NCBI RefSeq assembly: GCF_032062105.1
Contig: NW_026926606.1
Location: 62,001 to 126,000 of the forward strand
DNA from: Saccostrea cucullata
Taxonomy: Eukaryota
DNA: 64,000 nt
Direction of reading: 5' to 3'
Position 1 is the stretch's first letter. Each line of letters begins with the position of its first letter. Shown piece after piece: positions 1 through 64,000 of the stretch. The position numbers and the translations under genes were made by a program. Under the pieces are notes generated by a model. The model was given only the letters and a program-made list of their open reading frames with translations, had not been told where the DNA came from and did not search any database.

Positions 1-14400: not shown

Positions 14401-17400
14401 CTCCCTTCAAAAATAATACAATAAACATAACGAAATAGAAAGTATTGATGAAGCATGCTGTTAAATGCACATGTCACTACAAGTATTTTAAGTTTCATTG
14501 TCATTTAACCCCCCACCCAAACCCCCTACACACACCACTAAAACTAGAAATCTGGTTACTTGTACTCTTCTTTAACTTGCCCATAAATAATCCCAATATA
14601 TACATTCTTTAAATTAAATAATCTTATTCATTAATAAAGAAAAATAATTATGGGAATATCATAATCAATAGCTCTGATTTTAGTCTAGACGCAATGGTAC
14701 CAAAGAAGGTTAGGAAAAAATATTTCTCCAAATAAAAAGATTGACCCCCCCCCCTACACAGTGTGACATTCCAGGCATTAACAGTGTATTCATAATACAA
14801 GAATATATAACATGCAGAGTCTTACAGCTGCTTAGTATGGAAGTAGGCGGGACTAGGGTGTCATTTTGTAAGGACGTAATATTTGTGACCTCTGTTGTCA
14901 CATCCTTCAAGGTCGTGACCCCCGGAACTATGGTCGTCTGGGCAGTAGTGCTAGCTGCAAGCAAGAAATTTTTTAAGCAAGGAATTTCAGGTGAAGAAAA
15001 ATGAATACTTTTCTACATACTCTAAAAATATTTGGCTAAAAAAAATCCTTGAAGAACAAATAAAGAAGGCAAAGTAAAGTTTAAAAAAAATTAAAATAAA
15101 GACAGGTGCCCAGTGCCCAGGAGCTCTGAATACTGTTGATATAAGTATCTGATATATTTACAAGGTTTGTGCCTTTGGAACTTGAAGACATAAAATAAAA
15201 GAAAACAAGGGAAGTAACCACGGGAAGTAGCTCTTGTTGCACTAGTTTTTCTGATACATTGATATTGAATATACTTACAAGTCTTGGAATATACTGGAAC
15301 ATATGTTTTGTTTCCACATAATTCTGAAATTAAAATTAAAAAGAAGATAAGAAAGATAAATCTTTACATTACAATTCCAGTCAGACATACAGACAGACAG
15401 ACAGACAGCTGGACAACTAGATGTTCCCATGTTGAATGAAAATATGACATGCTATGTCAGTTTGATGAAGAAACTTTACATGATTATAGATTTACAGTAA
15501 ATAACAGAAGTGCCAGGGACAGAAACATTAACTTCATAACTCCTTATATCTGTAACTGTTTAGTGTTCAATATATTTTAAAGTCAAAGGGAATCAAAATC
15601 CCCTTTCTCTTTAATAGCATCAATTCTTTATTGGTATATTAAACATGTTTGCTATTAGTGTGTTTTACTTTATTATCATGTAATGAAATACATTTTAGAA
15701 ATGAATATGATATTTTTATTTCCTCCCATTTTTATCATGGAAAAAAGTGAATTAACTTCAACAATAAAAGGGAAGAAATGGAGTTCAGAGAACTCTGATG
15801 TAATATGTATGGCTGCTACTGACAAGGCAGCCAATACTCCGCTTGTGAATTCTGTGTCTTTTTGCCAGGATACACATTGTGATGATGTAAACACTATTCT
15901 GACTTATGCTAATTATTATTTTTTTTAAGTGTGGAGATCTGATCAGTCATTCACCATTCCCTACAAACACACAGCTAGAGTAATCAAACCAAGGAGGCAC
16001 TGAACTTATATATATACACTAACATTAGCAGCACAAAACACTGCAGCAAAAAACAACTTATCTAGAACATAGAGAAATGTATACACGAAGAAAGAACACA
16101 GTTTCCTCTTTGCAATTTGCTTTGTCTCTCAAGCAAGATAATTAAAATTCATGGTATGTGGAATGTAGCGGATGAAAAAAATTTAAGCAATAAATTGAAA
16201 AATAATATCAAGTATTTACTACATGTAAGATATATAAAGAAGGCAAAAAAAAAAAAGAAACTTAACCTTTAAAACAGTCATAAATTTTACAATCCAATAC
16301 CCTAAAGCTTACCACAGTTTGGCTGCATTATCTCCCCTCAGTCAAATCTCAAATTAGATCTACAAATGTACATGCACCCTGAGGGGACCCAGTACAAATA
16401 TTTACACGATTTCTCTGTCTGCTACAGCGGGCAATGATGAATGTCAATTGTCATTTTATAAATCAGCATACCTCTGCTGCCTTGCACAGGTGAGGATATT
16501 CTCCTAAATGACAAAGTTTGACATTCAAACATGCAGGAGAGAAAAGGTTTTCTGGTTTAAAATGGCAATGTGTATCTGTTTGTTTTGGTTTGGGCTTACA
16601 ACAGATTTTTTATGACTTTTGTGACATGACCAGAGAGAACATGTAGGCCAGTATTCCTGACCTGTATCAAACAAGAATGCTGAATCTTTTCATGTACATG
16701 GGGCATAAAGGAAAATTAATAGTGAATGACTTTATAATTTTTTTTTCTTTTTTGCTTGTCAAAAAAAATTTTTTGTATGACATCTGTTTAAGTTGAATGA
16801 TGTAGATACCCCATCCCCCACCTGTGCTGTAAATTTTACAATTTACAGATATACTGTGAATACTTGTGATCTAAAAGTTGAGGCTAAGTACATAAAGGAG
16901 ATGATTTTTTAATCTTGCAATCATTGCATTTAATATATTAAGTTAGTTGTTTATTTTCTTTTCTAGCATCATAGCAATTGTCATGTCCAACATTGTAAGT
17001 GTAAGCAATGTGTTCATGTGAAACATTGATTTACATAATACCATTTCTAATTAAAGTTTCTTTGAGATAAATTCTAAATTCACCTTCTCTTACATTATCA
17101 TGATTATAGGCATGACTAAAACTGAAAAAGAGTATGAAGGCCACATGAAGCATGTGTTAAGAATGGAAAAATGGACCCACTGGCTTGGAATATGTTAAAA
17201 TAAAGCATCTCTTAGACAGTCTACTATATGTTTAAATAAAATAAGTAACATTTTTTTACAACTTCAAAAGTTCAGAGGATGAAGTACACATGCTCTACTG
17301 TTTATTAATCAGTTAATAGGCATGGATAAATTTTATCATTCTGATTCATTTAATCTGATCCAATATCGGATTATCCATCTACTGTAAAATGCTAATGAGC

Positions 17401-19349
17401 AACATTTCTTAACTAAATCAGAGACTTATCTACTCATGCATCAGAATTTACCTTCTAACAAGGAGTATGATGTGTTTATATTGTGAATTTGTTCATCGTA
17501 AAAAGGGTTTAAATTTTTTATAAATAAAAAAAAAACTAGATCTGTCCAATCAGGACAAAATACCCCCCGCTGGGTTTTTCAGAAGTAAGTTTTTGCATAA
17601 TAAAGATATGTATCAAACACGAATTATAAAATTTTTCTTCCAGTGACCTTGAACTTCCCCAAATGACCTTGGGTCAAGGTCATGATACACCCTTGGGTCA
17701 TAGGCAATCTTTGAGTGAAATAAGAATCTACCAAGTTTATCAATAAGAAAGATATAGACCGGACACGAATTATGAAATTTTTCTTCCAGTGACCTTGAAC
17801 TTCCCCAAATGACCTTGGTTCAAGGTCATGACACACCCTTGGGTCATGGGCAATCTTTTTGTGAATTGAGAACCTACCAAGTTTATCCATAAAAGATATG
17901 TGTCAAACATGAATTTTGAAATTTTTCTCCCAGTGACTGACCTTGAACTTCCCCAAATGACCTTGGGTCAAGGTCATGACACACCCTTGGGTCATGGGCA
18001 ATCTTTGTGTGAAATGAGAACCTACCAAGTTTATCCATAAGAAAGATATGGACCGGACACGAATTATGAAATTTTTCTTCCAGTGACCTTGAACTTCCCC
18101 AAATGACCTTGGGTCAAGGTCATGACACACCCTTGGGTCATGGGCAATCTTTGTGTGAAATGAGTACCTACCAAGTTTATCCATAAAAGATATGTATCAA
18201 ACATGAATTTTGAAATTTTTCTCCCAGTGACCTTGAACTTCCCCAAATGACCTTGGGTCAAGGTCATGACACACCCTTGGGTCATGGGCAATCTTTGTGT
18301 GAAATGAGAACCTACCAAGTTTATCCATAAGAAAGATATGGACCGGACACGAATTATGAAATTTTTCTTCCAGTGACCTTGAACTTCCCCAAATGACCTT
18401 GGGTCAAGGTCATGACACACCCTTAGGTTATGAGCAATCTTAGTGTGGAGTAGTAGATTCTAATGTCCCTCTGTAAGAAAGATATGGACCGGACACGATT
18501 GCACAGACAGACGGACAGACAGACAGACAGCTAGACAGACAGACGGACAGACAGACAGACGGACAAGCTGATTCCTATATACCCCCCAAACTTCGTTTGC
18601 GGGGGGTATAAAAATCTTGATAAAGTATTCCTGATTTATTTTTATGGTTTCAATATCTGAATGCCTGTCAAAAATCCTGAATATTAAAAGTAACCATAGT
18701 CAAAAAAAAAAAGTATGCTAATTAAAGTGCAACAGAGTATGAATTGGCAATGTGTAGTGACAGTGCACAGTGATGCCATGTTCCTGCTAGCACTTATTAG
18801 TGTATAAACTCATTAGCTCAGTCAGAAGAGCATCACATTTTACATATCAGGTTAAACATGCTAAAGGTTGAAATTTTAATCCATATTACGGAAGTCCCCA
18901 AGGTAAAATCCACATTAAGGGTTTGTTGTTTATAAAGTCTCAGATGTGAGATTTCTTCGGGGATATAAAAAAAGAACTTGTGAATGAGAAATAAGAAAGT
19001 GTCACATGGTTTAATGCAGTATGTGTGTTGTGTGCAGTGAAGCTGTATGCTCCTTCTATATCACTAACAAATGGGTACAATCCCTAAGTTAAGTCCGCAA
19101 AGCTAGAGTTTGACTTCAACTCTAACAGTTGTAGATTTAAACCATGTTTTACTCACTTGTAATTGTAACCATTCATAAAAGTTTTAATGCAGCATGCTTA
19201 CCCAAGTAACTCTGATAGACTACAGAGTCTTCTTGCATTTTTAACATTTCTTTTTTGGCTTGTGGTGATGTGCTGGCAAATATGGGTACTTCTGGTGGCC
19301 TTAGGAAGGGGTCACTACAGATGCACCGCTGACAGCTGAAGTTCTCCAT
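2617..19349 (-). CDS. Uncharacterised single-pass (probably type III) transmembrane adaptor/receptor-like protein; spliced gene with two alternative terminal exons
   Basis: Phase-consistent GT-AG exons on the minus strand: 19349-19202 (MENFSCQRCICSDPFLRPPEVP...YQSYL, phase 1); 14954-14826 (Ser/Thr-rich ASTTAQTTIVPGVTT...NITSLQNDT); 11331-11223 (TM WWIALLVIGIILLALIVVGVYVY followed by KKKGKK, phase 2); 10230-10156 (FRKSVMYQNL..., 75 nt); then either 9469-8782 or 3250-2617, both entering in phase 2 and ending in a stop. Probable non-coding exon 1 ends at 20149 (GTAAGG). Confidence 0.72.
3682..3893. mobile_element. Non-autonomous TIR element (MITE) with TA flanks
   Basis: TACTGTAAATCAC ... GTGATCTACAGTA termini. 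Confidence 0.65.
5119..6385. mobile_element. Non-autonomous Helentron/Helitron-N with internal ~166-bp Cg170-like satellite array
   Basis: AACAAGAGGCCC start, subterminal GCTCACCTGAGC, about 6 monomers (GAACAAACTTGAATCT spaced ~166 bp), (GACA)n microsatellite, terminal hairpin GCTCACTTGAGCCTTCGGCTCAGGTGAGCT, inserted in an A-run. Confidence 0.88.
6801..8439. mobile_element. Non-autonomous Helentron/Helitron-N with ~8 satellite monomers
   Basis: Same termini and ~166-bp monomer family as 5119-6385; (ACA/ACG)n microsatellite. Confidence 0.88.
8782..9469 (-). CDS. Terminal exon A of the TM adaptor-like gene (acidic Ser-rich cytoplasmic tail with Tyr motifs)
   Basis: TTTTAG acceptor; phase-2 entry is in frame with ORF 8782..9486; motifs EEYSNP, DLYENS, SVYITL. 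Confidence 0.75.
10789..11120. mobile_element. MITE with ~35-bp imperfect TIRs
   Basis: AAGAGTTATTTCCCGTTGGTTGCCATATTGGAGGT ... ACCTCCAATATGGCAACTAATGGGAAAAAACTCTT. Confidence 0.6.
11223..11331 (-). CDS. Transmembrane exon of the TM adaptor-like gene
   Basis: CACAG acceptor and GTATGT donor; encodes a 23-residue hydrophobic helix followed by a polybasic stop-transfer sequence. Confidence 0.8.
11996..12157. repeat. Near-perfect ~160-bp palindrome (fold-back, Crypton-like non-autonomous element)
   Basis: Arms AAACAATAAAATG...ACATAACCCGC / GCGGGTTATGT...CATTTTATTGTTT around a tiny TTAC loop. Confidence 0.75.
12330..12480. mobile_element. Short MITE
   Basis: TAGGCCATATTTAAAAGAATGTTTG ... CAAACAATTTTTTAAAGATGGCCTTA inverted termini. 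Confidence 0.5.
12850..13467. mobile_element. Long-TIR fold-back DNA element inserted in a Helentron remnant
   Basis: TACTATCATTCCAATAACAGCGTGTCACTTT ... AAAGTGACACGCTGTTATTGGAATGATAGTA; inverted arms about 180 bp; TGACCTT-type Helentron sequence on both sides (12755-12849, 13468-13600). Confidence 0.75.
17534..18610. mobile_element. Non-autonomous Helentron of a second family with ~146-bp satellite monomers
   Basis: AACTAGA start, 6 monomers containing the TGACCTTGGGTCAAGGTCA palindrome, (GACA/GACG)n, terminal hairpin ATACCCCCCAAACTTCGTTTGCGGGGGGTAT. Confidence 0.85.
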
Positions 19350-20854
19350 TGTTGTTTTTATTCAGTTTGTTCTCACGCTCTTCTTATTCTGTAGAACAAA
19401 GACAAAAGTTATCAAAGTTTAATGATAATTACAATAATGAATATTACAAATAAATACACCTAAAAAGTAAAATTGAATTTCAATAATTATTCAAGAATAT
19501 CAAGATATAAACATGATAAATGATAAACATTTATTAAAAATATTTTATTTTAAAAATAAGTCAGACGCTCTATTTTCACTTGTGAAAGGGTCTTTCTCTC
19601 TCTTGTCTATAAACAACTGACAAGCCCTAGTATGCTGGCCAAAGCCTGTCCACTTCTCTAAAGAGAATAATATATATGTACATGTTAAGTATAGGGGGAA
19701 ATACCATTTCACATTTCAATTGATCCTTCCTTCTGAATAAATATAGTAAAGCTAACCTGATAAGTCTGTACTTTTTAAACTATGATGTGTCATGATTATC
19801 GCGTGCTACTCACACAAAACTACTACAGTACATATAACACGTGTGCTGATATTGTCAAATGACATCATTGAGTGACCATGTTTAAAAAATTGTGGCAGGA
19901 ACAAAAAAAATAATTGATTAAAATCCTTATAATAAAAAGTTCTCTTTTGGAGTTAAAAAAAAACATTCGGCGATTTTAGTAAGGTTGTTATTGTTGATGA
20001 TCATGAAGAACGGAAATGGAATGTTGCAGGATTGGTCCTGTGCACGATCATACAGAAATCTAGTTCTCCAAAGTTGGAGATCTCGATAAACAATTAAACT
20101 TTCAATCAATTAGTTATTAAACCAGACAACATGAAAATGAAACCTTACCTGTTCATTTTACTTTCTTTTTGACGACGACAGATTAAAACCAGGAAGTTTA
20201 CATAGTACGGGATGGGAGTGACTAACTTCCTGCTTCAATATCGATAGACATTTATTATCCGGAATACCGTTATCGTATAAACAGTTGCGCCTATCTATTG
20301 TTACTTTACCAAAACATAAACAACTACAATTGGTAATTGGAAACCCGTATGGGTTTGTCACCATCTGACTTGTGTAGAATCTACCCAGGATTGGAGTCAC
20401 CGTGAGTGATAGGTACCGTACTATGGCCTGTATGTAAATGGTGTATTTTCATTATTACATGATTGATGAGTCGCCCGCGGCAAGTACGTTGGTGAATTTA
20501 CTGACCAGAAACAGAATACATTTGGGATTTCAAACAATAATATATATATTTTTTTATAATATTGACATATTTAGAGGGGCTATGTTACTGTGTATCCTGA
20601 GAGTCTAGAGATGCTTTTCTTAGATTGGCATTTGGCAGAAATCTAGGGGCACTTGACATTGTCATTCATTTGATGAATCAGGTTCCTGTGAAATAGGAAA
20701 TTGAAATATTTTCCCTGTATATACAGCTATACGAGTTATTTGGTACAAAATGTTACATTTAATTTTTTAAATACCATCCCTCCATGCCTTATTGAATACG
20801 TTATTTGTGTGCATTTTAATGGAACCCCCCCCCCCCCTAAAAAAAAAAAAAAAG

Positions 20855-20891
<37 letters not shown>

Positions 20892-22481
20892 GCTTTGACC
20901 ATTCTGTTCTTTACATGATTTCTCCCTTGTTATACATAATGCATCCCCACCCTACCCCACTGATCATAATTTAGACAATTTGAAATCTACACTACCCCAG
21001 GATCCTTCCATGGGTACATATGTTTCAGCTTTTTTGGCCCAGTGGTTCTTGAGAAGAAGATTTTGAAAGATTTTTCCTATATATTTCTATATAAAACTTT
21101 GATTCCCTATAATGGCCCCGCCCTTCCCCCGGGGGTCATGATTCCTACAATTTAGAATTTACACTACCCCAGAATGCTTCCACATAAGCTTCACTTTTTC
21201 TGGCCCAGTGGTTCTTGAGAAGATTTTCAAAGAATTTTCCTATATATTTCTATATGAAACTTTAATTCCCCATTGTGGCCCCGCCCTTCCCCCCGGGGGT
21301 CATTATTTGAACAATTTAGAATGTACATTATACCAGGATGCTTCCACATAAGTTTCAGCTTTTCTGGCCCAGTGGTTCTTGAGAAGAAGATTTTCAAAGA
21401 TTTTTCCTATATATTTCTATGTAAAACTTTGATACCCCATTGTGGCCCCGCCCTTCCCCCGGGGGTCATGATTTGAACAATTTAGAATCTACAATACACC
21501 AGGATGATTCCACTTTAAGTTTCAGCTTTTCTGACCCAGTGGTTCTTGAGAAGAAGATTTTCAAAGATTTTTCCTATATACATATGTATATCTATATAAA
21601 ACTTTGATTCCCCATTGTGGCCCCACCCTTCCCCCGGGGGTCATTATTTGAACAATTTAGAATCTGCACTATACCAGGATGCTTCCACATAAGTTTAAGC
21701 TTTTCTGACCCAGTGGTTCTTGAGAAGATTTTCAAAGATTTTTCCTATATATTTCTATATAAAACTTTGATACCCCATTGTGGCCCCGCCCTTCCCCCGG
21801 GGGTCATGATTTGAACAATTTAGAATCTACACTACACCAGGATGCTTCCACTTTAAGTTTCAGCTTTTCTGACCCAGTGGTTCTTGAGAAGAAGATTTTC
21901 AAAGATTTTTCCTACATACATATGTATATCTATATAAAACTTTGATTCCCCATTGTGGCCCCATCCTTCCCCCGGGGGTCATTATTTGAACAATTTAGAA
22001 TCTGCACTATACCAGGATGCTTCCACATAAGTTTAAGCTTTTCTGACCCAGTGGTTCTTGAGAAGATTTTCAAAGATTTTTCCTATATATTTCTATATAA
22101 ATTTAAACTTTGATTCCCCATTGTGGCCCTTCCCTTCCCCCGGGGGTCATGATTTGAACAATTTAGAATCTACACTATATCAGGATGCTTCCACATATGT
22201 TTCAGCTTTTCTGACCCAGTGGTTCTTGAGAAGAAGATTTTCAAAGATTTTTCAAAAGATTTTTCCTATATATTTCTATATAAAACTTTGATTCCCCATT
22301 GTGGTCCTGCCCTTCCCCCGGGGGTCATGATTTGAACAATTTAGAATCTACACTACCCCAGGATGCTTCCACATAAGTTTCAGCTTTACTGGCCCAGTGG
22401 TTTTTGCGAGGGGATATGTCCCTTCATTTTAACAATTTAAATTTCCCTTCACCCAAGGATGCTTTGTACCAAGTTTGGTCA

Positions 22482-22518
<37 letters not shown>

Positions 22519-22576
22519 GTGAAAAGTTTACAGATGGACAGACAGCTAGACAGACAGACGGACGACGGACAAAATG

Positions 22577-22617
<41 letters not shown>
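20855..22617. mobile_element. Non-autonomous Helentron/Helitron-N with ~9 Cg170-like monomers
   Basis: Same terminal structures as 5119-6385; a divergent monomer subfamily (GAACAATTTAGAATC, CCCATTGTGGCCCC). Confidence 0.88.
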
Positions 22618-22623
<6 letters not shown>

Positions 22624-24307
22624 AGAAACACATCGCCACCATAAGATGAAAAAAACATAAAATCAAAGGCCTGAAGGGCCTGCGAGTTGACTCGCTCAAG
22701 TCAATTGAGCTTTTTCATACATCTGGGCACCATACCTTAATATATTCAGTTTATTTTGCATCGTAAAAGATTGAAGATTATATGTCTGTAAGTGTATATT
22801 GCTTTCTTTTATATATACAGGTTGGCACTAATGGGCTTCTGTATTATTATTATCTATAATGAATATAGGCACACTAGCTGAAGTGGTCAGTGTTATGAAA
22901 TAATTAGGTTAAAGATTCCCACAGCAAATCTGGACTCTAAAAATAGATTTTCAACAACAATTAGCTGCAGCTAATGAGAGCAGCAGGTGTTTGTGTTAGG
23001 AAGTACTCTAGGTCAATTATAAATAAACTTCAGATGGGAAGATTTGATCCACCTAACATGCTTGAACATATATTCATACGCAGTAATTGTACATCGTACA
23101 GATATTTAATCAAAAATTTCTTTAAAAGCATGAAGTAATAATGTTACAGTATGAAATTTTATACAGTTTTTACCTCTTAAGTTTATACAATCATTCAAAC
23201 CAAATCATTTTTTGCTAGAACGAGTATATTTGGGGTATGGATCACCTTGATGAATGGGTGATAAATTTTACAGCTCATATATATATCAGAAACGGCTATG
23301 TCGACAGGGAGTAGCTCGCTACGCGAGCCAACTCAAAAATTAAATTTTAAAATTCCGAATGTTGTGTGTACTTTATGATTGTGTTAAATCCCTATCTGTG
23401 TAAAATTTATAGGCTCAGTAGGCCTCACATCAGTCTAGCCAGGAATCAAGTTTTTGGTTTGGTCCTTTGATCCCAAGGGGTTTATCTTTTTATGCAAACA
23501 TCAAGTCTTCAGTCTGTTTAATTTTATGCACTGATCTATTTAAATTTTAAAATATCCTCAATTCAAATATTTATTTAAATGAAATCTTTAAAAGAGACAA
23601 ACAGCATTAAAAAATAACCATCATGGGCTACAAAGCTCACTTTAGTAACTCTGCCCTGTTGATCTTCTACAGATTACTTATTGTGACCCAATTCAAAGAG
23701 CCTTGATTTGAACTTGAATGTACACTACCCTAGGAGTCTCCATATATTGTAATTGGAATTTGTTAGATGAATGTTTAAAACCCAAAAGGAATAAAAAATG
23801 ACTTTGCTATAGGCGTCAATTCATTAGAGGTGTGTTTTACTGTACACAACTACTCATCAATTTTTCATCCATGAAATAAAATGCCTTAGAACCCCATAGA
23901 TATTCCTCAGACCATGAAAATCTGACCTTACAAAAATAAACGATTATACAGTACTTACTTGTCCCCCTTAAACCAGGCACTGTGATATAATTATTAACAC
24001 GTGTAGATTTTAATTATTTTATTTGATAAGTATTCAAAACAAGTTCATCTACAGATTATTTCGTAAGTGTTTATAAATGCTTCTTTGTGAGGAGGCATGC
24101 TTATCTTTGAGGAAATAAATAAAATGGGCAATAGAATTTCAAAGAAAATCTGAAAATTCTTGTCGACTTTTAAATTGCGATTTCCTTTTTATAAGGAACA
24201 TAATTAAATATAAACAAAAATGTCTGTGAGCCAACACTCATTTGTCATACCCCCGCTCTGATGTGAATATATTGTATATGCTCTTATACATGTATTAATA
24301 TACAGAG

Positions 24308-24716
24308 TAGGAGTGAAACGGTTCACCGCGGTATCGGTTCACCGCGGTATTTTTTCTCGGTTCGATACACGGTACAAAATCTCTACTTTCGGTTCGGTTC
24401 GTTTTTCGGTCGGGATCGTCATTCAGTCGGGTTTGGCATAAGGTATAAACATGCTTTTCTGTATAATTAGTTCAGAAACGTAAGTTTGTGTGGACTTTTA
24501 GTTTGTAAAATAATTTTTAACAGACAAATCAATTAAATTGATACATTCTTACCATTTTACACATAAATTATTTTACTAGATTAAGTAAAAGGTAGCATAA
24601 AATAACATTGAATCTGTTTTCTTCTATAAAAATGTATCGTATCGAAAATAACCGAACCGAGACCAAATTTTTTGATACGTATCGAACCGTGAAGGAGGCG
24701 TATCGTTTCACCCCTA
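24308..24716. mobile_element. hAT-type MITE
   Basis: TIRs TAGGAGTGAAACG / CGTTTCACCCCTA; perfect 8-bp TSD ATACAGAG (24300-24307 and 24717-24724); subterminal CGGTTC repeats. Confidence 0.88.
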
Positions 24717-25789
24717 ATACAGAGTATACAATTTCATTTCAAAGAATATTGTACTTACTCTAGTTTTTTCATGTAAAGGTTAATCTCTTTGATCACCATT
24801 AAAATGTAGTCAAAATTGATGGTTACAGTGTACCATAACAAAACATAAGAATTAAGGCCTAAGGCATTTTTAAGCCTTTAGAAATTTACAGGTCCAGACA
24901 GATGCAGGGATAAACAGGAAACTGACATTGGATTTATACAAAAATGAATCCCGTCATATGGCAGGCCGAAACAAAGAGTGGATTTCAAGGGTAGTTGCTG
25001 AGAAAATGAAAAAAAAAATTGTTACATACAGAAAGTCATACAGCTACACACAGACAAACACACAAGGGTAAAACAGTATACCCCTACTCTTGTTTAGAAC
25101 GGGGTATAATAATAAATAGAAGTGTTCATAAAAACACGTACATGTCAGTGAAATCTACATGTAGGGATGGATGATTTTCTTAACCGAAGGTATTCATAAC
25201 ACACAGAAATTCAGTGTAAGACCCTACTTTGCTCATCAAAATACTATTATACATTTTATGGCCACATACTGTCTCATATACACTAAATACCAGTATATAC
25301 AGATGTATAGGTATGTACAATTCGTGTGAAAAATTAATAAAATGAAGACAGAAGATTTCTTTGTGTTAAAAAAAATCTCTTACCAAAGTGTCCTAATAAA
25401 ATGTAAAATTTCTGCCATAATAAAATCGTGCGGAGGAGGAAAACTTTGTCTTCATAAAAAGATCTGATGATTGTGAGTAAAACCTAACTCACGATTTCTC
25501 ATCCTCAACATTTCCTGTTTCTAGTTCATCAAAATATCTGACAAGACACTCGATATCTGACACTTAAAATCCACAGATTTAAAAACTCACTTAATACATT
25601 TCTCAAAAAAGGAAGTAATACACACTTAAATTCCTAAATATTTACCACTTAGTGAATCATAGTAAAACTGACTATATCATTGGTTTTCTTCATTGTCTAA
25701 TAACTACATGCAATTAAATTTTACATATACAAATTACATTCATTTTTTTTGTCAATCTTCTCTTTCAAAAATACACATTTAAAAAAATT

Positions 25790-26110
25790 GTCTCAAAATC
25801 CATAAATTTTGCCAGTGTACATGAAAATGATGTTCCAAAGTCATGACAACTGACAAATTTGATCCTTGTAATTTTTTTGGCGGTGAAGATGAAAATGACA
25901 TGTTCCAATAACAATGTCATAACTTTTAAAAATTTGATTTTTCTAATTTTTGATTGTGTACGAGAAAAAGACACGCTCCAATAATGTCATAAGAATTGAC
26001 AAATTTTGCCTGTGTACATGAAAATGACGTGTTCATAATAATGTCATAACAACTGACAACTTTGATCTTAGTCAGCTTGTGTCCCTGTCTCGTAATGACT
26101 TCCGACAAAT
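25790..26110. repeat. Degenerate ~45-65-bp tandem repeats in the MIS18BP1 3'UTR
   Basis: Recurrent TGTACATGAAAATGA and AATGTCATAACAACTGACAAATTT blocks just downstream of the stop codon. Confidence 0.6.
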
Positions 26111-26148
26111 TCCATCGTTCTTTGCTGCTCCTGTTTGTCAGATCTTTG

Positions 26149-29100
26149 TCAGTTTTCTTCTTCCTCGGAGAAATAATAATCGGACTCCTCCTCCGAGTTG
26201 TCATGGTTACTGTCAGACCCACAATCCTCCATGAACAAACTCTGCAGATCGTCACTTTTACTGAAGAGTTTTTTGTTTGGTACGGGAACTTTATCCTTGG
26301 CCTGTGACAATGTAATAAACGTAAAAGAAGACGTTCACTTTTTAATCACAGAATTTTTTTGAACAAGTATTCAAGACTTTCATTTGATAGCTTAAGAAAT
26401 AAGAGGCACAAGAGCCACAATGCTCACCTGAGTAAGTTAACACTTTTATCTGTGTACAAAGATCATGACTTGAACTAAATACAGACACTTGTTTAATTGT
26501 TTTGTTATTTATAGTCTTTTCAAGAAAATACAACACAACTGTTTTTTCAGTACCTGAACTCTTAAGAGGAAACTTTGATACACAAACTGAAAGCACTAGA
26601 TCTCTACTTTATATTGAAGTTTACAGTGGGACATATAGTGTGTTAGTGAATGAATATCTTTATCTATAGGGCCATTTTAAGAATAAAGTGAACCTAGCTC
26701 TTTCAATCAGAAAGGTCACTTTACTTCTTTGGCTTTGGAGAGAAAGACTCAGGAGATCAATATTTAATTAATGATACATTACATAACCTACCGAATTTTT
26801 GGCTGTTTTGGGCTTGGTTTTGTTCACCAGTTTACGGCGCTGGATGTTCATCTTGTGCATGTACTGATCAGCTTCTTTTCTGAAAAATTCATTACTTTTA
26901 AAATACAGATAGTGTACATATATTAACATGTCTCGGTATCTATCATTTTCTCTGTCTGAGATCAATACCACTTGCCATGAGTCCTTATAACCCTAAATCA
27001 ACCTACACTGAAGTCCACAATTGTTAAATATATTTTAACATCAATATCTCAAATCCTTGAGTTTCTTGAAATTTTTCTTGACTTCAATGTCTCGGGATGA
27101 GTGACTTCTGACTTGTTGATCTGTCAGTGTCTCAGAATGGAGAATAACTGACCTGTTAATCTGTGAGTCTATGCCAGCCAGGCCTGAGGAGGGGGTTTTC
27201 TTTGTGGAGATGGGGTCCATGTTTATTCGAGTCATCGGGGTGAAGACCTTGTTCATCATATGGGGGTTCCTCTTACTGAGCTCAGTGAAGACGTCATCTT
27301 CATCAGAGAGGCGGGGCATCTAGAAAAACAAGAGAGAGGGGTTAATTTATATGATTTATATCATTTTATTTGGTGAAATAGTATTTCTTCATGTACAGAG
27401 AAGATTAAAGGTCATGGATTTGTTGAGATATTTTGTTGGAATACCTTTTTCTCACTTAACCAATTTTATTAACCTTCTCCTGGTGCCCATATGGTGTGTT
27501 GTCTACCTTTGAGAGGTGCCAATATGGAGTTTTGTTAAGATTCAAGTGATACTGATATTGTGTTATTTATCTTAAAGTGGTGCTGATAAGGTGTGGTACC
27601 AGTATGGCATGCTATTTACCTTTGAGTGGTGCCCATATAGTGTGTTGTCTACCTTTGAGAGGTGCCGGTATGATGTGTTATTAACCTTTGAGTGGTGCTG
27701 GTATGGCGTGTAGTTTACCTTTGAAGGGTGCTGGTATGGTGTGTTATTTACCTTTGAGTGGTGCCGGTATGGTGTGTTGTCTACATTTAAGTGGTGCTGG
27801 TATGGTGTGTTGTTTACCTTTGAGTGGTACCGGTTTGGTGTGTTATTTACCTTTGAGTGGTGCCAGTATGGTGTGTATATAACCTTTGAATGGTGCCAGT
27901 ATGGGGTTTGTTTACCTATGAGTGGTGCTGGTATGGCACGTTATTAATCTTTGAGTGGTGCCGCTATGGTGTGTTGTTTACCTTTAAGTGGTGCTGATAT
28001 GGTGTGTTGTTTACCTTTGAGTGGTGCCAGTGTGATGTGTGGTTTACCTTTGAGCAGTTCCAATATGGTGTGTTGTTTACCTTTGAGTGGTGTTGATATG
28101 TTGTAGTTTACCGTTGAGTGGTGCTGGTATGGCTTGGTTAACATGTGAGTGGTGCCGGTTTGGTGTGTGGTTAAACCATTGAGTGGTGCTGGTATGGCAT
28201 GGTTTACCTTTGAGTGGTGCCAGTATGTTGTGGTTTACTGTTAAGTGGTGCTGGTATGGCGTGGTTTACCTTTGAGGGGTGCCGATATGGTATGTGGTTT
28301 ACCATTGAGTGGTGCCAGTGTGGTATGGTATTTACCTTTTGAGTGGTGTGATTATGGCGTGTGTTTACCTTTCAGTAGTGCAGGTATGGCGTGTTTATTT
28401 ACCTTTGAGTGGTGCCGGTATAGCTTTTAATTTACCTTTGAGTGGTGTCGGTGTGGCGTTTGGTTTACCTTTGAGTGGTGTCGATGTGGTGTGTGGTTTA
28501 CCTTTGAGTGGGTGTCAGTATGGCATGCGGTTTACCTTTGAGTGGTGCCAATATGGTGTGTGGTTTACCTTTGAGTGGTGCCAGTATGGTGTGTTGTTAA
28601 CCTTTGAGTGGTGCCAGTATGGCGTGTGGTTTACCTTTGAGTGGTGCTGGTATGGCGTGTTATGTACCTTTGAGTGGTGCCGGTTTTGTATCATTCACCT
28701 ATGAGTGGTGTCGGTATGGTGTGGGGTTTACCTTTGAGTGGTGCCTGTATGGTGTGGTTTACTTTTGAGTGGTGCCGGTATAGCCTGTTGTTTACCTTTG
28801 AGTGGTGCTGGTATGGTTTGTTATTAACCTTTGAGTGGTCCTGGTATTGCGTGTGGTTTACCTTTGAGTGGTGCCGGTATGGTGTCCCATCAAACAGATC
28901 CTCCTGGTACACTTTATTGGACTGATCCACCAGTTCTCTCAGCTGCTGTTTCCTCTTCAGAGTTCCTCTCTTTGCTGTTAGACTGACCTGTTGTTCTGCT
29001 GTCTCTGTATTAAAGTAAACATTTATCTTACATATGTCCTTGATAATACATGCTGAAAAAGTTAAGCTAAATTGTATCGACAATGCTTTATATGACCAAA

Positions 29101-32100
29101 CACTTCCACTCTTAATTACTTATAATTCCAATCTTAATTTTATTTATTGATTCCTGTGTTTTGATTGGACAAACAAATTCAAGAAAAAGTTTACACATTG
29201 ATGAATTTTTCAATCAGAACTACTTTCTTGACCGAGCTTCTAGGCTGTTGTAAAAACAATGAAAACAGATACTTCTTGTCCGTTTTAGCTAAATTGTGAT
29301 TACAAGAAACTTGAAATAAGAAAAAGCAAAACAGGAGATAAACAGGACTGACAGACGGGAATATTAGTTTATGTCACTGTTGGATCTCAAGAGTGAATTT
29401 TAAAAAATCGCTGATCATGCTGTCATTTTCTCAACATTCAATATCAGCTCAGCTGGTATCGTTGTGATAGGGAAAAGAAACGTACCTCAGACTCTTGCCT
29501 TATCAGCATTTAAAATTCATATATTTACATCCTCAAATCCCATATTCTCCCTAAATCTTTGAACGAACCAGAGCAAATCAAGGACGTCGTCGGTCTGCAA
29601 CTTTCGCTATGAGTATGGTTGTTAATGTCAACATGACCATGGTTAAGGACAAATTTGTTCTGGAGAATACGCGTTTTTATGATATTTGTTGACTTAAACA
29701 ACATTCAATGAGTTTTTCTAAGTTTATTTATTGATTGTTTTGACAATTTAAGTTGGATTTTTTCGATATTCATTTTGTATACGTTTCTTTGCGGCATAAA
29801 GTATTCCTTCGCCGTACAAAATAACGGATTTTCTGGCGGCCTCAAAGATAAATAATTAAAAAATTTGAAATTGGAATTATAAGAATAAAACAATCTTTTT
29901 TCAGAATTTATCGATGTGTAAACTCTGCCTTTTTACTCACAAACTTAACATAAAAGTGCTTTGCACTTTTATTCAGTTTGTGAGTAAAAAGGCAGAGATT
30001 ATACATCGATAAATTCTGAAAAAAAGAACGTTTAATCCTAAAAATCACTTGGTCTATGCTTGAAAGTTCTATAGTTTACCCCCCCCCCCTTTGTTTATGA
30101 AAACTTTACCGATATATTCTAAATACACCTATGTAAATGTATGTATAAGCAAGAGGAACTGAACATAGATGAAGATTGCTTGATTTCTGCTCCTTTTTGG
30201 CTTCTGTGAATGCTGTTATGGACCCTTAGACCTTTTTAACTAACCTTTTGGTTTGGGGGGTCTGCCCCGTTTGCCTGTCTTTTTACTGGGCATCTCTTTG
30301 TAGAAATATTCCTGACATTCCTCTAGGGTTTTAGTCTTTACATGGTTCACAACCTTGCTCCAGAATTGCGGGTCACACTGGTGTAATTGCTTTGTTATTC
30401 TACACAAAAAAACATTATCTACAGCAATGGGGCAATTTTCAAGAGCATTTCAATTTTTCAATTTCAGCAAAAAACTCTTTAATTAGCATTAAAGTTTTTT
30501 TAAAAAAATAAATTAAGTATTCACACACTGCTTCCTTTTAACAAACTGCTGTTAAAAACTTAATGTATTACACTTCTCACCAAAGGGAGGGAATCCTGGA
30601 TCACTTACAGATTAAGTCTGGTGACCTCGTCCTTCCTCCACACCGATTCTTCCTTGTTCTTTTCCTCCAGCTGATTTTCTTTTCCTTCTTTTTTTGTCGC
30701 CCTGGGTTTTGATACAGACCTTTCCAGTTTATTTTGGTCACTCCTCCTCATTTTTTCCTCCTGTTTGTTATTTTGTGATTCCTCCCTCCCTTTCTCTTTA
30801 TTTAGGTCACTCCTCCTCTTTTTTTTCTCCTGTATATTATTTTTTGACTCCTCACTCCCTTTCCCTTTATTAAGGTCACTTTTCCTCACTTTTTCCTCCT
30901 GTTTATTGTTTTGCAACTCCTTTTCCTTCCCTTTTTCTTTGGATCCTTTTTTCTGTTTCCCATCCTTTATACTTTCAGCTTGTTTCTGAGATTTTGACTT
31001 GGAAGTTGCTCCGTTCTTGGACTGATTTGTCTTACCATTGGATTCACTATCAGAACTACCAGACCTCCTGTGGTTGGTTTTATTGGATTTGCTGCCAACC
31101 TTTTTTTCACTACCATTTTTATCAGAAGTTTTGTTCTTAACATGTTCCCTCGAAGTTTTAGAAATACTACTAGAATTTAATGACACATTTTTTCTGAAAT
31201 AGGTTGATCTTGACTGAAAACAAAAAGGTATTTGAGCAATTCATTATTAAATGCTTTTGATAAGAAAAAACAAAAAAGGAAAAAACATATATGCATGAAA
31301 CACTGATGTCCCCATATGGCATAGGCCTGGTCAAAACTATAATTGTGTGAATATAGATGAAAATTTGACAATTAGATTATATACAGCAGAATTAAACAGT
31401 ATCTGTGTTTTGAAGTTTCTGACCTTGTAGAAGTCTGTCATGTCCTTAGAAACACTCTCAGCAAACTGTGTCCTGTGTCGGAGGATGTAGGAGTTGGTCT
31501 CGGGGTCAACAGTGACTGACTGACCAGCGTACCAGCCCACCACAGGTTTGACAGCTCGTCCACTTCTGGTCGTCTGTACGGAGTCTAGCTTAATCACCTT
31601 ACCATCAGGTGTACACACTGTAACGCAGAGGTCAAATATCAAACACAGAGGTCAAAACAAGGTCAAATCACATTACTGTCAGGTGTACACACTGTAACAC
31701 AGAGGTTAAATATCAAACACAGAGGTCAAAACAAGGTCAAATCACTTTACCGTCAGGTGTACACACTGTAACACAAAGGTCAAAACAATGTCATATCACT
31801 TTACCGTCAGGCGCACACATTGTAACACAGAGGTCAGATCAAGGTCAAATCACCTTACCGTCAGGAGTACACACTGTAACACAGAAGTCAAAACAAGGTC
31901 AAATAACCGTACTGTCAGTAGTACACACTGTAACACAGAGGTCAAATCACCTTACTGTCAGGTGTACACACTGTAACATTGGGAAAAAAAATCTGCATTG
32001 GACAAATTTTACTGCACAGTCTGCACCTTCTACTAATTAGTGTACATATTACACATAATCTATGCCATTTATAAACAATACACACCCTCTGTGACTTTTC

Positions 32101-35100
32101 CACTGGGAACTGTAGCCTTGACCTCTTTCTTCTGCTTCTTTTTAACCTGTTCCACTTTCCTGAAATCCAAACAAACTAAAATTAATCAGTTTAATTAATT
32201 TCCTGCCCACAAATCATCAGAAGTACAACTAAATAGATTGTTAGCACGCACCCGGTGAATCGTAAACAACAACAATAACAGAGCTTGTGCCCTGTTCACA
32301 TACACTGTGCACGTTTCATTCTTACAATACTAGTACACTAGCTACGTGTGTAACTTAATTAGTCTTGGTTCTGACATTTACAATAGTACTAGGGCTGGGC
32401 AATAATATCGATATTTAAATATATAGCAATACAATAACAAACTAGAACTGTACACATGGGTTTAACACAGTAGGTGCCAATTCAGAAATATTTTATGGAT
32501 CTAGTAAGAGGTGTTCACTATTGTCTAATAAAGTGCCCCGCCACAGCATGATACGCCCATCAATATCGAACACATAAATTGGTTAGGGTCAAGAAAATCA
32601 AGTAACCTTGATTAACAGATTGACACAGATTTCAATGATCTAATTTCCATTTCTTATCATGTTTAAAATATTGTACATACATCTCTAAGAGACTTACAGT
32701 GTAGGGATTAATTAAAACAAATAAGACATCATATAATTCTAAACTGGCTGTGTTAGAGCTTAACAAATATCCATCTGCAGCTTTAAATTGTTCATTGCAT
32801 ATTTTATAAAATAATGGAAATGCTACAGTCTAATAAAAAAAATCAAAAATTAATTTTTCTTTAGACTATAAAATTCTAAGTGAGACATGACTGCAATTTG
32901 TTGCAAATATATAAAAATTGAAAATGTAATTTTTTTTTTCAATGAACACATGTATAATTAATTTTAATTATATTATACAATACTAATTCAGTTTTAATCA
33001 TACACTAAAACATCAGTTTGTTTTAATTACATTACACCAATTGAAAGATCTTTATCTGAACTACAGCCATCAAGAACTCTTAATTAACACAAGCAACTAT
33101 AAGGCCATTTCTTTTTGCCCAACTCCCAAGAGATGAATTCAGATAATACTGCATGATGCTCTTGCCAGTTAACTCCCGACAATGAACTCATTTATTTCTC
33201 TCTAATTTGACATGCACATTTCTGCTATCAAAAATTCTCCTTGACCAGTGCTTGATAATTATGCCCCTGGGACAAACTGAATTCCTCTCAAATCATTAAC
33301 ATTTGTTACAGAATTTGCCTTAAAGTATATGATAAAAAATAAGTTTTTACTTAATTTAGCATTTTTTAATAAGGATACAACTATATTTTTACATTTTTTA
33401 GGATTATGAAATTTAAAATTTTAAACACTTAGTTTTTTTTAAAAAATCACTTAAATTAAAGGTCACAGTGACCTTGAAATAGGTCGGGACACACCGTCTA
33501 CCCAAGATGCATAAATTGTCCAAGTTTGATGATTTTAACATAGTTTTCTAGTTATGAGCCAAAAAAAAACACAAAATAAAAAACAAAAAACGCCTGTAAA
33601 ATGCAGAAAAATCATCCAATCATGATGAAAATCCCAGGTGCACACCTTCATATGGTGAATAATAAGTGTATAAATTTTAAGACAAATCCATCCAATAGTT
33701 TCTGTCGGACAAAATCTTGTCTACAGACAGACGGACAGACGGACAGACAGACGGACATGGTGATTCCAATATACCCCCCTAAACTTCGTTTGCGGGGGTA
33801 TAAAAATATTATATAAGAGGATTATTTTCGTAGATTTCCTTTGCTGAAAGGACGTCACGTGACATTCCTCCTTTTGTGATAACGACGGGAAAGCGCGTTG
33901 GCGGAAAATGATAACGCACAACACAGCGTTCGGTTGCACTGAAGTTATGTAAAACGTGACGTCATAGTATGAGAAGTGTGTTTTTAACCATTGTGAAGTA
34001 ATGACAGCCAAGTCTGTTTAGTTAGGACTGTGTCAGTGCATTCACTTTGAGTGATTAAATAATATAACTATTATGGACTTCAGTGATTATAAGGATTCAT
34101 GGCAATTGATATTGACCTCAGACACAGAAAATGATAGCGACCTCGCAGGCTCGGTCACTATCACTTTCTGTGTCTTCGGTCAATATCAATTGCCATGAGT
34201 CCTTATAACCACATATTGACCTACACTGAAGTCCATAATTGTATAATATCATATCGCAATACGATTTTGTAATATCGATATATTAAAATATGCTAAGATA
34301 AGGAATTTTGTCATTAAATATAAAAATGGACTTATGAAAGTTTGTTATTAAGCCAAACAGTAAGACAGAAGTTGTTTTGTGGGAGTTTTTCAGAGCATAT
34401 CTTAAATGAAAACAACATTGTTATTTTTGCCTTGGTTACTTATCATGTTATGTACATTTTGCATGTAAATTAAAGTAAATAAAGTAAGAAAATGCAATTT
34501 TTATGACATTGAAAATATTGCAATACATATCGCAATACAGTTAAAAATATCGCAATATATCGCAATACAAAATCTCGGGCCAATACCCAGCCCTAAATAG
34601 TACACCACCTGGGTATCTATTTTAGCCTCAGCTCTAACATTTCTTACTTTATAGATGACTGCTCCTTCACTTGACTGACTTTCTCCTTTGACTTAACTGT
34701 CCTGACTTTTGTGACTGGCTTTTTGGGGACATCCTTCTTTAATTTCTCCTTTCTCTTTGTTGTTTTGGCTACGTCTTTTGATTTTTGATTTTCCTCCTCT
34801 GAGTTGAGAGTTTTCTCTGAGGGTTTTAATGTTTCATCCAATAAACTCACATTGTCCTCAACATCATCATCGACTGCAGCATCTACGTCGTGAAAATGAT
34901 AAATCAATCAAACAGAAAACAGTAATTACCAGTTTTATGATAATCTCAATTATTCAACAATATTACAAGGAAACTTGTCTATAATCAAGATGCTGTGTAT
35001 TCCAAAATTTTGTCTAATAAGATTTATTTATCTGATCAGATATTTCCACAATCAAAAAACGAAATTAAGAATGTAAAATAAAGTACTGTAAACCAAGTAT

Positions 35101-38100
35101 TATACGCGTGCGATAAATATCATCGAGTTCCGCGACAATTAATTTTCGTGATAGAGGAAACATTATTTACAAATACTTAGCAAAATAATTTGTTCTAGAA
35201 GCAGTTGAAGTTTTATTACAAACATTCAGAAAAAATATATAAACGAATGGAAAATCTAAAAATATTTGTCTAAAACGATTAAAATGTCAATAAATATTTC
35301 AGCTTATGTTATTATTAATCATTTATTGTCACAGACAGATAAAATTTAATTATGGCCTAGTCCTGCTCCGTCCCAACCATTTATAATAATTGCCCTTTGG
35401 CTATGTAGGTCTTGTAAAGCATCAATTACCCAATTAGCACGAGGTACTTTTACACTTGAAAGTTTTAAACCAACTTAAATCTCTTCGATTTTTTAAAACA
35501 ATTTTCATTCGAGCGTCGTGAATAATGCGTATATAAGAAGTATACTCATGGTAACATTTTACCTTCTTTAGGTGCGGATATAAGATTTTAAATAGATGTA
35601 ATCCACAGAATGTCTTAAATAATACATAAGCAGTACTCACGGTAGCATTTTACCTAGTTTATGAGCGGATATGAAATTTTGATGCAAAATATAAAATACT
35701 TGTGGAAATAAAAAAAAGATGACCACTTGTTTGCAGAAATAAATCGTCGCGGATTAGTTCTCCAGCGGTCAGTCGCGAATAAAAAATGACGCATATAATA
35801 ATTGGTTTACAGTAAATAAAAATGAAATGTAAAATTGATACCATTTTGTGATAGGTTAACTTTAGACTTTGACGATCCTCTGAAATATAAAGAAGAAATT
35901 TATTATATGTGTCTTTAAAATGCAAATTTTGAGTTTCAGTGGCTAAAACTTTTAAAAGAGCATCAAGGCTTTATTGAAAAGATATGTTTCATGAAATTCA
36001 AAGATATCAATTAAATGCATGTATTTCAAACCAAACATTTCATCATATGAAGAACGGTGGAGTCATTGATTTTCCTAAGTCCAAGGGGGCATAACTCTAT
36101 CCAAATTGACTTGATCATACCCAAAACAAAACTTGGCCTAGATATTCTCATGATAAATCTGTACACCAAATTTCATTTCAACATTGCAACCTCCATTCTT
36201 TGAAGAAGGGGGGGAAAATTAGATAATTACCCAGAGAAGAACATGTCCATCACCTCTCTCCAGTGAACAGGGAAACCAGACAGAAATTCTCTTATTGTTT
36301 GATCATCAAATCCTACAATGAAACACAACCAAATCATTCAAACCCTACAATACAACACAATCAAATCATTGTTTTGAATTTCACTGTAAGATTTAAAATT
36401 AGAGTGGATTGGTAAATATTACACTGGATGGGTAAATGTTACAGTAGATGCCTAGATGGGTAATTACATACAATTTTGACCTAAATCTGACCTCCTGAGT
36501 GAGCGTCCTCGATTTCCATGTCTCCCATTAAGCGATACACCTTGCCGCTGACAGTAATGACCAGGTGAGATTCGAGCCTGTCCGATATCAGACTGGAATG
36601 CCAGTACGTGTCATCATCCTCTCTACAATCAACCAATAGGAAAACATTAAAACAGATTATAATTACAATAAACAAATGTAAGGTTGCCAGATATTCTATG
36701 ATAACACTAAATTCCATTTCACCATGGTCACTGGTATTCGTAAAAATATATATTTTTGATAAACAGAAAAAGTTCAGATAATTTTTGCTGATCAATAAGA
36801 GATAACCATATGAAACAATAAAATTAGCACTAAAAAAAGCCTGTAAATGTAGTACCCTCGATATCTTGAATCCTTGGATAACTCAATGTTTTTATTATTT
36901 TTTTCGATCCTATTAAGTTCAATATAATGAGGTTTGACTGTATATCCATGTAAATCTAAATACTTGGGACTAGAATAATATAAACAAATTTATCTGACTC
37001 AGGTATAGAAAATTTTCTAGAGAGGTACATGCAGTGACATACTTAAGCTTTCCTTCAACACAGGGACCTGAGTTATCCGGTAAAACTTTGATGATCCAAG
37101 AGTAAAGAGTCTGGGCTTCTGGGATAGAAGTCACCTGAAAAAGGGACTAAATCATCAGCAATGGAAAATATAAAGGTAATAACAGGTATACAGAAAAAAT
37201 TTTACTCTCCTCAGATAGGTAACTTCACAGTGAAAATGGTATTTAACTTAAAACATGATAAGCTCCGGCCTGTATAATAAGAGTTTTATGAATATCTTAC
37301 CTCACTCCCACAATTCCCTTTTAGACTACCTGAAACACAGATTACATAATAAGTGTATACACTTTAAATCGATAATTTATGATGGAGCTCATTTAAAAAT
37401 TAAAACTGAAACCATGCTAATTATCTTACTAGACTGTTCCTCCTCAGATCAATATCACAATTCAATCACCCTTTTTCTTATAAAATGGACACAAACCCTT
37501 AACAATCAGATTTAAAATTTTCATCTAAAAATCAATTTATAAGATTCTTCCTACACTTACTATTCTCTTTTTCATTGTTGCGCAAAGGATAGATATTTGA
37601 CGCCTCGGAAAAACTCTCGTTCTCATCCGACGTGGACATTACTTTATCATCCATGTTCTCGTGAATAACCCGCATCACCCCGGCCACTGGCTGCTGATGA
37701 GGGAGGGGGCTGTGAAAACCATTTCTAGGAACGTTGTTCTGTGGAAACCGGTTACAGCAAAAGCTGTCCTGACATAGATCCACACTACATGACTTTGTAC
37801 GCAGCTCATGTTGCTGGAAATTTCTCCATCCTCCATGGGAACTGAAGGAGTCTCTTAGATTTGTCTGATTTTGATAGCCGTGTTCTGATTGGTTGTGAAT
37901 CAGTATCGGCCTACACGATTGGCTCTGCAGCCTGTGTGTCTCTGTCGGGGGCCTCTGAAGGTGACATTGGGGTACAACTGATCTAACGGAGTGGTCACGG
38001 TTGCCATAGTAGCTGTAGGCGGGGGTACTGGTCAAAAAGGAACGTTGTTCTGGGTGAGGAAGATAAAACTCTGACTCTGTTGCATGAGATAGGGACAAAT

Positions 38101-39225
38101 AGCTCTCCTGTAAATGCATAAAAAAAATTAATAATGAAGTTTGAAAACGGAGGAGAATCATGCATTTTAACTCAACTGCTTGTACAGAAGTCTATCTCTT
38201 TCTGAATCAGTCTCACGTATTACAGCTTAGGAATTTCATGCATTATTTAATAAAAGTTTAGAAATCCATTTGAACATGGATTTTTTTTTTTGGATGTCAT
38301 TAGGCTATCATTAAAAATTTTTTGTTTGATGTACTCTGACCCACATGTTTCAAGGTGGGTAGGTACTAGGTAGGTAGGTATTTAATTTTTTTTTTTTTGC
38401 TTTGTATATATCTAATATAAAATTCGCAAACTCGGAGAGTCTTTAATGTTTTTGGAACACTTCTAGCATACCTGTCCCTGAAAATATGGCGCTAAAGTTT
38501 GTATGCTGACAAAGATTGATTCATCCAAACTTTTGTTTGAAAAACTTTCCTGTTCTTTATTAGCAAAAATTTCATAAACCAACCCAAAATGATTAAAACA
38601 GTTACATTCTCTGAGCTTTGAAATACTCCAACCCTAATGCTAACCCTAATCATATACATTTCTAAAACATTTTTTGTGACAAAATTTTATTCAAAATATA
38701 TCAAACATGTAGTTAAAAATGAAATAATCTATAGTTTTATATTTTGTATATTTTGTGTTAAATTATCTCAAAATAAAATATAATATTTACTGGAAGGTGA
38801 CACTAAACACAAAGTGAACTTTGAAAAGTCATAAAAGGGAAGGCAACAAAGATAATTTAACAGTTCGTGTCCTTCACAAACATAAACTTGAATGAAGTTC
38901 ATATACAACGAATATGAAAATAAACACGGCACATATTTTGTGAAGCACGGACACTGATTTTGTACTTTATTTTGAGAAGGTAAAAATGAGAATGTAACAG
39001 ATAGGTATATAAACTACATCAATAAAATAAATACGATTAGAAATATATGCCTGTATATTTATGAATGAAAATGTACAAAATTATAAACATGAATATAAAA
39101 AAGAGTGCATTTTTACGTGTTTACTTTTTTTTGTGTGTGTTTAAATTACAAACAGTCCCATAGGCTACCTCATTCTTCTGGTTTGTTTTGCACACTGTTA
39201 TTGTTTTAACTTTTACATCTTTCAT
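26149..39225 (-). CDS. MIS18BP1: Mis18-binding protein 1 (KNL2), CENP-A licensing factor
   Basis: 16 phase-consistent exons: 39225-39169, 38107-37561, 37329-37301, 37134-37043, 36622-36492, 36312-36231, 35879-35842, 34882-34648, 32159-32086, 31617-31424, 31213-30609, 30399-30245, 29004-28862, 27319-27153, 26879-26792, 26301-26149. SANTA domain (LYSWIIKV...CVEGKL...YWHSSLISDR...TVSGKVYRLMG...FLSGFPVHW); CENP-C-like motif (TRSGRAVKPVVGWYAGQ); SANT domain (WRKDEV...FWSKVVNHVKTKTLEECQEYF); conserved C-terminal blocks TAKRGTLKRKQQLRE...DLFDGTP and EEESDYYFSE, recognised from vertebrate M18BP1. Confidence 0.93.
27480..28885 (-). repeat. 33-bp minisatellite (~42 copies) built from the MIS18BP1 exon 13 splice-donor junction
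   Basis: The unit on the minus strand is approximately CCATACCGGCACCACTCAAAG|GTAAACCACACA, and the first copy is the true exon end (28862). The 11-aa periodicity is visible in overlapping ORFs. Confidence 0.92.
29885..30040. repeat. Fold-back palindrome (Crypton-like element end)
   Basis: TTTCAGAATTTATCGATGT...CTCTGCCTTTTTACTCACAAACT / AGTTTGTGAGTAAAAAGGCAGAG...ACATCGATAAATTCTGAAA. Confidence 0.7.
31590..31978 (-). repeat. 43-74-bp tandem repeat (7 copies) built from the MIS18BP1 exon 10 splice-acceptor junction
   Basis: GTACACACTGTAAC core at 31611, 31685, 31759, 31813, 31867, 31921, 31964; the last copy in the direction of transcription runs directly into exon 10. Confidence 0.9.
32439..33803. 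mobile_element. Non-autonomous Helentron (related to 17534-18610)
   Basis: AACTAGA start, (GACA/GACG)n, terminal hairpin ATACCCCCCTAAACTTCGTTTGCGGGGGTAT. Confidence 0.7.
33807..34245. mobile_element. Fold-back (Crypton-like) non-autonomous element
   Basis: Hairpin TTATGGACTTCAGTG..TTATAAGGATTCATGGCAATTGATATTGACC / GGTCAATATCAATTGCCATGAGTCCTTATAA..CACTGAAGTCCATAA; a half-copy lies at about 26930-27030. Confidence 0.65.
35084..35814. mobile_element. MITE with TA flanks
   Basis: TACTGTAAACCAA ... TTGGTTTACAGTA termini. Confidence 0.7.
36231..37134 (-). CDS. MIS18BP1: SANTA-domain exons of MIS18BP1
   Basis: Three exons encode the hallmark SANTA elements (W..K, VEG, WHSS.I..R, T.SG..Y.L.G, F..GFP..W). 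Confidence 0.92.
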
Positions 39226-40226
39226 ACTTTATGCCTGCATGATAATATATCGGCACAACACAAAAGAACAGTTTTTAAGTCACAAAAGGCACTTGTAAGC
39301 AAAAATTACATGAATTAGCTCAAAGTCAGGATTGGATAGGCATGACTTTGATAGGTCGGTCAGAGTACATGAAACAAATCATTTTTTATTGTTGACCTTT
39401 TTTTGCTGTTATAAGACTGAAAAACCCCAAAAATAAGAATCCAATAAGTTTCTTTCAATTTGGGATGTGGAAAGTTAAATAACACAAAAGAACATTGACA
39501 GGTGAGTTTTTTAACATATTGGAACTGGGCGATAAGTTGCATTATGATTAACACTTTAAGAACCAAGTCTCTCTAAAAAATTAAAAATACAAACGAGACT
39601 TACAATATTGTGAACTATATCATGTATATTTTCCATTACCTATGTTAACGTGGATATATATTAATGTTTGCAATACTTTTTAAAGGATGACATGGTCAAG
39701 GTAAAATAAAAAATGTGTGTGAAATATTTTATATCATTGCAAAAATAAGACAAACCATTTCTGTTATTTTGAAAACATAGTCCCTCTCGCGCGCTGATGT
39801 TGTTGATCGGCGTTAACCTTCTTTTTATGATTTGCTGTTGTAACAACCCCCTTTTCAAACGTTTGAAAGATTTTCACGTAGTTTTAGATAGCTTGTTCAA
39901 AAATTACATGAATAGAGATAGAAATTAATTTTATTTTGTTGAAATTAAAATTTTGACACCGAATTGTTATTATACTTATTGCATTAAGGCCCAGCTATTT
40001 GTAATTTCAAAACAAAGTTAGTACTTATTCAGAACATTTCAAGACAATACCTTAAGCCATTTTATGTATAAGCTATCAAATTATTCACATAAAAAAAACA
40101 ATATGGCTGCGCCCATGTCCACAACATTGACCGTGAAAAGTGGTTAACTTCATTATACCGTTCTGCAATGCAAATTCTTGGCAAATAGTGTTATCCTCCA
40201 ATTGTTATGTAAATTTGGGTTCAAAA
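39226..40226. promoter_or_regulatory. Putative bidirectional promoter shared by MIS18BP1 and NDUFAF5
   Basis: Divergent ATGs about 1 kb apart (39225 and 40227); a likely 5'UTR exon donor (GTAAGT on the minus strand) near 39603; YY1-like AATATGGCTGCGCCCAT at about 40100-40116. Confidence 0.6.
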
Positions 40227-43200
40227 ATGGCTAGAAACATCTTAAGTCAAGCAATATCTTACCTTGAAAAACACTTGTTTTTAAATACTTTGAAGAGGAA
40301 ACGCGAACTCACTGCACAAAGATGTTACACAAAACAGACCGAAAATATCATGAATGTATTTGACAGAAAAGCCAAACGGCTACAAAGAGATAGGTCTACA
40401 ATGATGCCAAATTTTGAGGATTCTCAGTTCTTAAAAGAAGAGGTTGGAATTATTTTGATGCCATATTTATTCACCAGACCGAATAATTCATTGAATCTAG
40501 ATTATAGCTCTATATATTTTAGAAGTTTCAGTAACATTGTTTATCAAATAAAACTTGAAGAATTGAACCACAGATGTGATTGACATTATGCTTGGTATGC
40601 ATATTTGTTTAGCCATTCCAGACCACATGCAGGGACTTGAGACAGTCTTAGCAAAATTGGGTAGTATATAGACTCTAGACTATATAGCCTCTACCCAACT
40701 TTTGCTAAAACTGTCTTAAGTCCCTGTGGCCAAGACTTGAAGAGATTCCCTCTTTACTAATTTGAAAGTCACAATGTAAAATCAATTTTATCTATTTTTT
40801 TTTTCGGTGTGACGCATCGATTTACCAAAATGAACCCAAATGGAAGTTAAAAGAACCCAAATGGACCCAAACTTTGGAAACTCAAATGTTTTTGACCCAA
40901 ATGGAAATCAAATGGAATATTAAATATGTATTATCGTATTTTGATACTTATCTAAATGATGAAAATAAATGAACTTACAGTTACAAATGGATTTTTTTAG
41001 CTTAAAAATCTGTAATATTGTATTTTGAAACATGAAGTTTTCATAGTATCCAATAAACCGGCAAAATTATTTGGGGGTAGGGGCAGGGGGTGGCATGGCC
41101 TCCACACCCCCCCCCCCTCCGTTCCTACGGCCATAAAAATATCAAATACATCAGTTTTGTATCAAGTATGTTCAAAAATAGTTACTGCAAATAGAATTAA
41201 ATCGCATTTTTGCAAATACAACTGAAGAAATAATGATGTTATAATATTCTCTATTTGTTATAATTTCATTATTCTCTATATTTTAGATAAGTAAAAACTT
41301 GAAATACGATATAGTATATATATTTTATATTCCATTTGGGTCCATTTGATTTCCATTTGGGTCCATTTGAGTTTCCATTTGGGTCCATTTGGGTTCCATT
41401 TGTGTCCATTTCGGTAAATCGACGCACCCTTAATTTTTGATTGTTCAGTGTGACATGCAATCATGCATGGACTCATTTGATTTTGCTGATTAGCAATTGA
41501 TAAATGCAAAGCTAACATTAAAATCAGAACAATCACCTGATAAAACTTTTTACATGTAGTTTTTCACAAAAATGTTTTTGTAGGAAATAGAGAAGTCTCA
41601 AGTATTTGACTATTCATATAGCTTTCAGTTTTCATTATTTGTACTTTTTTCACATGCTAAAAAATAACTCATTTGAGAAAAGTATGTAATAAAATAACTA
41701 AATCAAGCTATTCTGGCCCCAAGACCAGAAGACCATAAACTGAGAACAGACTTAAGTCAGAATTTAAAATCAACAGAAGTTTTGAAACAATTTTGATAGT
41801 GAAACAAAATTTTCCACATACCTATGAAATAGTATATTACACAAACCTGCAACATTTTATGAAGATATGTTACAAAGAATTGAATATTTTGTTTATGGTC
41901 TTGGGGCCTGAATAGCTTAATAAAGCGATATGTACACTGTACACAATAAAGCTGAACCACGCTATACAGCTTAAAATCAAGAGATTGTGCCAAACCTGTA
42001 GAAATGTTTATGAGTAACTAGTTACTTTTACATGTTTTAGAAACTGTGTAATAATATTTTGTCTTTCATCATTCAGATTGGGTACAGAACATATGATAGA
42101 CTTTTAGACATAAAAAGGTAAAAAACACATTATTAATCTCCTAGCTGTTAAAAGAACTTAAAGGCAAGAAAAAAAACCCAGCCAAATAAATTAAGACATT
42201 AAAAAAGACAAAAAGTGCCCCCAAAAGTTAAATAGATAACAATAAATACCTGTTATGATTTTTCTTCTTTGAATTGTAGAGAATTTGACATAGGAGTGGA
42301 TCTAGGTTCTGGACTTGGATATGTTTCCCGTCATGTTTTAAAAGATACCGTCAAATTTCTATATCAGTGTGAACTCTCAGAAAAATTACTGGTAACTTAA
42401 ATGCATATTATCTAATGCATACTCAATTGAAATGATTCACCTAATGAAGGAAACCATGCATTTTTTCCCATAATTATTTTTTATATACCGGGTAATCCAT
42501 TTGCAACTTATTTTGTATCTTAAAAACGAGAAATTCTTTTTCTATGTTAGTCACAATCAAGCACAGTTTATTAAATTTTATTTAGAGACAAGCACAGGTT
42601 TCACCAGAAGTTCCTACTCAAAAACTGATAGTTGATGAAGAATTTCTCCCATTTAAAGAGAATTCTTTGGATGTAATTGTGAGCAGTTTAAGGTGAGTAC
42701 TGATCGAAGTGTGGCCAGAAGTTGATAAGAGACAGTTATTTCTGTCAAGCTATAGCAAGGAAGAATATTCTCATCCTCATATGTAAAGTATCAGAATTTC
42801 TCTTTTCTGTGTTAAACCTTGCACTAAAAAAAAAAATATTCCACATGAAAAACAGTAAGTGGTCTTTATTTTTCTGTATTTGTAAGATGTTATTTTGTCT
42901 GCTGACAGCTTACACTGGGTCAATGATTTACCAGGGTGTTTCAAGGCTGTAAGTATTAAGTGTTTATGTACTAGTATGTGTATGAATAAAGTTCATTTTT
43001 GATTGATTATTAAATGAACATGTATCTTTAAACAATTTTTTTGAATTCCTTGGACAGAAAATGTACAAAAATTAATTATTGCAATATAAAACTTTTAAAG
43101 ACCAATGGAAGTTGATAATCTGCAAACTGAGATTAATATAGTGAGCAATACTACAGTAATCATGGTAATGAAATAGGCTTTTTTGTGCTTGACCATGTCC

Positions 43201-45050
43201 AGAAATGTCTAGAAAATGTTAACCATTACTGTCTCTTTGAACAGGCTCAGAAGGCTTTAAAACCGGACTGTCCATTTATTGGGAGTATGTTTGGTGGTGA
43301 CACGCTGTTTGAACTCAGGGTTTCTCTGCAGTTAGCAGAACAGGAAATACAGGGGGTAGGTACCAGGATAAACTGGTTCTCAACAATAAGGCAGTACACA
43401 GAACTCAATACTTTCATAAATTCAAAAAAAGAAAATGGTGAAGCATGAATGAAACTTAATTTTAATTCATACAAAGTCCATAGCATTATCCAAGCTCATT
43501 GAAAAATGAATGCAATTAAAGAAGACAAATCACTCCTGTACTTGTTTGATTGACAGGGGATTAGTCCACACATTTCACCTTTCACTGATGTCCGTGATCT
43601 AGGTAACCTATTAAACAGAGCAGGATTCACCATGTTAACTATTGTAAGTGTGCCAAATAAATCAAAGTACTGATAGTACTGAAGGGTAAAGTGAGAAGTT
43701 ATACAAATACTAAAAGATAGATCTAAAGCAGTATTCAGTTTGTTCACAAAAGGAGCATGCTTTAAAATTAAACAAGTGGCAATTGTATAAAACATAGCAT
43801 ATTTTCATGAATTAGGTTTTCTTGCTTTCATGTATCATACTTATAAAGAAGTGGTCAAACAAATACATGTATGTTATTATGAGTTCTAAGTTTTCCCTTT
43901 CATTTTCACAGGATATTGATGAAATAAAAACAACTTATGAGAACATGTTGTCCTTAATGCTGGATTTGAAAGGTATCAGAATCATGATCCAATAAATACT
44001 TCTGCTAAATTTATCTTAGTTATCAGTGGAATGCCTTTGGTAACATTAAAGTAATGATTTTATTTTAATATCAGGCATGGCAGAAAATAACTGTGTCTGG
44101 GAAAGGAGGCCCATGCTTTATCGTAAAACAATAGAATTAGCTGAGAAAAAATACAGAGGTAAAATTCTCGTTGTAAAAGCTCATCTTTTAGAATAGAAAC
44201 ATTGAGTAAAAATCTTGATTATGATAAGGTTTTCAAGTACATGTAATCCAGACTTTCTTTAAAAGAAATTTTTTAATCTTGTGAGAGTATATTAGTTAAT
44301 TATTAAAAAATTGTGTAAACACACCACAATTTCTCCCTCACACAATCTCTCTATCTCTGTCTCTTTATCTCTGATTTTTTTTTGTGACTGACTCCAATTA
44401 CATGTATATGGTAATTTTGTTGTAGAAATGTACAGCTCAGAGGAGGGACTGGAGGCTACCTTTCAGATTGTAAATTTCATTGGTTGGTCCCCGCATCCTT
44501 CTCAGGTATTTATATGATATTCCTTTATATTTCTAGTTATACAAAGTATCAGGTTGGGTCAGTTCCAGTCTTAGTTACACACAATTAAAACTATATTAAA
44601 ATCTATCAGAGAACACAATTTATCCTGAGTCTAACAGAGATCATCTTATAATACAGGCTCAGGCACTTATTGAGCCCAATGGAGCCAGACTTTTTTCCCC
44701 GCAATATTTTGAACTATTTGATGTGAAATGTAGTCATAATTCTCTGATAAAGAAATATTTAACAGGTTTTTAAAGTTTCAAACAGTAATTTTTGTAAAAT
44801 TTTTTGCCCACATGTTTTTAAGCTTTATTTATATATTTTCTACTCACATTTCTCCAGAATGTAGATCTGTTGCTGCACATGGTTCACAAAGCTAATTTCT
44901 TGTTTCGCCATTTTTCAGCCCAAACCATTACAAAGGGGATCAGCCCAGTTTTCTCTGAAGGATATTGATAAAATTGATGAGTTAACCAAGGAAATGGAAT
45001 CACAAACAGAGGATCTGGATACAGAATTAAACCCAAAGAAAGACAAATAA
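40227..45050 (+). CDS. NDUFAF5: Arginine-hydroxylase NDUFAF5, mitochondrial complex I assembly factor (SAM-methyltransferase fold)
   Basis: 11 exons: 40227-40442, 42077-42117, 42280-42391, 42586-42692, 42909-42948, 43245-43355, 43557-43643, 43912-43972, 44075-44158, 44426-44505, 44919-45050. Basic N-terminal mitochondrial-type presequence, then [111 protein letters not shown]. Confidence 0.96.
40622..40730. repeat. Short fold-back palindrome in NDUFAF5 intron 1
   Basis: CAGGGACTTGAGACAGTCTTAGCAAAATTGGGTAG / CTACCCAACTTTTGCTAAAACTGTCTTAAGTCCCTG. Confidence 0.65.
40806..41429. mobile_element. TIR element with subterminal CCCAAATGGA repeats
   Basis: GCATCGATTTACCAAAATG ... CATTTCGGTAAATCGACGC; oppositely oriented ACCCAAATGGA arrays at the two ends. 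Confidence 0.7.
41708..41917. mobile_element. Short MITE
   Basis: GCTATTCTGGCCCCAAGACCA ... TGGTCTTGGGGCCTGAATAGC. Confidence 0.6.
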
Positions 45051-45259
45051 CACAGTCAGGATAAATAACAAAGATAATGCAACCAGGACCATTAACAAAG
45101 ACAAAAAAATGTCAACAACAAACAAACAATAAGTGTATTATAATGCAATGTATATTTTATTTAAATTACTCAACCCAATAAATCTATGAAATAATATATT
45201 TAATCTGTTTATTTATTTTCTGATCTCTTGGAATGAAATAGCACTTGCTGTGGCCTTCA

Positions 45260-45950
45260 GCTCAACATTTTGTATATCTATGACATTTTTTCAGTTAACA
45301 CACTGTTATTTGAATTCTTATGTCGATTCAATATAAAGAATACCACAGAATCCATCACATCTGATTCATATTTGGATATTCTACTTGAAAAAGATGTTAA
45401 CGGTTTTCTAAAATCCAAGCTCTATGATAAGCATGATGAATTTAACTTTTCAATCGTCAACATACCTTACTTTTGCAGCAATATACCTTCATCACCTTTA
45501 TACGGGTTTATGTCTCTCAGTTGATTCGATATGCAAGAGCATGCTCTACATATGAACCATTTATAAAATGAAGTAAATTATTGAAAAACAAGTTGATTTC
45601 GAAACAAGAATATCAGCAGTCTCCTTTGAAGGTATCATTTCCTAAGTTCTACGGTCGAGACAATGGCCTTGTCAGCAAATACAGTTTATCATTGAGTCAA
45701 ATGCTGACTGACATTTTTCATACTCATTATTAGACCATTATTCATACACTGAATTGTTGACGGATTTTCATGTTAATTCCCAATCATAAGAAGGAGCAGA
45801 GTGTGACCAGTCGGCAGAGGATGCTCACTCCTCCATGGCACCTGATTCCACCTCTGTTGCTTTAGAGGTCCGTTTTTGCTCTGCTCCTATTTTATATTGT
45901 TTTATGGATTTTTGATTTGGAATACTGTTCGTTATCTTCATATATTTCGT
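45260..45950 (+). mobile_element. Penelope-like retroelement 3' fragment (pseudogenised RT C-terminus)
   Basis: SYLDILLE...KLYDKHDEFNFSIVNIPY..SNIPSSP.YG followed by frameshifted SQLIRYARAC-like sequence and the terminal GTGACCAGTCGGCAGAGGATGCTCACTCCTCCATGGCACCTGA motif. Confidence 0.7.
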
Positions 45951-46452
45951 CTATGTGATTAAACCAAGTTATAAAATAAAAATTCCAAATTCTCAAAAGA
46001 ATCGACAATATACGTATATTTAATTGCTGTGGTGAAATCTCAAAAATAAGGATTATCTCCCTCGATCATGCATCATGTGCATAGCTCTTATTCTTCATCG
46101 TATTTGGCTCCAGTCTTTGGCACCCTTTTTCCACTCTTCAAAGTTATTTTTTATTATATATTTTGGATTTTTAACATTTTGGAATGTAATGCGGTCCAAC
46201 AGATGCGTTTACATGTTGTATTTAGCATACTTAACAAACAAGCTTGATTTAAAAATATTGAAACCAATTCGACCTTCAATGCAACGCCTCTACCGTTTAA
46301 CCAATTAACAAATTACTGGCATTTCCCCCTCTAAAAGTATAAATCGGATCTGAACAAACTTTCATTAATATTTTAGAATTAATAATTAGTACATGGGAAC
46401 AGCCAAATATAATAAAAAAAAAAGTAAATTTCAACTATATGTATTGAAGAAT

Positions 46453-49400
46453 ATGTTTATTACGAATTTATTTTATCTGGCCGTATTTGCTACAAAATGT
46501 TTAAGTAAGTATTGAACGATTTTCATGTATTTATTATGATTCTCAAACTTTATTTGATGTTTATATTAGAATCCAATTCTTAAACAATGATGTGATCAAT
46601 CAGTTTGGTTAGGTGATTATGTGTAGATGAACACGCGAGCAGAATGACTGATCATCCTCATCTTGCTCAAAAAAAAAAAAAAAAAAAAGGCTATCGCTTA
46701 TTTTTACATGTTTACTTTATCATTAATTCAATAAGAAATTGAAACACGTATTTTTGTTCAGTAATTAAAATCTAAGTCTGAAAGCCCCATTCCATGCATA
46801 ACTTAGACAAAGCGAGAAAGCATGCAGTTTTGTTACATACTGGTCAAATCGTTTTATAAAGATATATAAAGTTAAATCCTTATTTGTAGTTTTGTCTCAG
46901 ACAAAGAATAAATATTTAAAAATATAATCCCTATTCCTTCATTCACCAAATTATATTGATGAGACTCGACCTTTAGAGACTCAATATGTAAGGGGACAAC
47001 CATTTGATTCTGAGGAGGGGCCTGGCAGAAGTTGGAAATAAATAATCTGTCCCTGAAAATGTTGAAAATAAATAATCTGTCCTCCATTGCAGAGAAAAAA
47101 AAATCTGACCTTGACTTCTGATAATTAAATATTGTAAAAATACCTTTTTTTATTTACGTGTAATTTAATCTCAAAAGTCTTCAATTCAAATTTTTTTTTC
47201 TGGCTCGCTTCGCTCGCATTTTAGAACCAAATAGTATTTAAAATCAGATTACCAGACTGGATACTTTAAAAGTCAGTTTAACAACATGCATGACAATGTG
47301 CACTTAATTAGTAAGTGTGATGAATAACTTTAAATACAAACCAATTCTTATACACCACAAAAGATAAATTTTCTTGTCGAATAATCATACTTTCTAGATA
47401 AATTAATTAAGGAATGAAGCTTATTTCAACTTATGTTATCCGATATAACAAAGCGGTTTATAAATAAGCGTAAACTGTCCCAAGTTTTGTTATATCGGAT
47501 AACATAAGTTGAAATAAACTTCACTTTTTATAATTTAGTTTTAATGTAGACAATGAGACAATATTTCCTCCAGAAAAAGGCTTCTCAGTGAGCATTATTT
47601 TAAAAGTAACGTCAAGCGGAGTAATACGTTTTTGACATTACTCATTGTGACGTAGGAAAGTTATGTTATATGAAATGGATAAAAGCGTTTAACCAATCAA
47701 ATGACGTGTTACAACTGAAATTAAATTATTACAAAATATACACTGGCGGATACCAGACCCTCCCTTAAAATTTCTAAGTATGATACGAATAATAATAATA
47801 ATGCCATACTTTGGGACAATACCAATGTTTTTTGTGCCTAGTTTTACTCTTAAAATACACAAAAATCCAAGAGCTTCAGGGGGCAGGGGGGGGGGGGGGG
47901 CTTTTCATTCAAAGTATGATATGACTTAATAATGTCATACATTGGTACACATCTAACCAATTCCTACAAAGTTTTACTCTTATACATACCGGTATTGAAT
48001 GAAAAACCCAAGAGCTTCAGGTGGCTTTGCTCCCTGAACTTACTTCACTCAAAGTACGGTATGACCAGTATTATAATAATGTCATACTTTGGTTCATAAT
48101 AACCAATACCACTATAATAGTGCCTGGTTTTACTCTTAATATACTCGAAACCCCAAGAGCTTCGGGGGTGGGATGGGTGTACTCCCTTTGCCTCCACCAG
48201 GGCTTCGCCCAGGACCCACTGTGGCCCTTACGGCGGCCCAAGACCTCTTGCCTAAACAACGTTATACCTGTCCCCTCCCCAAATCCTGTATCTGAATATG
48301 GTATACAAATGATTAGTCTTTTAGAATCAGTTGATCAATGTACGGTAAGACATAGAAGAAAATAAATAATCTGTCCTTGATAATCTTGAAAATAAATAAT
48401 CTGTCCTCGACAGGCATGAAAATAAATAATCTGTCTCAAAAAAATTTGCCAGCCCCCCCCCCCCCCCCCCCCCCAGGATCAAATGGTCGTCCCTTAACGG
48501 AGCGTAGATGCCGACCGTGTAAAAATTTCTTCTCTAGAAAATTTAATAGTACATACTGTTTTTGGTACAACACAAATAATATACTTAATTTTAAGACTTT
48601 TGTTCCGGAATTCGCACCATACCAGAGGAAATAAACCTCCAAATATCAGAGGAAACAACAATAAAATCACCAGGATATCCAGAGAAAAACTACGAAAGGG
48701 ACACAACTTATATATGGATGGTGACAGCACCTGACGTAACAGAGGAGATAAATATCAGGATAGAAATGGATGTTCACTATACTCCAGGATACCCATGTGA
48801 TGATTACCTACAGGTTCAGTATTTAATTTCATATATTTACATTTAAATATCTTTCCTTATATAACAGTGCTAATAAAATTGAAATTCAATTTTCAATGAC
48901 ATGCAGTTCTTCACATGATCAGACTTTTTTGCGTATGGAAAGCAAACTGCACGAGCAATCTAAAAAGTTCTGACTGTGCGGTCACATGACGTCGTTGTAA
49001 CCTAACGTTGCTTTTCAAAATCAAAGTCTAAATAATTGTTATATTTCTTTGCAACATGGATGAAAACGTAAAATATAAATATAAAAAAATAAAATATCAT
49101 TGTTTAGAGTCTCATTGGGATATGACATGAAGTCGATACGTGATCAAATCTACTATAACGCCCTATAGAATTTGATCACGTGACCGACTTCATGTCATAC
49201 CCCAATGAAACTCTTAAAATGATATCTTATTCCTTAAATATAGAAGGTCTACATGACAAACAAGAAATGAAGACCAATATATCTGATGCAGTTATAGTCC
49301 ACATGGCCTTTTTAAAAAATCGCACATATCTTCGACGACAAAAAAATCCAAATAATTTTAGTCAAGCAAAACCAACTAAAACTTTTAGAAATGAAAAAAA

Positions 49401-52400
49401 AAAAAATTAAATTTAAGTCGAAGTATAAAGTGAATATATAGAAAATGGAAAAAAAAATGTTTTTAAAGTTTCAACGATTTCATTTGAAGATTCAATAAAC
49501 ACAAAAGACAAAGATTTTATGGCATGTCAAATGTTACAACATTCGATATTTTCCATTTGTATTGAATGATTTTTATTTGTATTGTATGATTTTTATTTGT
49601 ATTGTATGATTTTTTTGTATTGTATAATTTTCCGTTTGATTTTTATTGTATAATTTTTTTGCATTTTATGATTTTTATTTGTATAATTTTATTTGTTTTG
49701 TATAACTTTTCACTGAATTGTATGATTTTTCATTTGTATTGTATTTTTTTTTTTTTGATTTCTATATTAACATTTGTTTTGTTTGCAATTTTTTATTTGT
49801 ATTTTAAAATAAGACTTTTTTTTTACAATACATAATTAAAAATTATAGAATACAAAAGTGTTTCAATCAAGTTTTAGAATTCTGAGAATCTAAAATTAAT
49901 TGTTATTGTTATTTTAAATTTCTGAATTCTCAAACTTTAATGTAACAAATGAAAAATTTTACAACACAAATGGAAAATTATAGAATAGAAATAAAAATTA
50001 TACACTATAAATTAAAAAGATGCCATATGATTATTATGATGTTGCCTTGTTTGTAAATTTGTTTTTGTTTTTAATTTTTAGCTTTATAAAGTAATTATAT
50101 TAATAATTTACATGTATTAATAATTTTTATTGATTGTAATAGATTCAGGAAATCAATGACTACTATTTCACACTCTTTAAACAATGTGGAAAACGAACAA
50201 CATATAGAATAGCAAGAGGAAACAAACTAAGGATCACTCTCTTCTCTAACCATGACAGATTTACAGATAAAGGTTTTCAGCTAAGTCTGAAAGGTAAATA
50301 TCTTTTTGCTGGTAATTAAAGAAAATGTTTAACTTTTTTCTTCAGAAATTTAATGGAAATTATTCAATATTATCTGAAGCAAACCATTTAACATTTAATG
50401 TATAACTTCAGGTCAAATTTAAATAAAAATTGAAACGTTTGAACACTTCACTCATGTATACATCATTCATAAGACCGCAATGAATACGCTTCAGTTTTGC
50501 TGTCAACAGGGTGATAGTGATAAGTTAGAAAAACTTCAACTTTATGCAGCTAGAATTGTAACAGGGTTAACAACTATAGCTTCCAAAGATTCACTTTATT
50601 TTGAAACTATGGGAAAGTTGTAGAAGACAAGAAGCTAGATTAAAAACAATGTTCAAACTTCATAATAATTTAGTGCCAGAATACTTAATGGACATCCTTC
50701 CAAATATGCGCTGTAACACATCTATCTACTCGACAAGAAATTCTCAAAATTATGATATTCCAAAGTGTCGATTACAAACTTATAAGTCTACGTTTATTCC
50801 CACTGTAGTTAACGAATGGAACTCCATTCCACTTGAAACTCGAAATTTACAGTCAATGTCGAAATTCAAATCTAAAATTAGTAATAAAAAATTATTGATT
50901 TACTTTGATTACGGTAACAGAAGACTAAATGTTCTTCAAACCAGACTACGACATAATTGTGTATTAAATAACGACCTTTATAGATGCAATTTAATATCAA
51001 GTCCCTTGTGCACGTGCGGTAAAGTTGAGGACACATATCATTATTTTTTCGTATGTCCAAAGTATGTGAACGCCAGGAATGAATTTTTACATAATTTTTT
51101 ACAATTTGATACAATCCACATACTAGATACACAGTTTTATTATGGGGGGGGGTTGAATCACTGAGTGCTGCAGAGAATGAACATCTCTTTTCTTTAGTTC
51201 AAACATTTATTAAGCATTCTGGTAGATTTCCTTGTTAATTACTTTACCAATATTGATATATGAATTTATTTAACTTTTTTATATTCATACATATATGCAA
51301 AATGCATCATTTTGTTTACTTATGCAAATTCTGAATACTTTTTATAGCATGTTTAACTGTGACAATATAAATGTGTAATTTACATGTATAGGGAGATTTG
51401 TAAACTTGTGCTCAATCCCTTTGTAATTATATTACAATAAAATATGTTCAAATCAAACGTTTGAAATATTCACAACGATAAGTTTTCAAAAATGATTTGA
51501 AATTTTGAAAACAAACCATGCATAAAAGATTGATAAATATATCAATTATCATACCTTTTAATAAGGTAGACTTTTCACTTTATAAACATGAATGACTGAT
51601 CTAGATGGACATTATTTGAATGAATTCTTCCTACAAATAAATTGTTTTAGCTATAGGCGCCTGAACACTCAGTAATGAAAAGTTTCCTTGAAGTAATAAT
51701 AAAGAGTCATTGAAGTGAATTACAATATACAGTTCCGTTGATCTAGCTTGGACGTATTTGAAATGGTATAAAACTAGTGATAAATACACATGTAAATAAT
51801 ATTTTATATTTCGGCATCCTGGTGAACATATATTCCAATGTTTGAGATAAGCACACATTGATGGCCTATTAACTTCTTGATCACATAGATATTTGACGGA
51901 TCAATCGTGTAATATTTCTATTCGAACATTTGTCTCAAATGTAATTATAATTAATAAAACCAAGATCAAATGTTCACTCGGGAATGAATTTGGTTGTAAC
52001 GTGTTCAAAACTACTAAGAAAGGGCATCACAGGATTTAATCACGTACATGTAACCAAGCAAGTTAATTCCCAGTGACCTTAGAACCTTTTCTTTGCTTGG
52101 CTGATTTAAACTTTAAACAAACATGGCTTTCATGTTCATTATGTTAATTCAATGTTGGCGTCTTTACAGTTCTACATGAAAATTAACTTTTGTTTATATA
52201 TAACGGAATAAAAATAAAAAGATGTTTAATTTAATAACAGTATCAAAGATATCAACAAGTTTGTCAAAGTCGACAATAGGTTCATCATCGATGTCAAAGA
52301 CATCAATGGCAAAGGAGAAAACAACGACAATGAAAACGGAAGATCCTCAAAGACCAAACATTGGAAATAAAGAAATAATTCTTTCAACAAGAACAGCACC

Positions 52401-55400
52401 AATAACAGAAGTTACAGCAAGAAAGACAAGAAAAATAAAAATCTCAACTGTTTTCTCTAGTTGGAAAGCCACTAAATCAACGACGCCAAAAGTTATTGTG
52501 AGCGAAGTTCTGAGTTCTACGCCAGTTTTGTACACTTCATCGCCAATACCGCACTCAACAGCAACTACAGACGAAACCTCAAAAACGACACCTGTTAAAC
52601 GGGTTTTAATTAGTACTGGTAAGAGAGAAAGCATAACAATATAACTTACTGTAAAATTGCATATTTCGTGGGATCAAATTTTCGAGGTTAAAGGGAAAAT
52701 ATATTGGTTTGATGGGACTTCTCGTTTAGAGAATGTTTAGTACTATAAAATAATGAAATAAAAACAATGTGGTGAAAAGAACGAAAATTTACACTCCAGA
52801 GATTTCAAAGGGCTTATTCTTTATAAACATAATTATATCAAATATGTTAATTATGTGCACAACATATCTTTATTGTGAGGAACTTGACTGACTGACGAAG
52901 GTAGAGGTATTGAATATGAAATGAAATGGAAATACATTGATGAACATACTTATAAGCGCTACATTTTTTTCCCCAAATCTATAACAAGTACTTCATGCGA
53001 AGTCAAAACGATCAAAACTCTCATACATGTATATTTATAGAAAATACATATATAGAGAGAAAATAAACACAATGACTTACTAGTATTCAAGTTGCTCATG
53101 TTGAGGGACAAGGTAATTATTCACCTGATCCCACCTCTGATGTTTCGGAAGTCTGTGTTTGCTCTGCTCTTATTTTGTTTTGTATTATGGACTTTGAAAT
53201 TGAAAACTGTTCGTTATCTTCATATCCTTCTTTCATAGTTTTTGAAAGGAACATACAGCTACGCTACATTTACATGTATTCCTCTTATACACTGTATATT
53301 GTGGTCGTCACAATTTTTGTCGTCGGCTGAAAAATTTAATCATACGCCTACTGCCGCCGAAGACATATGTGCCTATCTTCACTATAGATATTGGTGCCCT
53401 ACATTTATTGGTTGCTGAAGAATGTTTCTGCATGTGTATGTTTGAATAATTTATCGCCGCCAATCACAAAATGAACCAATATAAAAGGCAAACATTGTCG
53501 CCCATTCCACAGGGAGAAAAAGGTCCATCTCGGCACATATTGTTGTCTATTCCGATATTTCTGGTGGATGGCAATATGAAATGTGACGTTAGGTATAAAT
53601 TGTTGCCACCAAAGGTATATATACAAAACAAAATGAACCGGTACAAATTGCTAGTAACACCACCATTGTAAAACTGGAAGTACTACAGGGTCATTGAAAC
53701 TTGAACTACACTTAGCAAAACTTACACTAAGTTCCTTTGTGCTCTCAACATATTCATGTATATAGACCTGAAGTACTACAATTTTTCATTAAGTCGATAT
53801 AAGTGGCTACTTCCCTTGTATGTTTACACACCAAATATACACGATGTTTCATTTGAATTGAATCCCCATGAGTACCAATTGCGCACAGTTATTGCCAGAC
53901 CTATTTTTTTGTATTCATATCAAGGAGAATTTGTTTCGAAACTTAATACTTGAAAAGAAAAAAAAAGATTTAACGCATTTTCCTTCAACTTGACATTTAG
54001 GTCTATCAACGAACATATTGTCAATTAACAATGGTAATTTCCATTCTTATGTCAATGTGATATATCCCGGTGAGCTTGAGATAAAAGATACCAAAGTCTT
54101 ACACATCTGTTTCATATTGTGGATATTTTACTAGAAAAACAACTCTGATGTTTTGGAGGTCCAGGTTAGCTTTCTTCCTATTTTGTATTGTTTAATGGAC
54201 TTTTGAGCTAAAATACTATTCGTCATATCAATGTACAGTAAAACTCGGTTATAGCGAAGTCCGTGGGACTTGTAAATTTAATTTGTTATATCCGTTATTT
54301 GTCATTCGTATAACGAATTCGTATAAATATATACAGCGAATTCGCAATATGTTTTCCTTTCAATATTATCATATAGAATAGCAATAATTACAAAACATGC
54401 ATTGAATAACTAAGGTCTTTTTATGAATTAGTTTTTATATTCATATATTTGATCAAAATAAAGTCAGTTCAATTTATCAAATTTTGAGATCTATGAAAAT
54501 TCATTATAAAAGGCGTAAATTTCATTACATTTAACCTCTACGGGACTTAATATCAGTTTGCTATATCCGTAAATTCTTTATATATCAGAGTTCTTTATAA
54601 CCGTAAAATTTTATAGGGATTTGTTAAAAATTTTACCGTAGATTTCGCTATATCCGTGTATTCGTTATACATGTAACCGTGTTCGTACTAAACGAGTTTT
54701 ACTGTAGTGTCTATATCGTTGATTAAATACGCAAGAACATGCCATACATATAAACGGTTTCTAAAAGGGGGTAAATTATTGACAAAGGAGTTGATGAAAC
54801 ACGAATTTCAAGAATAGTTGTCTAGTTTAAAAACATCATGCTTTATGGTCGATACACTTTCATTTTATTCAGAAAATGCAATCTTTCCTTCAGTAAAATC
54901 ATTTATGTATTGTTATGCTTATAGGCAAACTCACCGCAGCTTGTTTTTGCTAATTTTGTATAAGTCAAATAAAACACTTTCATAGAGATGAATAATGTCA
55001 TTTATTAAAATGAAGGTATAAATGTGAACAATTTAACAAACAAGAAGGGGATCAGATTCACAAGCTTTGATTAGCAGTTACGTAAAATATGATAATGTCT
55101 GACCCCCCAAAACTGACTAGAAAAAAGTATCTGTAAGACACTTGACAATCAAAACATCATATGAAAAAATGAGCAAAAAGATGGCACATGTATCAAAACA
55201 AAATAGGCCAAGACAAGACAATCAAAACATCATATGAAAAAGTTAGCAAAAAGATGGCACATCAAAACAAAATAGGCCAAGGATAGTAGTGAAACAAAAT
55301 ACATGTACATAACAAAATTTATATATAAACAAATTAAATCAGAACCAATCAAATATATGATTTTACATGACACATTAATACCCATTTTAAGGGGTAGGAA

Positions 55401-58400
55401 TGCAGGGGTGGAGGAGGGTCTTCAAAATAGACGTGCCCGATGTTAGCGTGGTCAGCAATGCGGGTTATCACAATACAACTGAATGACTCGCTGAGCTGAC
55501 CACGTGACCTTACACCTATTATATGTAATCTATCAACCAAGGCGTGGATCTAAGAATTTTCACAATCTACCAAAATTAATCCTACCGGAAACCTCCAACT
55601 AAGTTATCGCATTCAATACATAAATACAATTATTATTCCAAAAATCGTTGTTTTATGTGTTCTTATGCTTATAGGCAAGCTCACCGCAGCTTGTTTTTGC
55701 TAATTTTGTATAAGTCAAATAAAACACTTTCATAGAGATGAATAATGTCATTTATTTAAATGACGGTTTAAATGTAAACAATTTGGGGTTTTTCATACTA
55801 ATTGTTAGGCAATTAATTACACACTGCATTGCCGACGGATTTGTTTTCGTAATTTCATGATCAAGACTTAAAGCACTTGGCGGGTGTGACAGGTCGGCAG
55901 GGGAGTCTCACTCCTCCATAGCACCTGATCAATACTCTGATGTTTTAAAGGTCCTGTTTGCTTTGCTCCTGATTTGTATTGTTTGAAGTTTGAATTGACC
56001 TTTGAGCTCGAATTCTGTTCATTATCTCCATATATTTCATTTGTTATCACTATCCATCAATAAACACTTAATTTTACATCACATTCGCAAACTATTTCAC
56101 TATTTACCAATGAAGCTTACATGGGTTATTTAAGAAGCTAAATACTCCCAGTACTTGGATTTTTCAATATCAGATTACAAACTAGTTTTTGTGGCCATAG
56201 ATATTGCCTAAAGACTCTTAAATTAAACTGGAAGTAGACGTAAAAGAAAAAAAATATTCCTAATTAACCATGTTGAAGGTGAAGACGCCACAAGAATTAG
56301 CTACATTCTAATTTTAATTAGCTAATCAAAAAAATTATTCAAATTTGTTTTCCATTGTACTTTGGATATTGAATTTGAAATACTCATTAAATAATTAAAA
56401 GGCTAGATTCCAACTATTTAACCTCCCTACATTTTGTCTGACCATTTGTTAGGTGTTTGCTTTTATACTAAATTGACTACATGAACGATACTGAGTTGAT
56501 GGCGGATGGGACCGTCAACAGGGAAAGCTTACTCCTTCTAGGTACCCAATTCCTTCTCTGATAATAACTGGGGTCCGCGTTTTATTCCTGTTCATGATTT
56601 GTCTTCTACACCGGATTTATGATCGATCACTGTTCCTTACATTTATTTCAAATTTTCAATTTTTGCTTTCAATTAAATATTTTTATTTATATAAAAACAA
56701 CAAGATCCATGATTCTACCCACAAATGACCAAAGTACTAGAAGCTTTACTTACAGTTTTGAAACATTTTATAGTGAAAGAATTGGAACGATTTTTTTTAA
56801 AATTGTGAATATAAGAAAATAAATAAAGATTACATTGAAAATGAACAAAGGCTTTCTAGTGTTATTGGCTGCTCTTATAGACTTACAAAATACAAATTCT
56901 TCGAAAAAACCAACATCATCAAGTACAAAATTGAACGACGAGTCAGCGGGAACCACACAGTCGTCAAACGAATTACTTTAAAACAACGAAATAATAAATT
57001 GATAAATTAATATTTGACTACAAAGAACCTATAAATTGTTATTAGAAAGTTAATTGCCTTCCTAGCCATTTTCGTTCCTTAAAGTTTTTCAAGTATAATT
57101 TTGAGTTCTTCAATACTTGACTGTCGGTAAAAATCTAAAAAGTACTTTGAACGTTAAATATGCCATTTTCATTTTTTATTATATATTACTTTATCAATAC
57201 ACCGGTATACTTAACATTAATAAATCATGTTAAAATAAGAACGATTTTTACAAGCTTTAATTTTATATATAAAAGTTGCGAAGACATTCTTTCAATACTT
57301 ATTTGCTCTCACAGACTCCAAAAATACTAGTACGATGTCTCAAGATAAGCCGCAGTCATCAAACACAGAGCCAAATGCTGAAATATCAACTCAATTTATA
57401 CCGATGTCGAAAGGGTCTTCTCACAATCAAGATTTGGGTTTGAGAATACATTCCTTGATTAAAAAGCATCCTGAAATTGTTTTTAAAGTTTTTAAATTTC
57501 CATCTCACATTATTCCTCCTGGTTTGTGGTTAATAGATAAATATTCAAGTAATATATAAACATTGTCTTTAAGGTCAGGATTATTATTATTGGTAAACTT
57601 AATTCAATTTATAATTAAACATTAAAACCCATCCAATAAAAAGGGCGATTCTAATAAGTTTTAGTTCTAAACTAAAATTTAGCAAGAATATCTCTATATT
57701 ATTGGCTGCTCTTGTAGGCTCCTTGCAAAGTGCAACATCACCATCAATATCATCAAGCATAAAGCTGAGCACTGAAACAACAACTACTGAATCTATACTG
57801 ATGTCCACTGCTGAATCTATACCGATGTCCACTACTGAATCTATGCCAATGTCCTCTACTGAATCTATACCGATGTCCACTACTGAATCTATACCAATTG
57901 GTTTGAAAATTAATTAGTTGACTCTGAAGCATCCTTGAATTATCGAGTGTTAAGATAATTACATTTTCCATTCTATTCTACTTTTTATTTCATATAAAAA
58001 CTTTCAATTTTAATTTTTTGTAAATTAAAATTTATTTCTGAAAATTACTTTGAATTTAGGAATGGAAAAAATCCTTCTTTTTTTTGCCGATGCTTATGAA
58101 TATGTATTATTGTGAATCTTTCTGAATTATACAAATTCACGATTGTAATTCATCGCTATAATCGTCTTCAGAGATTCTGATGATGGGAATTGGAGTGGTG
58201 GAGGTTACGATAATAATTGTGGGTATCCTAGCGGTCAAGCGATTTAGAGAGCAGAGGTAAGAAACACATTAATATAAATAATATTTTTCTCTTATTTCAG
58301 TGACTGTTATTTTCAAAGGTGCAATTACAACAACTTTTCCTTGTTAATACGTACATATAAACATATGAAAAAGACACATTCAAAAATAAAAACGCAAAGG

Positions 58401-58763
58401 ATGTCTGTTCTTTCAAAAGCATTTTAACATTTTTTTTACTTTTATAGAAAGAGCTCGATGAAGAGAACCTCAAAAGAAGCCAATGATCGTAGACCTGTCT
58501 CCAGAAAAACCATTTTCGGTATTGATAATGTATATGACACCATTCCATTTGACGAGAGCGATGAAAACCCATATAAAGATCTCTCTGACGGGGTTTACGA
58601 TACAACCTCAAAAAGACGATCTCATGTCAATAGGCAAAGGAGTAATTATTCCAGGGGAAGTTTCTTTTTACATTTGTTTCATAAATCAAACCATAATGAA
58701 AGAAAGTCAATAGAAGAAAACATTCCATTGCCTTTGAGGAAGGAAACGATTGAAAAGGTTTGA
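46453..58763 (+). CDS. CUB-domain / mucin-stalk type I membrane receptor with a tyrosine-motif (ITAM-like) cytoplasmic tail
   Basis: Exons: 46453-46504 (signal peptide MFITNLFYLAVFATKCL); 48596-48813 and 50143-50293 (CUB: IKSPGYPEKNY...YIWMVTAP...PCDDYLQ / CGK...LRITLFS...KGFQLS); 52241-52618, 57315-57437, 57718-57900 (Ser/Thr-rich stalk); 58172-58256 (TM ILMMGIGVVEVTIIIVGILAV-KRFR); 58448-58763 (tail). All junction phases are compatible. The stalk exon set is the least certain part. Confidence 0.8.
46991..48494. mobile_element. Harbinger-like non-autonomous TIR element with a nested fold-back element
   Basis: AGGGGACAACCATTTGAT ... ATCAAATGGTCGTCCCT with TAA flanks; subterminal AAATAAATAATCTGTC repeats; nested palindrome 47418-47523. 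Confidence 0.7.
49080..49240. repeat. Fold-back palindrome (Crypton-like)
   Basis: CATTGGGATATGACATGAAGTCG..ACGTGATCAAAT / ATTTGATCACGT..CGACTTCATGTCATACCCCAATG. Confidence 0.65.
50440..51455 (+). mobile_element. 5'-truncated CR1/L2-group LINE remnant (ORF2 C-terminus)
   Basis: LEKLQLYAARIVTG (frameshift) RLKTMFKLHNNLVPEYL...FIPTVVNEWNSIP...RLRH...LNNDLYR..SSPLCTCGKVEDTYHYFFVCPKY; ends at AATAAAATATGTTCAAATCAAA. Confidence 0.8.
54000..54890 (+). mobile_element. Degenerate Penelope-like RT remnant interrupted by a MITE
   Basis: 54050-54140 and 54707-54860 resemble 45320-45700. Confidence 0.5.
54234..54706. mobile_element. Tc1/pogo-type MITE
   Basis: TA-CAGTAAAACTCG ... CGAGTTTTACTG-TA. Confidence 0.8.
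55144..55282 (+). repeat. ~70-bp tandem duplication
   Basis: GACAATCAAAACATCATATGAAAA...CAAAACAAAATAGGCCAAG occurs twice. Confidence 0.8.
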
Positions 58764-59229
58764 ATTGGAGACACCTGATTAGGCGTAAAAAGAAAATATA
58801 AACATGAGTTAAAACAAGGAAAGCGTGTATAATATGCGTATCAATAATGCACGATTAAAACAGAACTTTGGAAATCCACCTTAATTTTTACACGTTTTTA
58901 GGCTTTAAACAACCCTGCAATTGTTTTAGACTACTATGTAAATAGTTACTTGGTGATATTCATGTTTTGATATATGTATTTCAACATGATTTACTTATAC
59001 ATCCTTATGTTATATTGCTTATCTTAAAACTAGCGATTTCCCACAGTCATTTGCACAAGAAGTCGGATTTTGTTTTTCTGGGAGCTCCCTATTAGTAATG
59101 TAGATTATTATATTAGTAAGTTTTTTAAGATTCTTCATCAATAATTAACAATATTAAAAAATAATAAATTTGTTATAAGATATAAAAATTAATAAAGCTA
59201 CCGGTCTAAGATGTAATGGGTTTTAATAT

Positions 59230-59378
59230 ACATTTATTGACTGAGTTCGAGGGCAACATGCGTTTTGTCGGACCCAAGAACCAAACTGTCTGCCTGAGGC
59301 CGTTAGGCCGAAGGCAGACAGTTTGGTTCGAGGGTTCGACAAAACGCATTTTGCCCGAGAACTCTGTCAATAAATGTT
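59230..59378. repeat. Fold-back palindrome (Crypton-like element end)
   Basis: ACATTTATTGAC..AACCAAACTGTCTGCCT / AGGCAGACAGTTTGGTTC..GTCAATAAATGT; explains the two mirror-image ORFs here. Confidence 0.75.
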
Positions 59379-62073
59379 TTGTTATACCTTTCATTTTATT
59401 TTATTTTATATATATATATATATATTTACACGTATTTTGTACTTAATTCCGTGATGTAACATCAGATCTATCACTGTTTAACACCAGCGAATGAAAATGA
59501 GATTAAGCTCCGCCCACTCTGTGGCGTAAGCGGTCCAACATCTCTCCGAGCGGTCCAACATCGATTTTTTTATGCCGCTCAGCAAAACATTAAAAATGTT
59601 AGACGTTTTTTTGTATAGAATTGTATAGGAACAAATTTCTAAAGGTATAACAATCATACAATATTGACCTATTCCATAATGCATATCAATTATATTTGCA
59701 TGTGAAAATGTAATATTGAAAAAATTCTAACCAAAAAACAAATTAATTTATAGCTTAACTTGTTTTTTTTTCTACCATACAAGCTTGTTTAGTTTTTGTT
59801 TGTTTGCTTTATGACTGAAAAATCCGTGGACAGCAAAATATATAGACGAGATATATAAACACGGTATGGATGTTGAAAAAATTATTTCTGAGCATAATTT
59901 CTCCATTGTTAAATTTTTAATTATATGAATGACGACGTACAAAATGAAATTTAATATTATACATTCAATTTTCATGATATCACTTATTAGTTTTTGGTTC
60001 TCGCTATTTCTTTCCAGTGAAGCAGCCACATGGTTGTTATATATATTTTTTAAATATTTAATGACCAGCAATGCTTCCCGAATTTGTACTTTAATTATAT
60101 TTGTGTCCAAATATCAGCTATCTGCTACTTATGGAACAAAAGTTACACTGCATTTAATAACAGACCGTTACATGCTTGTTGATTACATTTGGATAGCGCA
60201 AACTCATTCTAGAATGTAAGCTAAAGAGGATTCTCTAAAAATAAATTTTCAAAAAATATGACAAAAACATGCCACAACTTATTATTTTTCTTACAATTGT
60301 CATTCATTGTTGCCAATATAGTAATATTCTTTTTTTCTCCTGTACTTTTTAAAGAAATGAACTAAAATAGAATTCTTGGGAATTTTGTACTTCCAACATA
60401 TTCTTATAGAAAAAAAAAATCCAAAAAAAGTAAGTGAATGTCTGACCGTTCAAATAAAATTTAAAATATTGTTCAACTGTACACACGTGATTTTGTTTTC
60501 AAGCAAATCTTAATGCATAAAATTTCATAATGACATTTTAAACAGAAGATGGAAAGTATATACAAATAAGTGTAGAATGTATGTGAGAATGAATATTAAT
60601 CAGCTTTGGCAGCAAATAATTCATAAATAATTTCACTGAGATTACCTCTTGTACGAAAAAAAATGTGACAAATTTCAAAGCAAGTTTTCAAGTATGTAGC
60701 ATTACATACAATGTGTGTATTGCGATATATAAATTTTATTTAAATGTAATAATTCATCGAAACAATTCTAAAATAACTTGACATTGAATGTTTTTATTAA
60801 TATTATAAAAAATATTTATACCGAAAAGTGTGAGTTTTGTTTCCTATGCCCTGTTTAAGGCTACAGGAGATGTCACGTGTAAGTATTACAATTTTAACAA
60901 CGCCTGGTGGTTTATATTACAAATGTGTACGGAATAATAAGGAAATAAAGTCCGTGTAACACTGAATAATTTAAATTTCCTAAAATGTTTACAGTTTAAG
61001 AATTTGAATACCTCAGTCCAATTTTCCTTATTTCAAAAACTTTCGTATGTAAAAATATTATCTATTAGTTCAAAATTTAATTTTAAAATTTACAAACAAA
61101 TACGTTTTTAAGGGATCTGGATACAGTTGCTATGTTTAGATGAAAAAAAATCTTTCTTTCTCTTTTCAGAAAATAACATCAGTTTAATTATTTGCATTAA
61201 ACATGTCAAATGAAAAGTCTCAGAATTAATTGGCAATGGCATTCTTCATAATATCACAGCTCGCTCTATGTTTGGAAGGGCGTACGTATGTCCCTGGCCG
61301 CTATCTAAAGCTTCAATAAATATTTTTGTATTTGAAACATTTGCTAGACACTAATGACCAGAATGAAAATAGCGCCAGTAATAGAACATTTTTGGATTCT
61401 CAGACACGTGACATCGAACTACGGACAGCGGACTGCAAACAATAGGCGACTTTCGGAGAACGTATAGAAATATGTTTTATTCAGCATGTTTACCGTACAG
61501 AAATTATTTTTAGTCTAAGCGATTTAACCTAATTTTCAAAGTTTTAAAATGAAAGTCCACCCATATTTATTTTTTGACATGCAACAGTAAACAAAACAAT
61601 ACAGAAAAATCAATATAGTGCAAAAATTTCCAAGGTCCATGTTTTTGCACTATTAATTTATCATATTTATATATTATATAATTATATTAATTATAAATAT
61701 TTATTGTTTTACCACTGTTTACATACTCCCAAAATGGTTACAGATCTTGCATGTAGAAAACATGTACCTTATTTCTTTCTCTAATCTAGAATTTAGATAT
61801 TAAGTTTCTAATTTTTTCTCTTCACATTTAATTTAATGGTATGTAGTGTAATAGAAGTACCTACAACAAAACCCACTCACATTTGGTGTATATGGATAGG
61901 CTCGATTTCAAAAATCAAAACCAATTTCTGTACTTTGATCTATTATCAAACCCCTCCTATATAATTATAAAAAGGGTCACAGCACTCATTCGTATGTATA
62001 TCATTTCAATTCGTGTTTTGAACAAGGACATGGTAAAAGATATACATATGGTGAAATCCTATTAGAGAAGAAC

Positions 62074-63165
62074 ATGAACACTATGCATTTATGTTATCTG
62101 CCTGTTGTTGCTATATTTTGGTTCAGTAAGTATTGGGAGACTTTTATAAAATGTATGCGGATATTGACTCACATTATTGTTAAAATTTGATTGTTTAAAA
62201 AAAGTTGTTTGCAAAACAAAAAATGCAAATTACCGGGCATATCCATTACTTCTGTTCTACAAAATATCATTGATTTAATTTTGACTGAAATTAGAATTAA
62301 AGACTGAATATTTCTGGCAAACAGTTATTTGACAGTTCATTTCATATGGACAATTGAGCTAAGAATATTTACGTTTGAATATTTTAGAATGTTCTCATGT
62401 TAAGGTCAAGATCTAGTAAATGGAAGGTGCCTACAGATTTTTCAAATTTAAGAAATTAATTCCTTTAATGATGCTTTATAATATTAGCTTGGTCAAAATA
62501 GATGTTTCGGGGCATAATTTGTAGAAAAACAAGATGAAAAACCATATTTTAAACTGTCATTTTAACCGAAAAATTAAGAAATTTAAACCAGTATTGAAAA
62601 TGGGAGTTTTTTTCCATATCAGGCAAAGAAAATGTATCCAGATTGCCTACAGTTTTTCAGAAAACGGTTATTTGTATGTTCTTAGTCTCTACTTTAAAAT
62701 AATGTCAAATTTAAGATAAGTATCGGGACTACTTTTCATGTGATTTCAGATTGAATTCCATGGAAGTACTCTATTTTCTACATAATTCTATTAGAGCCGT
62801 AAAGTACGGGAAAAAGAAAGTTGAAAGTGATTATGACGTCATAATGGATTTAGCACTGAAAAGTTATTCCAAAGTCATTTACTAGATCTTGACCTTAAAA
62901 TGTCAATTTTTCTTTTGTACAACATTATCTATATTTTCATGCCTAAGACACTTGTTCCGGAGTTCACACAATATCAAAGGAAATATATCTCCCTTTATCT
63001 GAGGAGATAACGATAACGTCTCCAGGATATCCAATGAAAAACTACGAGAGGGACACAACTTATACGTGGACGGTGACAGCACCTGACGTCACAGAAGCGA
63101 TAGATATCAGGATAGAAATGGATATTCACTACAATCCAGGATTCCTATGCTATGACTACCTAAAG
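62074..63165 (+). CDS. Tandem paralogue of the CUB receptor (first two coding exons; the gene probably continues past the window)
   Basis: Signal exon 62074-62125 (52 nt, MNTMHLCYLPVVAIFWF) and CUB exon 62948-63165 (218 nt, ITSPGYPMKNYERDTTYTWTVTAPDV...CYDYLK). Both match exons 46453-46504 and 48596-48813 in length and phase; the CUB exons are clearly similar in sequence. Confidence 0.82.
62401..62897. mobile_element. MITE with 22-bp perfect inverted termini in intron 1 of the CUB paralogue
   Basis: TAAGGTCAAGATCTAGTAAATG ... CATTTACTAGATCTTGACCTTA. Confidence 0.8.
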
Positions 63166-63473
63166 GTTTAGTATTCAATGTATTATTTTAGTATGTATAT
63201 ATTACACGTGATGATTTTTTTTGATAATCGGTACTTAACGAGGCTCGGGGGTGGCAGCCATTTTTAGACTATTTCAATCTCCTTTAAAAGGAGAGCTCCA
63301 TATAAAGATATACAAAATGATAAAATTTTAAAACTAAAATATATGAATTTTTTCTTTGCCAAATGATAGTTGACAGCTAAATATACCATATCTAAAAAAA
63401 TAGTTAAAGCCGCTTAACCCGAAACAGGCACATATTATCTTACACAATAAAAGTACGTCATTACATAGATATG

Positions 63474-64000
63474 CCCTGTTCACACGGAGAGTTTAATTCG
63501 CAGTAAATTAATGCGAAGTAAACTAATGCGAATCAAACTAATGCGAATTAAATTGCGTTCACACGACAGCTAATGCGAAATAAACTAATGCGAATTAAAA
63601 TTTTACTTCGACAGTCAGGCGTGAGGAAGGCTATTATGACATCATTTGCAAATCATGTCACCTTATGCAGAAGCAGATATATTTGACATAATGTCACAGT
63701 GTCTGGAGACATATTTTAGTGATTAACACATTTTTTCTTAGTTTTTCACTCAAAAATAGCACAAATACTTAAAGCTTACCACCGACATGACGTATTTGAC
63801 TTAATTTTGCCATTACGCATGCCCCAAAATTTAATTCGAATTAGCTTCGCTTAGCGTTCACACGGAGCTAATGCGAAGTAATTTAATGCGCAGTAAACTA
63901 ATGCGAAGTAAACTAATTCGCATTAAATTCTCCGTGTGAACGCTAAGCGAAGCTAATTCGCAGTAAACTTACGTTTAATTCGAATTAAACTCTCCGTGTG
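63474..64000. mobile_element. Harbinger-like MITE with 15-bp subterminal repeats (right end cut by the window)
   Basis: GCCCTGTTCACACGGAGAGTTTAATTCG at the left, CGAATTAAACTCTCCGTGTG at the window end; arrays of AACTAATGCGAAGTA. Confidence 0.7.

Follow-up and report, generated by a model that had tools for sequence, protein, structure and literature searches.

A minisatellite of about 40 junction-spanning copies in intron 13 of an oyster MIS18BP1 gene, with splicing at the first copy in the RNA examined

Introduction

MIS18BP1 licenses centromeres. In the MIS18BP1 gene of the oyster Saccostrea cucullata, the boundary between one coding exon and the following intron is repeated head to tail within that intron, and most of the repeated units carry what resembles a 5' splice site. 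This arrangement raises the question of which of these sites is used, and of whether the others serve any role. An earlier note on this DNA, made from the letters alone, had suggested that the array may tune isoforms or NMD, and had related its AG|GT motifs to recursive splicing and to intron gain. In this study, we analysed a window of 64,000 nucleotides of contig NW_026926606.1, in which all positions given below are counted. We are rather confident that a 33-base piece of the junction was copied some 40 times into an intron that was likely already present, that the reads examined splice at copy 1, and that the remaining copies are likely neutral, decaying passengers.

Results

The host gene is MIS18BP1-like. 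The exon downstream of the array matches the MIS18-binding protein 1-like protein of S. cucullata with 100% identity over the matched part, and residues 2-911 of this protein map exactly onto 15 exon blocks in the window. Met1 belongs to an unmapped exon ahead of these blocks; with this one counted in, the junction exon is number 13 of the coding exons, which bears out the label used in the earlier note. This exon (28862..29004, minus strand, 143 nt) ends in GTPYRHHSK, corresponds exactly to amino acids 729-776 of protein P0001 and is delimited by RNA joints at 29004/30245 and 27319/28862. Intron 13 (27320..28861, minus strand) measures 1542 nt, according to an RNA joint that skips 1542 nt with CT..AC ends. 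Its 3' splice site (27320..27339, minus strand) consists of a polypyrimidine tract (94% pyrimidine) followed by TAG and is not derived from the array. Coding exon 14 (27153..27319, minus strand), supported by RNA joints and by the protein map, begins with MPRLS. In the protein, the junction falls at K776|M777, C-terminal to both the SANTA domain (202-287) and a sub-threshold Myb-like match (682-711) in Pfam.

Several other elements lie in the same window. Exon 11 of MIS18BP1 contains a coding 69-bp repeat of about three copies (30719-30921, minus strand). Because the S. echinata and M. gigas proteins hold different repeats in the matching region, this low-complexity stretch appears to expand independently in each lineage. 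Head to head with MIS18BP1 lies an intact NDUFAF5 gene of 11 exons and 356 codons without stops (40227-45050, plus strand). The arrays at 5190-8183, 17587-18498 and 20964-22406 consist of ~166-bp and 146-bp units with short runs of ACAG type on their flanks, and presumably resemble the satellite-bearing mobile elements of oysters. By eye, an open frame at 50580-51164 (plus strand) resembles the end of a LINE-type reverse transcriptase remnant.

Tandem Repeats Finder describes the array of intron 13 as a repeat of 33-bp period with 39.5 copies and 78% matches (27593-28885, score 1332). Segmentation resolves 39 well-formed units of 31-34 bp (27608..28885, minus strand, running from 28882 to 27608), followed by a degraded tail of three to four partial units (27463..27607, minus strand), part of which duplicates copies 38-39 (43/46 letters). 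Thus, the estimate of ~42 copies in the earlier note holds if the tail is counted, and otherwise gives way to 39 intact units. The array fills ~1400 nt, or ~90%, of the intron. Read on the minus strand, the unit comprises the last 21 exon bases (-21 to -1) and the first 12 intron bases (+1 to +12), in agreement with the earlier description; three more upstream exon bases also fit, giving a register of 21-24 exon nt plus 9-12 intron nt. Copy 1 is the real exon-intron boundary, as shown by RNA, with the donor AAG|GTAAAC (28856..28864, minus strand; GT at 28861-28860). Its donor 9-mer recurs at 17 of the 40 listed donor positions of the array. AG|GT is present at 32 of the 39 downstream donor positions and not, as had been claimed, in every unit. 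At the flanks of the unit, the exon (...GGGACA|CCATAC) and the intron (...CCACACG) have a short ACA match in common, which might plausibly have seeded slippage. No second haplotype of the locus was found in the assembly, where the junction exon is single-copy.

The array shows clear marks of decay. All 39 units are distinct, and pairwise identity stays flat at ~80% (0.78-0.85 for most spacings), with no sign of higher-order periodicity or of recent homogenisation. Moreover, 14 of the 39 units are 31, 32 or 34 bp long, so that a unit length divisible by 3, as previously described, is a property of the consensus and not of these copies. Given the frame-breaking units, the distinctness of every copy and the even identity at nearly all spacings, the array looks old and its homogenisation seems to be over. 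Compared with copy 1, 58 of 146 cells at CpG positions are changed, 50 of them by deamination-type substitutions (C-to-T or G-to-A), against 111 of 1092 elsewhere. Such an excess of CpG transitions is the pattern expected of drifting methylated DNA, and gene-body methylation occurs in oysters. The view that the most distal copies are the most decayed applies to the last three to four segments. Over copies 2-39, no gradient was detected (Spearman rho -0.24, p 0.14 for identity to copy 1; means by quarters of 87, 85, 83 and 86%), and significance is reached only when the degraded tail is included.

Donor use was assessed in RNA. Four of the 24 listed runs were mapped on 25500-31800 at >=90% likeness, with joints listed from three reads upwards. 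Three of them (X17, X18 and X19) are raw poly(A) runs from one study, read to ~45% and mostly 90-95% alike to the assembly. In these, the raw reads with a joint at 28862 number 1, 12 and 7, respectively, so that all 20 listed junction reads use copy 1. The fourth run, X1, provides one contig of depth 272 with a joint at 28862. Hence, copy 1 is the working donor, as the earlier note had anticipated. Rows listed as 27301/28862 represent the same exon 13-14 junction, read from an allele whose exon 14 is 6 bases longer near its start. At the threshold of three reads, the four runs list no joint from any other copy of the array. Depth was zero in the six bins over 27399-28664 in all three raw runs. 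In the bin 28665-28875, which includes 14 exon bases, the bases counted amount to 6.0, 26.1 and 8.0 times these 14, and coverage does not exceed that predicted from the depth at 28886. These figures place the use of downstream donors below 14% from junction reads (0/20) and below 7% from exon-end reads (0/~40), both as 95% bounds and for animals that could have a shorter array, one too diverged to pass the 90% cut, or none. A second X1 contig, of depth 6, joins the array places 27807 and 28629 with ends that lack splice signals, and may represent another allele with array-like units reordered, or a mapping effect.

The reads themselves carry two further observations. Although labelled as the same species, most of them show a likeness of 90-95% to the assembly (positions 27299 and 28886), and the label probably covers several lineages. 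Some reads have 6 additional nt, in frame, near the start of exon 14, and these correspond to the two residues that the S. echinata protein has in addition.

We then asked what downstream donors would produce. Copies 2, 3 and 4 (28762..28828, minus strand; GT at 28828, 28795 and 28762) would add 11, 22 and 33 residues, and they are the only downstream donors that are both in frame and stop-free. The three peptides given in the earlier note (YRHHSKVNHTQ, YQDHSKVNNKP and YQHHSKVNNRL) are correct. Beyond them, the frame is lost at copy 5, and the first stop of the exon 13 read-through frame follows at 28693, within copy 6 (28691..28693, minus strand). Pfam returned only sub-threshold matches for the repeat peptide.

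In principle, copies 2-4 could serve as minor alternative donors, or later copies could feed NMD, tuning MIS18BP1 in the gonad, for example. Several observations are compatible with such tuning. Besides the open frame of copies 2-4, the donor 9-mer of copy 3 is identical to that of copy 1, and six donor positions beat copy 1 in their match to the consensus (7 vs 6 of 9). RNA structure does not hide the donors, since copies 1-9 fold more weakly than 99 of 100 shuffles (z +2.1). Nearby copies are used in the human 6-16 and CBS genes, as cited in PMC1557585. In addition, the donor GT is nearly invariant, with changes in 1 of 76 cells compared with 110 of 1016 for the remaining non-CpG positions (p 0.005), although array copies are not independent and one change or fewer is also seen in 8 of 27 other columns. 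On the other hand, the complete donor 9-mer changes about as often as the remaining non-CpG positions (36/340 vs 75/752, p 0.75), and the copies show no coding constraint, with 18/226, 16/227 and 21/266 changes at codon positions 1, 2 and 3. Products that stay in frame would not be removed by NMD and ought to show up, yet later copies account for none of the 20 junction reads and the array has no depth in the three raw runs; out-of-frame products could be hidden by NMD in poly(A) data.

The annotated proteins point in the same direction. The three isoform accessions of S. cucullata correspond to a single 911-aa sequence. Of 20 stored oyster proteins, nine span the junction, each with GTPYRHHSK followed by [MI]PRLS and with one HHSK apiece; the other 11 are without the junction motif, and a second HHSK occurs in none of the 20. 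These gene models are partly built from RNA, and that of S. cucullata may derive from the same assembly, so they are not independent evidence. Altogether, we consider the tuning of isoforms or NMD improbable. The earlier note had named exclusive use of copy 1 as the outcome that would refute a functional role, and this is the outcome in the data examined, with the reservation that array length may differ in the animals that provided the RNA.

The AG|GT of the units might also act as a recursive splice site, with the intron removed stepwise. The motif is frequent enough for this, as it stands at 32 of the 39 downstream positions. However, 30 of these 32 sites read AAG, whereas CAG or TAG stands at each of the gene's 15 real acceptors, and T content upstream of the array AGs is 0.16 (maximum 0.29) vs 0.55 (minimum 0.41) at the real acceptors. 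The YAG and pyrimidine tract that would have to precede GT in a functional site are therefore absent from the array. Moreover, mouse recursive sites lie in introns >51 kb (PMC8797253), in contrast to the 1542 nt of intron 13; this is a soft criterion, as recursive splicing in shorter introns is also reported in PMC10156609. Poly(A) RNA is of a kind that cannot show the intermediates. On the strength of the acceptor sequences, we regard recursive splicing, which the earlier note had raised, as very improbable.

A similarly small chance is left to the idea that intron 13 was itself born by tandem duplication of an exon piece carrying AGGT. The unit does contain AGGT and the array makes up most of the intron. 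In the mechanism described in PMC3443670, however, the duplicated AGGT serves as acceptor, while intron 13 ends at 27320 in an ordinary polypyrimidine-TAG acceptor of its own, ~140 nt past the array, and the start of exon 14 differs from the sequence that follows GT in the unit. This acceptor is apparently common to Magallana: the Magallana model P0006 resumes exactly at IPRLS after a gap of 23 residues, suggesting a shared exon start. In a distant animal contig, a possible phase-0 GT may stand two codons further on. The P0006 gap and this contig are weak hints that intron 13 could be old.

The contig comes from a search for outgroup DNA in metagenomes, which returned two loci among 450 candidate stretches, both with one distant animal sequence, 54% identical, and no oyster. 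This ortholog (L013:2605-2730, the same as L014) keeps the exon 13 motif LTAKRGTLKR...DLF..TPY at 54% identity, and no repeat was seen after the motif in L013.

Finally, genome-wide searches point to a local origin of the unit. All 15 matches of an exact 17-base core in the 1.17 Gb assembly, where such counts are lower bounds, fall inside this array, and a DNA search with the whole array returned this locus as its single match, in a search that may skip common words. The amplification thus appears to be local and seeded by the junction, as the earlier note had supposed. A dispersed satellite, or a piece of a transposon, that merely resembles the exon end has next to no credibility as the source of the unit: other satellite arrays do occur in oyster introns of the window, but the unit has no match elsewhere in 1.17 Gb within the sensitivity of that search, and its exon part encodes PYRHHSK, identical in Magallana.

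The donor of exon 13 is not the only duplicated splice boundary in MIS18BP1. Exon 10, which starts at 31617, is preceded by a locus-unique acceptor array (31592..31978, minus strand) with six copies upstream of the exon and units of 43-74 bp. Five copies keep CAG, and the unit includes ~25 exon bases. In all four runs, depth is zero at 31619-31800, and the loose read ends at 31618 carry sequence of the exon upstream; RNA is spliced directly to the real exon. Hence, it enters exon 10 at the exon-adjacent acceptor copy, mirroring the donor array. A GTAAG-like donor ~15 nt after each AG of the exon 10 array would allow 15-nt microexons in principle. Two single duplications complete the set: one of the exon 6 acceptor (36302..36370, minus strand; 32-bp period, 33/38 letters alike), which lies outside the RNA-mapped region, and a decayed one of the exon 14 donor (27090..27169, minus strand; ~40 bp, 30/41 columns alike), where RNA uses the donor at 27152.

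In total, four of the 29 boundaries of MIS18BP1 are duplicated (two donors and two acceptors), none of them towards the exon side. Against a background of 1.5-4.0% per direction, this corresponds to p 0.001-0.03, at a score cut of 24 that was chosen after seeing the matches. Without the boundary that had been flagged, the count is 3/28 (p 0.009-0.10). In the neighbouring NDUFAF5, none of the 20 boundaries is duplicated, and pooling both genes without the flagged boundary gives p 0.04-0.30. A bias of duplications towards exon edges is an unproven lead.

Discussion

The array of intron 13 is a junction-spanning minisatellite, a class already known from human F7 and from the mirages of amphioxus. 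It shares with this class a terminal unit that spans the boundary, donor copies arranged head to tail, a local origin and splicing at the authentic site. In the 37-bp VNTR of human F7 intron 7, splicing relies on the most upstream donor alone, and a mutation of this donor moves splicing to the following one (Borensztajn et al. 2006; PMC1557585). As in the oyster, the first F7 unit spans the exon-intron boundary and is followed by identical donors. The F7 array differs in having 5-9 copies, four exon bases per unit, a known length polymorphism and minigene tests behind it. In contrast, the oyster array has ~40 diverged copies and 21-24 exon bases per unit, and is known from one assembly haplotype.

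The same source cites further human minisatellites that reiterate a junction and fill much of an intron, as in the oyster. In LMNB2 (100 bp x 10-15) and PDGF intron 4 (81 bp x 16-18), the authentic donor alone is used. In 6-16 (25 pseudo-sites) and CBS intron 13 (15-20 copies), the next one or two donors are also used, unlike in the oyster RNA reads examined, where no such use was seen.

In amphioxus, a cephalochordate, mirages have been described in Adh3, the globins BflGb6 and BflGb9, troponin C and PGBD5 (PMC3087553; PMC3902484), and these reports mention no disturbed splicing. The resemblance to the oyster gene extends to the setting, a marine invertebrate in which both donor and acceptor boundaries are duplicated, with more than one case per gene in PGBD5. 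The mirages show haplotype length differences and concerted evolution, according to the same reports, whereas no two units of the oyster array are identical and its flat identity makes it look older and no longer homogenised. The intron gain of PMC3443670 also involves tandem duplication of a piece with AGGT. There, a purely exonic piece gives both donor and acceptor, while the oyster piece extends into the intron and the acceptor lies apart from it. Our literature search, with subscription journals mostly outside its coverage, found no case of a junction-spanning minisatellite in oysters or in MIS18BP1.

Based on these comparisons, the following course of events can be proposed. The first duplication would have arisen by slippage or unequal exchange at the short ACA(C) match flanking the unit, and expansion would have followed. 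The exon would stay intact in this process because new copies land in the intron. Copy 1 would be chosen because it abuts the complete exon, either through exon definition or through oriented scanning, as in human F7. Both the donor and the acceptor array use the copy beside the whole exon, which seems to favour exon definition over a rule by which the first site wins. The decay itself, through CpG transitions and frame-breaking indels, is observed; germline methylation and the lack of selection on the extra donors would account for it.

A broader proposal is that, in oysters and other highly heterozygous marine invertebrates, tandem duplications are seeded by the edges of exons, and that the four duplicated boundaries of MIS18BP1 are a record of it. 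We consider this rather doubtful. One conceivable mechanism would be the stalling and re-priming of repair or conversion tracts between homologues at places where a conserved exon borders a diverged intron.

With this array, a known class gains an example from a mollusc, and one of unusually high copy number. Our results also indicate that splice-site choice holds against 16 identical downstream donors. The finding would gain importance if some tissue made an altered centromere protein through copies 2-4, or if exon edges turned out to be hot spots of duplication. Should such an exon-edge bias be true, MIS18BP1 would offer a natural two-way test of exon definition.

What the first reader, a model, noticed from the sequence alone, without database searches (positions are those of the whole stretch)
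27480..36470. Repeated splice-junction-seeded tandem amplification across one gene
Seen: three unrelated repeat units in MIS18BP1 each straddle a real exon boundary (donor x~42 at 28862, acceptor x7 at 31617, acceptor x2 at 36312), like late, middle and early stages of one process. I saw none at the 20 junction ends of neighbouring NDUFAF5. Inference: a mutational mechanism targeted at splice junctions (for example R-loop or co-transcriptional breakage with slippage repair), or selective tolerance because junction-spanning duplications leave the mRNA intact. I do not know whether this has been described for bivalves.
Basis: partly seen in the sequence, partly recalled or inferred. Interest (0 to 1): 0.7.

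Follow-up and report, generated by a model that had tools for sequence, protein, structure and literature searches.

The report
Splice-site minisatellites enriched in oyster genes
Three short stretches that straddle real exon-intron borders of an oyster centromere gene have been copied head to tail into the introns, a repeat type already known from lancelets and the human F7 gene; in a sample of this genome such repeats are about three times commoner than chance, mostly at exon ends, likely because exon ends duplicate more often while splicing likely ignores the extra copies.

Summary
Observation confirmed. A 16-exon MIS18BP1 gene carries three unrelated, locus-specific arrays whose end unit spans a real junction: donor 28862 (33 bp x 42), acceptor 31617 (74/54 bp x 7), acceptor 36312 (32 bp x 2). 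These are 'mirage' minisatellites, known from amphioxus and human F7 intron 7; this scan has noted them before in annelids, urchins, a shark and a camelid. The excess shrinks to about 2x but survives near-junction, GC and transposon-mask controls. It is mainly at donors (23 against 5.4); acceptors (10) are not significant without one gene. Tolerance alone cannot give an excess, so a duplication bias at exon ends is likely. Its cause is untested. Breakpoints do not fall on the junction. 'Late, middle, early stages' is not supported: copy number is unrelated to age. The blank at NDUFAF5 is uninformative (0.3 expected). Known kind, ordinary locus, useful genome-level number.

The parts
26149..39758 (-). 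MIS18BP1/KNL2-like gene, 16 coding exons, 911 aa, 30 junction ends
   Evidence: open frame with 15 of 15 GT-AG introns; 8 of the 15 joints seen in the RNA joint table, the rest from frame and splice scores; SANTA and Myb domains
28862..29004 (-). Exon 13; its last 22-24 bases plus the first 9-11 intron bases are the unit of array 1; authentic donor after 28862
   Evidence: RNA contig piece 28862-29004 and joint 29004|30245; frame open into exon 14
27480..28885 (-). Array 1: donor-type mirage, 33 bp x 42, fills most of intron 13 (27320-28861). 37 of 40 scored decoys keep GT, 20 score at least as high as the real donor; first three decoys are in frame (+33, +66, +99)
   Evidence: copies 86% like the exon-anchored unit, 79% like each other, 80% like their neighbour; CpG transitions 26/82 against 58/615 at other C/G
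31424..31617 (-). Exon 10; its first 26 bases are in the unit of array 2; authentic acceptor at 31617
   Evidence: RNA joints 31617|32086 and 31213|31424
31592..31978 (-). Array 2: acceptor-type mirage, 7 copies, periods 74, 74, 54, 54, 54, 43, in intron 9; 5 of 6 decoys keep AG
   Evidence: single locus in the genome search
36231..36312 (-). Exon 6 (SANTA region); authentic acceptor at 36312
   Evidence: RNA joints 36311|36491 (cut +1) and 35879|36231
36302..36370 (-). Array 3: acceptor-type duplication, 32 bp x 2, decoy keeps AG, diverged (24/32 ungapped; TRF 86%)
27105..27175 (-). Possible decayed fourth echo of the exon 14 donor (27153), offset about 41 bases
   Evidence: 16/22 match, p 0.0016 against 630 other introns, not significant after correction
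36394..36450 (.). Purely intronic 20 bp x 2.9 array in intron 5; does not reach a junction (internal control)
   Evidence: donor lies at 36491
30719..30921 (-). In-frame 69 bp x 2.9 coding repeat inside exon 11
40350..45110 (+).

Best explanation
These are 'mirage' minisatellites: locally born tandem duplications of an exon-intron border that likely arise more often at exon ends than elsewhere in introns, likely amplify in bursts, decay like neutral DNA and are likely ignored by splicing, which uses the exon-anchored site. Steps: (1) a 25-105 bp tandem duplication forms with one breakpoint in the exon and one in the intron (shown by anatomy); for donors the unit is mostly exon plus a short intron head (median 66% exon; 25 of 31 have at most 26 intron bases, 17.5 expected). 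(2) Such events are 2-4 times more frequent than intronic ones (shown in a sample); the inferred cause is an elevated duplication rate in exon DNA, of which selection removes the wholly exonic cases and lets the straddling ones through. (3) The extra copies fall in the intron, so the mRNA is unchanged if the exon-anchored site wins (seen at low depth for arrays 2 and 3, inferred for array 1; matches the F7 first-donor rule). Upstream decoy acceptors are predicted to be riskier than downstream decoy donors, which would explain the donor excess (inferred). (4) Copy number changes by slippage or unequal exchange and differs between near-identical loci (shown); the exon-anchored unit stays close to the ancestral state (shown for array 1).
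For: Enrichment: 33 of 76 arrays, 10.8 expected, p 3e-10; dyneins 12 vs 4.2, myosins 10 vs 3.3, kinesins 11 vs 2.7; 23 of 76 genes carry one. Rule fixed before myosins and kinesins were looked at. Against intron within 100 bases of a junction 33 of 52, 16.4 expected; GC-matched 33 vs 14.1, GC-matched with dispersed repeats masked 33 of 73 vs 17.3, p 5e-6. TRF-independent echo test: donors 28 of 385 vs 49 of 3465 pseudo-junctions. Straddlers are more, not less, homogeneous than intronic arrays (median 90.5 vs 83%), against a longer-visibility artefact. Exon-heavy donor units: 22 of 31 over half exon, Wilcoxon p 0.006. Neutral decay: 245 of 268 decoys keep GT/AG, variants per column 0.20 vs 0.24 elsewhere; CpG decay in array 1. 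Array states differ in 3 of 3 near-identical locus pairs inspected. RNA shows the exon-anchored acceptors. F7 rule: PMC1557585.
Against: No direct measure of duplication rate in exons. No link to methylation found: gene CpG o/e does not track straddler rate (rho -0.11, p 0.33), CpG in founding units 43 vs 32.8, p 0.06. No excess for periods 12-24 (3 vs 4.3). With dispersed transposon satellites counted the excess nearly vanishes (37 of 123 vs 29.7, p 0.06). Acceptor excess is weak (10 vs 5.4, p 0.04; 6 vs 4.7, p 0.33 without one gene; echo test 10 vs 6.4, p 0.12), which a plain exon-wide bias explains only with added selection. Acceptor units show no exon skew (n = 11). The period threshold was chosen after seeing the dynein set. 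Sample = three motor-protein families, junctions from my own spliced aligner, not checked by RNA. RNA comes from diverged individuals (exon pieces 94-100% identical) at low depth, may lack these arrays, and 54 joints were not shown.
Confidence: 0.5

Rival explanations
1. Splicing-coupled origin at the 5' splice site: co-transcriptional R-loops or spliceosome stalling break DNA just downstream of the donor (or the cleaved 5' exon primes DNA synthesis), and repair copies exon tail plus intron head.
For: Excess mainly at donors (23 vs 10, p 0.035); intron part of donor units mostly 8-26 bases whatever the period (25 of 31, 17.5 expected); clustering by gene (p 0.004).
Against: Breakpoints never sit on the junction as a rule and range 2-69 bases into the intron; host donors are of ordinary strength (p 0.84); acceptor-type arrays exist, including two of three here; gene clustering tracks ordinary intronic array density (rho 0.29, p 0.01), pointing to regional repeat-proneness; the 26-base cut was chosen after seeing the data. 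No expression or R-loop data were available.
Confidence: 0.2
2. No mutational bias: retention and ascertainment. The exon-anchored unit cannot decay or be deleted, so it keeps re-seeding arrays, while intronic arrays decay, are deleted, or sit in young transposon DNA that dilutes the background.
For: Controls shrink the excess from 3x to about 1.9-2x; one locus pair shows a decayed echo in one copy and a fresh 16-copy array in the other; masking from 1.8 Mb catches only high-copy repeats.
Against: Excess remains after every control (p at most 5e-6); straddlers are younger-looking than intronic arrays; retention should act alike on donors and acceptors.
Confidence: 0.22
3. The decoys are functional: donor arrays recruit U1 (splicing enhancement or protection from premature polyadenylation) or give in-frame alternative exon ends, and are favoured by selection.
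For: Decoy dinucleotides mismatch less than other columns (4.3% vs 8.0%); first three decoys of array 1 keep the frame.
Against: Counted as distinct variants the difference disappears (0.20 vs 0.24); periods are not biased to multiples of 3 (11 of 44); arrays differ freely between near-identical loci; no decoy joint among those listed.
Confidence: 0.05
4. Chance: three ordinary minisatellites that happen to touch junctions; tolerance only.
For: The gene was picked because it is rich; at the sample rate of 1.4% per end, three in one gene has P about 0.01, which many genes per genome will reach.
Against: The genome-level excess.
Confidence: 0.03

Closest known systems
Amphioxus 'mirage' minisatellites (Adh3, globins BflGb6/BflGb9, troponin C, PGBD5). 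Seen: passages of PMC3087553 and one passage of PMC3902484; the original paper (Canestro et al. 2002, NAR 30:2871) is not held
   Same: Tandem units spanning an exon-intron boundary; both 5' and 3' boundaries; 10-160 bp units; many but not all copies keep GT/AG; normal splicing; copy number differs between haplotypes; origin called unclear
   Different: Here a bivalve; array 1 is longer (42 copies) and not locally homogenised; a measured excess over intronic background with donor bias, which those passages do not report
Human F7 intron 7 37-bp VNTR (Borensztajn et al. 2006, PMC1557585; abstract and discussion read)
   Same: First unit holds the exon-intron junction; downstream pseudo-donors are functional in principle but only the most upstream is used; geometry of array 1
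   Different: 5-9 near-identical copies in one gene, donor only; here 42 diverged copies and acceptor-type arrays in the same gene; silence of decoys shown by mutagenesis there, only inferred here
Variable internal tandem repeats at exon-intron boundaries in human segmental duplications (PMC2812944; passages read) and intron gain by tandem duplication
   Same: Tandem repeats at boundaries can duplicate splice sites
   Different: There they may create introns or alternative transcripts in young paralogues; here a single-copy gene with unchanged exon structure and no new intron seen

Membership tests
mirage minisatellite | Tandem array whose unit spans a real exon-intron boundary | tested here: met
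mirage minisatellite | Copies duplicate the splice signal (many, not all, keep GT/AG) | tested here: met
   array 1: G 38/41, T 41/41; array 2: 5 of 6; array 3: 1 of 1
mirage minisatellite | Locus-specific unit, not a dispersed repeat | tested here: met
   arrays 1 and 2 match only this locus (the search skips very common words); array 3 not searched, but its unit contains exon sequence
mirage minisatellite | Normal splicing at the exon-anchored site | tested here: inconclusive
mirage minisatellite | Length instability between alleles | tested here: inconclusive
   no second copy of this locus in the assembly; shown for other straddling arrays in 3 near-identical locus pairs, which may be alleles or recent paralogues
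mirage minisatellite | Somatic instability | not testable with these tools
   needs small-pool PCR or long reads from several tissues
intron gain by tandem duplication | Duplicated segment is spliced out as a new intron between two copies | tested here: not met
   all copies lie inside existing introns; frame is complete without them
dispersed satellite / transposon-borne repeat | Unit recurs at many loci | tested here: not met
   contrast the 146 and 166 bp arrays of the window

The most novel reading that the evidence does not exclude
Oyster genomes record a splicing-coupled mutational process: the 5' splice site itself (R-loop, stalled spliceosome or the free end of the cleaved 5' exon) seeds tandem duplications of exon tail plus about 10-25 intron bases, so that roughly 1 in 50 donors carries a decoy ladder. 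This would be a direct footprint of splicing on germline DNA and a genome-wide natural experiment in splice-site choice.
Probability: 0.15. Interest if true: 0.75.

Novelty: new member of a known kind. Interest (0 to 1): 0.38.

Why it matters
The locus itself is ordinary. What matters is the number: mirages were described gene by gene with origin unknown, and here they can be counted. About 1.4% of sampled junction ends carry one, and they make up over 40% of locus-specific intronic minisatellites. That makes the open question of their origin testable genome-wide, gives hundreds to thousands of natural tests of first-donor selection, and warns that decoy sites can mislead gene prediction and intron-spanning markers in oysters.

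Tried and rejected
Search for a second allele of the locus in the assembly: none; the other 39 hits were an unrelated dispersed repeat in the intron part of the query. RNA validation of my aligner's junctions on a myosin locus was not obtained, so the sample junctions rest on protein alignment alone. The first duplicate-locus filter was faulty: shared satellites made it drop 19 extra loci; it gave 24 vs 9.2 and was replaced by a coding-identity filter. Rows dropped before the final count: 8 loci as near-duplicates or fragments, 1 intronless kinesin, 1 kinesin intron whose true acceptor lies beyond the fetched stretch, all introns failing the confidence filter (130 of 768 in dyneins), arrays with a hit elsewhere in the pooled loci, and pieces derived from a straddler in the same intron; 5 fetched dynein stretches (L140-L144) were not analysed. 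One array counted as intronic carries exon-start sequence and is probably a mirage, which is conservative. Methylation link: not found. Splice-site strength of hosts: ordinary. Frame-preserving periods: no bias. Microhomology at breakpoints was not properly measured (no clean empty alleles). Literature: 10 full-text searches found no bivalve case and no genome-wide enrichment test; the library lacks most subscription papers, and supplements (e.g. alignments in PMC3087553) were not opened. Other human cases that I recall (CBS intron 13, ABCA7, IFI6) come from no call.
Full report
Setting. The window comes from a 1.17-Gb fragmented animal assembly. I call it an oyster from its 146 and 166 bp satellites (recalled) and from earlier notes on the same genome. 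The minus strand carries a gene with SANTA and Myb domains, i.e. MIS18BP1/KNL2. Sixteen exons give an open 911-aa frame with 15 of 15 GT-AG introns; 8 of these joints appear in the RNA joint table.

The three arrays. TRF finds them at the stated places. Array 1 has a 33-bp unit made of the last 22-24 bases of exon 13 and the first 9-11 of intron 13; there are 41 copies besides the exon-anchored one. A transcript contig stops at 28862 and runs on elsewhere, and the frame continues at 27319, so the first donor is the real one. Array 2 has 7 copies of the intron 9 / exon 10 border, array 3 two copies of the intron 5 / exon 6 border; reads join at 31617 and 36312. Arrays 1 and 2 match nowhere else in the genome search. 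The reads come from diverged individuals at low depth, so rare use of decoys is not excluded.

Age and dynamics. Copies of array 1 are 86% like the exon-anchored unit, 79% like each other and 80% like their neighbours, and the array consensus differs from the exon-anchored unit at 1 of 33 positions. This fits a burst followed by mostly independent decay, with the exon copy held by selection. The single CpG shows 26 transitions in 82 against 58 in 615 at other C/G (p 3e-7), so the array is likely methylated in the germline. Array 2 copies next to or near the exon are 85-90% like the anchored unit, array 3 is 24/32. The three are thus of similar age and are not late, middle and early stages; over 44 sampled arrays copy number and identity are unrelated (rho 0.12).

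Known kind. Tandem units spanning exon-intron boundaries are the amphioxus 'mirages' (PMC3087553 passages; PMC3902484 passage), at both 5' and 3' boundaries, with normal splicing and unclear origin. Human F7 intron 7 has the geometry of array 1, and only its most upstream donor is used (PMC1557585 abstract and discussion). Ten searches found no bivalve case and no enrichment test. Earlier notes of this scan report the same class in annelids, urchins, a shark and a camelid, one with a donor-only excess; I had reached the mirage reading before opening them.

Enrichment test. I located dynein heavy chain, myosin and kinesin genes in the genome, fetched them, and called introns with a profile-to-genome spliced aligner written here, keeping those stable across runs and well aligned on both sides. 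The counting rule (period at least 25, TRF score at least 60, no hit elsewhere in the pooled loci, at least 5 bases on the exon side, null = uniform placement of the unit over pre-expansion introns and straddling positions) was written down after the dynein set and before the other two. Result for 76 genes and 1,144 introns: 33 of 76 arrays straddle, 10.8 expected, p 3e-10; dyneins 12 vs 4.2, myosins 10 vs 3.3, kinesins 11 vs 2.7. Without the five richest genes 21 vs 7.8. Against intron within 100 bases of a junction 33 of 52 vs 16.4. GC-matched with dispersed repeats masked 33 of 73 vs 17.3. A TRF-free echo test gives 28 of 385 donors against 49 of 3465 pseudo-junctions, and 10 of 385 acceptors against 58 of 3465. 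Against: no excess for periods 12-24 (3 vs 4.3); near none if transposon satellites are counted (37 of 123 vs 29.7), though these arrive by insertion and cannot hold exon sequence; the acceptor excess is not significant without one gene.

Tolerance can explain survival but not an excess over intron background, so a bias in origin or retention is needed. The junction sits anywhere in the unit, so it is not a precise breakpoint. Donor units are mostly exon (median 66%, p 0.006), acceptor units are not (n = 11). Decoys keep GT/AG in 245 of 268 cases, with variant counts like other columns, so they are neither purged nor clearly kept. Straddlers cluster by gene (p 0.004), together with ordinary intronic arrays (rho 0.29), not with CpG depletion. 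MIS18BP1 with 3 of 30 ends is rich (about 0.4 expected) but was picked for that; NDUFAF5 with 0 of 20 says nothing. In three near-identical locus pairs the same junction shows different array states, for example decayed echoes in one and 16 fresh copies in the other.

Mechanism. Most likely (0.5): duplications form more often in or at the end of exons, selection removes wholly exonic ones and part of the acceptor-type ones, slippage or unequal exchange amplifies the rest, and splicing takes the exon-anchored site. The excess and the anatomy are shown; the exon-biased rate and the selective filter are inferred. Rivals: retention and background dilution (0.22), a splicing-coupled break at the donor (0.2), function (0.05), chance (0.03).

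Verdict. Real, known kind, new host group as far as my searches reach, with a measured donor-biased excess from a limited sample. Interest 0.38.

Noticed in passing
window 31592-31978: The exon part of the array 2 unit contains a donor-like motif 15 bases after the acceptor, so several copies look like 15-base micro-exons; spacers of 28-59 bases are probably too short to splice, and no such joint is among those listed.
   Followed up: partly
window 27105-27175: Possible decayed fourth junction echo at the exon 14 donor; a weaker one at donor 32086 (15/22, p 0.01).
   Followed up: partly
window 39756-40350: MIS18BP1 and the NDUFAF5-like gene lie head to head within about 600 bases; the first MIS18BP1 exon appears to end with the start codon.
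   Followed up: partly
window 25800-26070: Degenerate repeats in the likely 3' untranslated region of MIS18BP1, below the TRF threshold.
   Followed up: no
window 32400-34600: Intron 8 holds nested dispersed repeats with high read depth from other loci; many reads skip 32441-34245, as for an element without this insertion.
   Followed up: no
window 14800-20170: Another minus-strand gene, first exon apparently near 20150-20170, with 146 bp satellite arrays in its introns.
   Followed up: no
window 40824-40871 and 41322-41415: The same 10/21 bp repeat in opposite orientations in intron 1 of the NDUFAF5-like gene, like the ends of a small inverted-repeat element.
   Followed up: no
L073-L074 (G000:C3564) and L068-L072 (G000:C9535): Near-identical dynein loci: one has a 16-copy 29-bp acceptor mirage, the other only decayed echoes at the same junction.
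   Followed up: yes
L081-L085 (G000:C12694): One dynein gene carries 5 straddling arrays in 52 confident introns, 4 of them acceptor-type; it drives much of the acceptor excess.
   Followed up: partly
L148, L171, L128-L129: Very young, long mirages (54 bp x 33 at 97%, 75 bp x 11 at 99%, 81 bp x 27 at 94%, 96 bp x 19 at 97%): good material for splice-site choice tests.
   Followed up: partly
L009, L015, L021, L048, L059: Several arrays outside the dynein genes also hold splice-like motifs and may be mirages of neighbouring genes; not annotated, not counted.
   Followed up: no
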